A stretch of 43,248 nucleotides of DNA from an uncultured Candidatus Saccharibacteria bacterium (GTDB lineage: Bacteria; Patescibacteriota; Dojkabacteria; SC72), in NCBI GenBank assembly GCA_964557565.1, contig CAZLAH010000002.1, positions 17,682 to 60,929 on the forward strand, written 5' to 3'. The translations under genes and the position numbers were made by a program. Shown here in pieces: positions 1-43,248 of the stretch. How positions within the stretch are numbered: the first letter of the stretch is position 1; the number at the start of each line of letters is the position of its first letter. The notes under the pieces were generated by a model. That model saw nothing but the letters and a program-made list of their open reading frames with translations, searched no databases and was not told the origin of the DNA.

Positions 1-353
1 CTTCCAAGATCCTTGTCTATTTCCTGTACAAACTTAACATTTGAAGGCCATCTACCATCCACATATCCTGATTCACTCCTGTATGTAGTAACCTGAACCT
101 CATGTGTTTCTCCTTTCGCATCCTGCACTAATGCCATTACTGTACCAAACTTAGCCCCTGTTGAAACTGCTTTTGGAAAAAGATTTAGCATCTCATCCGG
201 CAGAGCATTTGATGCTAAATCATAGTCATGTGGCTCCTTCCCTATAACAACATCCCTCAAAGCGCCACCTACTAGGTAGCATTCAAAACCCTCTTTAACA
301 AGGATTCTCGCTACTTTTTGTACATATTCCGGTACTTTTATTGTAATCTTCAT
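1..353 (-). CDS. cca: CCA-adding enzyme / tRNA nucleotidyltransferase-poly(A) polymerase family, N-terminal part (C-terminus cut by window edge)
   Basis: Own translation from the ATG at 351-353 (minus strand): MKITIKVPEYVQKVARILVKEGFECYLVGGALRDVVIGKEPHDYDLASNALPDEMLNLFPKAVSTGAKFGTVMAL... It has the GGxLRD and DxD motifs of the pol-beta-type nucleotidyltransferases. A GGAGG Shine-Dalgarno (358-362) lies 4 nt upstream. The ORF is absent from the supplied track because it is partial. Confidence 0.8.
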   Translation of the reverse strand, partial: MKITIKVPEYVQKVARILVKEGFECYLVGGALRDVVIGKEPHDYDLASNALPDEMLNLFPKAVSTGAKFGTVMALVQDAKGETHEVQVTTYRSESGYVDGRWPSNVKFVQEIDKDLG

Positions 354-1533
354 AATTCCTCCTTACCTTTAAGAAAGCATACCAAAGAAACAAATCAACA
401 ACAAGAAATACCAAAAGTGCAACTCTTCCCTTTCCTGTTTTAGGAAGCTCTTTTAGCTCATTTGATATACCCAGTATCTCACCTTCGAATTCTTCAGGAT
501 CATCATTCTTCACCAAAACTTTTTCTTCTTCGACATTCTCCCTTTCAAATACAATACGAGGAGAATATACAGTATATGGTGTTCTAGTTACACAAAAACT
601 ATCCTGGGTAGGCTGAATATATGCCCCATTAATCCACCCTCCATCCTCTCTGTATGCCATTACAGATACAGCATTTACCTGTGTCCAACTGTAATAGTTT
701 GTCCCTTGTACTGCACATTCCGTTTTAATATTTGGGTTAAATATTTTGTAAAAGCCCAAGTCAAGCACCAACTCATTTTGCCATTGGTTTTCAATTGAAT
801 AGCTCAAGATAACTTCCTCAAAAGGTAATATATTGAAAGTAGACAAATATGTATTATGTTCATATGTTATTCCGTTTAAATATTCGGACGAATTGTTATC
901 TATCCATACCTTTAGATCTAGAAAACCACCATTTTCAGATATCGTAAAATGATCTACATTTAATGGATCCTTTACAATCATCTCATCAATCTTGTAAGTA
1001 CCTGTTTCTCCACTTAGTACTAAACCTGTACCTGCATAATCCTTCATATTTCCGTCTCTTACTAAATTGTTCCCATTAAAGAGAGTTGTAATACTTTTGG
1101 GAATTGGATTCCCATTTGGGAAAGAAACTAGATTTGCGAGATTCCCTTGATTGAGATCATTTCTACTAAAAGGAATAGCTATTTGAGAAATATTTACATG
1201 ATGATTCGTGGAATTAAGATAGTAATACAAAATATCTATCCTTGTTCCTGGAGGAGCTACTACCCTATCTGCTACCATTGGTATCCTTCTCATACCAGCA
1301 AAATCTGTTAAAGAAGAAAGAGTTTGATGGTCTAGAAAATTAGTTGTAACTTCACCTAGAACAGAACTCTCTTTATACTCTATACATTCAGCCTCACTAC
1401 AATTCCCTGGGAATTCTTCCACATTAAAAGATATCGTTTGGAAATACTGATTATTTACGTTATCACCCACGAAATCATCTGCAAAAGTTGGAGTTGCAGA
1501 GAGAAACAAAAAAAGAAAAGTTAGAAAAAGCAT
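295..1533 (-). CDS. Secreted LPXTG (sortase-substrate type) cell-wall-anchored surface protein, function unknown
   Basis: N-terminal signal peptide MLFLTFLFLFLSATPTFA. The C-terminus has LPKTG, then a hydrophobic stretch (RVALLVFLVVDLFLWYAFL), then KVRR. The 3' end overlaps the cca start by 59 nt. Confidence 0.7.
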   Translation of the reverse strand: MLFLTFLFLFLSATPTFADDFVGDNVNNQYFQTISFNVEEFPGNCSEAECIEYKESSVLGEVTTNFLDHQTLSSLTDFAGMRRIPMVADRVVAPPGTRIDILYYYLNSTNHHVNISQIAIPFSRNDLNQGNLANLVSFPNGNPIPKSITTLFNGNNLVRDGNMKDYAGTGLVLSGETGTYKIDEMIVKDPLNVDHFTISENGGFLDLKVWIDNNSSEYLNGITYEHNTYLSTFNILPFEEVILSYSIENQWQNELVLDLGFYKIFNPNIKTECAVQGTNYYSWTQVNAVSVMAYREDGGWINGAYIQPTQDSFCVTRTPYTVYSPRIVFERENVEEEKVLVKNDDPEEFEGEILGISNELKELPKTGKGRVALLVFLVVDLFLWYAFLKVRRNYEDYNKSTGICTKSSENPC

Positions 1534-1590
1534 ATGTATATTCCTAAGAATTTATTAGGAATATTTTATTCTAGCGACATTAAATACCTA

Positions 1591-3186
1591 TTAATTCTTC
1601 CCTTTTATCCTAACTTTCTCCGTAACATAGAAATTCCTTTTAAAAGCCTGAACTCCAAACATCATCTCCGTGATTGCTTGTAAATATGGTATGAAAGAGA
1701 AAGTAAGCATATTTACTGTAATTAAATATGTTTCCAAGAAATCCAAAATATGCCTCCACCATTTCCAAGCCTTTGGCACTGGCGTTATTGCTCTACGATA
1801 TATTACAATAGCAATATTTGAAAGCATTACCAATGTAAACACATAGCTCAAAATCCTTGGTAGATTATATGAAAATACTGAGTATTGATATTCAGGATTT
1901 AACCATCCCATTATATTTAGACCAAATGTAAGAACAAAAACAACTGTAAGGAACCAAAGATATTCAAACATCATCTTCAACATGTACAGTTTTCTGTATG
2001 CGGGGAAATCTTTCTTGTCATCAGCTAGCACTGCTAGAGATATGGGGAAATTGATGATACCCCATCCCCACCTATACTGTTGCTTCCAAAAAGAGACATG
2101 AGACTTCACGAAGGTTTCATTCTCAACCGCATCATTATATGTAGGTGTATACACCTCCTGATTCTTAAATGTACCTTTACTTCTCAATATTGAATTCCAG
2201 TAGAAAGCAGTATCATCATTTGGGATTTCAGGATCCCAAAATTCTATATCTTCCAATGATTTTAGGTTTACAATATATGAAGAAAACGTATCCCTTGTAT
2301 ATATCTTCTCTTCCGAAAAAGGTACTTTCAAATACCTGTCAAAAACCCACATATGCATAACTACAAGGGTAAGCATGTGAGATTGCGTCCTTATCATCGG
2401 AGGTACATTCCAGATATTGTTGTTAAATGAATGAACGGCAGAAGCATAGAAAGTATGCTCTGGATCCTCTATCGTAAGATACTTGTATGCCACTGCAGAG
2501 AGATACTTATAATGAGGTCTTAAATCGGAGTCACAAGTAATTAAAAGATAGTTACTGTAATCAATTCCATCCTTCTTTAAGTCTGCCACAAAATGCCTCG
2601 CGGCCCAATTAATGTTAGCACCCTTAACACCGGCTACCTCCCCCTCAATACCACCAGGATGAATGTAATACCTCATACTTCCAAATTTACTGCCATACTT
2701 CTCTTCAAGCTTCTTAAAGTTCTCTATTTGCAAATCTTTCTTCTTCTCCTCCATTGCGACCACTACATCTATTTTCTCAGCCCCTATATCACTCTTGACC
2801 CATGCCTCAAAAGAAGGTTCCAATATCTCCAAACTCTCTGCATATACAGGACAAAGATATACAAATCTAAGAGATTTCTCTTTCTCAGAGTTTAACTCTT
2901 TAATCTTCTTCAACCAATCCTCCCTTATATAGTAATTCATCCTTCTAATACCTAAGTATCCCCCTACTACCAACTTAATAGTTCTGTAAAACCAATAACC
3001 AACTAAAAACGATATATATACAACCAATGCGGTATTTAGCTTAAACAAAGCAAAAATCACAGGAAGTAGAAGAAGGGTCCACACAAAAAAGCCTGGAAGA
3101 ATTTCAAAAAATCTTCTTTGATATCTTGGCATTTTTGCTGGAAAGCCTCCATCTCTGTCTTGTGGTTTAAATGAATTTTCTACCAT
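1591..3186 (-). CDS. Membrane-integrated family-2 glycosyltransferase, processive (cellulose/chitin-synthase-like) type
   Basis: TM helices at the N- and C-termini. The cytoplasmic core has D-containing motifs (ITCDSDLRP) and a QxxRW motif (QQYRWGWG), typical of processive GT2 enzymes. Confidence 0.7.
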   Translation of the reverse strand: MVENSFKPQDRDGGFPAKMPRYQRRFFEILPGFFVWTLLLLPVIFALFKLNTALVVYISFLVGYWFYRTIKLVVGGYLGIRRMNYYIREDWLKKIKELNSEKEKSLRFVYLCPVYAESLEILEPSFEAWVKSDIGAEKIDVVVAMEEKKKDLQIENFKKLEEKYGSKFGSMRYYIHPGGIEGEVAGVKGANINWAARHFVADLKKDGIDYSNYLLITCDSDLRPHYKYLSAVAYKYLTIEDPEHTFYASAVHSFNNNIWNVPPMIRTQSHMLTLVVMHMWVFDRYLKVPFSEEKIYTRDTFSSYIVNLKSLEDIEFWDPEIPNDDTAFYWNSILRSKGTFKNQEVYTPTYNDAVENETFVKSHVSFWKQQYRWGWGIINFPISLAVLADDKKDFPAYRKLYMLKMMFEYLWFLTVVFVLTFGLNIMGWLNPEYQYSVFSYNLPRILSYVFTLVMLSNIAIVIYRRAITPVPKAWKWWRHILDFLETYLITVNMLTFSFIPYLQAITEMMFGVQAFKRNFYVTEKVRIKGKN

Positions 3187-3230
3187 GGTTTTGTATTCTA
3201 CTCTAAAAAATATATTATTTCTATTTTACT

Positions 3231-4160
3231 CTAAAGGTATTTTAGGCTCCCTTTAACTGATTGGATCGTATCATATCCCTTTTTCTTTAGAATACTTTTT
3301 AATTCTCCATCTATCCTTTTGAAACACTTGCAACCTTCTTTCTCAAAGACAGTACCTACTTGAACAGCATCAGCACCCGCCAGAAGAAATTCAAAAGCAT
3401 CAGAACCTGTATTTATACCTCCTACTCCAAATATGGAGACTCTTCCTTCAAGTAATTCGTAAAAGGTTCTTACATTAGCAAGAGCTACCGGTTTTATATA
3501 TTCACCAGAAAGTCCTCCGAAACCTTTCTTAGGTTTAATTATTGTAGATTCTTTTTCAGGATCAATGACCAAGGTATTACCAATTGAATTAATACAAGTT
3601 ATGAATTTAATATCATATTTAAGTATTAATTCGGCCATTTGTTTTTGAAAAGAAAGATCATTGTATGGGGGTAATTTCAAGCCTAATGGTTTCTTTCCTA
3701 AACCTTTAATTGCAGAGAGTATCTTTTCACTTTGTTCAAAATCATATGCAACTTGCGGCTTACCTTCAATATTTGGGCAACTAAGATTAACCTCAATTAA
3801 ATCGACATCACTTCCTTGGAATCCTTTTACCATCTCTACATAATCATCAAGAGAAAGACCGGAGACACTTGCAATTACTGGCTTTGAGTATTTCTTCAAC
3901 TCTTTACCAAATTTTAAGTATTCTTTGTAACCAAGGTTTGGCAAACCCATCGATTGAATCGCGCCATGTGGTAAACGAACGTATCTAGGCTCGGGATTTC
4001 CTTCTCTTGGCTCAATTGTACAAGACTTCATCATTATTGCAGAGGATTTAGACTCCCCTAAAGCCCGCAATTCTTCCAAGGAAGCATCAAGAGGACCAGA
4101 TGCATTACATATATATGAATCAAATTTAACTCCTGCTACTTGTGTACTAGTTCTACTCAT
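3231..4160 (-). CDS. pyrD: Dihydroorotate dehydrogenase, class 1 (Cys active-site type)
   Basis: FDSYICNASGP, MGLPNLG, EVNLSCPNIEGK (class-1 catalytic Cys loop) and GVGGINTGSDAFEFLLAGADAVQVGT. Length 309 aa. Confidence 0.85.
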   Translation of the reverse strand: MSRTSTQVAGVKFDSYICNASGPLDASLEELRALGESKSSAIMMKSCTIEPREGNPEPRYVRLPHGAIQSMGLPNLGYKEYLKFGKELKKYSKPVIASVSGLSLDDYVEMVKGFQGSDVDLIEVNLSCPNIEGKPQVAYDFEQSEKILSAIKGLGKKPLGLKLPPYNDLSFQKQMAELILKYDIKFITCINSIGNTLVIDPEKESTIIKPKKGFGGLSGEYIKPVALANVRTFYELLEGRVSIFGVGGINTGSDAFEFLLAGADAVQVGTVFEKEGCKCFKRIDGELKSILKKKGYDTIQSVKGSLKYL

Positions 4161-4166
4161 GTATTT

Positions 4167-4478
4167 CTATTTTAATATTTTGAATCCCTCAAGAACAAAC
4201 AATACTCCTGTAATCAAAACTGTTCCTCCAATTAATAATCCGGCCCAAATAAACGGTGTAAAGAAAAATGCGAAAAGAACTCCTAATCCAATGAAAAAAC
4301 AACCACCTATTTTAGGCCACTTCCAAGAACTAATAGCTATCGCTAAAACAATTAATGTAAGGACTAAATGAGAGACAGAATCCGCTAAATTAAAATCAGG
4401 ATTAAAGCCTTCTATGATGAATATACCAAAGAACAGCACTACTAATATTGAAAGAAACCTTGAGATATTACGAACCAT
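4167..4478 (-). CDS. Small integral membrane protein (3 predicted TM helices), unknown function
   Basis: 103 aa and strongly hydrophobic. It ends 6 nt upstream of pyrD on the same strand, so co-transcription is likely. Confidence 0.5.
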   Translation of the reverse strand: MVRNISRFLSILVVLFFGIFIIEGFNPDFNLADSVSHLVLTLIVLAIAISSWKWPKIGGCFFIGLGVLFAFFFTPFIWAGLLIGGTVLITGVLFVLEGFKILK

Positions 4479-4537
4479 ATTTATATCCTTTCTGTATAAA
4501 ATTAATTACACATTAATAGGATAGCACAAAATTGCTC

Positions 4538-4627
4538 TGGCGGAGAGGGAGGGATTCGAACCCTCGATACAGAAACCTGTATAACGGTTTTCAAGACCGT
4601 CTCATTCGACCACTCTGACACCTCTCC
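4538..4627 (-). tRNA. tRNA-Ser (anticodon UGA), CCA encoded
   Basis: Minus-strand read: GGAGAGGTGTCAGAGTGGTCGAATGAGACGGTCTTGAAAACCGTTATACAGGTTTCTGTATCGAGGGTTCGAATCCCTCCCTCTCCGCCA. It folds as a cloverleaf with a long variable arm. The anticodon loop is CTTGAAA and the T-loop is TTCGAAT. Confidence 0.9.
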
Positions 4628-4655
4628 AGACAAATGAGATTATACCAAATATACT

Positions 4656-5648
4656 CTAAACCTCATACTTACCCTCAAAAATATTCTTAACCACATCTTC
4701 TAAGCTAGGTTCAAGAATATCCAAATCATCAACCTTGAACCTCTTCAATATTTTCATTGTAACATCACTAACCATCTCCCTTTCTACAGAAAGGACAGCC
4801 ACATTACCTGAGATACTAACCACCTCTCCAAATCCCAACAAATCCTTCTGAGATATATTATCTTTCAATACAAGATGTATACTCTTCTTTTTTACAAACT
4901 TCTTATTTAAATCCAATATCTTCCCATCATATACAATCTTCCCCTTCTCTATCACTATACTCCTATTACACAAATCCTTAATATCTTCCATATTATGGCT
5001 AGTCAGTATAATTGTTGCCTTGTATCTCTTGTTATACTCTTTCAAAAAATCTCTCAACTTTTGTTGGGACACAACATCCAAACCAATTGTAGGTTCATCT
5101 AAAAAAAGAATCTCAGGAGTATGGATGAGAGATGCAACTAGTTCGCATTTCATTCTTTCTCCTAGAGAGAGTTTTCTAACTGGTGTTTTAATGATGTCAC
5201 CCAAACTTAGAAGCTCAACAATATTCCCAAGCACCTCTTTATACCTTTTGTCTTCAACTTGGTATATCTCTTTGTTTAAAAGGAATGTCTCCTCAGCTGG
5301 TAACTCCCACCACAACTGACTTCTTTGGCCCATTACTAAAGATATCTTAGAAAGGTACTCATACTTTCTCGAACTAGGCTTGAAACCTGCAACACTTACT
5401 TCTCCTGAGTCAGGATACAAAAGTCCTGAAAGACACTTAAGTGTGGTTGTCTTCCCAGCACCATTTGGACCTATGAATGCAACAAACTCTTCTCTGAAAA
5501 TATCAAAACTAATATCATCTACAGCTATTATTTCAGAAGACACCCCGTTAAAAAAAGATTTTACAGAAGATCCTAAGCCAGGATTGTCTTTTTTCTGAAC
5601 TTTAAATTTCTTTACTAGGTTTCTTACTGTAATGATTTCTTTCTTCAT
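4656..5648 (-). CDS. ABC transporter ATP-binding protein (ABC-2/COG4586-like), no adjacent permease
   Basis: Walker A GPNGAGKTT, signature LSLGERMK, Walker B ILFLDEPTIGLD and an H-loop TSH. It has a C-terminal extension of about 90 aa. Confidence 0.85.
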   Translation of the reverse strand: MKKEIITVRNLVKKFKVQKKDNPGLGSSVKSFFNGVSSEIIAVDDISFDIFREEFVAFIGPNGAGKTTTLKCLSGLLYPDSGEVSVAGFKPSSRKYEYLSKISLVMGQRSQLWWELPAEETFLLNKEIYQVEDKRYKEVLGNIVELLSLGDIIKTPVRKLSLGERMKCELVASLIHTPEILFLDEPTIGLDVVSQQKLRDFLKEYNKRYKATIILTSHNMEDIKDLCNRSIVIEKGKIVYDGKILDLNKKFVKKKSIHLVLKDNISQKDLLGFGEVVSISGNVAVLSVEREMVSDVTMKILKRFKVDDLDILEPSLEDVVKNIFEGKYEV

Positions 5649-5689
5649 ACAAATTGACTAAGCTATATACTTTACAATATCATGAGTAT

Positions 5690-6895
5690 ATGAAATCTGC
5701 CAAAATATTAATAGTAAGTATATATACATTTTCAATATTACTAAGTACCACTAGGGTATTAGCGAACGATCTTGATTCTACAAATTACAAACTTGTAGGA
5801 GTAACCACTACTGCAGGAGGTGGATTAGGAGACTCCTCAGGATACAGTTTGATCTCAACTACAGGCGATATATCTGCGAATCCAAGAATATATTCTTCTA
5901 ATTACAGATTGAATCAAGATCCTTCTGCGAATTTTGTTGCCGCTCAACCAAATGTTCAGTGTTTTGAAACTGATACGGACGGAACTACATATTGCAATTC
6001 TGGTCCTACAGAATTACTGGAGGGAGGAATGGTTGCAATTTGCGGTCCAAGTGGTTGCTATGACAAAGCAAGATTTGAGATAGAACCTTTCTCAAACCCG
6101 GAAGACACTCTTTACAGCATTCAGGTTTCAATAGATGGGTTTTCTACAGATACAAAATGTATAGATGGTTCAACATTCAGACCAAAAGATTTAGCATCAT
6201 GCACAATAAATGATTTTAGAACAGAGGAGTATTGGGAGGATGAGGTTTTTAATATACAAGGTCTTCAGCCAAATACTCAGTACAGCATAAAGATAACTGC
6301 TTTACATGGGGATTTTACACAGTCTGACTTCAGCAGTATTGCAACAGCAACTACTGCAGAGGGAAGTATCGAATTTGATATTGATATTGCAGATAGTACT
6401 GGTGTATCAACAGAGACATCAGCACCCTATTCTATTGCATTTACAGGAGAAAAGGAGTTAATTGCAGGAGCATCAGCCACTACTGCCTCGGATCTAATTT
6501 GGTTAGATGTAATTAGTAGTTCCTCCGGAGGTTTCGCTATCATACAATTTGGGAAAAATGGAGGGTTATACAGTCCTACTACAACACAAACAATTCTTTC
6601 AACAAATATTGATTTAGATACCCCAATGACAGAGGGTTTCGGTTTACAAAGTTTCTATACAGACACAGAAGAGATATCTTCGTATTACGGTAATATATCA
6701 GCAACTACAAATTATGCTGGTTCTTTGAATATAGTAGGAGAAGTGGCAACATCAGGTAGAAAAATTTATGAAGGAGATGGTCCTGTCAAAGGAGGAAGAA
6801 TGGGAATATATCTTAAAGCAAAAGCTGATGTAGAAAAAACTCCAGCGTCAGATTATACAGAAGAAATCTATTTCATTTTAGTACCATTATATTAA
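5690..6895 (+). CDS. Secreted surface protein with an FN3-like module and a C-terminal beta-rich domain shared with the next gene
   Basis: Signal peptide MKSAKILIVSIYTFSILLSTTRVLA when the ATG at 5690 is used (the track starts at a TTG at 5654). The S(T/S)NY(K/R)L motif occurs twice. An FN3-like stretch reads LQPNTQYSIKITALHGDFTQSDFS. The C-terminal part contains TEGFGLQS and ...ASDYTEEIYFILVPLY. Confidence 0.6.
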   Translation: MKSAKILIVSIYTFSILLSTTRVLANDLDSTNYKLVGVTTTAGGGLGDSSGYSLISTTGDISANPRIYSSNYRLNQDPSANFVAAQPNVQCFETDTDGTTYCNSGPTELLEGGMVAICGPSGCYDKARFEIEPFSNPEDTLYSIQVSIDGFSTDTKCIDGSTFRPKDLASCTINDFRTEEYWEDEVFNIQGLQPNTQYSIKITALHGDFTQSDFSSIATATTAEGSIEFDIDIADSTGVSTETSAPYSIAFTGEKELIAGASATTASDLIWLDVISSSSGGFAIIQFGKNGGLYSPTTTQTILSTNIDLDTPMTEGFGLQSFYTDTEEISSYYGNISATTNYAGSLNIVGEVATSGRKIYEGDGPVKGGRMGIYLKAKADVEKTPASDYTEEIYFILVPLY

Positions 6896-6911
6896 GAAAA
6901 TCTTTTCTCTA

Positions 6912-6940
6912 TTGACATTCTCTACCTATTTTATTATGTT
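6912..6940 (+). promoter_or_regulatory. Candidate sigma70-type promoter for the 6988 gene
   Basis: TTGACA (6912-6917), 17 nt spacer, TATGTT (6935-6940). Confidence 0.35.
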
Positions 6941-6987
6941 TTATACATACTTATTACGTATATTAAATATAGCTGTCCCGTATTAAT

Positions 6988-8121
6988 ATGAATAAAAGAA
7001 GATCCCTCGCTCTCTCGCTTTTTCTTCTACTATCGATAGTTGGGTCTTTCTTTCTTTTGCTCCCTAGTTTTAAATCAGATGCTGGATCATTAACTGCAGC
7101 ATATATGTACTTAAGTAGAATTAAAACAGATATAGACGGCTCGACTGCTACGGTGGAATACGTAGTAGCATTAGCACCTGCACAAACAATACCTACTGGA
7201 GGAACAGTTACCTTGTATTTCCAAGAAGACGACGACGCATACTGGTGTAGAACAGCAGGTGCCTTAACAGTCGAGGGGGTTGCTCTCTCTGCTGCAGATA
7301 TGTCATCTACAAACTGGGCAATTGATTCTGCCCTGCCATCTTCAAGTACACTTTCTGCGACTTGCACACAAGGATCCGATGCTAGTTCTGTAGATACTAT
7401 TACTATTTCAAATGTCGGAGAATTAACTGCAGGAACAACATATGGTGTCAAGATTACAAATGGCTCAACTGCTGGAGTAATTGGTACTGACGATACAGCT
7501 GGTGAGCATAATGTTACAATAGAAGCAAAGAATGGTACAACGATTGATTCAAGTACATTCAAAGTATATTTAATCGCAAACGATCAAGTTGTCGTATCAG
7601 CAACTGTCGCCTCTATTCCATCTGTTAATTGCAGTATCAGTACTAATTCAATAGATTTGGGATCTCTCTATCCTGGAGGTTCTTTCTCAACTGGGAACCA
7701 TACAATTGCAACTAGTACATCTGCAACCACTAGTGGATATTACTGGGCAGTATACGGTGAAGGCGACGGTTCTACAGATGCAGGACTTTACAAATCTTCT
7801 GCTACGACATACCTTTTAGCTTCAACGGGTAGCACAACTATAGATTTAACAACTCCGGGAGGAGAAGGTTTTGGATTAGTTGCTTCTGATCCAGACGGAG
7901 CAGGAACAGCAAGTATCACTACTGATTTTAGTAATGGTACTCCCGGAGTTTTTGGTGCGCTAGATAGAGGCCCTGCAGGTGCTCAGCTATTACTTTACCA
8001 AAATGGCCCAGAGACAGTGTCTGAAAGTTCAACTATTACATATGGAGCAAAAGCTGGAACATCAGCGGTAGCAGGAAGTTACCAGGAGACCGTAACTTTC
8101 TCTTGTGGTGGTTACTATTAA
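6988..8121 (+). CDS. Secreted Thr/Ser/Gly/Ala-rich surface protein (putative fibre/adhesin subunit)
   Basis: Signal/TM sequence MNKRRSLALSLFLLLSIVGSFFLLL. The composition is low in charged residues. The C-terminal domain (SVNCSISTNSIDLGSLYPGG ... GEGFGLVAS ... AGSYQETVTFSCGGYY) parallels the C-terminus of the preceding protein. Confidence 0.6.
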   Translation: MNKRRSLALSLFLLLSIVGSFFLLLPSFKSDAGSLTAAYMYLSRIKTDIDGSTATVEYVVALAPAQTIPTGGTVTLYFQEDDDAYWCRTAGALTVEGVALSAADMSSTNWAIDSALPSSSTLSATCTQGSDASSVDTITISNVGELTAGTTYGVKITNGSTAGVIGTDDTAGEHNVTIEAKNGTTIDSSTFKVYLIANDQVVVSATVASIPSVNCSISTNSIDLGSLYPGGSFSTGNHTIATSTSATTSGYYWAVYGEGDGSTDAGLYKSSATTYLLASTGSTTIDLTTPGGEGFGLVASDPDGAGTASITTDFSNGTPGVFGALDRGPAGAQLLLYQNGPETVSESSTITYGAKAGTSAVAGSYQETVTFSCGGYY

Positions 8122-8123
8122 CT

Positions 8124-9125
8124 ATGAAAAACAACAATTTACTTGCTGCCCCGCATATATACAAAAACTTCGCGCTTTTACTAATTACAGTAATTCTTTT
8201 TTTCTTTTCAATAGAAACACCTGTAGATGCCCAGTCTGCTCTTTCAATTGGAATGGCACCACCATCTAAGAAGTTAAATCTCAAACAATCACAAATATAC
8301 ACAGGAGAAATAGTAGTTTGGAATCTCTCTCAAGTTACTACAAAGTACAAAATTGTTGTAAAAGGTTTCCGACAAATTGAAAACCAACCAGGTACCGCAA
8401 TGATATTAACTGAGGAAGAAGAATCGAGAACTCTCTATTCCGCTTCGGAATGGATCTCCATCTCTAGAGGTGAAATAGATTTAGTCCCGAACAAAAACGA
8501 GAAAATATATTACAAGATAGAGGTTCCAGACGATGTTACCAAAGGAGAGTATCTTGCTATGATTGCTTTCATTTCAGAATCTGAAAACAAGTCTTTGGGA
8601 ACTGCAGCTTTTACTACACTCTCTTCAGGAGTTCCAATGCTAATAAAAGTGGGAGAAGATTTTGTAGAAAATGCAGAATTACTTAAGTTTGAAACAGACA
8701 AAAATTTTTACGAAACCCCTTCTGTAAGATTTTTAACAAGAATTAAGAATTTAGGAGATACACATATCTCCCCCATTGGAGAAATAGTTCTCACAAATAT
8801 TTTCAACCAAGAAATTACCCGAATACCTTTTAATGAAAATTTCCAAAGTATATTAAGAGGAAACAATGGCGAATACAATATAGATTGGAATTATGGCTCT
8901 TTCTTAACAAAAGAAAACGAAATTGTGCTAGGTCCAATCAAAGCTAACTTAATTGTTACTTACAGAAATTTCCAACCAGGCTTCTCTCCAATAATTGCTG
9001 AAACTTCTTTCTGGATCATACCTTGGAAATATATACTCCTAATAATTCTCACAATAGTAACCGTTGTGATATTATGGAATTTGAGGAAAAGAAGAAAGAA
9101 TATACCTCAACCATTACCTAAATAA
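8124..9125 (+). CDS. Two-domain surface protein with C-terminal TM anchor (DUF916/DUF3324, CscA-like by pattern)
   Basis: The ATG at 8124 lies 2 nt after the preceding stop. It has a signal peptide (…LLLITVILFFFSIETPVDAQS). Ig-like pattern: ASEWISISRGEIDLVPNKNEKIYYKIEVPDDVTKGEYLAMIAF. The second domain contains PIGEIVLTN. The C-terminus has a TM helix WKYILLIILTIVTVVILW followed by NLRKRRKN. Confidence 0.6.
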   Translation: MKNNNLLAAPHIYKNFALLLITVILFFFSIETPVDAQSALSIGMAPPSKKLNLKQSQIYTGEIVVWNLSQVTTKYKIVVKGFRQIENQPGTAMILTEEEESRTLYSASEWISISRGEIDLVPNKNEKIYYKIEVPDDVTKGEYLAMIAFISESENKSLGTAAFTTLSSGVPMLIKVGEDFVENAELLKFETDKNFYETPSVRFLTRIKNLGDTHISPIGEIVLTNIFNQEITRIPFNENFQSILRGNNGEYNIDWNYGSFLTKENEIVLGPIKANLIVTYRNFQPGFSPIIAETSFWIIPWKYILLIILTIVTVVILWNLRKRRKNIPQPLPK

Positions 9126-10057
9126 TGCATAATAGCGACATGATTAAATCTTTAGGAGTTACAATCTTACTCTTGGTCTTTTGGATATTACCTTTTTCTA
9201 ATGTATATGCAAATATGGTTGTAACACCATTCAAAGAAGAAGTCCTGATATCCGCACAAGAGAAAATTAGAGAAACTCTCTCCCTCAAAAACAATGGTAA
9301 AGAAATAGTAAAGGTTTCCCCTGTTGTCTTTTCTTACAACCCTCAGACACAAACATTGATTGATACTGAGAACTATATCTTTGTTAGAACAGATAAAGAG
9401 ATATTTACAATTAAGCCAAAAGAGACTTTAACATTAAACTATGAAATAGTCCCCCCGCTAAATATTAAACCTGGTACATATTTCAACCTGATTATATTAA
9501 AAAAGGAAGAAGAAGCTATAAAAGATATTTCAAAAAATCCTATAGGAGCTATAGACTCACTATCCCATCTAGTAGTTATGCATGTAAAAGATGAAGAGAA
9601 TTCAGTAATAGGTATAACTTCAGACTTTGCATTAACTACAATTTCCATAGAAGAAAATGGAATACCATTCATTAGGCCAACAAAGATAAAGTATGTTTAC
9701 CAAAATATTTCTAACTATGTGCTTGAACCTCTTGGAGAGATACAGATATACAACAACAAGGGTAACTATGCACCAAAGTATATTAAAATAAATGAAGAGA
9801 AGGAAAAGCTATACCCAGGAGGAACAATTGAGAAGATTATAGATATCAACGAAATACATATTTCAGATATTCTCAATGGTAGATCAATAGTAGGAAGGTT
9901 TTACAACGGTATAGACGAGGGATTTAAGATTATAGAATTAAGACAAGAACCAAATTACTTATTTATTTCTATATTCTGTATATCATTGGGAATATTGATT
10001 ATTCTCCTAAAGAGCTTACTCTTTGACAGAAAAAAGCTTAGAAAGAATTCTGCATAA
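9125..10057 (+). CDS. Paralogous two-domain surface protein with C-terminal TM anchor (CscA-like by pattern)
   Basis: The start overlaps the previous stop (TAATG). It has a signal peptide and the same layout as the preceding gene: VVTPFKEEVLISAQEKIRETLSLKNNGKEIVKV..., PLGEIQIYNNKG..., and a C-terminal TM helix LFISIFCISLGILIILL followed by DRKKLRK. Confidence 0.6.
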   Translation: MHNSDMIKSLGVTILLLVFWILPFSNVYANMVVTPFKEEVLISAQEKIRETLSLKNNGKEIVKVSPVVFSYNPQTQTLIDTENYIFVRTDKEIFTIKPKETLTLNYEIVPPLNIKPGTYFNLIILKKEEEAIKDISKNPIGAIDSLSHLVVMHVKDEENSVIGITSDFALTTISIEENGIPFIRPTKIKYVYQNISNYVLEPLGEIQIYNNKGNYAPKYIKINEEKEKLYPGGTIEKIIDINEIHISDILNGRSIVGRFYNGIDEGFKIIELRQEPNYLFISIFCISLGILIILLKSLLFDRKKLRKNSA

Positions 10058-10940
10058 CCTTTACTGTTGTCTTGAAACTAATCTTTGCTACTTTAGAGAG
10101 TTCTTCTACACCATTCTTTTGAACAAATTCTTTAGCACTATCGATAACATTTGAAGCTCCTTTGGGAAAATTGAAATAGTAATTCTTACTCATATTCTCC
10201 ATTTCTTCAAGAAATATACCTCTAGCTATTACAGATGCCGTAGCTACTGCAATATCTGATTCTCCTTTATGATATTGCCTGAAATCTACCTCTTTGCCTA
10301 AAACACCTAATTCATTGATTACCCTACTCTTTTGAGAAGAAAACTGATCTATTACTACATAGTCACACCGTATATTCTTTGTTTTCAAATCACTTAAACC
10401 CATCTCTATGACCTTAGAATGCTGTTTTGCGAGAAGTATAGAGACATTCTTGTATTCTTTGTACAATTCATTATATTCAGAAGGAGAAACAACAGATGAA
10501 TAGTAAAACTCATAATCCCGCAGAGAAGAATACATCTTCAATATTCTTTCATCAGAGAATTTCTTTGAATCTCCTACTCCCAAACAAGATATCTTTTCCA
10601 TAATATCCTTATTTACAAAACAAGCTACTACAACAAGGGGTCCAAAATAATCACCTTTACCAACTTCGTCTACACCAATATGAGGTGAGAGATCTTCTTT
10701 TGTACCATCATTACATCCTTCTTTGATTAAAGATATTGTCTCGGAAAAGTCTTCACTACCCTGTAAAACCATCTTCTTACTAGTATACACAGTACATACA
10801 GAACCTCTTTTGTTTTTCATTCTTAAAGCTACATATTCATTGTTAAATGGATATTCTTCCCAACCATGTACAAGAAGCACACTCTTAAGATCTTTGATAT
10901 CTTGAACATCTAATTGTATAGAGACAGTATTTTGAGCCAT
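10038..10940 (-). CDS. rnhC: Ribonuclease HIII
   Basis: An N-terminal TBP-like substrate-binding domain of about 85 aa, then an RNase HII/HIII core with GVDEVGKGDYFGPLVVVACF. Length 300 aa. Confidence 0.8.
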   Translation of the reverse strand: MAQNTVSIQLDVQDIKDLKSVLLVHGWEEYPFNNEYVALRMKNKRGSVCTVYTSKKMVLQGSEDFSETISLIKEGCNDGTKEDLSPHIGVDEVGKGDYFGPLVVVACFVNKDIMEKISCLGVGDSKKFSDERILKMYSSLRDYEFYYSSVVSPSEYNELYKEYKNVSILLAKQHSKVIEMGLSDLKTKNIRCDYVVIDQFSSQKSRVINELGVLGKEVDFRQYHKGESDIAVATASVIARGIFLEEMENMSKNYYFNFPKGASNVIDSAKEFVQKNGVEELSKVAKISFKTTVKVMQNSF

Positions 10941-10941
10941 A

Positions 10942-12420
10942 TTATTTCCTTACTAACTTTTGACCTTCTGAAGTATCTAAAACAGTATATCCTAATTCTA
11001 GTAGTTGATCTCTAATTTGATCCGCCTTTTCGTAGTTCTTTTCTTCTTTCGCAATTTTTCTGTCTTGCAAAAGCTCTTCTGCTTTTGGGAAAGTTATATC
11101 ATCAGAGACTCCAATGTGATCTACGAAAGTGAGTGACAGCTCTGTTATATTCTCTAAATCCAATCCAAGTACTTTGTCAAAATCAAGAATTGTAGAAAGA
11201 ATATCTTCTTTCTTTTCGTCTGATTTAAGTAACTCATTCACTAATGCCAATATTCCAGACATATTGAGATTGTTGTTTAAAAGTTCTTTAAATCTCGAAA
11301 CATAATCTAACAACAAATCACCTTTCGTATCTCCCAAAGCTCTAATCTTAGTATTTAGATTCAATCTAGCATTCTTTGCCCCTAAGAGAGCTTCTTGAGA
11401 ATACTGAATTCTTGTTCTGTAATTAATTGAGAGAAAAAGATATCTCAAATCTAATGCTTTAAAACCATCACTTATTAATTCTGGTAATGTAGATGCTCCA
11501 CCACTACTTTTAGAAAGCTTACCATTATCACTATTTACTAGCCATTCATTATGTACCCAGTACTTTACCACTGGATGTCCGAATGCTCCAATATTTTGAG
11601 CCCTCTCATTTGTATGATGAACAGGGATATGATCTATACCACCAGTATGAATATCAAATCTTTCTCCAAGTATCGCGGTACCCATTGCAGAACACTCTAT
11701 GTGCCATCCAGGGAATCCATCCCCCCAAGGAGAAGACCAATTCATGATATGGTCTTTGTATTTACCAACTCTTTTCATCCAAAGTACAAAATCAGCTGGA
11801 TGTTTCTTTAAAGGGTCAACATCTACTTCCTCTCTAACTGCTGTCTCTTTTTCGTCTAAATTTTGTCCCGTAAATATTGTATAGTCAGGAATTTTAGTAA
11901 CATCAAAATACAATGCCTGTTCTGTCTCATATGTATATCCATTCTCAACTATCTTCTTTGTAATCTCTATCATTTCATTTACATATGATGTAGCTCTAGT
12001 CCAACCGTATTTTTCAACATCACTGAAAGTTAAATTGTCCGGAATAGTTTCTCCATTTGGAGCAAGTATATTTAGATTCCTAAAGTCTTCCAAGACTGTA
12101 TCAATGTATTTGTTTGCTATATCAATCGGTTGAATACCTTCTCTTTCTGCTTGTCTGTCCATTTTATCCTCACCGAAATCACTTCCGAAATCATCAGTAG
12201 AAGACATATGACCTACATCTGTAATATTCATTACTCTTTTTACATCATATCCTAAATACAAAAGTGCCCTATGCAATATATCCCAGTTTACATATGATCG
12301 AATATTTCCAATATGCATTCTAGAATATACTGTAGGACCACAGCTATACATGGATATCTCTCCATCCTTATTTGGTTGTATTTCTACAATACCCTTATCT
12401 AGTGTTGAATATATTTTCAT
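10942..12420 (-). CDS. cysS: Cysteine--tRNA ligase
   Basis: SCGPTVYSRMHIGNIRSY (HIGH motif), WHIECSAM, KLSKSSG (KMSKS motif). Length 492 aa. Confidence 0.9.
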   Translation of the reverse strand: MKIYSTLDKGIVEIQPNKDGEISMYSCGPTVYSRMHIGNIRSYVNWDILHRALLYLGYDVKRVMNITDVGHMSSTDDFGSDFGEDKMDRQAEREGIQPIDIANKYIDTVLEDFRNLNILAPNGETIPDNLTFSDVEKYGWTRATSYVNEMIEITKKIVENGYTYETEQALYFDVTKIPDYTIFTGQNLDEKETAVREEVDVDPLKKHPADFVLWMKRVGKYKDHIMNWSSPWGDGFPGWHIECSAMGTAILGERFDIHTGGIDHIPVHHTNERAQNIGAFGHPVVKYWVHNEWLVNSDNGKLSKSSGGASTLPELISDGFKALDLRYLFLSINYRTRIQYSQEALLGAKNARLNLNTKIRALGDTKGDLLLDYVSRFKELLNNNLNMSGILALVNELLKSDEKKEDILSTILDFDKVLGLDLENITELSLTFVDHIGVSDDITFPKAEELLQDRKIAKEEKNYEKADQIRDQLLELGYTVLDTSEGQKLVRK

Positions 12421-13043
12421 TATATATCTCTCCTTCCTTCTAATGCTTTTTTTAATGTTAACCTATCTGCATACTCTAGATCTGCACCTGTTGGTAATCC
12501 CATTGCTAATCTAGTTATCTTTATTTTACCCTCTTTTACTAAATTCTTAAACAGATCAATAACGTAGCTAGCAGTAGCCTCACCCTCTAAACTTGGATTT
12601 GTAGCGACAATGATTTCTAATGAATCTTCGTTAGTTAACAACTCCTCTACTCTCTTTTTTAACTCCTTGAATCTTAACTCATCTGCTCCAATTCCTTCAG
12701 AAGGAGATATGACTCCACCTAAAACAAAATACAAGCCATCATATACACCTGAATCCTCAAAAGCTACTACATCCAAAGGTTCCTCTACTACACATACTTT
12801 CTCTTTCTTTCTCAGTGGACTACTACAAATTTCACACTCATCATCCTCCGATACATTGAAACATTTCTTACAATTTTTAACAGAACTCTCCATTTCCAAA
12901 AGAGAGTTAGCTAACTTAGAAGCATCCATATTGGGAGAACGAAGATAGTGATATGCCATTCTAGATGCAGACTTAGGACCAATACCTGGTAATTTACTAA
13001 ACTCCTCTATCACTTGTTTAACACTCTTTGGTAAAACAGACAT
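12420..13043 (-). CDS. recR: Recombination protein RecR
   Basis: LPGIGPKSASRMAYHYL (HhH), a C4 zinc finger CKKCFNVSEDDECEICSS and a Toprim region. It follows ybaB, as in the conserved dnaX-ybaB-recR cluster. Confidence 0.9.
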   Translation of the reverse strand: MSVLPKSVKQVIEEFSKLPGIGPKSASRMAYHYLRSPNMDASKLANSLLEMESSVKNCKKCFNVSEDDECEICSSPLRKKEKVCVVEEPLDVVAFEDSGVYDGLYFVLGGVISPSEGIGADELRFKELKKRVEELLTNEDSLEIIVATNPSLEGEATASYVIDLFKNLVKEGKIKITRLAMGLPTGADLEYADRLTLKKALEGRRDI

Positions 13044-13044
13044 A

Positions 13045-13353
13045 TTACTTAAACATACTCTTTAATTGATCTATATCCATATCTTGTACCATCTCTTTCT
13101 GTAACTTCTTCTGGTAATCCTTAAATGCTTCTTTAAAACCCTTCTTTATTGCATCTTCCATATCTGGTGAAAGATACTCTTCATCAATATGTACATCCTC
13201 TAATTCTTGAGCTCCATTCATGAAAAGTTTGATCATACCATTCTTAGATTCACCCTTAATCTTCTTCTCTCTTAATTGATTCTGAAGCTTCTTAGCTTCA
13301 TTCTGCATCTTTATTATTTCAATTGGATTTAACATAGCTATATTAATATACAA
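13045..13353 (-). CDS. ybaB: Nucleoid-associated protein YbaB/EbfC
   Basis: About 100 aa and helical. QNEAKKLQNQL...GESKNGMIKLFMNGAQELEDVHIDEEYL matches the YbaB pattern. Its position between dnaX and recR supports the call. The true start may be an internal Met. Confidence 0.75.
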   Translation of the reverse strand: MYINIAMLNPIEIIKMQNEAKKLQNQLREKKIKGESKNGMIKLFMNGAQELEDVHIDEEYLSPDMEDAIKKGFKEAFKDYQKKLQKEMVQDMDIDQLKSMFK

Positions 13354-13393
13354 ATTATATATGACAAGTAGATTATACTAGAAAAAAGGTATT

Positions 13394-14971
13394 TTACACA
13401 CCATCAAATATCGCTTCTATCTCACTTCCTAACTTCTTCCTTTTGAATTTGTTTTCCTCTTCTTTAGGTTCTTCTTTCTTTGTTGGAGTTGTAGGAAGAT
13501 TTCTTAAAACAAAATCTGCATCAGATTTACCCTTCGGCTTGATTGAATCATTGACAGTACAATCAATCCTACAAGTTACCCCATACACCTTTTTGAAAAC
13601 ATCGGCTATTATATTTCTACTCTTAGGCATCTCCATTCTCTCCTTATGGAATTTAAAAGGTACATCTAAAAAGATCACACCATTTTCAAACTTTGAAACA
13701 GTAGCACCCTCTAAAAAAGCATAAAGGTGACCATTAAAAGGCTTAATCTCACTAACAAAAATATCCCATTTTTTCTTGATATCCTCAAGTGCTATATTAG
13801 CACATGACGACTCTTCTATTACTGCTTGCTCTTCTTCCTTCACTTCTTCTACCTTCGGTGAAGCTATTTTATTCTTAACATCTCTATTTACTATCTGTAC
13901 TTCATCTTTACTACCAGCTTTCATCATCTCAGGTATGATCATCTCTAGAACCAAAGGCTGATTATTTGCATACCTTATTCTGTTCTCAGCATCTAAGAAA
14001 AGATTTACCAACTTATGCACTTCTTTCATTTCAATATCCTTCACAAATGCATATTCATCATCCAAACTTTCCCTTATCTTTTGACTTAAGATCTCTCTAA
14101 GTATATCTAAAACATATGTTGTGAATTGTTGGATATTTACACCTGTATTTTCCAATTCCTCTACTATTTCCAAGGATCTAGAGCCATTTCCTTCTAAAAG
14201 ATTCTTTAAAAGAAGTAATACCTGATCCTTGTTGGGGATACCAAGTATTTTTCTTACCTCATCTACAGAAATTTCCTGTTTACTATCCTCTTGCCCAGAA
14301 TATACAACATCAAGTATGGAGAGAGCATCTCTGTAACTACCTTTTGCATTATTTACAACAATTTCTAAAGCATCACCCTTTATTTTAATACCTTCTTTTT
14401 TAGCAATACCCTCTACCAATTCCCTGATCTCACTCTCTGTACCTAGACGAAAATCATATCTTTGACATCTTGAGAGAATTGTAGGAGGTAATTTATGTAC
14501 ATCTGTTGTAGCGAATATGAATATTACATGCTCTGGGGGTTCCTCTAGTGTCTTAAGAAGAGCATTGAAAGCCTCAGTGGTAAGCATATGGACCTCATCG
14601 ACTATGTATACCTTAAAACGTCCCTGAGAGGGTGAGAACTCGATCTTCTCTTTCAATTCCCTTATCTGATCAATACCTCTATTTGATGCAGCATCTATCT
14701 CTATGAGGTCTAGAAATCTCCCATCTGCAACACTTTTACATATCTCACACTCATTACATGGATTACCATCTTTTTTAGGATTTAGGCAATTAACTGCCTT
14801 TGCCAATATCCTTGCTGTACTTGTTTTTCCTGTACCCCTAGACCCAACAAAAAGATATGCATGGGATATTTGATTTCCTTTTACAGCATTCTTAAGAAGC
14901 TTAGTTATGCTTTCCTGCCCTATTATTTCATTAAAATCTGCTGATCTGTATTTTTGGTATAGTGAAGACAT
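13394..14971 (-). CDS. dnaX: DNA polymerase III subunit gamma/tau
   Basis: HAYLFVGSRGTGKTSTARILAKAVNC, a Zn module CNECEICKS, DEVHMLT and the SRCQRYDF sensor motif. Confidence 0.9.
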   Translation of the reverse strand: MSSLYQKYRSADFNEIIGQESITKLLKNAVKGNQISHAYLFVGSRGTGKTSTARILAKAVNCLNPKKDGNPCNECEICKSVADGRFLDLIEIDAASNRGIDQIRELKEKIEFSPSQGRFKVYIVDEVHMLTTEAFNALLKTLEEPPEHVIFIFATTDVHKLPPTILSRCQRYDFRLGTESEIRELVEGIAKKEGIKIKGDALEIVVNNAKGSYRDALSILDVVYSGQEDSKQEISVDEVRKILGIPNKDQVLLLLKNLLEGNGSRSLEIVEELENTGVNIQQFTTYVLDILREILSQKIRESLDDEYAFVKDIEMKEVHKLVNLFLDAENRIRYANNQPLVLEMIIPEMMKAGSKDEVQIVNRDVKNKIASPKVEEVKEEEQAVIEESSCANIALEDIKKKWDIFVSEIKPFNGHLYAFLEGATVSKFENGVIFLDVPFKFHKERMEMPKSRNIIADVFKKVYGVTCRIDCTVNDSIKPKGKSDADFVLRNLPTTPTKKEEPKEEENKFKRKKLGSEIEAIFDGV

Positions 14972-15013
14972 GAGTATATACTAAAACAAAGCATATGCTT
15001 TGCCAAGTGAAAA

Positions 15014-17452
15014 TTATTTACCCATCACACGTAATGCTTCTACAGCATCACTAAGCATCTGAGAGTAAAGACCGTAACCGACAGAGTTAATTGTTCCAGA
15101 TTGATTACTACCAAGAATATCTCCTGCACCTCGTATTTCCAAATCTTTGTTCGAGAGAAGAAAACCTGAGCCCAATTCTTCAGACTCCTTTATAGCTTCA
15201 AGTCTCAAAATGGCATCTCCTTTTAGATTATTGTAAAAGAAATGTGCATATGCCTGTTTTTCAGATCTCCCTATTCTACCCCTTATTTGGTACATCTGAG
15301 AAAGACCTAATCTAGTAGAATCATCTATTATTAATGTATTTACATTGGGAATATCTAATCCATTTTCAATTATTGTGGTACAAAGGAGAATATCGATATC
15401 TCCATTGATGAAATTAGTCATAGTCTTGTACAAAAGTTGCACACCCATCTGCCCATGAGCAATTTCTATACTCTTCTCTGGGAAAAGTTCCTTCAGTTTT
15501 TCATATACAGACTTAATTGTAGACACCCTATTATGCAAGAAGTAAACCTGCCCTTTTCTAGAAAGCTCTTTCTCTATGGCCTCTTTTACCTTCTCCCAAC
15601 TAAATTCATTGAAGTAATTAGCTACTTCTTTCCGACCTAAAGGAGGAGTAGCAAGTACAGAAATATCCCTAATTCCTACCAATGCCATACTCAATGTCCT
15701 AGGTATTGGTGTTGCCGTTAAAGACAAAACATTACTTCCAACCCTACTTTCCTTTATCTTTTCCTTTTGTTTAACTCCGAATTTTTGCTCCTCATCAATA
15801 ACTAACAATCCTATGTTCTTAAATGATATTTCATCATTAAGAAGAGCATGCGTTCCTACTACAATATCTATAGTACCATTCCTCAAACCTTTCATTACTT
15901 CTCCCCTATCTTCATTAGAAGAAAATCTAGAAATACTAGATATTGTAAACGGATATTCTTTAAATCTCTTTCTCAATGTAGCAAGATGTTGCTGAACCAA
16001 GACTGTCGTAGGAGCTAACAGTGCTACTTGAAAACCCTCATTCACTGTAGCAAACATTGCCCTCATAGCTATCTCTGTTTTTCCATATCCAACATCTCCC
16101 ACAAGTAACCTATCCATTGGTTTAGATCTCTTCAGATCAGCAATTATCTGTTGGGTAGCAAGTATCTGATCATCTGTATCTTTAAATTCAAATTTCTCAA
16201 CAAATCTAGATATCTCCTCTAGAGAATCTTGAGATGATATTATTGGTTCTCTTTTAGCTATTTCTCTAAGTGCGTAAAGTTGGAGTAACTCTTTCGCAAT
16301 ATCCTCTGCTTTTTCTTTTGCTTTCTTAGATATACGACTCCAAACACCACTATTTAAACCTGTAAGTTTTGGTTTACCCTTTCCTGCTCCTACATACTTT
16401 GTAAGCTTCTCAGAGGCACTCAGAGGTACATACAGCTTATCTTTGCCTGCATATGCTATCTCTATGTAGTAACCATTCTCTCGCTTCTGAATATCTACAT
16501 ATTTTCCAATACCATGGTCCTCATGAACTATATAATCCCCAGGTATTATCTTCTTAAGTATTTCGACAGATCCCGGATCTATCTTAAGGTTTTTTTCTTG
16601 ATATATGGAAAGATCTACCTCACCAAGAATTTCCAAATCTGTCAATACAAGTACTTTGGAAACTGTAGATACAAAACCCTTATTTATGTATTTAAATATT
16701 CCACCATCTTTCACAAACACCTTTTCTATATACTTACCGTAAACAGATTCCGCGATCTCCTCATACCTGTCTATATTGTTTGTAACGTACAAAACCTTGT
16801 ATTTTCTACTCCTGTAATTACCAATGATTTCCAAAACTACTCTCTGTGATACATAGCTATCTATATTTGGAATTCTTCTTATACCGATATCTACAGCTTC
16901 ATTCTCAGAACCTAAGTTCGGTTCCAAAACAAGATTCAAGCTATCCTTGCTGTTCTCATTTCCCACTAGAAGATCTGAAGAATTACTTAAAAATATTTTC
17001 TCTTCTAAGCTTCCTACTTTCTTCCTACTAGATGGATCTACAATATCAATATATTCAATCTTGTCACCAAACAAACTCATCCTTACAATGTTGTTCATAC
17101 TAAACGGCCATATGATGACGACATCTCCAAGAACAGAAATCTCACCTTCAGCCCATACTCTTTCGGTTTTTACATAGCCCATATCCAAGAATTTTTGTAT
17201 ATCAAAAGAAGAATCTACAGAAAGCCTGGTGCTTTCATTCTTGATATCTCCATCTTTGTTTTTAAACAGCCAAACAGACTTGTTCAGAATATTCCCAAGT
17301 ATTTCTACAGAAAGTTCATAGTATTCGGGATCTATACCTCTTATTCTTTTTTTTTCGATTATCTCCTTTTCTAATTTTTCACTACCTAAACAGAGAGAAG
17401 AAAGAAAATCTTTAATATTAGTATTCATATGTATCGCTATTTTATCAATCAT
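15014..17452 (-). CDS. mfd: Transcription-repair coupling factor, compact form (812 aa)
   Basis: CarD/TRCF RNAP-interaction domain (GDYIVHEDHGIGKYVDIQ...LYVPL). SF2 helicase motifs GDVGYGKTEIAMRA, DEEQKFG and QIRGRIGRS, plus a TRG region. The N-terminal UvrB-like remnant is short and there is no long C-terminal domain. Confidence 0.85.
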   Translation of the reverse strand: MIDKIAIHMNTNIKDFLSSLCLGSEKLEKEIIEKKRIRGIDPEYYELSVEILGNILNKSVWLFKNKDGDIKNESTRLSVDSSFDIQKFLDMGYVKTERVWAEGEISVLGDVVIIWPFSMNNIVRMSLFGDKIEYIDIVDPSSRKKVGSLEEKIFLSNSSDLLVGNENSKDSLNLVLEPNLGSENEAVDIGIRRIPNIDSYVSQRVVLEIIGNYRSRKYKVLYVTNNIDRYEEIAESVYGKYIEKVFVKDGGIFKYINKGFVSTVSKVLVLTDLEILGEVDLSIYQEKNLKIDPGSVEILKKIIPGDYIVHEDHGIGKYVDIQKRENGYYIEIAYAGKDKLYVPLSASEKLTKYVGAGKGKPKLTGLNSGVWSRISKKAKEKAEDIAKELLQLYALREIAKREPIISSQDSLEEISRFVEKFEFKDTDDQILATQQIIADLKRSKPMDRLLVGDVGYGKTEIAMRAMFATVNEGFQVALLAPTTVLVQQHLATLRKRFKEYPFTISSISRFSSNEDRGEVMKGLRNGTIDIVVGTHALLNDEISFKNIGLLVIDEEQKFGVKQKEKIKESRVGSNVLSLTATPIPRTLSMALVGIRDISVLATPPLGRKEVANYFNEFSWEKVKEAIEKELSRKGQVYFLHNRVSTIKSVYEKLKELFPEKSIEIAHGQMGVQLLYKTMTNFINGDIDILLCTTIIENGLDIPNVNTLIIDDSTRLGLSQMYQIRGRIGRSEKQAYAHFFYNNLKGDAILRLEAIKESEELGSGFLLSNKDLEIRGAGDILGSNQSGTINSVGYGLYSQMLSDAVEALRVMGK

Positions 17453-17497
17453 TCGAAAATATGTATAATGGTTGAATAATTTGAAGACAACAGGAAT

Positions 17498-18724
17498 ATG
17501 TTTTTAGCACATGCTCCCTTCTCATACCTGGGGAATGAGATATTACAAAGAAAAGCAATCAAGAAATTAAAGAGTGAAGAACAAATTATGGTTGGACTTT
17601 TTGCTCTTTTCTTTGGGATATTGCCTGATTTCGATATGTTTGTATTAACTTTTTTACATATACCTACATTTTTGCACCATGACGTAATATCACATACACC
17701 AATATTCTACATAGTAATATGGGCAGTATTAAGGGTTTTGATTAAACCAGTATCAACACTTTTAAACAAGAAAATTACAAAGGTATTACACAACGAGTTG
17801 CTATGTATATTGGTAGACACTTTTTTAATCGCTACATTGCTACATATTTTTGCAGATCTTCTTACAACAGATATTATGCTCTTTTACCCTCTTTCTGATA
17901 TTCGATTTACTGTTTTCAAATATCTCCTAGAGCCAAATCTTTTTGCAGGATATACTCTCAGTCCGCTATTTGCGATGGAGCTTGTTGTACTTTCTCTTTT
18001 TGTAACTACAATTTACAAGAAATATTTAGCAGAGAGTTTAGTGATTTCTATACTTACAAAGGCATTTGTAGGAATAGCTTCTGTGTATTTGATATTTTCC
18101 ATATATATGAATTTAAATACATACAACAGTAGCTACCTCTACGATTCTGCGGGAAAGATTAATTACGATTTAGATTACGATTCCATCGTGGATCATTCAG
18201 ATGCACAGATACATGGTGTAGAGAATATTTTAAATATTTCCTCTGTACAGCTATTTGACGAAGCTTTAGAAGTTGTAAACACACAGAAATGGACTGGAAA
18301 CAAAGATGGAAACATTATCGAGAAGATGAAATATCAATATGGTGGGTTAAGTTCTTACAGATTGATATCACAGGTTTACTATGATTTACACCTACCTATT
18401 GAGGCTGTTTTAAGTAACTACTACATACAAAGTAACAGTTTGAATGAGTATGTATCAGATTTGAAATACAGTGATGTTCTTCTTGAGTATCTAAGTGAGA
18501 AGGATCTTATGTTAGAACTAAATTTAGATTCCAATCCAGGTATTCCAAGAGGAAAACTCATATTCTTTTTAAATGAAGACGGAAGTATCGCTAACTTGGG
18601 AATTACATTGGAAAGTAACTATATAGCTACGATATTGGATACTGATGAATATGTTACTATGCATTCATACTTGGAAATGAGAGAGGTGTACAAAGATATA
18701 TCAGCAATATATATATCAAAGTAG
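17498..18724 (+). CDS. Membrane protein: N-terminal YdjM/DUF457-like putative metal-dependent hydrolase plus unknown C-terminal domain of about 190 aa
   Basis: His/Asp-rich TM core (LPDFDMF, LHHDVISHTP, HIFADLLTTDIMLFYPLS). The C-terminal soluble Tyr/Asn/Asp-rich region is unrecognised. Confidence 0.45.
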   Translation: MFLAHAPFSYLGNEILQRKAIKKLKSEEQIMVGLFALFFGILPDFDMFVLTFLHIPTFLHHDVISHTPIFYIVIWAVLRVLIKPVSTLLNKKITKVLHNELLCILVDTFLIATLLHIFADLLTTDIMLFYPLSDIRFTVFKYLLEPNLFAGYTLSPLFAMELVVLSLFVTTIYKKYLAESLVISILTKAFVGIASVYLIFSIYMNLNTYNSSYLYDSAGKINYDLDYDSIVDHSDAQIHGVENILNISSVQLFDEALEVVNTQKWTGNKDGNIIEKMKYQYGGLSSYRLISQVYYDLHLPIEAVLSNYYIQSNSLNEYVSDLKYSDVLLEYLSEKDLMLELNLDSNPGIPRGKLIFFLNEDGSIANLGITLESNYIATILDTDEYVTMHSYLEMREVYKDISAIYISK

Positions 18725-19279
18725 TATCTCTGAAAGAATCGATTTAACAGCATCTTCTACAACTTCCTCAAGGATTTCTTTCTCCTCTTTTGAGAAATTC
18801 ATCAATACATAGTCTTCTCCTGGGATATTTTTCTCTCCTCTGTTCTCAATCCCTATTCTAACTCTTTTGAAATTGGCTGTATTTAACCTTTCTTCTACAT
18901 TCTTGACTCCATTATGTCCTTGTGGAGATTTACCTATCTGTATTTTAAATTTACCAAAAGGAAGATCTAAATCATCGTGTACTAGAACAAGATTGTTTTC
19001 TAAATTCTCTATCTCGAACTTCTTTACAACTTTTGCTACTGCTTCTCCAGATTTGTTCATGTATGTAAGCGGTTTTTGGAGAACTGCAATTATCCTAGAT
19101 CCTTGTTTTACAAAGCTTAACTCAGATTTAAAAGTATCCTCTTTACACCACTCTGTTGCATATATATCACCTTGGAAAAGGAATTTCTCTCTTAATCTAT
19201 CTACAAAAACAAAACCAACATTGTGGCGAGTATTGCTATATATTTTCTCTGGATTTCCCAGACCTGCTATTAATTTCAT
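18716..19279 (-). CDS. pth: Peptidyl-tRNA hydrolase
   Basis: MKLIAGLGNPEKIYSNTRHNVGF..., HDDLDLPFGKFKI, GHNGVKN. Confidence 0.9.
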   Translation of the reverse strand: MKLIAGLGNPEKIYSNTRHNVGFVFVDRLREKFLFQGDIYATEWCKEDTFKSELSFVKQGSRIIAVLQKPLTYMNKSGEAVAKVVKKFEIENLENNLVLVHDDLDLPFGKFKIQIGKSPQGHNGVKNVEERLNTANFKRVRIGIENRGEKNIPGEDYVLMNFSKEEKEILEEVVEDAVKSILSEILL

Positions 19280-19697
19280 TTAATATATTCTGCAATATAT
19301 TCTCCTGTTTTACAAACATGTTCTCTTTAGAGATATTTTCTTTTGTAAATTCAAGAGTATGATCTTCACCAAGTATATGCAAAATACCATGTACTATGTC
19401 TCTTACTATTTCCTCTTCATCATATTCCAATTTGACGAATTCGGGGCAAATATATACTTCCCCTAAAAGAGGCTCTGCATCAAGGAGAAAAGATAACACA
19501 TCCGTAACAGAATCCTTCTTTCTGAAATCCCTATTTAGTTCCTGTATATACTTCTTTGAAACAAAGATTATACTCAAGCTTGAAATATTGTATACGGAAA
19601 ATTCTTTAAGCAATGATTCCTTTAGCGTTTTTGTTGAGAAAGAGATATTAGGAAAAGATTCCTTTAGTATTTCCCAATTATGTATCTCTAATTTCAT
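19236..19697 (-). CDS. ybeY: rRNA maturation endoribonuclease YbeY
   Basis: The metal-binding motif HGILHILGEDH. 153 aa. The 3' end overlaps the pth start by 44 nt. Confidence 0.85.
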   Translation of the reverse strand: MKLEIHNWEILKESFPNISFSTKTLKESLLKEFSVYNISSLSIIFVSKKYIQELNRDFRKKDSVTDVLSFLLDAEPLLGEVYICPEFVKLEYDEEEIVRDIVHGILHILGEDHTLEFTKENISKENMFVKQENILQNILNEINSRSGKSRENI

Positions 19698-19698
19698 C

Positions 19699-20157
19699 CT
19701 AGCTAAGAAGAGTATCTACAACTGATTTAACCATATTACCATCTGTCTTGCCCCCTATTTCTTTCATAACTGCACCCATTAATCTTCCCATATCTCTTTT
19801 GTCTTTGATATCCAATTCAGCGATCTTACCTTTTACAAATGTTTTTACTTCTTCTTCAGACATCAATTCTGGGAGATATGCCTCTAATACTTCTAACTGA
19901 ACCTTCTCTCTTGAAACAAGATCATCTCTACCCATTTTCTCAAACTGATCTATGGAATCTTTAACCTTCTTAACTTCTTTTCTAAGAATCTTTTCAACAT
20001 CTGAATCTTCTAGAGTTTTACCTACTTCAATTTCGTAGTTTTTTGCTGAAGCTAATACCATCTTGAGGATATCTGATCTCTCAGTTTTACCCTCCTTAGT
20101 AGCTAAAAACATATCCTTCCTTATATCATCTAAAAAAGACATAGTTAGAAATGACAA
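19699..20157 (-). CDS. yqeY: GatB/YqeY domain protein
   Basis: About 150 aa helical protein: ...LKMVLASAKNYEI..., LPELMSEEEV..., DMGRLMGAVMKEIGGKTDGNMV. This is the typical YqeY pattern. Confidence 0.75.
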   Translation of the reverse strand: MSFLTMSFLDDIRKDMFLATKEGKTERSDILKMVLASAKNYEIEVGKTLEDSDVEKILRKEVKKVKDSIDQFEKMGRDDLVSREKVQLEVLEAYLPELMSEEEVKTFVKGKIAELDIKDKRDMGRLMGAVMKEIGGKTDGNMVKSVVDTLLS

Positions 20158-20160
20158 AAA

Positions 20161-20361
20161 TTATTTAGCTCTTCGTGCTGCAGTTCTTCTTCTTCTCTTC
20201 ATCTTAGCCCACTCTTTCCTTTTTGCAATTTTCAAGTCTGCTTCTCTTACTCTAAAAGCTTTACTTCTGTAAGTTTCAAGAATCTTTTCTCTCAAAACTT
20301 CTCTATGAAGTCTTTTTAAAGCACTGTCTATATTTTCGTTAGAATGTACAATTACTGACAT
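20161..20361 (-). CDS. rpsU: 30S ribosomal protein S21
   Basis: MSVIVHSNENIDSALKRLHREV...KRKEWAKMKRRRRTAARRAK. A strong SD, AAAGGAGG, lies upstream. Confidence 0.9.
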   Translation of the reverse strand: MSVIVHSNENIDSALKRLHREVLREKILETYRSKAFRVREADLKIAKRKEWAKMKRRRRTAARRAK

Positions 20362-20427
20362 TTTACCTCCTTTAAATTAATAATTACGCAAGGTGATTAT
20401 ATCACACCTTTCCAATCATTTACTACA

Positions 20428-21570
20428 CTAAGAGAACATATTTTTAATACTTTCTATATTCACAATATCTTTTATCATTATGAAGAGTATTAGAGCCATT
20501 AGAAGGAAGAAGCTAATATTTATTATAGCGGATTCTACTTTTTCATCTAAGTCTTTCCTGAATATTGCTTCTACAAGAAGAATCACTACTCTGCCACCAT
20601 CCAATGCAGGTATTGGTAATAGATTTACTATCGCTAATGAGAGAGAAAGGTCTGCTACCAAACTCATAAATGGTATTAAACCAAAATCTTTAAAGTAATC
20701 AATTACAAAATATATGCCTATTGGTCCTGAAACTGAGTTAGAAAGCTCAGTATAGTCTCCTGTATCTTGTGCCGTGTTAATTATCTCTCCTAGCTTACTA
20801 CCTATTAGTCTTAAAGTATTAAGCAAGTGAGCTGGTCCAGCAAAAGGCTTCCCATCTTCGTACGAGAGTACTAAAAGATAGTTGTGTGCCAAAGAGATTC
20901 CTATTTTACCTTCCTCTGATACTTTAACATTGTAATTACTACATTTGTCTTCAGAACAAATATTCAAAGTAGTAGTTTCTCCCTTGTATAAAGCTAATTT
21001 CTTACCTACCTCATCTGAGTATTCAATCTCCTCCCCTCCTATACTCTTTATACTTCCACTTGCAGGTAAATTTGCTTCTTTTGCACCACCTCCATCTATT
21101 ACCTCTGCATATTCAACATCCCCTCTTTTTTCTCTGTATACAGTTGCTCCAACAGGTTTGAACGATTCAAATTCTGTTCCAAGAACAAGTTTCCAACCAG
21201 AGTTACCAAGAACGATGTAGTAGAAAATAATTGCAAGAATGACATTCATAGTTACACCAGCTAGCATCACAAAAGCTTGCTGATATTTTGGTTTCTTTGA
21301 AAGATTCCCTTTTGAGTTACTCTCATCTTTTTCTTCTCCAGGATCTCCATCTCCCAATATTTTTACAAAACCACCGAGAGGAAGCATTCTGATACTATAC
21401 TCTGTACCTTTGTATTTCTTAGAAACAAGCTTTGGACCAAATCCTAATGCAAACTCAAATACTTTTGCTCCTACTAACTTAGCGACAACAAAATGTCCAA
21501 GCTCATGAACAAAGGTTAAAGTTCCTATTACCAGTATGAAGAGAAGAATATTTACAATTACAGAGAGCAT
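20428..21570 (-). CDS. rseP: RIP (site-2) zinc metalloprotease RseP, M50 family
   Basis: HELGHFVVAKL (HExxH), a central PDZ-like region and NLLPIPALDGG. Confidence 0.85.
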   Translation of the reverse strand: MLSVIVNILLFILVIGTLTFVHELGHFVVAKLVGAKVFEFALGFGPKLVSKKYKGTEYSIRMLPLGGFVKILGDGDPGEEKDESNSKGNLSKKPKYQQAFVMLAGVTMNVILAIIFYYIVLGNSGWKLVLGTEFESFKPVGATVYREKRGDVEYAEVIDGGGAKEANLPASGSIKSIGGEEIEYSDEVGKKLALYKGETTTLNICSEDKCSNYNVKVSEEGKIGISLAHNYLLVLSYEDGKPFAGPAHLLNTLRLIGSKLGEIINTAQDTGDYTELSNSVSGPIGIYFVIDYFKDFGLIPFMSLVADLSLSLAIVNLLPIPALDGGRVVILLVEAIFRKDLDEKVESAIINISFFLLMALILFIMIKDIVNIESIKNMFS

Positions 21571-21586
21571 TCTATTAATATCAAAA

Positions 21587-22132
21587 TTATATCGTTAACA
21601 AATCTTTCTCTTTCTCTTCTCGGATATTCTCAATATTACTATTTGCTTCCTTGACCTCTTTCTCTACCTCTTCCCTCAACCTATCAGCTTCATCTTCGGA
21701 GAAACCACCCTTTTGAATCTCATCTATCTCTTTCATATATTTCTGTCTTACCTGCCTTACTGCTACTCTTCCATCCTCAATTCTTTCTTTCATAACCTTT
21801 ACATACTCTTTTCTTCTCTCTTCTGTTAAATCAGGGATCTTTACAATTACACGATCACCTTCTGTTACAGGAGAAAAACCTAGATTAGCAACACTAATAC
21901 CTTTAGAAATGTTTTCTAAAATACTCTTATCCCAAGGTTGAATACTTATACTTTTTGCATCCAAAGCATTTATGGAAGCAATGTTTTTAATTGGGGACAT
22001 AGTACCATATGCATTTATCAAGACTTCCTCAACTAACTCAGGAGTAGCTCTACCAGTACGTATTTGAGAAAGATCCTCTTGTAAATGAGAGATACACTTA
22101 GAAATATCTATCTTAAATTGATCTAAATCCAT
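21587..22132 (-). CDS. frr: Ribosome recycling factor
   Basis: 181 aa; ...LSQIRTGRATPELVEEVLINAYG..., IPDLTEERRKEYVK. Confidence 0.9.
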   Translation of the reverse strand: MDLDQFKIDISKCISHLQEDLSQIRTGRATPELVEEVLINAYGTMSPIKNIASINALDAKSISIQPWDKSILENISKGISVANLGFSPVTEGDRVIVKIPDLTEERRKEYVKVMKERIEDGRVAVRQVRQKYMKEIDEIQKGGFSEDEADRLREEVEKEVKEANSNIENIREEKEKDLLTI

Positions 22133-22185
22133 TTTAAACAGATTAAAGATTATTAAGATATTCTATATCACCTTGAAAATATTGT

Positions 22186-22902
22186 CTACTTCTTGCCTAA
22201 TTCCCAAACGAGTATTCTAGACACTTCTATTGGCTCACCCATTTTTTGAATTGTCTCGTCTAGAAGAGCTTTTATCGTTTTGGATTCATCCTTAAACCAT
22301 TTCTGCTCAAGTAAACACTTCTCTGCGAAATATTTACTTAATTTACCTTCCACTATTTTATCCATTATTTCTTTTGGTTTGTTCTCACTCTCTGCTTCTT
22401 TTACGAATATCTCTTTTAATTTGGCAGTATCTTCTTCAGAAAGAGATTCTTTAGATACATATTCAGGTTTCATTGCAGCAACTTGTAGAGCAAGCTCATG
22501 TGCAAATTTTCTAAAATCTTCGTTTCTAGCAACAAAATCAGTCTTACATACAACCTCTACTAAAGCTACCAATCTCTGCTCACTACCGTGTATATATACA
22601 TCAATTACACCCTCTTTCTTTCCCTCATCACTTGGCTCTATTGGCTCATCCCATCCTCTTTCTTTTATTATTTCTACTGCTTTTTCGAAATCTTTCTCTG
22701 CTTCTTCAAAAGCTATCTTACACAACCCTATTTTAGCTCCTGTTAAATTTCGAAGTCTTCCAATCACATCACTTCTTTCATTGATATATTCAGTAGCTTT
22801 TGCCATATCACCATCTGATTTCTGTAATGCTTCTTTACAAAGAGCCATGCCTGCAGATGTTTTAGCTCTTAATGCTTTTATATCATCAATAGTTATACTC
22901 AT
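22186..22902 (-). CDS. tsf: Elongation factor Ts (short form)
   Basis: N-terminal UBA-like IKALRAKTSAGMALCKEAL. Core with VCKTDFVARNEDF. It lies downstream of rpsB. Confidence 0.85.
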   Translation of the reverse strand: MSITIDDIKALRAKTSAGMALCKEALQKSDGDMAKATEYINERSDVIGRLRNLTGAKIGLCKIAFEEAEKDFEKAVEIIKERGWDEPIEPSDEGKKEGVIDVYIHGSEQRLVALVEVVCKTDFVARNEDFRKFAHELALQVAAMKPEYVSKESLSEEDTAKLKEIFVKEAESENKPKEIMDKIVEGKLSKYFAEKCLLEQKWFKDESKTIKALLDETIQKMGEPIEVSRILVWELGKK

Positions 22903-22920
22903 CTTCTTTGTATCCTAAAA

Positions 22921-24057
22921 TTATTTTACAGCCTTCAATATTTCGTCTACTGCTTTTGCACCAATACCTTTTACAGAAAGTAATTCCTCTTTAGGAGTAC
23001 TCTTTATCTTTGAGATTGTATCTAAACCAGCATCTCCCAAAGCTTTTACAACTCTTGCAGAAAGACCTAATTCTTCAACACCTTTACTGTCTGCTTCTTG
23101 TTTTGCTTTCTCTGCAGCCTCTATCTCAGCATTAATATCTTTTTCCTTTTTTACAACTCTAACAACAGAGCTTGTACTCTCAGCTTGCACCTTTCCTTCT
23201 CTAAGTGATTTCATTCTTTCTCTTTCTTCATTTACCATTCTTGCTACTCTTTCCTTCTCATCTGCGAAATCTTTAGAAAGTTTACTTAACATTGCTTCAT
23301 GAGCATTTCTTAAAGATACAACAGAAAGAGATTTTGGTGACTTACCAACAACATCTCCCAAAATATTTGCAAAAAGAGAAATACTCTTCAAAGAGTCATC
23401 ATTAGCAGGAATTGGGAAATCTACTAAATCAGGATTACAGTTTGTATCTAGCAATGCTACTACAGGAATACCTGCAACTTTTGCTTCCTTTATTGTATTT
23501 TCTTCTACCTTAGTATCTACAACTATCATTACTTCAGGAAGTTTATCCATGAATTTGATACCTTGATATATTCTATTCAACCTCTCAACATCTCTTTCCA
23601 TTAACAAAACTTCTTTCTTAACCAATCCTTGTGCTCCTCTAGCCAACTGCTCTTCCATCTTTATTAATCCCTGAACACTCTTCTTTATAACTTCAAAATT
23701 AGTAAAAAGACCTCCAGGCCATCTTCTGTTAATGTAGAACATACCATTCTTTTCAGCAACAGACTGGACGATGGATGCTGCTTGTCCTTTAGTACCAACA
23801 ATCAAAACATTTCCTCTCTCTGAATATTTAACTAACTCAGACAATGCATTCTCAAGAAGCTCTCTTGTCTTTACCAAGTCTATTATATGAATACCATTTC
23901 TTTCCTCATATATATATTTCTTCATACGTGGATTCCAAGCACTTTTTTTATGCCCAAAGTGAGATCCTGCTTGAAGCAATTCTATTAATTCTGGAATTTG
24001 AAAACTTTTGTTTTTAGTCTCTGTTTTCTCTAAGACTTCTTTTTGTACTTCTTTCAT
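22921..24057 (-). CDS. rpsB: 30S ribosomal protein S2 with a C-terminal extension of about 130 aa ending in an HhH (RpoA alphaCTD-like) module
   Basis: S2 core (LLQAGSHFGHKKSAWNPRM..., IVGTKGQA, VVDTKVEENTIKEAKVAGIPVVALLDTNCNPD). This is followed by a charged coiled region and then VEELGLSARVVKALGDAGLDTISKIKSTPKEELLSVKGIGAKAVDEILKAV. Confidence 0.9.
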   Translation of the reverse strand: MKEVQKEVLEKTETKNKSFQIPELIELLQAGSHFGHKKSAWNPRMKKYIYEERNGIHIIDLVKTRELLENALSELVKYSERGNVLIVGTKGQAASIVQSVAEKNGMFYINRRWPGGLFTNFEVIKKSVQGLIKMEEQLARGAQGLVKKEVLLMERDVERLNRIYQGIKFMDKLPEVMIVVDTKVEENTIKEAKVAGIPVVALLDTNCNPDLVDFPIPANDDSLKSISLFANILGDVVGKSPKSLSVVSLRNAHEAMLSKLSKDFADEKERVARMVNEERERMKSLREGKVQAESTSSVVRVVKKEKDINAEIEAAEKAKQEADSKGVEELGLSARVVKALGDAGLDTISKIKSTPKEELLSVKGIGAKAVDEILKAVK

Positions 24058-24081
24058 TTTTATTTCCTTTCCTTTTTAAAA

Positions 24082-24123
24082 ATATCTTTGTAGGACTATT
24101 GTCCAGGATTGGCACAAAGATAT
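24082..24123 (-). promoter_or_regulatory. Hairpin in the rpsB 5' leader (possible S2 autoregulatory element)
   Basis: 10-bp inverted repeat ATATCTTTGT (24082-24091) / ACAAAGATAT (24114-24123), enclosing a nested GGAC-TATT-GTCC hairpin. It starts about 25 nt upstream of the rpsB ATG. Confidence 0.3.
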
Positions 24124-24163
24124 ATGAGATTAAATAACTGTAGGGATTATACATACTTTACAG

Positions 24164-24799
24164 CTATACTTCAACCCTTCTCCACTGTTTTCCTCCTATG
24201 ACTATGTGATCAAGAAGGTTCAATCCTACAAGACCAAATGCCTCAGATATTCTCTTTGTTATGATTATGTCTTCTTGACTTGGTGTAGGATCTCCGGAAG
24301 GGTGGTTATGGGCAATTACTACACTACTGGCATTTAGTTCTAATGCTGGGATTATGATGTCTCTTGGCAATACAGAAACTCCATCCAAGCTCCCTATACA
24401 TATTGTCCTCCTGTCTAACACCTCAAACCGAGAATTAAGAAAGAGCGCCACAACATATTCCTGCTTCTTCTTACCAATATCACCAAATATTACAAATGCT
24501 TCTTCAGAATTTCTTACAATACTTTTCTCACAACTATTCAAATCATACAATCTCTTACCCAATTCTATCCCACAAAGTATTTTCATCGCTGTAACATTTC
24601 CTACCCCCTCTATTTCAGTAATATCTTGAAACTGTATCTGTTTCTTTTGTGAAAGCATTTTTCGCATTTTAGAGAGGATACTTTTTGCTACAACAAGAAA
24701 GTCCCTACCCTTGATACCACTTCCAACCAATATCGCTATTAGTTCCATATCACTCAGATTATCTATTCCCTTTTGGATATATTTTTCTCTTGGAAGCAT
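24164..24799 (-). CDS. radC: RadC-family JAB/MPN domain protein
   Basis: N-terminal HhH-like region and the C-terminal JAMM motif AHNHPSGDPTPSQEDI. Confidence 0.85.
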   Translation of the reverse strand: MLPREKYIQKGIDNLSDMELIAILVGSGIKGRDFLVVAKSILSKMRKMLSQKKQIQFQDITEIEGVGNVTAMKILCGIELGKRLYDLNSCEKSIVRNSEEAFVIFGDIGKKKQEYVVALFLNSRFEVLDRRTICIGSLDGVSVLPRDIIIPALELNASSVVIAHNHPSGDPTPSQEDIIITKRISEAFGLVGLNLLDHIVIGGKQWRRVEV

Positions 24800-24833
24800 A
24801 CAATCATCATATGTGATGATTGTTAAATATGTA

Positions 24834-26975
24834 TTAACTCTTCTTTTTCTTCTTCAAAGACTTCTTAATATATTTACAGTTTGGATAGTTACTACAACCT
24901 GTAAAACTCCTTCCCCACTTACCCTTTCTCTCAACTAAATGATGACCGCACTCTGGGCATTTCTCATTCAACAATAATGGAACAATACCCTTACATTCAG
25001 GGTATTTCTCACATGCCCAGAATTTCCCATATTTACCATTTTTCAAAACTAATTTTGACTTACATACTGGACACTCTGTAGGCTTAAAGTATTTAACAAG
25101 ATCCAAGTTCTCTTCTCCTCCAGAAAGATCCTTCATACCCTTACACTCCGGGAATCTTGCACAACTTAGGAATTTCCCATATCTACCAAGCCTAATAACC
25201 ATTTCACCCTTACAATCTGGACATTTCTCTTCTGACTTCCCAAGAATTACAACATCATCCTTCTGTACAGACTCCAACGCAAACTCGATTCCCTTCTTCA
25301 ATGTCTTGTATTCATCATCTATCACAGGGACATACTTCTTCTTCCCTAACGCTATACCATCCAATTCATCCTCTACTTTTGCTGTATATTTGTAATCCAT
25401 TAATCTCTCAAAACTTTTTTTGAGGAAATTAGTTACTACCTTACCAATATCTGTTGGGAAAAGAGCTCTACCATCTTTTTCAACATACCCTCTACCAAGA
25501 ATAGTGGAGATGATTGTTGAATATGTAGAAGGTCTACCTATACCAAGCTCTTCCAACTTCTTAATCAAGGAAGCCTCTGTATATCTAGCTGGTGGTTGAG
25601 TAAATTTTTGTTCATTTACAAAGTCTAGTTTCTTTAACTCATCACCTTTCTTTACCTGAGATATCTCCTGCAAATCATCTTCCATTTTTTTTGTACCTAA
25701 CACTTTTCTAAAACCATCAAAAAGTACTATTTCTCCACCCATTGTAAAAAGATATTCAGGTTTCTTAAGATCCTTTGGAATCAAAGATACAGTAAGTACC
25801 TCAACCTTCTTATCACTCATTTGACTTGAAACTGCTCTCTTCCATATTAATTCATACAATTTACCAGCTGCTACACCTAAATCATGCGATACCTTCTCAT
25901 GACTCACATTAAAATCAGTTGCCCTTATTGCCTCATGAGCCTCTTGAGCATTCTTAGATCTGTTCTTGTAGAAGTTTGGCTTTTCTGGAACATACTCAGA
26001 CCCAAACCTACTACTTACCAAAGCTCTAATTTCATCTACTGCTTTACTACTTAGAAAGACAGAATCTGTTCTCATATATGTAATGTATCCTGATTGATAC
26101 AAGATCTGAGCAACACTCATAGTCTTTTTTGAAGGATATCCAAGAATATTGTAAGCTGCCTGTTGAAGCGTAGAAGTTGTAAATGGTGGATATGCATGTT
26201 TACTTAAATTCTTCTTTACAACATCCTTAACCAAAAATTTAGAATTCCCTATTTTCTTCTCAAAATCTTCTACTTCCTTTTTCTCTTTCGGTATATATTT
26301 CTTACCATCTTTCTTTACAAGCTTTGCTAACAAAATATTCTTAGCACCATCTTCAAGTTTTACAGATACATCCCAGTATTCTTCTGAATTGAAACTATCT
26401 CTTTCTTCTTCTTTTTCTACAATTAATCTTAAAGCCACAGATTGTACTCTTCCCGCAGAAAGTCCATACCAAATCTTCTTCCAAATCAATTCTGAGAGTT
26501 TGTAACCTACTAACCTATCAAGTACTCTTCTAGCTTTTTGTGCATCTACTAGATTAATATCTATCTTAGAAGGATGTTTAACTGCTTCATTTATCGCGCC
26601 TTCAGTGATCTCATGGAATGTAACTCTTTGAGCATCTTTTAATTTAAGAGCATTGGCAACATGCCAAGCAATTGCCTCTCCTTCCCTATCAGGGTCCATT
26701 GCAAGAAGTACATTTCCACCCTTTGGAATTGCTTTCTTCAAATCTGTAATTATCTTACCTTTACCATATATTGTTTCAAAAAGTGGTTCATAGTTATGTT
26801 CTAGATCTACTCCTAGCTTAGTTTTAGGTAAATCTATCACATGACCCACTGTTGCCATCACCTTATATTCAGAACCCAAATACTTATTTATCGTTTTTGC
26901 TTTAGAGGGAGATTCTACAATCAAAAGATTCGTATATGTTTTTGCTGAATTCTTTTTGCTTTTTATTTTAGCCAT
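24834..26975 (-). CDS. topA: DNA topoisomerase I with three or more C-terminal Cys4 zinc ribbons
   Basis: Toprim LLIVESPSKAKTINKYLG, the YITYMRTDS active-site Tyr region, and repeated CPxC...C..C zinc-ribbon modules near the C-terminus. Confidence 0.9.
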   Translation of the reverse strand: MAKIKSKKNSAKTYTNLLIVESPSKAKTINKYLGSEYKVMATVGHVIDLPKTKLGVDLEHNYEPLFETIYGKGKIITDLKKAIPKGGNVLLAMDPDREGEAIAWHVANALKLKDAQRVTFHEITEGAINEAVKHPSKIDINLVDAQKARRVLDRLVGYKLSELIWKKIWYGLSAGRVQSVALRLIVEKEEERDSFNSEEYWDVSVKLEDGAKNILLAKLVKKDGKKYIPKEKKEVEDFEKKIGNSKFLVKDVVKKNLSKHAYPPFTTSTLQQAAYNILGYPSKKTMSVAQILYQSGYITYMRTDSVFLSSKAVDEIRALVSSRFGSEYVPEKPNFYKNRSKNAQEAHEAIRATDFNVSHEKVSHDLGVAAGKLYELIWKRAVSSQMSDKKVEVLTVSLIPKDLKKPEYLFTMGGEIVLFDGFRKVLGTKKMEDDLQEISQVKKGDELKKLDFVNEQKFTQPPARYTEASLIKKLEELGIGRPSTYSTIISTILGRGYVEKDGRALFPTDIGKVVTNFLKKSFERLMDYKYTAKVEDELDGIALGKKKYVPVIDDEYKTLKKGIEFALESVQKDDVVILGKSEEKCPDCKGEMVIRLGRYGKFLSCARFPECKGMKDLSGGEENLDLVKYFKPTECPVCKSKLVLKNGKYGKFWACEKYPECKGIVPLLLNEKCPECGHHLVERKGKWGRSFTGCSNYPNCKYIKKSLKKKKKS

Positions 26976-27032
26976 TAGATTTAAAATACCTTAATTATTT
27001 TACTGCTGTCAAATTTCTGAGCCAGTTATATA

Positions 27033-27710
27033 TTATGGGAAGATATTAAGCAAGACCTGATCTCCTCTAAATCCAACTATTTCCCTGAAGTCATCTTTGC
27101 TAGATACCATATTGGCACCCTCTTTTAGGAGCATATTACAACCTAAAGAAAAATGATTATTGATATTACCAGGAACAGCATATACCTCTCTGTTGTATTC
27201 TAGCGCATATCTAGCTGTAATTAATGATCCACTTTTTTCCCCAGCCTCAATTACTACTGTAGTATCCGAGATTCCAGCTAGTAACCTATTTCTCAAGACA
27301 AACATTTCTTTACCTAATTTCTTGTACTGTGGAAATTCCGCAAGAATTAATCCATCCTTTTTAATATCCTCATATATATTACTGTTCTTTCTTGGTATTG
27401 CAGAAGTCATGCTACCTGGAACAATCGCAACTGTTTTAATACCACGTTCTATACATGTTTGGTGAACAAATGCATCTACACCTAAAGCCAACCCACTTAC
27501 AAAAACAATATCTAAATATCTAAAATCTTCTTCTAAAAAGCTTCTAATTAGCATCTTCCCATACTCCGTAATATTCCTTGTCCCAACAATTGATATACAT
27601 CTCATCTTTAAAAGCTCTATATTTCCTTCATAGTACAAGGTATGGGGAGGATCATATATTTCCTTCAAAAGATATGGATATATTGAATCTGTATATTTTA
27701 ATTCCTGCAT
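27033..27710 (-). CDS. dprA: DNA-processing protein DprA/Smf (Rossmann core only, 225 aa)
   Basis: YPYLLKEIYDPPHTLYYEG, IVGTRN, SGLALGVDAFVHQ, GEKSGSLITARYALEYNREVYAVPG. It lies next to topA, a common synteny. Confidence 0.85.
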   Translation of the reverse strand: MQELKYTDSIYPYLLKEIYDPPHTLYYEGNIELLKMRCISIVGTRNITEYGKMLIRSFLEEDFRYLDIVFVSGLALGVDAFVHQTCIERGIKTVAIVPGSMTSAIPRKNSNIYEDIKKDGLILAEFPQYKKLGKEMFVLRNRLLAGISDTTVVIEAGEKSGSLITARYALEYNREVYAVPGNINNHFSLGCNMLLKEGANMVSSKDDFREIVGFRGDQVLLNIFP

Positions 27711-27733
27711 ACATACATTATGCAGAAGAATTA

Positions 27734-29734
27734 TTAATTGGAGATTAAATTGTTGTCAATCATCCATATGATCATTTCTCTTGCCATCCTTACTGCATTA
27801 ATACTTTCACCACCGTCTTCAAGAAATATTGTCAAAACATATTTAGGATTCTCAAAGGGGAAAAATGTCGTAACCCATGCATGAGTATTTTCATACTCTC
27901 CTTTACTGTTTAAAGCTCCAAACTCTGCAGTACCTGTCTTTGCAGCTACCTGTACCTTCAAACCTGAAAGAGTATGGATATTGCCTCTAGGACCATTAAC
28001 TGTACTCCACATTCCCTCTCTAACTGTTTTTAAAGCATCTTTAGACGCTATCTTCGTATATATCGGATCAAATGAAAGATCTTCTTTCTCTTTCTTTTCA
28101 TTTTCAAAACTCTTCGCTAAATGTGGTGTATTCAGTGTCCCTCCATTTGCTATCGCTGAAGTCCAGTTTGCCATTTGCAAAGGTGTAACCAACGTTATAC
28201 CTTGTCCAATGACCGAGTTACAGGAATCTCCTTCAGGATACCAAATCGGTTCCAGCCAAGGACTCGTAGTATTTGCCAAGGCTATCTTGTTCGCAGGCGA
28301 AGGCAACCTACCAGGAGCCTCACCTGGGATATCGATTCCTGTATAGCTACCAATTCCAAATTTCTCTAGGTAAGGTACTAACTTATCCATATCCCAATTC
28401 CTAATTACCTCACAAAAATATATATTTGAGGAAACAGAAATTGCATCTATGAGGTTTAGAACTCCATATGCACTATTTCTGTAATCTTGAAATGGAGCAC
28501 CACTTGAAAAGGTATATCCCCGTCTACTTACATATTTGGTATCACGAGTAATTGCTCCAGCATCCAAAGCTGCTGTAGCAACAATTGTTTTAAATGTAGA
28601 ACCCGGAGGCATTTGAGCAGCAATGGCTTTGTTCATCAAAGGGTTTCTTTTGTCTTTCAAAAGAGAAGAGTAATCCTTCGATGAGATACCTCCCACAAAA
28701 AGATTGTTGTCATAGCTAGGGTAAGAAACCATTCCAAGTATCTCTCCACTATCAACATCTTCAATTACTGCAGCCCCAGCAACTGCAGAATATGTTTTTA
28801 CACCAGATTTAATTACATCATACAATTTCTTTTGAGCATTCATATCTATTGTTAGATACAGATTCTCTCCTGATTCCGGTTCTTTAACTAAGTATCCCTC
28901 TTTGGAAAGAGTTTTACCGAAAGCATCTACTTCCCATGCGATCTCACCACTCGTACCAAGCAATCTTTCATCATATTCCTTCTCTAAACCCGCCTTACCA
29001 ATAACATCAGTAGCTTGTATATATTCATATTTTTCCAAATCCTCTGCAGAAACATCACCCGTATATCCCAAAATATGTGAAAGTATCTTCCCCTCTGGAT
29101 ACTCTCTCTTACTACCATTCTCTATATATACACCAGGAAGATCTTCCATACTCGCTTTTATCTTTATGACTATTTCGTCGTTTAAATCCGAGGCTATGAG
29201 AACCTCCTTAAAATACAAACTCTCCTTGTATATTGAATACACTTTCTCAGAGATACTTCCATACTCCTTAGTACCATCTCCAGAACTCTTCTGCCAAGAA
29301 TCACCAAATATACCTCCTAGGGTAACAGATGTTTTCTCCAATAGCTCAGAATTTATCATCCCCATACTATCCATATAGTGTTCAAGAGCTACGTATACTT
29401 TCATAGAGGGAGAATTCTGTGCTAACAAATTACCATTTCTATCAAAAACAACACCCCTATATGCAGGAACCTTCCTTATCTTAACTTGATTTGTAATTGA
29501 TCGGGAAAGCATTTCTTCTCCTTTTACTATCTGCAATTCTGAGAGATCGATTACCAACAAGGTGAAGAGAAATGCAAAGAGTAAAAAAACAAACATATAT
29601 TTCCAAAGAGGATTCTCTATCTCCTCTCCTTTACCACGAAACACTTCTCTCGCAAAGTATTTAATATCTGGCCTCACAATCCTCATCCTACTTCTCCTTT
29701 TTTCCTCAATTTTTTTAGAGAACTTCAATTCCAT
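27734..29734 (-). CDS. mrdA: Penicillin-binding protein 2 (elongasome transpeptidase)
   Basis: N-terminal TM helix, a dimerisation domain, and the transpeptidase motifs GSTFK, SSN and KTGTA. It lies downstream of mreBCD. Confidence 0.85.
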   Translation of the reverse strand: MELKFSKKIEEKRRSRMRIVRPDIKYFAREVFRGKGEEIENPLWKYMFVFLLFAFLFTLLVIDLSELQIVKGEEMLSRSITNQVKIRKVPAYRGVVFDRNGNLLAQNSPSMKVYVALEHYMDSMGMINSELLEKTSVTLGGIFGDSWQKSSGDGTKEYGSISEKVYSIYKESLYFKEVLIASDLNDEIVIKIKASMEDLPGVYIENGSKREYPEGKILSHILGYTGDVSAEDLEKYEYIQATDVIGKAGLEKEYDERLLGTSGEIAWEVDAFGKTLSKEGYLVKEPESGENLYLTIDMNAQKKLYDVIKSGVKTYSAVAGAAVIEDVDSGEILGMVSYPSYDNNLFVGGISSKDYSSLLKDKRNPLMNKAIAAQMPPGSTFKTIVATAALDAGAITRDTKYVSRRGYTFSSGAPFQDYRNSAYGVLNLIDAISVSSNIYFCEVIRNWDMDKLVPYLEKFGIGSYTGIDIPGEAPGRLPSPANKIALANTTSPWLEPIWYPEGDSCNSVIGQGITLVTPLQMANWTSAIANGGTLNTPHLAKSFENEKKEKEDLSFDPIYTKIASKDALKTVREGMWSTVNGPRGNIHTLSGLKVQVAAKTGTAEFGALNSKGEYENTHAWVTTFFPFENPKYVLTIFLEDGGESINAVRMAREMIIWMIDNNLISN

Positions 29735-29743
29735 ACTATATTA

Positions 29744-30244
29744 CTACCTAAATTTAAGAGCTCCTCCTTTTCGATTACCTCTCAATCTTCTCGCAATGTA
29801 TTCCAAAACAACTAAAAGAAGCAAAGCTACAAAAGACTTCAAAAGAAATGACCAGAAAATATTAATATCTATGTACCCCCAATTACCAAAAGTAAAGACT
29901 TTTTGAAGCATGTAACTTAGTATGTTGAAAAAAAGAAATGTTAACAACTTAAAGACATGAGAAAAGAGACCTGATTCTAAAGCAAAGAACATCGAAAGAA
30001 GATAGTAGAAACAAAGCGAGAGCAAGAAAGACAAAAAAGTAATTCCCAAAGGGATATTTAAAACAACATCTAAAAAGAGAGTTACAAAGAAAGAAAGACT
30101 CAACAATGTCTTAAGATTGACAATCTTGTAGGAAAAAAGAAAAAGTACAAAGAGAATACTAAGACCAAACAAAGAAAGAGAAAAGCTTTCTAAAAAGAAT
30201 AACATGACAAATCCTAATATTCCTAATATGGCATACAAGATCAT
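29744..30244 (-). CDS. mreD: Rod shape-determining protein MreD (by position and topology)
   Basis: 166 aa polytopic membrane protein immediately after mreC. Confidence 0.6.
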   Translation of the reverse strand: MILYAILGILGFVMLFFLESFSLSLFGLSILFVLFLFSYKIVNLKTLLSLSFFVTLFLDVVLNIPLGITFLSFLLSLCFYYLLSMFFALESGLFSHVFKLLTFLFFNILSYMLQKVFTFGNWGYIDINIFWSFLLKSFVALLLLVVLEYIARRLRGNRKGGALKFR

Positions 30245-30260
30245 GGTTATATATATAATT

Positions 30261-31094
30261 TTAATTGTTAATATTTACAAATACTGTCAGAAGACTATCA
30301 TACTCTATGATTGGAGAGACATATGCACTCCTTGAAACCTCTGCGGGATTAGATGACAAATCAACAATATATCCAAGAACTAAATTACGACCTACTTTTG
30401 AATCATTTACAACTACAAGACTCCCATTCACTACATCAGCACTATTTGATATATTTTCAACTTTAATACCTTCTGCAGAACCAGTCACTACGGCTTTGCT
30501 TAAAATCCCCAACTTTCTACCTTTAATAACAGAAGTCCAGTCTCCATCAACGATTACTACCTCTAAGCTATTACTTTTACTATTTGCAAGACGAACAAGA
30601 GAACCATTCTCATCACATTCCCAAATTGTACCAATATATACATTCCCTATTGAGACTATATCTCCGACAGAAATTCCTGCCTTTCGTCCCTTATCAATCC
30701 TCAACGAATCAATTGAGATGTCATTCAAAACCTTTGAGAGAACATATTTATCACTTGAATCTGCAAAATCTATCTGTTTTCTTAGGGCCTCATTCTCTTC
30801 TAAAAGAAGAGCATAATAGGAATTTTCTACCTCTTTCTCGTACAATTTAAGAGATATCTCTTCATATTTCTTTTTAAAATCATCTAACTCAACAATAGCG
30901 TATGCATATGAAGAAATATCTGATCCTGCAACATTAGCAGCATAGTAAATTGGGTGAGCTATATACGAGATACCTTTACGAAGAAAAGAAAGAGCTCCCA
31001 CCCTATCTCCAAGGAAGAAAAACACGATAGTCAGAAAGGCTATTGCAAAAATGGTTACTTCGTTTGAGAGTATATTACTTTTTTTCCTTTTCAT
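30261..31094 (-). CDS. mreC: Rod shape-determining protein MreC
   Basis: N-terminal TM helix, a coiled coil (ALLLEENEALRKQI) and a beta-rich C-terminal region with GISVGDIV. It lies between mreB and mreD. Confidence 0.75.
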   Translation of the reverse strand: MKRKKSNILSNEVTIFAIAFLTIVFFFLGDRVGALSFLRKGISYIAHPIYYAANVAGSDISSYAYAIVELDDFKKKYEEISLKLYEKEVENSYYALLLEENEALRKQIDFADSSDKYVLSKVLNDISIDSLRIDKGRKAGISVGDIVSIGNVYIGTIWECDENGSLVRLANSKSNSLEVVIVDGDWTSVIKGRKLGILSKAVVTGSAEGIKVENISNSADVVNGSLVVVNDSKVGRNLVLGYIVDLSSNPAEVSRSAYVSPIIEYDSLLTVFVNINN

Positions 31095-31110
31095 ATACCA
31101 TTATACAAAG

Positions 31111-32166
31111 TTAAACTAACTCTTCCCAAGACTTCTGAACTCTTTCCAACAGTTCTATATGATCAAGCATTAAAGATGTACCCCTAGCTACAGTAGACAT
31201 TGGATCTTCTACTATCTTAACAGGCATGTTTAATTCGGAAGAAAGATACGAATCTAATCCTAGAATTAATGCACCTCCACCGGTAAGACTCACCCCTGCT
31301 GTGAGAATATCTTTTAAAAGTTCTGGAGGGGTATCCTCAATTGTGTCTTTAATTGCCTCTGTAATTATCGAAATAGAACCCATCATAGCCTCCCTAATCT
31401 CTATACTGCTAATATCTACTGTTTTTGGCAAACCTGTTAAAAGATCTCGACCCTGCACCCCTATCTTTTTCTCTTTCTTCAAAGGCATCGCAGAACCCAT
31501 TGTAATTTTTACATCCTCTGCAGTCCTTTCTCCAATCAACATATTGTATTTGGCTCGAATGTAACTAATAATATCAAGATCCATCTCATCTCCTGCTACT
31601 TTTATTGTTCCATCGACTACAATATCTCCTAAAGAAAAAACCGCAATATCAGTAGTACCACCACCGATATCAATAATCATACTTCCAGAAGCATCTTCTA
31701 TTCTCAAACCAGCACCGATGGCTGCTGCCATAGCTTCTTCAACAATGAATACCTCTCTCGCACCAGCAGTTTTAGTAGCATCGATAACTGCTTGCCTCTC
31801 TACTTCCGTGACTGAAGATGGCACTCCAATGATTACTCTTGGTCTAGGAAGTTTAAATGCCTTACCGAAATAGCTGTGAGATTTATGTATGAAATGATGA
31901 ATCATAGCCTGAGTAGTATCAAAATCAGAAATTACACCATCTTTCAATGGTCTTACTGCAATTATATTTGCAGGTGTTCTTCCAATCATCTGTCTTGCCT
32001 CTTTACCTACAGCAAGAACACTCTTACTCCTTTTATCTATGGCAACAACAGAAGGCTCAGAAACAACAATACCATGATTCCTCATATATACCATAGTATT
32101 TGCAGTACCCAAGTCTATTCCAAGATCATATGTAACTAAACCCCAAAGGGGATCAAATATACCCAT
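31111..32166 (-). CDS. mreB: Rod shape-determining actin homologue MreB
   Basis: DLGIDLGTANTMVY, IIDIGGGTTDIAV, GGGALILGLD. Confidence 0.92.
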   Translation of the reverse strand: MGIFDPLWGLVTYDLGIDLGTANTMVYMRNHGIVVSEPSVVAIDKRSKSVLAVGKEARQMIGRTPANIIAVRPLKDGVISDFDTTQAMIHHFIHKSHSYFGKAFKLPRPRVIIGVPSSVTEVERQAVIDATKTAGAREVFIVEEAMAAAIGAGLRIEDASGSMIIDIGGGTTDIAVFSLGDIVVDGTIKVAGDEMDLDIISYIRAKYNMLIGERTAEDVKITMGSAMPLKKEKKIGVQGRDLLTGLPKTVDISSIEIREAMMGSISIITEAIKDTIEDTPPELLKDILTAGVSLTGGGALILGLDSYLSSELNMPVKIVEDPMSTVARGTSLMLDHIELLERVQKSWEELV

Positions 32167-32204
32167 TTATTCAATAATTAATTATTGGTTGAATTGTATC
32201 ATGG

Positions 32205-32232
32205 AAAAAAAAAGAACACGATACATGTGCTC
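32205..32232 (-). terminator. Rho-independent terminator after rpmB
   Basis: Minus-strand RNA: GAGCAC-AUGUAUC-GUGUUC followed by a run of 9 U. Confidence 0.6.
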
Positions 32233-32264
32233 TTTACTTATACACCCTGAGTATCAAATTACCA

Positions 32265-32474
32265 CTATTGATCCTTCTGAAGCCTTTTGTAACACTTCAT
32301 ACAAACTGTGGCTTTAACCAAAGAACCATCCACCTCTAAATCTATATTTTTTAGATTTGGTTTGAATTGTCTTTTTGACTTTGGTGCTTTATATCTCCAA
32401 GCTACTGAGTGCTTATGTTGGATTCTATTTCCTGCAACCGTAGATTTTCCACAAATTTCGCATACTTTTGACAT
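32265..32474 (-). CDS. rpmB: 50S ribosomal protein L28
   Basis: From the internal Met (ATG at 32472-32474, minus strand): MSKVCEICGKSTVAGNRIQHKHSVAWRYKAPKSKRQFKPNL... The first 14 codons of the track ORF are probably not translated. Confidence 0.85.
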   Translation of the reverse strand: MSKVCEICGKSTVAGNRIQHKHSVAWRYKAPKSKRQFKPNLKNIDLEVDGSLVKATVCMKCYKRLQKDQ

Positions 32475-32532
32475 AACGAGGGTATTATATATAACTAAAT
32501 ACAATCCGTCAAACATAATAACCTGATATAAT

Positions 32533-33168
32533 ATGGAATATATGTTTACATTAAGTGCAGAAACAATCTATTGGATCGCATTTGCTGTCCCATCAATACT
32601 AATTGCGTCTACTGTTCATGAGTATTCTCACGCTTTAGCAGCTTACAAATTGGGAGATGCGACTGCAAAGGCCGAAGGTAGACTTACACTTAACCCATTA
32701 ACACATATCGACCCTCTTGGTGCACTCTGTATGGTTCTCTTTAGATTTGGATGGAGCAAACCAGTGCCAATTAATGAATATAACTTTGAAAGAAGAGAGT
32801 TAGGAACAGCATTAACTGCATTGGCAGGACCGACGTCAAACATACTAATGGCATTACTAGTAGGACTAATCCATTTAATATTTCAGCCTGATATGGACAG
32901 CAAATTGGGATCTTTCCTTTTTACCTTTGCCTTAATTAATATCGCTTTAGCATCATTCAACCTTCTCCCTATTCCTCCTCTTGATGGACACAAAATAGTA
33001 AGAGCAATATTACCGAAAGGTTTACGATATTACTGGGAGAAATTAGAAAAGTTTTCAATAGTATTAATAATATTAATGATCCTTCCTATCCTTCCACAAG
33101 GTTCAATTGCATCCCTCTTCATCTCCACCATCATTTCAAAATCTTTAGACCTTCTTGGTCTCCTTTAA
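32533..33168 (+). CDS. Small M50-family (site-2 protease-like) membrane metalloprotease
   Basis: HEYSHALAAYKLGD (HExxH), NLLPIPPLDGHK, polytopic, 211 aa. Confidence 0.75.
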   Translation: MEYMFTLSAETIYWIAFAVPSILIASTVHEYSHALAAYKLGDATAKAEGRLTLNPLTHIDPLGALCMVLFRFGWSKPVPINEYNFERRELGTALTALAGPTSNILMALLVGLIHLIFQPDMDSKLGSFLFTFALINIALASFNLLPIPPLDGHKIVRAILPKGLRYYWEKLEKFSIVLIILMILPILPQGSIASLFISTIISKSLDLLGLL

Positions 33169-33194
33169 CATCGCCGTTATAGGTCTGAATATAT

Positions 33195-33224
33195 TTGTAT
33201 TACAATGTATTCCCGATGTATAAT
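33195..33224 (+). promoter_or_regulatory. Candidate promoter for the downstream structured RNA
   Basis: TTGTAT (33195-33200), 18 nt spacer, TATAAT (33219-33224). The predicted start falls about at G33230, the first base of the closing helix. Confidence 0.4.
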
Positions 33225-33229
33225 GTATA

Positions 33230-33367
33230 GCTCTAGTGGGAGAAAAAGTGGTTTCATAGCTCCATACTAAAGAGCTCGGGATCCTACAAATCGCTTGACT
33301 CTGTGGAGCCAAGTTGAGGGAACCCACTTAATTGTCAGAGCTCTATGATTCCGCTTCCTGCTAGAGC
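33230..33367 (+). ncRNA. Candidate structured small RNA (~138 nt, rod-like), class unknown
   Basis: A closing helix GCUCUAGUGGGAG (33230-33242) / CUUCCUGCUAGAGC (33354-33367) contains G-U pairs that work only on the + strand. A second helix pairs GUGGUUUCAUAGCUC with GAGCUCUAUGAUUCCGC. The G+C is locally higher than in flanking spacer. No credible ORF is present. Confidence 0.4.
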
Positions 33368-33377
33368 ATTCCTCTCT

Positions 33378-33406
33378 TTGTATTGATTATCTTTGATAAA
33401 TATAAT
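33378..33406 (+). promoter_or_regulatory. Candidate promoter for the tRNA-Thr/tRNA-Tyr pair
   Basis: TTGTAT (33378-33383), 17 nt spacer, TATAAT (33401-33406). This is the same -35 variant as at 33195. Confidence 0.45.
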
Positions 33407-33426
33407 AAACTTCACACTAGATACAA

Positions 33427-33503
33427 GCCGAAGTAGCTCAGTTGGTCAGAGCAACTGTTTTGTAAACAGTAGGTCGAGAGTTCGAATCTCTCCTTCGGCT
33501 CCA
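33427..33503 (+). tRNA. tRNA-Thr (anticodon UGU), CCA encoded
   Basis: GCCGAAG/TA/GCTC-AGTTGGTCA-GAGC/A/ACTGT-TTTGTAA-ACAGT/AGGTC/GAGAG-TTCGAAT-CTCTC/CTTCGGC/T/CCA. Confidence 0.9.
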
Positions 33504-33508
33504 GTTAT

Positions 33509-33591
33509 GCAGAGGTGGCGGAGTGGTCAAACGCATTGGACTGTAAATCCAACTCCTTCGGGATACACAGGTTCAAATCCTGTCCTCTGCA
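33509..33591 (+). tRNA. tRNA-Tyr (anticodon GUA), long variable arm, no encoded CCA
   Basis: GCAGAGG...TTGGA-CTGTAAA-TCCAA, variable arm CTCCTTCGGGATAC, then ACAGG-TTCAAAT-CCTGT-CCTCTGC-A. Confidence 0.88.
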
Positions 33592-33621
33592 GATACATAT
33601 CTAAATTTACTCATAAATATC

Positions 33622-34341
33622 ATGAGTGATTCATTTGGTGTGGTAATTTTCATCATATCGGCCCTACTCTCTCTCTTAACAGCAGGAGGTGCAATATATT
33701 TCATCTTCTATCTAGTTAAGAATAAAGACAAAGGGATCAAGATAACAACAGATTCACTTCTAAAGGTATATCTCTATCTCATATCCTTCATTACATTACT
33801 TGTAGCAGTTGGAGGTGCTGCTGTTTTCCTGAATTCTGCATTCTCTTACAAATTCGGTGTACCCTTCTCATTCAATCTTGAAGAAACCAATGCATATTAC
33901 GACAAAGAAATTGTCGCTCCTGTTGAGAAAGATTATGCTCAACCAGAATGTTACACTGGAGAACCTACTGAAATAGAAGGTCAAAAAGTTTGTTTTAACC
34001 AAGAGGCTCAAAAACAAGGCTTTGTGAATGGTTTGACTATCGCAATTTCAATGATTGTCCTCTTCTTCATACATAAACTAGGTATCTTCCTCTCTGAGAA
34101 AAAGTCAGTTCTTTACTGGTTAAAGAAAACATATACATTTGTATCGTTAATCGTATTCAGTTTAGTTGGAGTTGTAACGATACCAATAGCTGCATACCAA
34201 TTATCAACATACGCATTTTCTAGACCTGAGGATATCACTTTGATTGACCCTCCAGGTTTAGCTCTAGCAACTGTAATATTTGTATTACCAATATGGATAT
34301 ACTTCTTGGTAAGTACAATACGGCTAAAGGAAGAAAAATAG
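33622..34341 (+). CDS. Polytopic membrane protein, unknown function
   Basis: 239 aa with about 5 TM helices and one Cys-containing extracytoplasmic loop (PECYTGEPTEIEGQKVCF). It is embedded between tRNA genes. Confidence 0.5.
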   Translation: MSDSFGVVIFIISALLSLLTAGGAIYFIFYLVKNKDKGIKITTDSLLKVYLYLISFITLLVAVGGAAVFLNSAFSYKFGVPFSFNLEETNAYYDKEIVAPVEKDYAQPECYTGEPTEIEGQKVCFNQEAQKQGFVNGLTIAISMIVLFFIHKLGIFLSEKKSVLYWLKKTYTFVSLIVFSLVGVVTIPIAAYQLSTYAFSRPEDITLIDPPGLALATVIFVLPIWIYFLVSTIRLKEEK

Positions 34342-34369
34342 ATAAGGATATAGTATAATCATTTTCGTC

Positions 34370-34446
34370 GCTGGATTAGCTCAGTTGGTTAGAGCACATT
34401 CATGGTAAGAATGAGGTCCTGAGTTCGACTCTCAGATCCAGCTCCA
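34370..34446 (+). tRNA. tRNA-Thr (anticodon GGU), CCA encoded
   Basis: GCTGGAT/TA/GCTC-AGTTGGTTA-GAGC/A/CATTC-ATGGTAA-GAATG/AGGTC/CTGAG-TTCGACT-CTCAG/ATCCAGC/T/CCA. A TATAAT box lies at 34353-34358. Confidence 0.88.
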
Positions 34447-34449
34447 TCG

Positions 34450-34471
34450 GAGGACAGACCTAGGTCTGACC
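34450..34471. repeat. Palindrome-containing 22-bp repeat, copy 1
   Basis: GAGGACAGACCTAGGTCTGACC. The core CAGACCTAGGTCTG is a perfect 14-bp palindrome. Confidence 0.8.
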
Positions 34472-34560
34472 CTATTGACCCCCAACCTTTATATCCTAAC
34501 CCTGCGAAATGCGACTAGGTTTAGATTAAAACCACATCTTCTCTGACCAACTCTATCGAA

Positions 34561-34582
34561 GAGGACAGGCCTAGGTCTGACC
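34561..34582. repeat. Palindrome-containing 22-bp repeat, copy 2
   Basis: GAGGACAGGCCTAGGTCTGACC, 21/22 identical to copy 1 and 111 bp downstream of it. It ends 12 nt before the -35 of the rpmG promoter. Confidence 0.8.
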
Positions 34583-34594
34583 TTCACAAAGCAT

Positions 34595-34623
34595 TTGACC
34601 TTCCCTACATTTTCCAATATAAT
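34595..34623 (+). promoter_or_regulatory. Near-consensus sigma70-type promoter of rpmG-tRNA-Trp-secE-nusG
   Basis: TTGACC (34595-34600), 17 nt spacer, TATAAT (34618-34623). Confidence 0.6.
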
Positions 34624-34667
34624 ACGAAGTATTTCCCAATATATACTAATTTTGATCCCTGAGGAAA

Positions 34668-34832
34668 ATGGCTAAAGTAAAAAGAGATATGATTGCTTTT
34701 AAGTGCGAAAAATGTGCAGAAAAGAACTACACAGCATTTAAAACAAAGAATATAACTGGAAAAATGGAGACAAAGAAGTACTGTTCTAAGTGCAAAGAGC
34801 ACACAGTACATAAGGAGACTAAAATAAAGTAA
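34668..34832 (+). CDS. rpmG: 50S ribosomal protein L33 (Cys4 zinc-ribbon form)
   Basis: Own translation (the ORF is below the track cutoff): MAKVKRDMIAFKCEKCAEKNYTAFKTKNITGKMETKKYCSKCKEHTVHKETKIK. It occupies the classic position before tRNA-Trp-secE-nusG. Confidence 0.88.
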   Translation: MAKVKRDMIAFKCEKCAEKNYTAFKTKNITGKMETKKYCSKCKEHTVHKETKIK

Positions 34833-34851
34833 ACCGCTCTTTACCTAATAC

Positions 34852-34926
34852 GGGCCCATAGTTTCAATGGTAAAATAGCGGTCTCCAAAACCGTGGTTCT
34901 CCGTTCGAATCGGAGTGGGCCTGCCA
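34852..34926 (+). tRNA. tRNA-Trp (anticodon CCA), CCA end encoded
   Basis: GGGCCCA...GCGGT-CTCCAAA-ACCGT...CTCCG-TTCGAAT-CGGAG-TGGGCCT-G-CCA. Confidence 0.88.
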
Positions 34927-34937
34927 AAAATAAAAAT

Positions 34938-35111
34938 ATGAAAAGCATAAAGAATATAATAACAGAACTAAAAGCAACCAAGTGGCCATCAAAGGTAGCA
35001 ATACTCCAGATGACAGTATATACAATAATATTATGTGGTATACTTGCAGCCATTATGGTAGGACTAGACCTTGTACTTTTTGAAATACGAGACTGGTTTC
35101 TTAATATTTAA
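34938..35111 (+). CDS. secE: Preprotein translocase subunit SecE (single-TM form)
   Basis: From the ATG at 34938: MKSIKNIITELKATKWPSKVAILQMTVYTIILCGILAAIMVGLDLVLFEIRDWFLNI. The upstream part of the track ORF overlaps tRNA-Trp. Confidence 0.8.
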   Translation: MKSIKNIITELKATKWPSKVAILQMTVYTIILCGILAAIMVGLDLVLFEIRDWFLNI

Positions 35112-35121
35112 TTGATCTAAA

Positions 35122-35679
35122 ATGACAAAAGAAGCAAAAAACAAAAAAGAGAACCCTAATGCAAAATGGTATGTATTAAACATTAGAACTGGATATGAGA
35201 ATAGCATTCAAAAGGAAATAAAGCAGAGAGCAGAAGCAACTGGTATGCAAGACCAAATTGTAGAAATATTGGTACCTGTACAGAAGAAAATCTTTGTAAA
35301 AAAAGGCAAACAAGATATAAAAGAAGAGAAGATTTTTCCTGGATATGTACTCATAAAGATGGAATTAGACAACAAAACATGGGATTTAGTTCAAAACACA
35401 GAAGGAGTAAGAGGCTTTGTTAAAACAGATAGATACCCAAAGCCATTAGCAGAATCAGAAGTAAAAGCTATTACAAAATTCATGGAAGTAGAACAACCTT
35501 CATATCAGTCATCCTTTAGTGTTGGAGAGGCTGTTAAAATTACAGAGGGTGCATTTGCAGATTTCATTGGTAGCGTACAGGAAATAGATACAACTAAGGG
35601 TAAGATAAAAGTCCTCATCTCATTCTTAGGAAGAGAAGCGCCGGTGGAATTAGAACTATCACAAGTAACAAAACTTTAA
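35122..35679 (+). CDS. nusG: Transcription termination/antitermination factor NusG
   Basis: NGN domain KWYVLNIRTGYENSIQKEI and KOW domain GEAVKITEGAFADFIGSVQEID. Confidence 0.9.
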   Translation: MTKEAKNKKENPNAKWYVLNIRTGYENSIQKEIKQRAEATGMQDQIVEILVPVQKKIFVKKGKQDIKEEKIFPGYVLIKMELDNKTWDLVQNTEGVRGFVKTDRYPKPLAESEVKAITKFMEVEQPSYQSSFSVGEAVKITEGAFADFIGSVQEIDTTKGKIKVLISFLGREAPVELELSQVTKL

Positions 35680-35696
35680 TTGAACTTTAAACAAAC

Positions 35697-36122
35697 ATGG
35701 CAAAACCAATTAAGAAAGTAATCAAGATAACAATACCAGCAGGAATGGCTACTATGGCACCTCCAATAGGTCCTACCCTAGCCCCTTATGGTATAAATGC
35801 TCAAGATTTCTGTGCTCAATTCAATGAGAAAACAAGAGAAAGTAATGGAATTCTTACTCCTGTAATTTTAACAATCTATGACGATAGATCTTTCTCATTC
35901 ATTTTGAAAACTCCCCCTACTTCCGAATTAATCCGAAGAGAGTTAAAAATCAAAAGAGGATCTGAGAAACCAAACTTAAACAAGGTTGGAAAACTCTCAA
36001 AAGAGCAATTACAAAGAATAATTGAAATAAAAATGCCCGATCTAAACACTACCAACACAGAGCAAGCAGCTAAGATCATAGCTGGAACTGCAAAACAGAT
36101 GGGTGTGGAGGTAGAACTTTAA
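35697..36122 (+). CDS. rplK: 50S ribosomal protein L11
   Basis: IKITIPAGMATMAPPIGPTLAPYGINAQDFCAQFNEKT... Confidence 0.92.
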   Translation: MAKPIKKVIKITIPAGMATMAPPIGPTLAPYGINAQDFCAQFNEKTRESNGILTPVILTIYDDRSFSFILKTPPTSELIRRELKIKRGSEKPNLNKVGKLSKEQLQRIIEIKMPDLNTTNTEQAAKIIAGTAKQMGVEVEL

Positions 36123-36139
36123 TTAACACAGATATCAAT

Positions 36140-36826
36140 ATGAAAAGAGGAAAAAAACATATAAAAATAACTAAAGATTTAGACAGAAGCAAAGCATATT
36201 CTTTGTTAGATGGTATAAAGAAAGTAAAAGCACTCTCCTACTCTAAATTTGTAGGGACATTAGAATTACATGCTGATGTTAAATTACCAAAAGATAAAGA
36301 TCCCAAATCTATTAAAGGCGCTGTTTCTTTGCCTAATGCAGGTACAGTAAAAACAGTAAAGATAGCTGTATTTGCTACCCCTGATAGAGATGAAGAAGCA
36401 AAGAAAGCAGGAGCAGATATTGTAGGAATGGATCAATTGATGAAAGATATCAAAGAAGGAAAAATTGAATTTGATGTAGCTATTGCTACACCTTCAGTTA
36501 TGCCTAAGATTGCAGTTTTAGGAAAAGAATTAGGTCCAAAAGGCCTTATGCCTAACCCAAAAAATGGTACTGTAACAGAAGATTTATCTTCTGCAATTAG
36601 TGAGTACAAAAAAGGAAAACAGACATTTGTCTGCGATGCCTCCGGCGTTATACATATGAATGTTGGGAAATTAGATTTAGAAGAATCTAAGCTCATAGAA
36701 AATATTCATACAGCAATAGATGCAATCTCCGAGGTAGTTGGAAAACCATATGAACAGATGATTCAAAGGATACACTTAGCACCTACAATGGGCCCAAGTG
36801 TAAAGATAAACTATACTAGAGAATAA
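36140..36826 (+). CDS. rplA: 50S ribosomal protein L1
   Basis: ...FVGTLELHADVKLPKDKDPKSIKGAVSLPN..., LGPKGLMPNPKNGTVT. Confidence 0.92.
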   Translation: MKRGKKHIKITKDLDRSKAYSLLDGIKKVKALSYSKFVGTLELHADVKLPKDKDPKSIKGAVSLPNAGTVKTVKIAVFATPDRDEEAKKAGADIVGMDQLMKDIKEGKIEFDVAIATPSVMPKIAVLGKELGPKGLMPNPKNGTVTEDLSSAISEYKKGKQTFVCDASGVIHMNVGKLDLEESKLIENIHTAIDAISEVVGKPYEQMIQRIHLAPTMGPSVKINYTRE

Positions 36827-36850
36827 TTCTTTCTACTTACAGTGATCATA

Positions 36851-36879
36851 AAAAAGACCCCTACCAAGGGGTCTTTTTG
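36851..36879 (+). terminator. Rho-independent terminator after rplA
   Basis: AAAAA-GACCCC-TACCAA-GGGGTC-TTTTT. The flanking A and T tracts mean it could act in both directions. Confidence 0.75.
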
Positions 36880-36886
36880 TTCTATA

Positions 36887-36915
36887 TTTACAAAAACGAA
36901 ACTATCCTATAGAAT
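36887..36915 (+). promoter_or_regulatory. Candidate promoter for small ORF 1
   Basis: TTTACA (36887-36892), 17 nt spacer, TAGAAT (36910-36915). Confidence 0.4.
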
Positions 36916-36956
36916 ACCACTTGTCTTTGCTCTTTAGGGAATGAAAGGAGAACATT

Positions 36957-37301
36957 GTGGCAAAAAGAAAGCCTCAAACTTTAATGTTTGGAGAAAAAAA
37001 ATACTCCTTGGTAACAGATTTTGGCGATGCAGTTCTAGCCAAACAAGAAGGATCCACCGATCTTTTCTTTATCATTCAGAAACTTGATGAAATTTTCAAG
37101 GTTCAAACAGATAATGATGAGATCAGAGTCCTTCTCCGAGGAGATAAGGTTTTTGTGAATGGAATCACAATTGGAATTAAAAAAAGTTGTGATTTGTATC
37201 GTGGACAGAAACACATCTTTGTAAAGAAGAGTAATCGTACAATGACAATTGTCGTAGATAAAGTTACACTTCTTCGTGTGTTCATTCCTGCTTTCGGATA
37301 A
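36957..37301 (+). CDS. Hypothetical small protein (114 aa), GTG start
   Basis: AAAGGAG (36944-36950) lies 6 nt before the GTG. No recognisable family. The N-terminal region resembles small ORF 2 (AVLAKQEGSTDLFF versus IILAKRQGKEFRF). Confidence 0.5.
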   Translation: MAKRKPQTLMFGEKKYSLVTDFGDAVLAKQEGSTDLFFIIQKLDEIFKVQTDNDEIRVLLRGDKVFVNGITIGIKKSCDLYRGQKHIFVKKSNRTMTIVVDKVTLLRVFIPAFG

Positions 37302-37338
37302 CAAAATCAAACCTACCCCCTAAAGAACAAAAGACAAA

Positions 37339-37411
37339 AGTGAGTCTAGTAGAGAATGCTGAAAAGCAACCTAGGAGCATTTCAGCTTCAATATCCCCTA
37401 CTAGACTCACT
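37339..37411 (+). repeat. Long hairpin element, copy 1
   Basis: 14-bp perfect arms AGTGAGTCTAGTAG (37339-37352) / CTACTAGACTCACT (37398-37411), enclosing a nested GCTGAAA...TTTCAGC hairpin. It is preceded by AAGACAAA. Confidence 0.8.
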
Positions 37412-37490
37412 GGCAACACCTTTACAAATCCCACTACAAAAGATAAAATCATCCCCTTGTTCTTAAAACTCAAAAAGGAGATCTAAAACA

Positions 37491-37655
37491 ATGAAATTGT
37501 ACGATGTTGCAGGAATCAAAAGATTCACATTCAAGAAGAATATTTTCATTTTTATTTCCAAAGATCCTGAAACTGGGATAATCCTCGCCAAAAGGCAAGG
37601 AAAAGAATTCCGATTTCAGGAAGAAAATAATGGGAAATTAACCCTCCTAAGATAG
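37491..37655 (+). CDS. Hypothetical small protein (54 aa)
   Basis: Own translation: MKLYDVAGIKRFTFKKNIFIFISKDPETGIILAKRQGKEFRFQEENNGKLTLLR. AAAGGAG (37474-37480) lies upstream. The ORF is below the track cutoff. Confidence 0.45.
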   Translation: MKLYDVAGIKRFTFKKNIFIFISKDPETGIILAKRQGKEFRFQEENNGKLTLLR

Positions 37656-37663
37656 AAGACAAG

Positions 37664-37728
37664 AGTGAGTCTAGTATACGAATGCCAAGAAGGCAGAAAA
37701 CCATAATTGGCTTCATACTAGACTCACT
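37664..37728 (+). repeat. Long hairpin element, copy 2
   Basis: Arms AGTGAGTCTAGTAT (37664-37677) / ATACTAGACTCACT (37715-37728), 13/14 identical to copy 1. It is also preceded by AAGACAAG. The interior differs in sequence but again forms a nested hairpin (GCCAA...TTGGC). Confidence 0.8.
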
Positions 37729-37741
37729 GATACACTCTTAA

Positions 37742-37770
37742 TTGAAAATCTTCGATATATCAGGTAAAAT
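37742..37770 (+). promoter_or_regulatory. Candidate promoter for small ORF 3
   Basis: TTGAAA (37742-37747), 17 nt spacer, TAAAAT (37765-37770). Confidence 0.45.
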
Positions 37771-37829
37771 AACTTGGCAACACAAGCTTGTTGCTCATTA
37801 TATCCTAAGTATTAGAAAAGGAGTCCCAT

Positions 37830-38042
37830 ATGGATTGCAAATGCTGTACATTATTGGAGTGCTCCCCAGAATGCCCTTCCTTCAAAAAAAAGGAAGACCT
37901 AAACAAACTGTTACTCAGATACTTCCAAAACAAAATCTTTTGGGAAGCTCTAGGGGAAATTCCAGAATCCGATCAGGATCTTTGCAATCTCTTTGAAAAA
38001 CTACTACAAAAGGAGGGCCTCGAGCCGATAAGTGTTGCATAG
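37830..38042 (+). CDS. Hypothetical Cys-rich small protein (70 aa)
   Basis: AAAGGAG (37817-37823) lies 6 nt before the ATG. The N-terminus MDCKCCTLLECSPECPSF has 5 Cys in 14 residues. The C-terminal two-thirds are predicted helical and acidic. Confidence 0.5.
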   Translation: MDCKCCTLLECSPECPSFKKKEDLNKLLLRYFQNKIFWEALGEIPESDQDLCNLFEKLLQKEGLEPISVA

Positions 38043-38073
38043 CTTTTCTTCAGCAACAGACTTGTGTTAAAAC

Positions 38074-38122
38074 AAGAGAGAATGGTAGATTACCATTAAA
38101 GTATCACATACCATTCTCTCTT
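38074..38122 (+). terminator. Long hairpin after small ORF 3; 3' arm abuts/overlaps the rplJ promoter -35
   Basis: AAGAGAGAATGGTA (38074-38087) / TACCATTCTCTCTT (38109-38122), 14-bp perfect arms with a nested ATGGTA-GAT-TACCAT. There is no U-tract. Confidence 0.45.
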
Positions 38123-38149
38123 GACCCTCCCCTCTCCTACTGATATAAT
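38121..38149 (+). promoter_or_regulatory. Near-consensus promoter of rplJ-rplL
   Basis: TTGACC (38121-38126), 17 nt spacer, TGA-TATAAT (an extended -10; TATAAT at 38144-38149). Confidence 0.65.
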
Positions 38150-38172
38150 CGCTCTAGTATTAACCTAAGAAA

Positions 38173-38195
38173 CAGGGTACAAAAATAAATCCCTG
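38173..38195 (+). promoter_or_regulatory. Hairpin in the rplJ leader (possible L10-leader autoregulatory element)
   Basis: CAGGG-UACAAAAAUAAAU-CCCUG in the 5' UTR of about 85 nt. rplJ has no obvious SD. Confidence 0.3.
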
Positions 38196-38237
38196 CGAGG
38201 TAAATATTAAATCCTAATTAATTAAAAATAAATAACC

Positions 38238-38759
38238 ATGTCTAAATCTCGTATACAAAAGACAGAGTTACTAAGCGATTACAAAAAGATCCTAGAAGAT
38301 AAAGCTGGATATTTTTTGGTAAACTCTGATAAAACAGACACATCTACAATTACAAAACTCAAGATACAATTGAGAGATGCAAATGCTAACTATGCTGTTG
38401 TTAAAAACAGTATATTTAAAGTAGCACTACAAGAGACAAATCAACCTCTTCAAACACAAGAGATAGATGGTCCAACAGCAGTAATATATTTTGATGAAGA
38501 TCCTACAGTACCAGCAAAATTAGTAAAACAGGCTCAAAAAGAGACATCTCTTTTAGATGCAAAAGGTGGAGTTTTTGAAGGAGAGTTCCTTTCCGAAGCA
38601 AGAGTAATGCAATTAGCAGATATACCTTCTAGAGAAGTTCTACTTTCTCAATTAGTCGGTACATTGAATGCACCTCTAACTGGATTCATGAATGCAGTAA
38701 CTGGAAATGTAAGAGGTTTAACTATGGTTCTTAAGGGCATATCTGAAAAGAATGCTTAA
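38238..38759 (+). CDS. rplJ: 50S ribosomal protein L10
   Basis: MSKSRIQKTELLSDYKKILEDKAGYFLVNSDKTDTSTITKLKIQLRDANANYAVVKNS... Confidence 0.9.
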   Translation: MSKSRIQKTELLSDYKKILEDKAGYFLVNSDKTDTSTITKLKIQLRDANANYAVVKNSIFKVALQETNQPLQTQEIDGPTAVIYFDEDPTVPAKLVKQAQKETSLLDAKGGVFEGEFLSEARVMQLADIPSREVLLSQLVGTLNAPLTGFMNAVTGNVRGLTMVLKGISEKNA

Positions 38760-38795
38760 TTAGATACAAATACTTAATTTAATATATATACCAAA

Positions 38796-39200
38796 ATGGC
38801 AGAAGAGACAAAAAACTTACCAGAATTAACAGAGAACGGAACAAAAGTTCTTGAAATGGTAGAAAAGATGTCTGTGTTAGAGCTTGCTGACCTTGTAAAG
38901 GTTATGGAAGACAAGTTTGGAGTAAGTGCAGCAGCACCTGTTGCAGTAGCAGCAGTAGCAGCAGCTCCAGCAGAAGAAGTAGAAGAGAAATCTACATTCG
39001 ATCTTGTTCTTAAAGAAGCAGGAGCTAACAAGATTGGTGTAATCAAAGCTGTAAGAGAAGTTACAGAGTTGGGTCTTAAAGAGGCAAAAGATCTCGTAGA
39101 GGCAGCACCACAGACTGTTAAAGAAGGTGTAGCAAAAGCAGATGCTGAAGCTATGAAAGCAAAATTCGAAGAAGCAGGAGCAACAGTAGAATTAGTATAG
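38796..39200 (+). CDS. rplL: 50S ribosomal protein L7/L12
   Basis: Ala/Pro/Val hinge [20 protein letters not shown], then [24 protein letters not shown]... Confidence 0.92.
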
Positions 39201-39220
39201 TTGCTAATTTCGAATATTTA

Positions 39221-39250
39221 ACACCTAGCAGAAATGCTAGGTGTTTTTTT
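39221..39250 (+). terminator. Strong rho-independent terminator after rplL
   Basis: ACACCTAGCA-GAAA-TGCTAGGTGT (10-bp perfect stem, GNRA loop) followed by TTTTTTT. Confidence 0.85.
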
Positions 39251-39374
39251 AACTACAATCTTCACCTATAATGATATTAAATTCCGATTAATTACCTATA
39301 TAGTCATCGAGATAACGGTAAAAACGATGAGGTTTGACCTTAGTGTTTGCCTATGTATTGCCTTGTGCGATATA

Positions 39375-39404
39375 TCGACAAAGGGACTTCAAAAGAAGTA
39401 TAAT
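39375..39404 (+). promoter_or_regulatory. Candidate promoter of the amidoligase operon
   Basis: TCGACA (39375-39380), 18 nt spacer, TATAAT (39399-39404). Confidence 0.4.
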
Positions 39405-39454
39405 CTTCCTAATCTGCCAATACAAAAACTATCTAAGATATAACTGTAAAAACT

Positions 39455-40123
39455 ATGGAGTATACACCACTAACAGAGTGGATTTTGGAGCATGGGGTAT
39501 CTCAACAGACTCTAGATCTTTTTGTAACAATAACTATACTTGCAACAATAGTAAGTGTATCTAGATATATCTTTGGTTCTAAAACATACGGTATATATGC
39601 ACCAATAATATTGGCAATTTCATACTCATACACAGGATTTAGATATGGATTCGCTATAACCTTAATTGTAATTGTTACCACCCTACTCTCATATTCCATA
39701 CTTAAAAGAATCAGAATGCACTATATAACTAGAATAGCCATTAATTACTGCTTACTTTCCATTGCTCTCGTATTCTTCCTGCTTGTGATCAATCGATACG
39801 GCTTAGGGCTTGAGAATATGGCACAGATACCATCTCTAGCAGTTATATCAATAGCTGCTCTTTCTGATTTCTTCATCAAACAGTTTGTTCAAAAATCATT
39901 TAAATCCTCAATAGCCATACTGTTTAACACAATGGTCATAGCTTCAATAGGATGGTTTGTAATAACAAGAGATGTCATTACTGCATATACAATCAACAAT
40001 CTTTGGATTATACCCCTACTGATCATTGTAAATATTGTAATAGGACAGTTTAAGGGATTAAGAATAAAGGACCTCTTTAGGTTTAGTTCCATATTACAAG
40101 ACAAAGAAAATGTTTCAAAATAG
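39455..40123 (+). CDS. Seven-TM membrane protein of the type usually fused to an inactive transglutaminase (7TM_transglut-like), here stand-alone
   Basis: Seven hydrophobic helices can be counted by eye. The N-terminal motif VSRYIFGSKTYGIYAPIILAISY matches my recollection of that family's R-x-[IV]-x-G-x-x-T-[FY]-G-x-[FY]-x-P consensus. The ORF overlaps the next one by 14 nt. Confidence 0.55.
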   Translation: MEYTPLTEWILEHGVSQQTLDLFVTITILATIVSVSRYIFGSKTYGIYAPIILAISYSYTGFRYGFAITLIVIVTTLLSYSILKRIRMHYITRIAINYCLLSIALVFFLLVINRYGLGLENMAQIPSLAVISIAALSDFFIKQFVQKSFKSSIAILFNTMVIASIGWFVITRDVITAYTINNLWIIPLLIIVNIVIGQFKGLRIKDLFRFSSILQDKENVSK

Positions 40124-41564
40124 CAAGATAAAAGAGATACTAGGCTTAAACAGACGAAATCAGGAATATGTTCGTCCATATAACTCTCCTTCTGCTAAAA
40201 GGATTGCAGACAACAAGATCCTTACCAAACAAGTTCTTTCCAGGGAAGGTATTAATACTCCTTCTGTATACAAATTGATTAAAAATGCAAAACAACTGAA
40301 ATTCCTAGACTGGGATTCTTTACCAAAGAGTTTTGTCATAAAGCCAAATAAAGGTACTGGTGGTAATGGAATAATTGTGTTTTACGGAAAGAAGAAAGGT
40401 GAAAACTCTTGGATAAGACCAAATGGTACTACAATGTCTCAAAAGGATATAGCCCTACATATTGAGAATATTTTGGAAGGGAGATTCTCAATGGGAGATA
40501 GAAGTGACATTGCAATCATAGAAGAAAGAGTTAGAACAGACCCATTGCTTAAGCAATATTCCTTTAAGGGCGTACCTGATATTAGAATCATTTGTTTCAA
40601 TGGAGTACCAATAATGGCTATGACTAGGCTTCCAACAAGAAGATCAAATGGTACTGCAAATTTACACTCAGGAGCTATTTGTACTGGCTTAGATATTAGT
40701 ACAGGAATTACTACCTACTCAATGCAAATGAATACGAAGAGTCTCTTTAGTGATACCTATGAGGGTATTGAATATACTACAGATCTGAAGGAAAACAAGA
40801 AATTAAGTGGTATTCAGATACCAAATTGGGACGAAATCTTAACAATAGCTCTTAAGTGCCAGAAGGCTAGCAAGCTTGGATATATTGGTGTTGACATAGC
40901 CCTAGATGCCGAAAAAGGACCAGTTGTATTCGAATTGAACGCTAGACCAGGTTTAGGCATACAAGTTGCTAATCAAGCAGGATTAAGATGGAGGTTAGAG
41001 AAAGTAAAAGGCTTGGAAATAAAGAGCATAAAGCATGGTATTAGAGTAGCGAAGAATCTTTTCGGGGGAGAGATAGAAGAAAGCATAGAAGCAATAAGTG
41101 GAAGGAAAGTCGTAAGTATTACAGAGAAGATAGTTCTTTACAACAAGGAAGCTAATTTACAGAAAAGTATCAAAACCTCCGACAGAGAGGTTGCTACTGC
41201 CTTCATGGATACAGGAATTCAAAGCTCTAGAATATCTACAAGCCTCGCGAGTAGACTTGGATTCATTGGCACTATGAAATATTTCAATTCTTTGAATATT
41301 CCTAAACGATTTGAATCACTCAAGGATGCACAAGAATACATTGACCAAAACCCAAACTTTTCAGGCCAAGAGAGTGTAAAAAGGATTGCAAAAATAATCG
41401 AAGATGGGATAATAAAAATAAGACCTGTAATAGATGTAAGAATTAAAATTTCTGGTGAGATACAAGAGATAGAGATGGTCATAACTGAAGATTTAGAATA
41501 TCTTGTAGTTATTGGACGAAACAATCTTAAAGGATATTTAATTGATACCAGTAAAACATTCTAA
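40110..41564 (+). CDS. RimK-related 'alpha-L-glutamate ligase-like' ATP-grasp fused to a C-terminal retropepsin-like (PF05618-type) domain
   Basis: ATP-grasp part: ILGLNRRNQEYVRPYNSPSAKRIADNKILTK, FVIKPNKGTGGNGI, GVPDIRIICFNGVPIMAMTRLPTRRSNGTANLHSGAICTGLDISTG, LGYIGVDIALDAEKGPVVFELNARPGLGIQVANQAGL. C-terminal part: AFMDTGIQSSRIS (DTG at 41208-41216) and VVIGRNNLKGYLIDTSKTF. Confidence 0.75.
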   Translation: MFQNSKIKEILGLNRRNQEYVRPYNSPSAKRIADNKILTKQVLSREGINTPSVYKLIKNAKQLKFLDWDSLPKSFVIKPNKGTGGNGIIVFYGKKKGENSWIRPNGTTMSQKDIALHIENILEGRFSMGDRSDIAIIEERVRTDPLLKQYSFKGVPDIRIICFNGVPIMAMTRLPTRRSNGTANLHSGAICTGLDISTGITTYSMQMNTKSLFSDTYEGIEYTTDLKENKKLSGIQIPNWDEILTIALKCQKASKLGYIGVDIALDAEKGPVVFELNARPGLGIQVANQAGLRWRLEKVKGLEIKSIKHGIRVAKNLFGGEIEESIEAISGRKVVSITEKIVLYNKEANLQKSIKTSDREVATAFMDTGIQSSRISTSLASRLGFIGTMKYFNSLNIPKRFESLKDAQEYIDQNPNFSGQESVKRIAKIIEDGIIKIRPVIDVRIKISGEIQEIEMVITEDLEYLVVIGRNNLKGYLIDTSKTF

Positions 41565-42548
41565 ATGAAGACATATTCAGAATATTTAAAAGAAGCAGGG
41601 AATGTACACTTAGCATACTATGTAGAAGCTGCAGATGAGTTGGGGATCAAATATTCAATAGTAGTACCAAAGCTGATGGCTATGTTTGAATATAAAAAGA
41701 AGCATTGGTTCATCATAAATACAGTAACTCCCCTAACCTCTTCAACAAGTGCAACAATTTGCAAAAGAAAGCAGCTTACTAATCAAGTATTAAGCAAATT
41801 CGGATTACCAGTACCATATCAAGAAAATATCTCAAGTGCTGTTAATGCAATAAAGTTCTTCAATAAATACAAAGATATAGTCATTAAACCGACTCAACAG
41901 CTTGGTGGACATGGAGTATCAATACTCCCACAAAGCGAAGAACAGGTTATAAAAGCATATGAAATCGCTTTAGAGAGTTCTCATTCCAAAACCTCCAACA
42001 AAGTAATTGCAGAAGAATTTGTAACTGGAGAGAACTATCGCTTTCTAGTAGTTGGTGATAAGGTTATAGGTGTTGTAAGAAGAAAGGCAGCTCATGTTAT
42101 TGGCAATAGCAAGAACACTATAAGAGAACTAATACAGAAAGCAAATGAGGAGAAAGAGAAAGGCCTACTAATGCCAATCCTCATGGACAATGAGGTTATA
42201 CTGAAACTTCAAAGATCAAATTTAGACCTAGAATCTGTTCCCGATGAAGGAAAAGAGATAATATTAAGGTACAATTGCAATTTAACAACTGGTGGGACTA
42301 CAGAGGAATGTATTAAAGAGGTCCACGATTACTACAAACAGATAGCCATAAAAGCCATCGAAGCTGTAGGCTCAGAGTTTGGAGGTGTAGATATAATTGC
42401 AGAGAATATATCTAAGCCATCTAAAGTCGCAATAAACGAAATTAACTACAATCCAGGATTAAGATTGCATTACAAAGTAGACAAAGGAGAAGCAGTGAAG
42501 GTAGCAGTTCCAGTTATGGAATATATTAGGGATAAATATTTAAGTTAG
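41565..42548 (+). CDS. Stand-alone ATP-grasp ligase of the cyanophycin synthetase (CphA G-domain)/GshF type
   Basis: ICKRKQLTNQVLSKFGLPVP, IVIKPTQQLGGHGVSI, YRFLVVGDKVIGVVRRKAAHVIGNSKNTIRELI, NCNLTTGGTTEE, GGVDIIAENISKP, INEINYNPGLRLH. The ATG directly abuts the previous stop (TAAATG). Confidence 0.7.
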   Translation: MKTYSEYLKEAGNVHLAYYVEAADELGIKYSIVVPKLMAMFEYKKKHWFIINTVTPLTSSTSATICKRKQLTNQVLSKFGLPVPYQENISSAVNAIKFFNKYKDIVIKPTQQLGGHGVSILPQSEEQVIKAYEIALESSHSKTSNKVIAEEFVTGENYRFLVVGDKVIGVVRRKAAHVIGNSKNTIRELIQKANEEKEKGLLMPILMDNEVILKLQRSNLDLESVPDEGKEIILRYNCNLTTGGTTEECIKEVHDYYKQIAIKAIEAVGSEFGGVDIIAENISKPSKVAINEINYNPGLRLHYKVDKGEAVKVAVPVMEYIRDKYLS

Positions 42549-42559
42549 TAAAAACAACA

Positions 42560-43248
42560 ATGAGTAAGATTAAAATACTACAAGGCCTAAATCTAGATTC
42601 TTCAATCTCAACAATTACAATTGAGATACAACAAACAGAGAATGCAGAGAGACTACTGAACCTAGTTAAAAGCTACCATCCCATTTTCGCTAAAGAGTTT
42701 TTCTTCGAGAAAGGCACCCTAACTATAAGATCAAATATCACATTCTTTTGGAGAGAAGTTGCAAATACTCTCATAGATCTTTCAGAAAGCAAAATTGATT
42801 TTGAGAAAACAAAAGATATCGTTGTAAATAAAGTAATAAAAGAAAGACTCTCCTCGATGACAACTATCCCCCTACTCCATACAGCGCATGCCATGCAGCT
42901 AGAAACTACACCTACAATATTAATGAACGAAAGAGTTGAATACACAAAGTCTTACAACAGACATTACACAATTGGTACTGGTAAAAACTCTCAAACTATA
43001 TATTCCATCTCATCTGGTAAAGATTCCAAGATTGCAAAAGAAATACAGAAAGATAAATGGTCTTCCAATCTCATGATCGAAAGATTAGGTCTCCCAATTC
43101 CTAAATGGGAAGTCATAGATACAATCTCGGACATAGAACGTGTATGGGCCAGCTATCAGAAACCTGTAGTAATAAAACCTACTGGCCTAGTTGGAGGACA
43201 CGGAGTTGTAGTAGGAATAGATTCTTTAGAGGAAGCGAAGAAGGCTTT
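42560..43248 (+). CDS. Cyanophycin synthetase-like protein, N-terminal part (N domain plus start of ATP-grasp); continues beyond the window
   Basis: Own translation: MSKIKILQGLNLDSSISTITIEIQ...KDSKIAKEIQKDKWSSNLMIERLGLPIPKWEVI...YQKPVVIKPTGLVGGHGVVVGIDSLEEAKKA... The layout is CphA-like: an N domain of about 160 aa, then an ATP-grasp entry (DK-x-x-[ST], then a VIKP...G-x-G motif). Confidence 0.6.
   Translation, partial: MSKIKILQGLNLDSSISTITIEIQQTENAERLLNLVKSYHPIFAKEFFFEKGTLTIRSNITFFWREVANTLIDLSESKIDFEKTKDIVVNKVIKERLSSMTTIPLLHTAHAMQLETTPTILMNERVEYTKSYNRHYTIGTGKNSQTIYSISSGKDSKIAKEIQKDKWSSNLMIERLGLPIPKWEVIDTISDIERVWASYQKPVVIKPTGLVGGHGVVVGIDSLEEAKKA

Follow-up and report, generated by a model that had tools for sequence, protein, structure and literature searches.

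The window, that is, the whole 43,248-nt stretch of DNA analyzed here, carries the rplKAJL ribosomal cluster, one of the best conserved gene orders of bacteria. Its rplA (36140-36826; Pfam Ribosomal_L1, E = 1e-49) and rplJ (38238-38759; Pfam Ribosomal_L10) genes are separated by a 1411-bp spacer (36827-38237) in which three small ORFs of 114, 54, and 70 aa were found; all features described below lie on the plus strand. The spacer opens with the intrinsic terminator of the rplKA operon (36851-36878), a 12-bp stem followed by a U-tract that was kept as AAGACCTC..GAGGTCTTTTT in at least 20 relatives. The base composition of the region is host-like, and the same arrangement was present in four independent assemblies from public sequencing runs (99.4-99.9% identity), which excludes an assembly artefact.

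Downstream of the terminator, the spacer appears to be organized as three monocistronic units followed by the promoter of rplJ, the promoters being predicted and conserved in relatives. The order within a unit, as established directly or by comparison, is σ70-type promoter, 5′UTR box, Shine-Dalgarno (SD) sequence, small cytoplasmic ORF, and hairpin. The predicted promoter of cassette 1 (TTTACA-17-TAGAAT, 36887-36915; hexamer match and conservation) has its -35 (TTTACA) and -10 (TAnAAT) boxes kept in 24 relatives, regardless of the ORF family downstream. It is followed by a 5′UTR box (36921-36939), recognized from the box motif and inverted repeats I14 and I9, which contains TTGCTCTTTA (36927-36936) and was kept in relatives L087, L001, L032, L008, and L005, and then by the SD (36944-36950) and ORF1 (36957-37301). 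Cassette 2 has a promoter matched by its hexamers (TTTACA-17-TAAAAT, 37421-37449), both of which are kept in L001 around a variable intervening spacer, a 5′UTR box, TTGTTCTTAA (37457-37466), an SD (37474-37480), and ORF2 (37491-37655). Cassette 3 consists of a further hexamer-matched promoter (TTGAAA-17-TAAAAT, 37742-37770), whose -10 box, GGTAAAAT, and transcription-start region are kept in L001, a 5′UTR box, TTGCTCATTA (37791-37800), an SD (37817-37823), and ORF3 (37830-38042). The consensus of the 5′UTR box is TTGYTCWTWA. Promoter-like hexamers alone were not enriched in count (16 found vs. 15.8 expected); nevertheless, the four named promoters, including that of rplJ, are conserved in relatives. 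The same SD motif, AAAGGAG, precedes all three cassette ORFs, and its six-base core AAGGAG occurs before only 1 of the 41 other genes in the window, in agreement with the initial annotation, which had described the cassette SDs as stronger than those of many housekeeping genes and rplJ as having none. The gaps between cassette ORFs are ~175-190 nt, each containing a hairpin and a promoter, and a hairpin either lies 9-13 nt ahead of the next -35 box or overlaps it. The modular series of promoters, SDs, ORFs, and hairpins that the initial annotation had placed after the rplA terminator was recovered element by element, with its named promoters conserved in relatives and its three hairpins all present; however, it had overlooked the ORF2 promoter and had not remarked the likeness of hairpins 1 and 2.

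Folding against shuffled sequences gave z-scores of -5.8, -6.0, and -4.9 for hairpins 1, 2, and 3, respectively. Hairpin 1 (37339-37411) has a 14-bp outer stem and then an inner stem, GAA(T bulge)GCTGAAA paired with TTTCAGCTTC, and shows covariation in 8 copies. Hairpin 2 (37664-37728) has the same outer stem and 5′ flank together with a compensated inner stem, GAA(T)GCCAA paired with TTGGCTTC; the two hairpins are copies of one element (H1 type), with 21 nt and 14 nt in common. For the H1 type, 97% of cells were paired, 4 pairs were compensated, and the observed score was reached by 0 of 500 shuffles. Hairpin 3 (38073-38123; H3 type) has a perfect stem of 15 bp that reaches into the rplJ promoter, its final 3 nt falling within the -35 box, and was found in 14 relatives, with compensatory changes in 5 of 14 pairs. 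The bases of the hairpins read AGTGAG../..CTCACT and CAAGAG../..CTCTTG. All three are long (51-73 nt), imperfect, and devoid of a U-tract; because the genuine terminators of this genome do have U-tracts, the effect of the hairpins on transcription is uncertain. The H1 motif was absent from the rest of the window and from 80 related loci outside the spacer, and a metagenome scan for it had no hits other than rplA-rplJ spacers and unrelated palindromes. An assignment to the dispersed palindromic repeats (REP/BIME, MITE) was rejected, H1 being confined to the spacer of the window and of related loci.

A second kind of secondary structure is predicted to bracket two of the ORFs. The 5′UTR box of ORF1 forms the 5′ arm of a stem whose complementary 3′UTR arm, CCCTAAAGAACAAAAGACAA (37318-37337), is kept in L087 and L001, and this stem appears in the minimum-free-energy structure computed for the predicted transcript. 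For ORF3, inverted repeats pair in the predicted fold at 37779-37795 (I8), where the 5′ arm overlaps the 5′UTR box, and 38052-38068; no such complementarity was found at ORF2 of the window. The whole-transcript folds of ORF1 and ORF3 close with their bracketing stems (z = -6.8 and -4.6, respectively). In 14 genomes, the complementarity between each genome's own 5′ and 3′UTRs came to -13.8 vs. -8.4 kcal/mol (permutation, 0/10000), with 3 of the 14 showing it only weakly. End-pairing is familiar from the processing stems of rRNA precursors, which are cut by RNase III, and from the 5′-3′ fold-back of hok-type mRNAs. As in those RNAs, complementary 5′ and 3′ flanks would close a stem around a functional segment; here, however, the enclosed segment is an ORF for a small soluble protein, and the likeness to RNase III or antisense systems is one of fold alone.

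The last element of the spacer is the rplJ promoter (TTGACC-17(TG)-TATAAT with an extended TG, 38121-38149), which is conserved in 35-43 relatives. Between it and the start codon lies a 5′ leader (38150-38237) with a covarying helix (38163-38165/38199-38201 and 38173-38177/38191-38195), in which 6 of 8 pairs are compensatory and one pair has changed at the strain level (G38175A with C38193T). This leader, which is outside and downstream of the cassettes, is presumably the L10 autoregulatory site. It resembles the L10 leader (RF00557) of rplJ autoregulation in being a covarying, conserved 5′ leader between rplJ promoter and start codon, but differs in failing the Rfam model: RF00557 gave no match at the gathering threshold nor at E ≤ 10.

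The structure of the region raises the question of whether the ORFs are incidental and the rplJL operon simply has a long, non-coding, structured leader or a processed RNA here. Conservation is far higher in the non-coding blocks than in the ORFs, the predicted transcripts fold unusually well (see z-scores above), and the codon-usage scores of ORF2 and ORF3 fall below the range of host genes, inside which ORF1 lies. We regard this explanation as highly improbable. Frames of the same family stay open in genomes that are saturated at the nucleotide level, and the dN/dS values obtained within allele lineages are 0.12 (family F1 of ORF1, pair L007/L011) and 0.02 (ORF2 type, pair L001/L086), rather than the value of about 1 with broken frames that, according to the initial annotation, would have spoken against coding. 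These ratios argue that the cassette proteins are products of real genes under purifying selection within allele lineages. ORF3 (70 aa, 6 Cys, pI 4.7; family F3) has an N-terminal C-x2-C..C-x3-C arrangement, two helices, and a C-terminal EGLxPI motif, and its Cys4 and EGLxPI are invariant over 12 clusters. The fold of ORF1 was modeled with confidence (pLDDT 84, pTM 0.72), each of the three ORFs follows a perfect, correctly spaced SD in a genome where such signals are rare, and rplJ is equipped with a separate conserved promoter and leader farther downstream. The GTG start proposed for ORF1 in the initial annotation also held, as it aligns with the ATG start of the L001 and L087 counterparts.

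The proteins themselves could not be assigned to a recognized family, as had been surmised from the sequence alone. ORF1 (pI 9.7) is predicted to be all-β and is hypervariable, its family comprising at least 24 clusters at <50% identity, and ORF2 (pI 10.1) has only one other known allele type. Searches with ORF1-3 returned nothing below E 0.02 in Pfam, PHROGs, NCBIfam, and PADLOC, and no match by PDB sequence search; Foldseek comparison, including that of the ORF1 model, against PDB and BFVD found no significant fold relative (best E 0.011, none below E 0.01; TM ≤ 0.35). Every homolog of ORF1-3 is a Dojkabacteria hypothetical protein, and a search for phage or viral relatives found none. The proteins are soluble and none is hydrophobic (maximum KD19 hydropathy 0.26-1.44). 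Two toxin-antitoxin assignments were rejected: type II, for which no Pfam, NCBIfam, or PADLOC domain was found and the ORFs lie ~175-190 nt apart with a hairpin and promoter between them, and type I (hok-like), for which a fold-back is present at ORF1 and ORF3 but the proteins are soluble.

In order to place the spacer in context, it was compared with that of related genomes. In ~45 relatives with rplA 65-80% identical, the spacer measures 166-4384 bp, whereas in more distant Dojkabacteria and other phyla it is only 130-260 bp. Approximately 20 genomes have one module only, and one member of the clade (L044) has a 166-bp spacer without an ORF. The basal state of the clade is the ORF3-type Cys-rich gene with hairpin 3 and the rplJ promoter. 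The slot hosts several different ORF families across relatives, all on the plus strand, with ordinary enzymes (SDR-type) also among its occupants. The view of an accreted, modular accessory region is borne out by the repeated units and by their absence from distant relatives; the single 1.4-kb insertion of the initial annotation has to give way to one state of a lineage-wide variable slot.

Regulatory and coding segments of the slot follow different patterns. As a rule, promoters, the 5′UTR box, and hairpins are conserved, with covarying structures, and regulatory blocks are common to 4 to 43 genomes, whereas none of the three window coding sequences had nucleotide similarity in any relative. 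Identity within the ORF1 family is 18-39%, even where L10 and L12 are 100% identical, as in L011 and L012, whose F1 ORFs share only 27%. Between the window and L087, identity is 85-94% in the flanks and 92% in the H1 block, but the coding sequence of ORF1 is unalignable (34% aa identity), and in L087 an unrelated module stands in place of 37423-38119. In the near-identical L001 and L086, differences are concentrated at 7342-7511 (ORF2 coding sequence, ~20%) and in ORF3, while the flanks differ by ≤1.5% and ORF1 has dS = 0. In these pairs and in L019/L032, the conserved islands are the regulatory blocks and the variable segments the ORFs, with or without a hairpin; the breakpoints of replacement differ by genome pair and often fall where a coding sequence begins or ends, or within a promoter. 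The cassette coding sequences thus appear to be discrete, highly divergent alleles or unrelated families whose relatedness is decoupled from that of the genomes, and from the mosaic patterns we infer recombination at the slot. Part of the extreme divergence between ~85%-identical species could reflect fast evolution instead of replacement. There are 0-1 SNP in the ORFs of the four strains at 99.4-99.9% identity, which argues against ongoing mutagenesis. A Pfam scan of 40 proteins from the 43-kb window found no recombinase, reverse transcriptase, or transposase. A diversity-generating retroelement target was rejected on the missing reverse transcriptase in the window, alleles that differ over their full length, and the 0-1 SNP among strains.

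The cassette-type origin contemplated in the initial annotation pointed in the right direction, but not in the form of an integron. An integron-like array, i.e., an attC cluster without integrase whose hairpins are single-stranded DNA recombination sites of a tyrosine recombinase encoded elsewhere, would account for small ORFs in tandem, each with an imperfect 51-73 nt palindrome behind it that has a bulged base and a variable tip, for two near-identical palindromes as in chromosomal integron repeats, for content that varies between relatives, and for the replaced block in L087, which starts ~10 nt after H1 and ends at the 3′ base of H3. Already disfavored, this origin has in our estimate very little chance of being correct: neither strand of the spacer has an RYYYAAC...GTTRRRY box pair, the scan of the window found no integrase, each cassette has its own conserved promoter where integron cassettes are mostly promoterless, breakpoints are not fixed at a point in the hairpin, H1-type hairpins stay within this spacer, and G-U pairs in the hairpin stems favor plus-strand RNA.

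We favor a different explanation, namely that the spacer is probably one state of a lineage-specific, variable cassette slot between rplKA and rplJL in a subclade of Ca. Dojkabacteria (WS6, CPR), turning over by homologous recombination. Cassettes would be gained, lost, and replaced with conserved, partly repeated stem-loop, promoter, and 5′UTR units serving as homology arms, and the DNA would probably be supplied by natural transformation, a route suggested by the presence of DprA and RecR. At the RNA level, hairpins and bracketing stems may attenuate or terminate transcription that runs on from the strongly transcribed unit upstream, and may also protect or define mRNA ends, an insulation that would keep the cassettes and the rplJL operon apart. 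The combination of discrete alleles, purifying selection, and exchange among lineages suggests balancing or diversifying selection, a pattern that would suit conflict or niche-specific accessory proteins, not the ribosomal core.

That pattern is the usual signature of conflict loci, and the cassettes might be a conflict module. Such a module could be a toxin/antitoxin, could act against phages by abortive infection or otherwise, or could consist of orphan immunity genes at a highly expressed site. Small orphan genes in arrays would fit, and the atypical translation signal could mean foreign origin. Even so, we consider this quite unlikely: PADLOC, Pfam, NCBIfam, and PHROGs gave no match to toxin-antitoxin or defense families, viral relatives and fold matches were lacking in the searches above, the predicted transcription units are separate rather than a TA-type bicistron, and no peptide is hydrophobic, so that the toxin/antitoxin option of the initial annotation has lost its footing. 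As a proposal about protein function, it can coexist with the cassette-slot architecture.

Function could also be tied to the locus. Family members looked up elsewhere were always located between rplA and rplJ, and for families so confined a locus-linked, ribosome-related function is no worse a fit than a generic accessory one. The small proteins may be lineage-specific partners or regulators of the ribosomal stalk, of the translation apparatus (L11, L1, L10, L12), or of rplJL expression, kept for co-expression, with the cassette architecture secondary. Consistent with this are the restriction of F1 and F3 genes to this interval, the basal state of a Cys-rich gene with H3 and rplJ promoter in ~20 genomes, the overlap of H3 with the rplJ -35 box, the basic character of ORF1 and ORF2, and the conserved extreme C-terminus of each of the F3, F1, and 'DPNW' families. 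However, a conserved machine would be expected to have conserved partners, yet F1 proteins at 27% identity sit beside identical L10 and L12; unrelated families and SDR-type enzymes occupy the same slot, L044 does without any ORF there, ORF3 is acidic, and the sequence and fold searches revealed no likeness to ribosomal or ribosome-associated proteins. Taken as a whole, we judge this account unlikely.

Known systems help to define the cassette slot that we favor. Its closest analogue is the PeSL (promoter-early stem-loop) cassettes, between which T4-type phages shuffle ORFans (Arbiol et al., 2010, PMC2839356; Comeau et al., 2014, PMC4122927). In both, a composite intergenic unit leads from stop codon to stem-loop, σ70-type promoter, and SD; units are repeated between small ORFans; the stem-loop is upstream of the -35 box or overlaps it; indels and replacements between close relatives end at units; and a cassette could be excised between direct repeats (here H1 and H2, at a distance of 325 bp). 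A promoter and stable stem-loop before small ORFs were found here and are conserved in relatives, and motif-bounded replacements were seen in four genome pairs. The many dispersed copies in the hyperplastic regions of T4-type phages (~50 per phage genome) have no counterpart, the slot being a single chromosomal spacer within rplKAJL; its hairpins are also much longer, with conserved internal architecture, an extra 5′UTR/3′UTR stem surrounds the ORF, and promoter and terminator activity is predicted from sequence. The slot thus seems to work like PeSLs but is not a member of the PeSL family. Phage morons are likewise autonomous units of promoter, ORF, and terminator between two conserved genes, with accessory or uncharacterized cargo, but phage context and homologs are missing here and the base composition is host-like. 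Chromosomal hotspots between core genes show high gain, loss, and replacement in bacterial pangenomes. The slot resembles them as an interval between conserved core genes with high turnover and no mobile-element genes; it differs in lying in the most conserved ribosomal cluster, in a cargo consisting mostly of locus-specific small ORF families, and in the conserved regulatory islands inside the interval.

A bolder reading, which we put forward as speculative and rather unlikely, is that the slot is a dedicated, previously undescribed CPR platform for expression and exchange. A fixed scaffold of promoters, 5′UTR boxes, ORF-bracketing stems, and hairpins between two ribosomal-stalk gene sets would display interchangeable, hypervariable Cys4 zinc-knuckle and small all-β proteins, with alleles under balancing selection and cassettes moving by recombination between repeated regulatory units, possibly via excised circles. 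The proteins might then be strain-specific translation-apparatus factors in conflict with phages, hosts, or kin, and the platform would do in cells what PeSL shuffling does in phages.

A hypervariable, recombination-driven slot within rplKAJL would mean that fast accessory evolution is possible even there, in very small genomes. It would offer lineage-specific small proteins under selection that match no family or fold, a compact natural design of insulated, strongly translated monocistronic units (as predicted), and, in cells, a parallel to the promoter/stem-loop shuffling that has until now been described from T4-type phages. Should the proteins act on the ribosome or in conflict systems, the locus would provide a direct handle on CPR-specific biology that is now inaccessible by cultivation.

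The window encodes secE, nusG (35122-35679), rplK (35697-36122), rplA (36140-36826), rplJ (38238-38759) and rplL (38796-39200), with a spacer of 1411 bp (36827-38237) between rplA and rplJ. The longest secE frame, from a GTG at 34893 (34893-35111), overlaps tRNA-Trp (34852-34926), and secE probably starts at a codon further downstream. The elements listed by the initial annotation were all located in the spacer: the rplA terminator (36851-36878), promoter-like sites, of which TTTACA-17-TAGAAT (36887-36915) is the first after that terminator, three small ORFs and three long hairpins, here termed H1 (37339-37411), H2 (37664-37728) and H3 (38073-38123). The ORFs are ORF1 (36957-37301; 114 aa, GTG start), ORF2 (37491-37655; 54 aa) and ORF3 (37830-38042; 70 aa), and the near-consensus rplJ promoter follows at 38121-38149. 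The finding as a whole is real and richer than first described. Three features had been overlooked: a promoter-like site for ORF2 (TTTACA-17-TAAAAT; 37421-37449), the relationship of H1 to H2 and the overlap of the rplJ -35 box by the 3′ arm of H3. Four assemblies built independently from public sequencing runs contained the same spacer, at 99.4-99.9% identity. GC content is 0.35-0.39 throughout the insert, and base composition gives no foreign signature.

Shine-Dalgarno (SD) sequences are rare in the host genome, judged from the 41 window genes outside the spacer. About 30 of these, among them nusG, rplK, rplA, rplJ and rplL, have nothing SD-like upstream, and AAGGAG precedes only one, as against AAAGGAG upstream of all three cassette ORFs. 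The claim that the ORFs have stronger SD sequences than many housekeeping genes was thereby borne out beyond its original wording.

The three hairpins are much more stable than shuffled sequence (z-scores of -5.8, -6.0 and -4.9 for H1, H2 and H3, respectively), and none has a U-tract, in contrast to the genuine terminators that follow rplA and rplL in this genome. H1 and H2 represent two copies of a single element, lying as direct repeats 325 bp apart; they have the segments AAGACAARAGTGAGTCTAGTA and TACTAGACTCACTG in common, and their inner stems (GAA[T]GCTGAAA/TTTCAGCTTC in H1, GAA[T]GCCAA/TTGGCTTC in H2) differ in sequence with pairing kept. Eight copies of the H1 type were 97% paired with four compensated pairs, and 14 copies of the H3 type had five compensated pairs and a few G-U pairs on the + strand. 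Scans of the window, related loci and metagenomes found H1-type hairpins in this spacer alone, and the hairpin pattern was absent from the viral contigs scanned. Rfam searches of the whole window at the gathering threshold, and of the spacer at E ≤10, returned only chance-level matches, mostly set off by the rplA terminator.

The untranslated regions are structured as well. A box, TTGYTCWTWA, occurs in the 5′UTR of each cassette and once, inverted, in the ORF1 3′UTR, with one further match in 43 kb. The ORF1 5′UTR (36921-36939) is complementary to its 3′UTR (37318-37337), as is that of ORF3 (37779-37795) to 38052-38068, and the predicted transcripts of both ORFs fold with a bracketing stem that closes the ORF and leaves the terminal hairpin (z-scores of -6.8 and -4.6). 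The window's ORF2 has no bracketing stem. The module that precedes H3 showed, in 14 genomes, genome-specific complementarity between 5′UTR and 3′UTR, for example GACAGAC/GTCTGTC, CAAACCAACC/GGTTGGTTTG and AACCGA/TCGGTT; pairing within a genome averaged -13.8 kcal/mol compared with -8.4 kcal/mol in mismatched genomes, a value reached by 0 of 10000 permutations. Downstream, the rplJ 5′ leader (38150-38237) is conserved in 41 relatives and contains a helix (38163-38165 with 38199-38201, and 38173-38177 with 38191-38195) in which six of eight pairs are compensated across 41 genomes; a compensatory SNP pair, G38175A and C38193T, was also seen among strains. The leader did not match the Rfam L10_leader and is probably a lineage-specific L10 autoregulatory site.

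By an L1 search, the window belongs to Ca. Dojkabacteria (WS6, Patescibacteria), with a top match of 80% identity. In ~45 genomes whose L1 is 65-80% identical, spacer lengths run from 166 to 4384 bp, compared with 130-260 bp in other phyla and in Dojkabacteria that are more distant. The description of the region as an insertion thus held against distant Dojkabacteria, which have no long spacer with small-ORF modules; among the close relatives, the region is one state of a slot that varies over that whole range. The commonest state (~20 genomes; spacer of 415-620 bp) has one small ORF in the order promoter, ORF, H3-type hairpin, rplJ promoter and leader, and one clade member (locus L044) has promoter and leader alone. 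Longer spacers carry two or three small-ORF modules, and some carry ordinary genes. Two SDR/NAD-epimerase-like genes with 198-aa and 270-aa ORFs occupy the slots of L021 (~7475-10900) and L024 (~6820-10240), that of L018 has one SDR-like gene and that of L033 a 439-aa ORF. The L016 and L021 spacers are partly masked by stretches of N (100 and 208 nt), so their cassette content is incomplete. We found nothing relevant in the literature on this locus in Dojkabacteria or Patescibacteria.

When the window's spacer was mapped by blastn against 46 other spacers, none of them showed nucleotide similarity at ORF1 (36943-37292), at ORF2 plus its 5′UTR (37452-37655) or at ORF3 (37797-38051). By the same comparison, the window shares the first promoter and 5′UTR with five genomes, the H1 block with four, H3 with 8-24, and the rplJ promoter and leader with 35-43. 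As a motif, the first promoter (TTTACA-17-TAnAAT) together with a 5′UTR element around GCTCTT is kept in 24 genomes regardless of the downstream ORF family. The locus L087, which like L088 comes from one of two JGI metagenomes, is 85-94% identical to the window across the flanking genes and 92% across the H1 block. In place of ORF1 it has a 120-aa allele of the same family (F1) with 34% amino-acid identity, and 37423-38119, from ~10 nt past H1 to the last bases of H3, is swapped for an unrelated 92-aa ORF and a different hairpin.

Across ten F1-bearing genomes, F1 identity was flat at 18-39% and decoupled from relatedness, with one exception (82% between L007 and L011). F1 identity was 27% between L011 and L012 while their L10 and L12 are 100% identical, and 35% between L019 and L032 with ribosomal proteins at 92-98%; the conserved islands in both pairs are promoter-containing intergenic pieces. 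The cleanest case was the pair L001 and L086, whose flanks differ by ≤1.5%. Here the two changes in ORF1 are both non-synonymous, the coding sequence of the ORF2 type is ~20% different, with differences that begin 8 nt before the start codon and stop 3 nt past the stop codon, and the ORF3-type coding sequence is similarly divergent. This pattern indicates import of a diverged allele rather than local decay.

Where a moderately close pair existed, dN/dS was computed, and was 0.12 for F1 (L007/L011) and 0.02 for the ORF2 type (L001/L086), in contrast to ~0.55 for ORFs merely overlapping hairpins. These are not the non-conserved frames with dN/dS of about 1 against which the initial annotation had set its reading. 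In F3, the ORF3 family, four invariant cysteines and the C-terminal motif survive complete nucleotide turnover. Codon usage of ORF1 is host-like solely in its own frame; ORF2 and ORF3 also score highest in their own frames, yet below the host range. A purely non-coding reading of the region fails on this selection and conservation at the protein level. Near-identical strains have 0-1 SNP in the ORFs, which rules out ongoing hypermutation or a DGR, and with them targeted mutagenesis at present. As judged by these comparisons, the cassette coding sequences are real, yet hypervariable or interchangeable.

Clustering and profile searches defined the following families of slot ORFs: F1 (ORF1 type, ~110 aa), F3 (N-terminal C-x2-C..C-x2-3-C and C-terminal EGLxPI), the ORF2 type, a Cys-rich 'PCCVC' family, a Cys4 plus beta-domain family ending in DPNW and a 92-aa family. 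All members, across the 46 spacers, lie on the + strand, ruling out inversion of the shufflon or inverton type between the inverted repeats on either side of the ORFs. Across the databases, Dojkabacteria were the sole source of F1, F3 and ORF2-type proteins, which are unnamed and have no Pfam domain. An exhaustive HMMER search of 1.84 billion representatives with the F1 profile gave 28 matches, and ~24 of these have a single domain and a length of 105-132 aa. The search recovered nothing but small proteins of Dojkabacteria type, since a Pfam scan showed three marginal matches, large repeat proteins, to be compositional noise. Genes matching these families sit between rplA and rplJ wherever their context was retrievable. 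That the ORFs fit no recognized family agreed with scans of Pfam, PHROGs, NCBIfam and PADLOC, which matched none of the three. Elsewhere in the window, six ORFs of 310-531 aa (295-3186 and 5654-10057) have no Pfam match at E ≤1e-5.

None of the three proteins is hydrophobic; ORF1 and ORF2 are basic and ORF3 acidic. AlphaFold2 predicted ORF1 confidently as an all-beta protein of 11 strands (pLDDT 84, pTM 0.72) and ORF3 as a Cys knuckle followed by a two-helix hairpin (pLDDT 76). Foldseek comparisons of both models with the PDB, and of ORF1 with BFVD, gave nothing below E 0.01, the beta-propeller-blade and Tsi1-like matches being insignificant, and the family profiles had no sequence match in the PDB. 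Fusions of a Cys4 N-terminus to a beta-rich domain were seen in several loci (L005, L012, L023, L027, L031, L033, L034 and L043; L010 and L052), and the L052 'PCCVC' fusion is similar in its C-terminal part to the 92-aa family present in L087, L007 and L019 (E 7e-9); together these suggest domain shuffling among slot families. Profile-profile links were weak (F3 with 'PCCVC', probability 28%; 'PCCVC' with the 92-aa family, 49%), and the Cys-rich families may share an origin. No relatives of the slot ORFs were detected by tblastn against 50,697 phage records or by IMG/VR peptide scans, which, with the viral-contig hairpin searches, argues against a phage origin of the ORFs.

Taken as a whole, these data show a lineage-specific variable slot built of autonomous cassettes, with conserved, covarying regulatory elements and mosaic patterns whose breakpoints lie in or adjoining regulatory blocks. 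Neither a recombinase nor a transposase or reverse transcriptase was found in the 43-kb window of otherwise housekeeping genes. One of these, for ribosomal protein S2 (22921-24057, - strand), carries an unusual fusion to a C-terminal RNA polymerase alpha-CTD domain (PF03118, residues 315-376). Integron-type recombination fails as an account of the slot: attC and R boxes are absent, as is an integrase from the window, the cassettes have promoters and the breakpoints are variable. We infer instead that cassettes would be gained, lost and replaced by homologous recombination between conserved, partly repeated regulatory units, each comprising stem-loop, promoter, 5′UTR box and SD. DprA and RecR are encoded on the - strand at 27033-27710 and 12420-13043, a machinery compatible with taking up foreign alleles and recombining them. 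The hairpins and bracketing stems may shield the individual cassettes and rplJL from transcription coming from upstream and set stable mRNA ends. The closest documented analogue is the PeSL system of T4-type phages, in which ORFans are separated by composite promoter/stem-loop cassettes that mediate modular shuffling and give rise to mini-circles (PMC2839356; PMC4122927). The slot would work in the same manner; it is not a PeSL member because it is chromosomal, restricted to one locus and structurally more elaborate.

The allele pattern may reflect balancing or diversifying selection acting on accessory proteins. A function in conflict fits this population-genetic pattern but is without homology support. 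The exclusive rplA-rplJ location and the basal Cys-rich gene adjoining the rplJ promoter suggest a function tied to the ribosome; against it stand the extreme variability of the proteins, the unrelated cargo in the slot and the empty slot of L044. The slot is best classed as regulatory-cassette-mediated modular shuffling, or as a variable hotspot flanked by core genes. What was unexpected is that it lies within the rplKAJL cluster of a CPR lineage and that it combines stems bracketing the ORFs, structured hairpins specific to the locus and several orphan small-protein families.

Follow-up and report, generated by a model that had tools for sequence, protein, structure and literature searches.

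The closest described relatives of the locus analyzed here are the Rlo and Rim systems of proteobacteria. The combination of a 7TM protein, an ATP-grasp ligase, and a retropepsin-like protease corresponds to RloABC of Pseudomonas aeruginosa, for which genetics, structures, and in vitro polyglutamate cleavage were published in 2025 (PMC12239564). The original prediction for this DNA had regarded that triad as a product of comparative genomics alone, which no longer applies; its statement that the triad has no assigned product still holds for RloABC. RloA cuts runs of 8 or more glutamates, for which its residue R137 is required, and the loss of rloA proteases is suppressed by deletion of rloB or rloC (PMC12239564), which fits ligase-made material that needs to be removed by the protease. 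In the Rim system, RimK produces poly-alpha-L-glutamate and RimB trims it, and activity is also seen in a hybrid of RimB and RimK (PMC11957791). The G domains of CphA and CphA2 lengthen the C-terminus of a peptide via an acyl-phosphate (PMC10273328, PMC9427784).

The window, a stretch of 43,248 nucleotides from a Dojkabacteria genome, contains rplK-rplA-rplJ-rplL directly upstream of 4 genes, g1 to g4, the last of which is interrupted by the window end (Table 1). Extension of the contig through near-identical contigs placed g5 after g4, followed by a convergent MATCAP/DUF1704 gene and an MreB paralogue; full-length g4 occupies positions 2980–4668 of one of these contigs (L001). The 4 open reading frames proposed originally are present with the junctions claimed for them (a 14-nt overlap, TAAATG, and an 11-nt gap), and all 4 domain calls proved right in profile searches and fold comparisons. 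The size of the unit did not stand, as it holds 5 co-directional genes plus the convergent peptidase gene. From their sequences, the operon is predicted to encode a 7TM protein (g1), an RloC-type ligase/retropepsin fusion (g2), a CphA-G ligase (g3), a CphA2-like ligase (g4), and a divergent RimK-like protein (g5). The set would comprise a membrane protein, 4 ATP-dependent peptide ligases, and 2 peptidases, and is conserved phylum-wide in Dojkabacteria/WS6.

Table 1. Positions of the predicted features of the operon and its upstream region within the window.
Feature	Position	Strand	Remarks
Intrinsic terminator 3' of rplL	39220..39252	+	11-bp stem, GAAA loop, T-run
Sigma-70-type promoter-like site TCGACA-18-TATAAT, for operon	39375..39404	+	11/12 matches
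Conserved AATCTGCC motif	39411..39418	+	Start of about 50-nt 5' leader
g1, polytopic membrane protein, 222 aa	39455..40123	+	PF14402 7TM_transglut, 3.7e-14
g2, RloC-type ATP-grasp ligase fused to RimB/RloA-type retropepsin-like domain, 484 aa	40110..41564	+	14-nt overlap with g1
g2 ATP-grasp part	residues 6-303, nt 40125-41018	+	PF14397 6.7e-70, TIGR02291 7.8e-88
g2 retropepsin-like part	about residues 330-484, nt 41097-41561	+	D-T-G at 41208-41216
g3, stand-alone ATP-grasp ligase, CphA G-domain / GshF / Ngg clade, 327 aa	41565..42548	+	PRK14016
g4, CphA2-like ligase, N + G + truncated M remnant	42560..43248	+	First 229 of 562 aa

The analysis shows which genes are present, what domains they encode, that catalytic motifs are intact, and that the genes are conserved and linked; conservation was sampled in 80 species-level genomes that were each labelled as or resembled Dojkabacteria. 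Of the species loci that could be evaluated, 55 of 56 had g1 to g5 in colinear order. The MATCAP gene directly followed g5 in convergent orientation, with MreB2 next to it, in 48/48. The original prediction had named scattering of the genes in relatives, missing ATP-binding or catalytic residues, and a lack of significant profile matches as outcomes that would count against it. The genes were co-localized across relatives, so it withstood the first comparison; the ATP-grasp motifs K/EE/D/ExN were invariant in alignments of g2, g3, and g4, and g1 to g4 all matched family profiles. The g2 fusion is conserved to the same degree as ribosomal proteins L1 and L10: its median identity to the window protein was 71%, compared with 69% for L1 and 74% for L10 from the same set of roughly 0.7-Mb genomes. 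The median identity of g1, found in 73 related loci, was 65%.

The g1 protein appears to be the 7TM module of RloB. It contains 6 to 7 hydrophobic segments, matches the transmembrane part of Legionella RloB (BLASTP E=1e-7), and aligns with the RloB profile NF052267 (4.9e-10) over profile positions 310–508 only. Unlike RloB, which has a periplasmic pseudo-transglutaminase, g1 yielded no transglutaminase domain in a profile search.

Similarly, the ligase part of g2 is assigned to the RloC type, with 294 bits for TIGR02291 against 22 bits for the RimK equivalog (cut-off 331), and 44% identity to the RloC of an annotated Legionella rloABC locus. Its residues K78, E138/E139, D262, E275, and N277 are invariant among relatives, as is an acidic linker (FGGEIEESIE) that connects it to the protease part. 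The C-terminal domain gave no Pfam match at normal thresholds. A Foldseek search with its AF2 model (pLDDT 82.7) returned RloA (9g58, 2.5e-6), RloA2 (9g59), and DUF785 (2pma) as top matches, followed by Ddi1 and HIV protease. The D-T-G motif is conserved (D367 in 74/75 sequences, T368 in 75/75), which together with the predicted fold confirms that this domain was rightly called retropepsin-like. In addition, relatives of 46% identity match PF05618 at 8e-9, and a profile of the domain aligned with Legionella RloA (hhalign E=1.3e-4), pairing both D-T-G and GR..L..IDxSK.

Equivalents of RloA K46 and R137 are lost only in the Dojkabacteria proteins, as read from alignments of divergent domains (hhalign probability 54%) with which a multiple alignment including intermediates agrees; relatives without g3-g5-like ligases retain both. 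Loss of these 2 polyglutamate-binding residues would be a lineage-specific trait of the g2 protease. Neither a signal peptide nor a transmembrane segment was found in g2, and its protease is predicted to be cytoplasmic, like RimB. RloA, by contrast, is a secreted protein, so the topology here probably differs from that of Rlo. The Dojkabacteria system, whose core is not new, would be an expanded, fully cytoplasmic or membrane-bound relative of the proteobacterial Rim/Rlo systems, with g3, g4, and the RimK-like g5 as putative lineage-specific additions to the Rlo part.

The cyanophycin synthetase profile PRK14016 matched both g3 (2.3e-67, CphA positions 166–470, the G region) and g4 (4.4e-69). 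The g3 protein also matched CphA1 in the PDB (7wac, 2.5e-37) and seems to keep each residue by which CphA1 holds the incoming aspartate: equivalents of TeCphA1 K220, K261, R309, R323, N394, G456, and R458 are invariant in 74/74 sequences, and that of S396 is T or S. Among PDB sequences, g4 matched CphA2 (8fxh, 5e-41, and also 7ta5), and the AF2 model (pLDDT 90.1) built for an orthologue that shares 93% identity was closest to CphA2 7ta5 over its whole length (Foldseek 3.3e-39, TM 0.72/0.70), bearing out the N domain proposed for the last protein. With this fold and architecture, the aspartate-binding residues of g3, and the name cyanophycin synthetase given to several orthologues by NCBI or JGI, g3 and g4 could jointly produce cyanophycin, or a polymer closely resembling it, to store nitrogen. 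We consider this highly improbable. The TIGR02068 score was 229 bits, with a family cut-off of 850, and no active M (Mur-ligase) domain is available for arginine addition, since residue mapping found no GKT P-loop in the g4 M remnant, where these positions are variable. At the position of the acidic residue that binds arginine side chains (TeCphA1 E215, StCphA2 D212), g3 has Thr and g4 varies (K/E/N/T), and the large-loop Asn is replaced by Ser in g4. The neighborhood contains no cyanophycinase gene, and the obligate partners are Rlo-type proteins. The original term “cyanophycin-synthetase-like” therefore describes the fold but not the residues, M domain, and scores that define cyanophycin synthesis, and neither g3 nor g4 is likely to be a cyanophycin synthetase.

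The canonical Mg-binding Asn is missing from g5 in 60/60 sequences, as is the Gly-rich loop, suggesting that g5 may be inactive, possibly a non-catalytic RimK-family partner. The MATCAP homologue has invariant HExxxH and EEGLA motifs and matches human MATCAP (3.2e-16). It is a predicted Zn carboxypeptidase (DUF1704), which fusions elsewhere appear to tie to the system. In other uncultured lineages, ligase, RimB-like, and MATCAP parts occur in a single 916-aa protein, and many ligase-MATCAP proteins of about 800 aa exist, along with fusions of ligase, RimB-like domain, and a second ATP-grasp, of 7TM and ligase, and of TGase, 7TM, and ligase. Such fusions suggest that the parts are tied functionally. 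The gene for a fused ligase lies directly 3' of a 7TM gene in 4/4 contigs (L086, L087/L088, L089, L090); among four contigs of other lineages, the related cluster is beside or just downstream of ruvC in 3 and beside a class A PBP gene in 2.

The best reading of the locus remains the original idea of membrane-coupled making and processing of a poly-amino-acid or peptide tag. Specifically, we hold it somewhat more probable than an even chance that a membrane-associated cytoplasmic amidoligase-peptidase system assembles an acidic peptide or polymer non-ribosomally and cuts it back. We infer its substrate, product, step order, and role, with all chemistry assigned by homology. The ligases would turn C-terminal carboxylates into acyl-phosphates and join acidic residues or short peptide units one after another, and g4, being of the CphA2-like type, could extend a peptide chain by a peptide-sized building block. 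The product would be an acidic non-ribosomal oligo- or polypeptide, whether free or attached to a target as its tail, trimmed or limited in length by the retropepsin as endopeptidase and the MATCAP homologue as carboxypeptidase. The 7TM protein might anchor the machinery in the membrane or provide passage for the product, although export by this protein is a guess. Several points speak against this reading: neither a candidate target with an acidic C-terminus nor a gene for a precursor peptide turned up in the window or cluster, the P-loop His of CphA1 (H267) is conserved in neither g3 nor g4, g5 may be inactive, and the protease is placed differently from RloA.

For g3, the matches to GshAB (1e-52) and Ngg (1e-38) are nearly as good as that to CphA, and the same holds for g4 (9e-42 and 9e-29, respectively). 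Rlo of Pseudomonas has been tied to osmotic stress tolerance. The product could accordingly be a small soluble di-, tri-, or tetrapeptide, an osmolyte or thiol analogue comparable to N-acetylglutaminylglutamine amide or glutathione, which GshF/Ngg-type ATP-grasps synthesize, with the 7TM protein as transporter. This is quite unlikely: the ligases have no GNAT, amidotransferase, or glutamate-cysteine ligase as partner, the architecture of g4 is that of CphA2 and includes a polymer-handling N domain, and several ligases with 2 dedicated peptidases better suit a longer, length-controlled product.

For the acidic peptide or polymer favored here, the role likely lies in envelope or cell-shape homeostasis, as with Rlo in Pseudomonas, where mutants in rlo have altered cell shape and beta-lactam sensitivity and a connection to peptidoglycan was suggested. 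The ligases might instead act in cell-wall chemistry, adding amino acids to peptidoglycan precursors or a lipid-linked envelope polymer that the peptidases edit; in peptidoglycan, the target would be a stem peptide or cross-bridge, on which ATP-grasp D-aspartate ligases act. Besides the Pseudomonas phenotypes, this alternative is favored by the MreB-MreC-PBP2 operon some 8 kb further upstream within the window, by the MreB paralogue that adjoins MATCAP in 48/48 loci, by the class A PBP gene beside the related cluster in 2 other lineages, and by the Pfam description of PF14397 as “sugar-transfer associated”. Housekeeping-gene neighbors are weak evidence, however, at a genome size of 0.7 Mb. The cluster has no Mur-ligase, transferase, or flippase domain, the g4 M remnant lacks a P-loop, and for every ligase the nearest characterized relatives act on alpha-carboxylates of peptides, which they extend, rather than on UDP-MurNAc or lipid II. 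We regard this alternative as unlikely.

The terminator called after rplL (39221–39250) was recovered as a hairpin at 39220–39245, with 5 G-C pairs in its stem and a T-run after it, and 42/43 related loci have a hairpin and T-run downstream of rplL. Likewise, the promoter called for the operon was the top-scoring site of the region in a sequence scan, where promoter-like matches as a class were not enriched (9 observed versus 16.7 expected). TCGACA-N16-19-TATAAT precedes g1 in 43/70 related loci, GTATAAT in 61/70, and the motif is kept also where g1 does not adjoin rplL. As for the motif at the start of the leader, 32/70 loci have AATCTGC in the 200 nt that precede g1, each time just 3' of the -10 box. 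The conserved terminator and promoter indicate that the operon is its own transcription unit behind rplL.

The position beside rplJ-rplL, with the operon straight after rplL in 43/58 loci, would be accounted for if some ribosomal protein carried a C-terminal tail that the ligases extended and the protease trimmed, as RimK and RimB do. Moreover, g2, g5, and the retropepsin all belong to the RimK/RimB superfamilies, the protease would be cytoplasmic as RimB is, and an active RimB-RimK fusion is on record. Still, we think it very unlikely. Between rplL and the operon stand the conserved terminator and separate promoter, as well as 0.6–8 kb of inserted DNA in 15/58 loci, and the related clusters of other uncultured lineages are near ruvC or a PBP gene rather than ribosomal genes. 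For these reasons, the placement after rplL is probably not functional. In addition, g2 scores as RloC-type rather than RimK, and a dedicated 7TM partner, ligase-fused in some lineages, is ill-suited to a ribosomal target. L12 ends in ...VELV/A, and none of the window ORFs has an acidic tail. The break in rplL-rpoB synteny pointed out originally is real and lineage-wide: an rpoB-sized ORF is absent from the 39 kb upstream in the window and from the + strand downstream of rplL in 80/80 related loci. The guess of a reduced genome was also borne out, near-complete related contigs measuring 0.67–0.76 Mb.

The window has a G+C content of about 35% and carries genes typical of small-genome housekeeping: mfd, topA, dnaX, cysS, rpsB, a PBP2-mreC-mreB block, a tRNA cluster, and nusG-rplK-rplA-rplJ-rplL. 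Behind rplL, a strong hairpin and the top promoter-like site of the region precede four closely packed ORFs (g1 to g4), arranged exactly as in the original prediction. The locus past the window end was read from contigs in three public assemblies encoding the same proteins. These contigs give g4 a full length of 562 aa and show that, while the four ORFs stand, the operon is larger than the four genes proposed. A fifth co-directional gene (g5), located 2 nt after g4, encodes a 319-aa protein of the RimK/MptN/LysX family, and its end overlaps by 4 nt with a convergent gene for a 386-aa metallopeptidase of the MATCAP/DUF1704 ('QEGLA') family. Past this gene lie an mreB paralogue and trpS, both on the minus strand.

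Features of the window and of L003, a contig from another assembly that carries the locus past the window end
Feature	Position	Strand	Remark
Ribosomal protein S2	window 22921-24057	minus	C-terminal extension; PF03118 match at residues 315-376
Canonical mreB	window 31111-32166	minus	mreBC-PBP2 operon
tRNA cluster	window 33427-34926		Thr-Tyr ... Thr ... Trp; upstream of nusG-rplK
239-aa ORF	window 33622-34341		between tRNA-Tyr and second tRNA-Thr
rplA-rplJ spacer	window 36827-38237		1.4 kb; four small ORFs
rplL	window, end 39200
Hairpin with T-run	window 39220-39252		after rplL
Promoter-like site	window 39375-39404		TCGACA-18-TATAAT
Operon leader	window 39405-39454
Leader motif	window 39411-39418		AATCTGCC
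g1 (7TM)	window 39455-40123
g2 (ligase-retropepsin fusion)	window 40110-41564		14-nt overlap with g1
g2 linker	window 41061-41090		residues 318-327
g3 (CphA-G-type ligase)	window 41565-42548		TAAATG junction with g2
g4 (CphA2-like ligase)	window, start 42560		11-nt gap after g3; truncated by window end
MATCAP-like gene	L003 5627-6787	minus	outside window
mreB paralogue	L003 6811-7830	minus	about 3.5 kb past window end

Homologs of g2 comprised more than 100 cluster representatives, all full-length and 68-100% identical; the few that were named carried the labels Dojkabacteria, WS6, Microgenomates, Patescibacteria, or just "bacterium". A species-level scan with one genome each returned 80 loci. 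The genes g1 to g5 were colinear in 55 of the 56 evaluable loci, confirming that they are co-localized across relatives rather than scattered. The MATCAP gene was convergent behind g5 in all 48 loci (usually 3-10 nt apart or overlapping), and was adjoined by the mreB paralogue in 48 of 48. The median identity to the window protein was 71% for g2, compared with 69% for L1 and 74% for L10 in the same genomes. The operon genes thus belong to the core gene set and are about as strongly conserved as those for ribosomal proteins. All sampled Dojkabacteria species keep approximately 6.6 kb for this system, about 1% of a genome of about 0.7 Mb, despite having shed most biosynthesis; together with the conservation of the central enzyme, this points to a core function. 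A role in defence or conflict was rejected, as none of the 6 proteins matched PADLOC-DB and the genes are core genes with ribosomal-protein-level conservation. Literature searches turned up no publication that connects the operon genes to Dojkabacteria.

The operon begins no more than 400 nt from rplL in 43 of 58 loci, with 0.6-8 kb inserted in the remainder, and the rplL terminator is present in 42 of 43 loci. The promoter motif stays with g1, with a strict match in 43 of 70 loci and GTATAAT in 61 of 70. An rpoB-sized ORF (at least 900 aa) was absent from the plus strand past rplL in all 80 related loci (1.14 Mb scanned). The break in rplL-rpoB synteny remarked upon for the window is therefore real, and is a trait of the lineage beyond this one genome.

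The triad of a 7TM protein, an ATP-grasp ligase, and a retropepsin was reportedly predicted by earlier comparative genomics, in the amidoligase survey that Iyer, Abhiman, Burroughs, and Aravind published in 2009. It is the RloABC triad of Pseudomonas aeruginosa, and the core of the locus is an already known kind of system. As in RloABC, the genes sit close together within a single operon. g1 encodes a 222-aa polytopic membrane protein, in which six to seven hydrophobic segments were counted; it matches PF14402 and has no match to Transglut_core. It aligns with the transmembrane part of Legionella RloB, and covers only positions 310-508 of the 508 in the RloB model (38.7 bits against a cut-off of 900). 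Whereas RloB joins an inactive transglutaminase ectodomain to seven transmembrane helices, g1 is the transmembrane module alone. Residues 6-303 of g2 are an ATP-grasp ligase domain that scores 235.9 bits with PF14397 (cut-off 31.4) and 294.5 bits with TIGR02291, slightly below the cut-off of 314.2. It shares 44% identity, across 93% of its length, with RloC, the 'alpha-L-glutamate ligase-like protein' of an annotated Legionella rloA-rloB-rloC locus, and qualifies as an RloC-type cytoplasmic ligase. Every sequence of g2, g3, and g4 has the Lys and the hinge Glu of the ATP-grasp fold as well as the Mg ligands, an Asp and a Glu-x-Asn.

The C-terminal 155 residues of g2 on their own gave only sub-threshold matches in Pfam and phmmer searches (Asp_protease_2, 0.014; PF05618, 0.045), and a sequence search of the PDB returned nothing meaningful for this domain. 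The best Foldseek matches of its AlphaFold model (pLDDT 82.7) were RloA (9g58), RloA2 (9g59), and the DUF785 protein Lpg0085, followed by Ddi1 and HIV protease. The protease D-T-G is well conserved (D367 in 74, T368 in 75, and the Gly in 69 of 75 sequences). In addition, relatives at 46% identity to g2 match PF05618 (RimB-like; 8e-9), and in a profile comparison with Legionella RloA both the D-T-G and a C-terminal GR..L..IDxSK motif align. The predicted fold, the PF05618-matching relatives, and the profile comparison identify the domain as retropepsin-like, in agreement with the original prediction. Neither a signal peptide nor a transmembrane segment was detected in g2, and g3, g4, g5, and the MATCAP homologue likewise contain no hydrophobic segment of transmembrane length. 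The protease, fused to the C-terminus of a soluble ligase and lacking a signal peptide, is therefore cytoplasmic, whereas RloA is a separate, secreted protein.

The RloA proteases of P. aeruginosa, which are retropepsins and secreted, cleave runs of at least 8 glutamates in vitro. When all three are lost, cells die under hypo-osmotic conditions, become sensitive to antibiotics, and show defects in biofilm and shape; deletion of rloB or rloC suppresses these effects (Lormand et al., mBio 2025, PMC12239564). In the survey published there, 96% of RloB hits were in Proteobacteria. That the Dojkabacteria genes make a small peptide osmolyte has some support, and is opposed by specific evidence. The Dojkabacteria locus is a distinct, strongly conserved variant of the Rlo core: its host is a monoderm-type candidate-phylum bacterium, in which the Rlo-type ligase, 7TM module, and protease operate without a periplasm, and it adds three ATP-grasp proteins and a MATCAP-like carboxypeptidase to the RloABC set. 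It thereby offers a second, very different view of a system of importance to the antibiotic tolerance and biofilms of Pseudomonas.

Protease domains were aligned via intermediates and compared with the RloA mutagenesis data. In this alignment of a divergent domain, of the three basic residues with which RloA coordinates polyglutamate, the equivalent of R114 (R438 in g2) is invariant in Dojkabacteria, while that of K46 is Phe or Tyr and that of R137 is deleted or acidic. An R137A substitution abolishes RloA function (PMC12239564). Both basic residues, K46 and R137, are kept in 5 of 6 aligned fusion proteins from other lineages without g3-g5-like ligases, these six being the sampled fusions for which gene context or the whole sequence was examined; the sixth, P0283, has Ala at K46. 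The fusion proteins P0283 and P0246 carry another ATP-grasp instead, unrelated to g3-g5. The joint gain of three ligases and loss of polyglutamate-binding residues, as read from alignments of a divergent domain, would fit a product beyond plain polyglutamate.

Ligase and protease domains are joined by a linker, FGGE(I/V)EESIE..SGRK, that is nearly invariant throughout the phylum and predicted to be disordered (pLDDT 45-51). It might serve as a self-processing site or pseudo-substrate. RimB and RloA require 5 to 8 or more contiguous glutamates, which FGGEIEESIE does not contain. In P0241, a distant 501-aa representative of the ligase-protease fusions, the catalytic Asp is replaced by Asn (ARINTG), suggesting that the protease domain may be inactive in some lineages.

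An ATP-grasp ligase paired with a cytoplasmic retropepsin-like endopeptidase is also found in RimK and RimB, for which a natural fusion exists. The RimB-RimK hybrid is active and has the order protease-then-ligase (Little et al., J Biol Chem 2025, PMC11957791), the reverse of that in g2. Although g5 belongs to the RimK family, scores for the RimK equivalog PRK10446 (cut-off 331) were 22.1 bits for g2, 29.3 for g3, and 20.2 for g5, so that none of these is a RimK orthologue. The g5 protein keeps K161, D274, and E286; its Mg-binding Asn, present in RimK, is Ser or Gly in 60 of 60 sequences, and the Gly-rich loop is absent. Judged by these residues, it may be a non-catalytic partner. Modification of ribosomal proteins, to which this kinship and the ribosomal neighbourhood lend some support, has specific evidence against it. 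Unlike RimK/RimB, the Dojkabacteria system includes a membrane protein, and nothing points to a ribosomal target. The RimK substrate, ribosomal protein S6 with its Glu-Glu C-terminus, is encoded outside the window. None of the window ORFs carries an acidic C-terminal tail, and neither L12 nor the cluster proteins end in a Glu-rich stretch. A precursor-peptide ORF was not found inside the cluster either.

The remaining ligases were mapped on published CphA structures (residues in TeCphA1 numbering). g3 is a bare CphA-type G domain, without N or M domain, that keeps all residues for catalysis and for binding of the incoming aspartate: all 74 sequences keep R309, R323, N394, G456, and R458, and have T or S at S396, so that the aspartate-recognition set of the CphA1 G domain (R323, N394, S396, R458) is shared. 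E215, which binds the arginine of cyanophycin, is Thr in 70 of 74. The model of g4 (pLDDT 90, made on an orthologue with 93% identity) superposes over its full length on cyanophycin synthetase 2 (7ta5), its top Foldseek match (3.3e-39; TMq 0.72, TMt 0.70; ~605 columns). On this model, the N and G domains of g4 are followed by a truncated, inactive M remnant of about 120 aa that lacks the GKT P-loop; the architecture is of the CphA2 type (7ta5, 8fxh). A Tyr (Y411), again as in CphA2, replaces R458, which in CphA1 holds the alpha-carboxylate of free Asp, in 64 of 64 sequences. The catalytic Arg pair is kept, and the N394 position is Ser. At the arginine-binding acidic position (E215; D212 in StCphA2), K occurs in 21, E in 18, N in 10, and T in 8 of the 64.

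Storage of a cyanophycin-like polymer would be in line with this kinship and so has some support; the specific evidence against it lies in what sets the two proteins apart from CphA. Identity is only about 22%, and their TIGR02068 scores (221.5 bits for g3, 229.1 for g4) are about a quarter of the cut-off of 850. Neither combines N and G domains with an active Mur-ligase-type M domain, as CphA1 does; the P-loop His is not maintained, g4 has Ser for the large-loop Asn, and neither protein conserves the arginine-binding acidic residue of CphA1 and CphA2. The system also lacks an arginine-adding M domain, and its neighbourhood a cyanophycinase. The residue mapping thus places g3 and g4 among CphA-clade peptide-carboxylate ligases, neither of them a cyanophycin synthetase.

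The MATCAP homologue matched PF08014 (83.4 bits against a cut-off of 27; 2e-23) and the structure of human MATCAP (7z5g; 3.2e-16). HExxxH and EEGLA are invariant in 55 sequences, as in gluzincin-type peptidases; the TIGR02421 score of 97 bits is below the cut-off of 339. Like MATCAP (KIAA0895L), the tubulin tyrosine carboxypeptidase, this peptidase is paired with ATP-grasp ligases, although it is bacterial. The neighbouring MreB paralogue, 339 aa long, shares 45% identity with the canonical MreB and has a conserved tail, ...GERxFSFNR(D/E)(F/Y)RR, that the latter lacks. The position of an actin-like protein beside a tubulin-carboxypeptidase homologue and ATP-grasp ligases is suggestive of a link, and may also be plain operon inheritance. 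By analogy with the tubulin tyrosination cycle, the ligases and the peptidase could write and erase a C-terminal 'code' on this paralogue, which we consider highly improbable.

An exhaustive search of representatives at 50% identity for g2-type relatives recovered full-length ligase-protease fusions down to 35% identity. Many other fusions occur among relatives outside the phylum: ligase, RimB-like, and MATCAP domains in one 916-aa protein; ligase and MATCAP in a large group of about 800 aa; ligase and RimB-like domains with a second ATP-grasp or with YdjC; 7TM and ligase; and transglutaminase, 7TM, and ligase. Such fusions among ligase, 7TM module, protease, and carboxypeptidase show which parts act together. 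The ligase gene stood behind a 7TM gene in all four fusion contigs examined, where the cluster lay beside or just downstream of ruvC in three and beside a class A PBP gene in two; ribosomal genes do not adjoin it there. Modification of cell-wall precursors, as a rival account of the system, combines some support with specific evidence against it. In BLASTP searches, the extra ATP-grasp proteins of other lineages showed no similarity to g3, g4, or g5; the core therefore consists of the 7TM protein, the RloC-type ligase, and one or both peptidases, with lineage-dependent accessory ligases.

Our best reading is that a cytoplasmic, membrane-associated ligase assembly would build an acidic non-ribosomal peptide, polymer, or peptide tail, the length of which would be set by the two peptidases, and that its role is probably in envelope or shape homeostasis. 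A more specific version is offered tentatively, as one that we regard as rather unlikely in all its parts together. Here a membrane-anchored assembly, composed of the RloC-type ligase, an aspartate-adding ligase of the CphA1-G type, and a block polymerase of the CphA2 type, would make a non-ribosomal hetero-poly(amino acid) or branched acidic peptide, neither poly-alpha-glutamate nor cyanophycin, trimmed to length by the retropepsin and the MATCAP-like carboxypeptidase, as a core component of the envelope or shape machinery. If true, a new polymer made by ATP-grasp enzymes would be of interest to biopolymer work. As g2 to g5 and the carboxypeptidase are soluble and small, they should suit reconstitution in vitro, making the nature of the product directly testable.

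Several minor observations concern the operon leader and the rest of the window. The leader opens with the motif AATCTGCC. Of 70 related loci, 32 carry AATCTGC(C) just past the -10 box, often with AAATT(A/G)TCA behind it, and a second subgroup has ATATTCTAATTTTT in its place; the motif may act as an operator or as an initial transcribed element. The rplA-rplJ spacer holds no convincing gene, and its small ORFs had no Pfam match. As this gap ranges from 126 nt to 4.4 kb across related loci, it looks like a variable insertion site within the L11-L1-L10-L12 cluster. Rfam at gathering thresholds returned tRNAs only across the whole window, leaving both the operon leader and this spacer blank. The 239-aa ORF inside the tRNA cluster has no Pfam match; in Escherichia coli, tufB lies downstream of the thrU-tyrU-glyT-thrT cluster. 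Finally, the C-terminal extension of ribosomal protein S2 matches PF03118, the C-terminal domain of the RNA polymerase alpha subunit, at 7.6e-12, an unusual fusion.

Follow-up and report, generated by a model that had tools for sequence, protein, structure and literature searches.

Are an amino-acid ligase and a protease joined in one gene of this Dojkabacteria genome, and is that protease likely to work? The window, by which we mean the whole 43,248-nucleotide stretch of DNA that was analyzed, contains a 484-aa open reading frame with an ATG start on the plus strand (40110..41564). A first-pass annotation had read it as a covalent fusion of an ATP-grasp ligase of the alpha-L-glutamate-ligase-like type to a retropepsin-like protease. 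We found that the predicted product consists of an ATP-grasp ligase domain, an acidic linker and a retropepsin-like domain, in that order. No hydrophobic signal segment was found at its N terminus (MFQNSKIKEILGLNRRNQ), and as judged from its sequence the fusion product is a cytoplasmic two-domain enzyme.

The ligase half agreed with the first reading. PF14397 (ATPgrasp_ST) matched residues 15-300 (40152..41009, plus strand) with an E value of 6.7e-70 and 235.9 bits (cut-off, 31.4). TIGR02291, "alpha-L-glutamate ligase-like protein," matched residues 6-303 with an E value of 7.8e-88 and 294.5 bits, just below its cut-off of 314.2, and was the best NCBIfam match by a wide margin, with rimK_fam next at 59.6 bits. 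The ligase is not RimK itself: for TIGR00768 (rimK_fam), those 59.6 bits compare with a cut-off of 143.4, and PRK10446 reached 22.1 against 331. Across 30 homologues, we found no variation at D262 of the Mg-ATP motif GVDI or at E275, N277, and R279 of the Mg-ATP motif ELNARPG, and GVDI...ELNARPGL of the ligase aligns with GVDIL...VMEVNASPGL of RimK. A Foldseek search with the full-length model returned ATP-grasp enzymes only, namely, ArgX/LysX, Ddl, RimK, and CphA1. Profile scores and motifs show a predicted intact ATP-grasp amino-acid ligase of the RloC type (TIGR02291/PF14397), a type that has a 7TM_transglut protein as its partner; RloC itself presumably belongs to TIGR02291.

The C-terminal domain (residues 333-484; 41106..41561, plus strand) is missed by Pfam. 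PF05618 gave 14.1 bits (E value, 0.045; profile positions 63-122 only), below the gathering cut-off of 27 bits. When all six frames of the same genome were searched, it gave 14.3 bits, and no second PF05618-like gene turned up. The family is precomputed in 0 of the 120 closest homologues. When the whole protein and its C-terminal piece were scanned against Pfam and NCBIfam, Asp_protease_2 appeared as a subthreshold hint (E value, 0.014). The missing Pfam call, in the protein and in its 120 closest homologues, is what would be expected if the fusion were an artifact, either a merger of two genes during sequencing or assembly or a chance DTG in a C-terminal region unrelated to retropepsins.

Other comparisons spoke against a chance DTG. 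When residues 326-484 were compared by phmmer with 1.8e9 proteins, 37 matches came back, and at least 16 of the 20 that were scanned pass the PF05618 cut-off themselves. When a profile built from Dojkabacteria only was aligned by hhalign with bona fide PF05618 domains, the probability was 97.75% and the E value was 1.3e-12, with DTG on DTG. Two outcomes that the first-pass annotation had named as grounds for abandoning its reading, a C-terminal region unrelated to PF05618 and retropepsins or a misalignment of this motif, did not occur. In a profile search of the PDB, the top matches were 9g59 (3.7e-10), 9g58 (6.1e-10), and 2pma (5.3e-7), which are RloA2, RloA, and Lpg0085, and the clade-only profile found 9g59 at 0.0055. 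We also modeled the C-terminal domain alone with AF2, using full-length homologues as alignment rows (pLDDT, 85.9; pTM, 0.80). The top six Foldseek matches of this model were again RloA (9g58), RloA2 (9g59), and Lpg0085 (2pma), with E values of 4e-6 to 9e-5, followed by Ddi1 and HIV-1 protease, and every PDB match at an E value of ≤1e-3 was a retropepsin. The TM-scores were 0.52-0.55 (target normalized), lowered because of a helical insert described below. The E values, obtained against whole libraries, exclude a chance resemblance.

A gene merger is hard to reconcile with the distribution of the frame. The 119 full-length homologues (480-497 aa), from independent assemblies, all have the fusion architecture in an uninterrupted frame. 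We surveyed 66 species representatives with a clade alignment whose reach is Dojkabacteria only and found that, in every case where the contig is long enough, the domain lies in a frame of about 480-513 aa; the fusion is thus universal in Dojkabacteria. The artifact explanation is effectively refuted. We conclude that profile and fold comparisons show the C-terminal domain to be a predicted, strongly diverged retropepsin-like aspartic peptidase that belongs to the RloA/RimB family (PF05618) and has one DTG half-site. A whole Dojkabacteria clade of bacterial retropepsins thus escapes Pfam, and bacterial aspartic peptidases are therefore undercounted.

Beyond Dojkabacteria, the database survey that the first-pass annotation had proposed found the same fusion architecture to be common in Patescibacteria. 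Of 301 Patescibacteria genomes sampled, 100 had the protease domain, for the most part within frames of fusion length (410-820 aa). The architectures confirmed by Pfam were ATPgrasp_ST plus PF05618 and ATPgrasp_ST plus PF05618 plus a MATCAP carboxypeptidase. A full-text literature search on the Pfam and TIGRFAM identifiers of these families found no paper. Iyer et al. (2009) are said to have made the first analysis of these amidoligase neighborhoods, and fusions of this sort may already figure there.

Which elements of a protease active site does the domain keep? The DTG motif lies where the first reading had placed it (D367-T368-G369; 41208..41216, plus strand), and the C-terminal ending IGRNNLKGYLIDTSKTF that it had pointed out is present. 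We found that the motif aligns with the catalytic DTG of RloA, RloA2, and Lpg0085, the RloA counterpart being the D48 motif. Among the homologues, D is kept in 118/119, T in 119/119, and G in 113/119; among the species representatives, the counts are 66/67, 67/67, and 63/67. This is the sole D[TS]G of the fusion protein, and with one per chain a homodimer would be required to form a catalytic site. G469-R470-N471 (41514..41522, plus strand) aligns with "iiGRrdL" of canonical PF05618, and we take it to be the second retropepsin signature (hydrophobic-hydrophobic-Gly-Arg-Asp/Asn), comparable to IGRN of HIV-1 protease. G469 is present in 65/65 sequences, and R or K is present at position 470 in 64/65.

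Between the DTG strand and a predicted flap, DSSP and a gap in the hhalign alignment place a helical insert (residues 377-424; 41238..41381, plus strand), with helices at positions 58-75 and 85-94 of the domain model. It takes the place of a beta-rich segment of canonical PF05618, and little or no variation is seen at its residues R382, G384, F392, P398, F401, A407, and Q408. R374, just before the insert, is invariant as well. The flap is a predicted beta-hairpin (residues 425-447; 41382..41450, plus strand; strands spanning positions 106-112 and 115-128 of the model) that includes R438-P439-V440. Its "RPVI" aligns with "RPVIE/D" of RloA, which makes R438 (63/67; P439, 66/67) the equivalent of RloA R114, a residue that contacts poly-Glu (PMC12239564).

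We mapped the RloA residue roles given in that study by chain numbering in the PDB profile alignment. Of the three residues that coordinate poly-Glu in RloA (K46, R114, and R137), the equivalent of R114 alone is kept. At the position of K46, 65/67 representatives have F or Y, and the "DRS" site that holds R137 has no Arg in the clade and reads E/D-D. In RloA, no mutations did more damage than R137A and R114A, and the Ala that follows DTG is stressed as a retropepsin hallmark (PMC12239564). That Ala is not kept either: the window has I370, the representatives have V (37), I (20), or A (3) of 67, and the residue is V, I, M, or L in 114 of 119 homologues. Relative to canonical PF05618, alignment and model together show a predicted 45-residue helical insert and a remodeled substrate groove.

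Such losses would be expected of a retropepsin-fold pseudo-protease, which might serve the ligase as a dimerization or regulatory module or clamp the growing chain by binding peptide. About 5% of orthologues have Ser, Ala, Thr, or Val in place of the DTG glycine, normally a near-invariant residue. The Asp is replaced by Asn in one homologue (P0126) and by Glu in one triple fusion (L016), each of which retains the domain, so the domain can persist without catalysis. The well-conserved helical insert resembles an added interaction surface, and RimB stimulates its ligase nonproteolytically, raising RimK ATPase activity and polymer synthesis (PMC11957791). In contrast, the Asp and Thr of DTG stand in 66-67 of 67 representatives though domain identity averages only 50-60%, and the flap has retained its Arg-Pro and the second signature its Gly-Arg. 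Dead homologues usually lack the Asp. A dN/dS of about 0.07 likewise argues against a pseudo-protease: in two pairs the N domain gave 0.035-0.048 and the C domain 0.072-0.077, values that count solely as a sign of constraint because dS, at about 0.9-1.6 in both pairs, is near saturation. Both domains show strong purifying selection. We consider a pseudo-protease unlikely, though with a chance large enough to keep in view. Since Asp-Thr, Arg-Pro, and Gly-Arg are kept and two basic residues and the Ala are lost, catalysis by the C-terminal domain is predicted to be likely, and its specificity may differ from that of the poly-Glu proteases.

The two domains are joined by a conserved acidic linker, NLFGGEIEESIEAISGR (residues 316-332; 41055..41105, plus strand). 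The AF2 pLDDT is <50 at residues 319-331, and despite this low confidence F318, G319, G320, E321, E323, I326, E327, S330, G331, and R332 are invariant. The linker motif recurs in distant Patescibacterial fusions (P0133, P0137, P0139, P0141, P0146-P0148, and others). A segment that is predicted to be flexible yet is nearly invariant and Glu rich, immediately preceding a domain whose relatives cleave Glu-rich sequence, could be a substrate. The retropepsin domain might then mainly cleave its own linker (FGGEIEESIEAISGR) and free a retropepsin dimer and the ligase, much as retroviral proteases cut themselves out of polyproteins. We find this improbable. RloA needs at least 8 contiguous Glu residues and RimB at least 5, whereas those of the linker are interrupted; the Desulfotalea psychrophila RimBK protein was purified as an intact hybrid; and the conservation of the linker may just reflect packing on either domain.

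The fusion gene does not stand alone. Its start is overlapped by the last 14 nt of a gene (39455..40123, plus strand) for a 222-aa membrane protein with an RloB-type 7-TM module. PF14402 (7TM_transglut) matches this protein with 53.3 bits (cut-off, 25) at profile positions 52-247 of 248, and the match to the RloB model NF052267 is confined to positions 310-508 of 508; by these match ranges, the extracytoplasmic inactive-transglutaminase domain is absent from it. One base past the fusion gene's stop codon, with no gap, begins the gene for a 327-aa ATP-grasp ligase (41565..42548, plus strand; NF010623/TIGR02068, E value of about 1e-66, model positions 165-470), which in sequence resembles the G domain of cyanophycin synthetase and the GshB half of GshAB. 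Next comes the gene for a larger ATP-grasp protein, of which the contig end leaves the first 229 aa (42560..43246, plus strand); the version at the orthologous locus of a relative (L002) has 563 aa. We found that the operon goes on in another contig of the same genome (C12), where the tail of this gene is accompanied by a RimK-like gene of 319 aa and a convergent MATCAP-like gene with a run of masked bases (X) inside it. The same gene order was also found in one relative, at L002. These data show a tight operon of the fusion gene, the RloB-like 7-TM gene, and three further ATP-grasp ligase genes, with a MATCAP-type carboxypeptidase gene adjoining. Four ATP-grasp ligases and the fusion module are kept in genomes of about 0.64 Mb, which implies an important function.

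As a whole, the evidence is best explained by a two-domain cytoplasmic ligase-retropepsin whose dimeric protease limits or recycles the ligase product, and we hold this to be the probable reading from sequence, models, and analogy. According to this model, two chains would pair through their retropepsin domains and so bring together an Asp dyad. The ligase would add amino acids to an acceptor, and the result, by analogy with RimK, would most likely be an acidic tail of alpha-peptide type or an acidic homopolymer; the tethered protease would limit or recycle that product. A stimulating effect of the protease domain on the ligase, like that of RimB on RimK (PMC11957791), is possible as well. The build-and-trim cycle on one substrate that the first-pass annotation had put forward is what we infer from this analogy. 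Ligase and protease in one cytoplasmic chain argue for the same target molecule and for cleavage that need not be extracellular.

A broader reading likens the Patescibacterial module to the tubulin ligase/MATCAP cycle: it would be the prokaryotic equivalent, a reversible system that tags C termini with peptides or makes a polymer, and in Dojkabacteria the groove would have been retargeted away from poly-Glu. Its parts would be the 7-TM protein, the ATP-grasp ligase (tubulin tyrosine ligase-like, or TTL-like), the retropepsin as endopeptidase, and the MATCAP-type carboxypeptidase. The ligase, retropepsin, and MATCAP form one fused chain in some lineages and are encoded by neighboring genes in Dojkabacteria, where the retropepsin would act on a different product, made with the three adjoining cyanophycin-synthetase-like ligases. 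This reading we regard as doubtful. The fusion offers a compact construct for in vitro chemistry, with the carboxypeptidase also fused in some lineages.

How does the fusion compare with known systems? The retropepsins proper (HIV-1 protease and the RVP domain of Ddi1) share with it the fold, one DTG half-site per chain, and the G-R-[DN] motif. Identity to them is only 11-19%, and the Dojkabacteria domain differs from them in its longer flap, its helical insert, and its fusion to a ligase.

The premise of the first-pass annotation that ligase and protease are separate neighboring genes is only partly true, since an active RimB-RimK hybrid has been published and PF14397-PF05618 fusions are common in Patescibacteria. 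The RimBK hybrid (Desulfotalea psychrophila DP2392; Little et al. 2025, J Biol Chem, PMC11957791) likewise has a PF05618 peptidase and an ATP-grasp alpha-amino-acid ligase in one chain, and both proteins are cytoplasmic, the Dojkabacteria fusion as known from sequence. The protease domain of the hybrid is active on poly-Glu tails (PMC11957791). The domain order is opposite, with the protease N-terminal in RimBK and C-terminal in the Dojkabacteria fusion, and the ligase is RimK in the former and of the TIGR02291/PF14397 type in the latter. The rim loci have no 7-TM partner, whereas the fusion locus has one. RimBK is found mainly in Flavobacteriales and Rhodobacterales, and the fusion with a C-terminal protease is found in Patescibacteria. 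The RimK acceptor S6 has a Glu C terminus, and S6 of the genome analyzed here does not. We considered the S6 tail as a RimK-like target and rejected it: this S6 ends in ...SIKKKELEI, which is not a RimK-type acceptor.

The rloABC operon of Pseudomonas and Vibrio (Lormand et al. 2025, mBio, PMC12239564) is built of the same modules, PF05618 RloA, 7TM_transglut RloB, and ATP-grasp RloC, and the 7TM_transglut, ATP-grasp, and PF05618 modules are co-operonic at the fusion locus as well. RloA structures are the best PDB matches of the Dojkabacteria C-terminal domain both by sequence profile and by fold. In Pseudomonas, the operon influences osmotic tolerance, the formation of biofilms, and sensitivity to antibiotics, and loss of rloA is suppressed by loss of rloB or rloC (PMC12239564); RloA, like RimB, cleaves poly-Glu (PMC12239564, PMC11957791). 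RloA is a protein of its own, which has a signal peptide, is secreted, and contains a disulfide, whereas the Dojkabacteria protease is fused to a cytoplasmic ligase and does not conserve the equivalents of the poly-Glu contacts K46 and R137. The periplasmic inactive transglutaminase domain of RloB is missing at the fusion locus, and PKD domains are present instead in other Patescibacteria. Unlike rloABC, the Dojkabacteria locus has extra ATP-grasp genes downstream of the fusion.

The other PF14397-PF05618 fusions of Patescibacteria (Falkowbacteria, Moranbacteria, and others) share the domain order, the linker motif, and the upstream 7TM_transglut gene. They are annotated just as "alpha-L-glutamate ligase-like protein" or as hypothetical. 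They retain the canonical AK[IV]DTGA, RP, and DRS motifs and are recognized by Pfam, whereas Pfam does not detect the Dojkabacteria version, whose groove is altered; many of them lack the helical insert, and some have an extra C-terminal MATCAP domain. We conclude that the fusion is a new form of a known bacterial pairing of ligase and protease, not a new kind of system, and that the Dojkabacteria version is probably a Patescibacterial, all-cytoplasmic relative of rloABC that resembles RimBK in carrying ligase and protease in one chain.

An uninterrupted frame of 484 amino acids (aa) at 40110-41564 (+) encodes both a ligase and a protease domain, as the first-pass annotation had claimed. Its first 14 nt overlap the 3' end of the preceding gene, and the base right after its stop codon is the first of the following gene. 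The genome (0.64 Mb, 96% complete) has as its nearest database relatives genomes labeled Candidatus Dojkabacteria or WS6, Patescibacteria. The ATP-grasp identity of the N-terminal part also held: PF14397 (ATPgrasp_ST) covers residues 15-300 at E = 6.7e-70, and residues 6-303 score 294.5 bits against TIGR02291 (alpha-L-glutamate ligase-like protein), slightly below the cut-off of 314.2, with RimK proper far lower at 59.6 bits. The Mg-ATP motif residues D262, E275, N277, and R279 are invariant in 30 homologues, and the motifs can be aligned with those of RimK. A Foldseek search with the full-length model matched ArgX/LysX, Ddl, RimK, and CphA1. Because of these scores, motifs, and structural matches, we judge that the N-terminal domain is an intact ATP-grasp ligase.

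The C-terminal region had been proposed to be a PF05618 domain with a retropepsin fold. D367-T-G is the sole D[TS]G in the protein and lies at nt 41208-41216, as first read. Pfam yields hints only: PF05618 scored 14.1 bits, over profile positions 63-122 only, Asp_protease_2 matched across the DTG with an E value of 0.014, and none of the 120 closest homologues of the fusion protein has a precomputed PF05618 call. Four independent tests (sequence search, profile-profile alignment, PDB profile, and fold) nonetheless recovered the relationship and therefore support assigning the domain to the PF05618 retropepsin-like proteins. A phmmer search with residues 326-484 against 1.8 billion representatives returned 37 proteins; at least 16 of the 20 matches scanned exceed the PF05618 gathering cut-off, among them the full-length PF14397+PF05618 fusions P0137, P0141, and P0146. 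Using hhalign, we found that a profile of Dojkabacteria sequences only aligned with bona fide Patescibacterial PF05618 domains at 97.75% probability (E = 1.3e-12, 113 columns), pairing DTG with DTG, RP with R(P), and IGR with IGR. Against the PDB, the best matches of the domain profile were 9g59 (RloA2; 3.7e-10) and 9g58 (RloA; 6.1e-10), followed by 2pma (Lpg0085, DUF785; 5e-7) and then Ddi1; the clade-only profile still ranked 9g59 (0.0055) and 9g58 (0.037) at the top. Every Foldseek match of the AF2 model of residues 320-484 (pLDDT 85.9, pTM 0.80) at E <= 1e-3 was a retropepsin: RloA, RloA2, and Lpg0085 fill the first six places (E = 4e-6 to 9e-5), and Ddi1 and HIV-1 protease come next. Neither of the refuting outcomes named in the first-pass annotation, a missing PF05618 relationship or a DTG out of register with the catalytic one, was seen.

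In this domain model, strands at residues 333-344 and 359-366 precede D367-T-G, and a strand at 373-376 follows it. Canonical PF05618 domains have no equivalent of the next element, an insert made up of two helices (377-394 and 404-413). A long hairpin (425-447), presumed to be the flap, bears R438-P439-V440; beyond it, strands 450-459 and 466-468 precede G469-R470-N471, after which comes the C-terminal strand. G-R-[DN] is the second retropepsin signature, comparable to IGRN in HIV-1 protease. The interdomain linker NLFGGEIEESIEAISGR (window 41055-41105, residues 316-332; pLDDT <50) is predicted to be flexible, yet it is Glu-rich and almost invariant, and its motif FGGE[IV]EE.[IV]E..[ST]G[RK] is also present in distant fusions. 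The linker might act as a pseudo-substrate or be a point of self-cleavage.

A database survey for the same architecture showed that PF14397+PF05618 fusions recur across Patescibacteria. The domain profile matched 100 of 301 sampled Patescibacteria genomes (E <= 1e-5), with ~87 matches in frames of 410 to 820 aa and 10 in frames of <200 aa. Hundreds of public proteins (Falkowbacteria, Moranbacteria, and others) carry the precomputed domain pair and are named only "alpha-L-glutamate ligase-like" or hypothetical. By Pfam, loci L014 (451 aa) and L017 (433 aa) of other genomes encode ATPgrasp_ST+PF05618, L015:3474-5876 (+, 800 aa) encodes ATPgrasp_ST+PF05618+MATCAP, and L016:5254-7608 (+, 784 aa) encodes ATPgrasp_ST and MATCAP. 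The middle domain of the last is truncated, carries ETG, and falls below Pfam detection; our broad protease-domain profile still finds it. The ligase is N-terminal in the L015 and L016 chains, and the MATCAP metallo-carboxypeptidase (DUF1704, HExxxH + EEGLA) is C-terminal; frames of 750 to 820 aa occur in ~11 of the 301 genomes. With a TTL-like ligase and MATCAP in one chain, these proteins are reminiscent of the tubulin tyrosination cycle. Upstream of the fusion at all four loci is a PKD+7TM_transglut gene (L014:2829-4421; L015:1870-3420; L016:3716-5236, + strand; L017:5996-7477, - strand), whose product has N-terminal PKD domains where RloB has an inactive transglutaminase domain. The diverged, insert-bearing, Pfam-invisible form was found in 66 GTDB species representatives; those with a label below the phylum level are called Dojkabacteria or WS6, except for a set of MAGs labeled "uncultured Candidatus Saccharibacteria."

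Among species-level sequences of this form, D367 is kept in 66 of 67, T368 in 67 of 67, R438 in 63 of 67, G469 in 65 of 65, and Arg or Lys at position 470 in 64 of 65; the catalytic Asp is present in 118 of 119 close homologues and the Thr in all 119. We counted this conservation as evidence for an active protease and against a regulatory pseudo-protease, and likewise the dN/dS of ~0.07 for the C-domain, compared with ~0.04 for the ligase domain (dS near saturation). Other features argue either against activity or for changed specificity. The conserved poly-Glu contacts of RloA are K46, R114, and R137, and R114A and R137A are its most damaging mutations (Lormand et al., PMC12239564). When these residues were placed on the fusion protein through PDB chain alignments, only R114 had a kept counterpart (R438); that of K46 is F or Y in the clade, where an acidic E/D-D stretch also occupies the "DRS" arginine site. 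The residue after DTG is Val or Ile instead of Ala, the DTG glycine is replaced by Ser, Ala, Thr, or Val in ~5% of orthologues, and R374 and R382 are newly invariant within the clade. The catalytic Asp itself is replaced in P0126 (NTG; 501 aa) and in the L016 triple fusion (ETG). Both retain the domain, so the fold is able to persist without the Asp, and the module may also have a non-catalytic role. Taken together, these data lead us to lean toward an active protease with altered specificity; a regulatory pseudo-protease seems less likely. Judged from sequence, the protease groove is re-modeled in the Dojkabacteria form.

Upstream of the fusion gene is a gene for a 222-aa protein whose similarity to RloB-type proteins is confined to their 7-TM part (PF14402; NF052267 positions 310-508) and which has no extracytoplasmic domain. 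Further ATP-grasp genes follow (window 41565-43246): directly downstream a 327-aa, CphA-G-domain-like gene, and then the 5' part of a larger gene broken off by the contig end. The operon continues on another contig of the genome (L020:1-3384), which supplies the 3' end of the large ATP-grasp gene and also carries a 319-aa RimK-like gene, mreB, and a MATCAP-like gene in convergent orientation whose sequence is broken by masked bases. A relative (L002) has the gene order rplJ-rplL, 7TM, fusion, ATP-grasp 328 (CphA-G-domain-like), ATP-grasp 563, and RimK-like 317 (the last three at L002:9454-13095), with convergent HD, MATCAP, and MreB genes beyond; on the continuation contig, no HD gene lies between the genes listed above. 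The 0.64-Mb genome thus devotes an operon immediately downstream of rplJ-rplL to four ATP-grasp ligases. A whole-genome search of this 96%-complete assembly found no second PF05618-like gene. Ribosomal protein S6, encoded upstream of the window on the same contig (L087:1441-1797, -), was rejected as a RimK-type acceptor because it ends in ...SIKKKELEI, without a Glu-Glu end; this organism is unlikely to glutamylate S6 in the manner of RimK.

Two known systems resemble the fusion. In rloABC, RloA is secreted and cleaves (Glu)>=8, and rloA-null phenotypes are suppressed by deletion of rloB or rloC; RloB is 96% Proteobacterial, and Patescibacteria are unmentioned (Lormand et al. 2025, PMC12239564). 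RimB cleaves poly-Glu and stimulates RimK, and the proteolytically active RimBK hybrid, with PF05618 N-terminal to RimK, is found in 12% of the genomes that carry rim genes (Little et al. 2025, PMC11957791). Our literature search, whose reach did not extend to Iyer et al. 2009, found no publication on an RloC-type ligase with a C-terminal protease fusion. We infer that the most economical mechanism is build-and-trim, in which the fused ligase would build and the fused protease would trim the same substrate. The fusion shares with rlo the module set around it (7TM, PF14397 ligase, and PF05618) but differs in that a single cytoplasmic chain carries both enzyme domains and that the 7-TM protein lacks the extracytoplasmic transglutaminase part of RloB. 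With RimBK it shares the single cytoplasmic ligase-protease chain, but the domain order is reversed, the protease being C-terminal.
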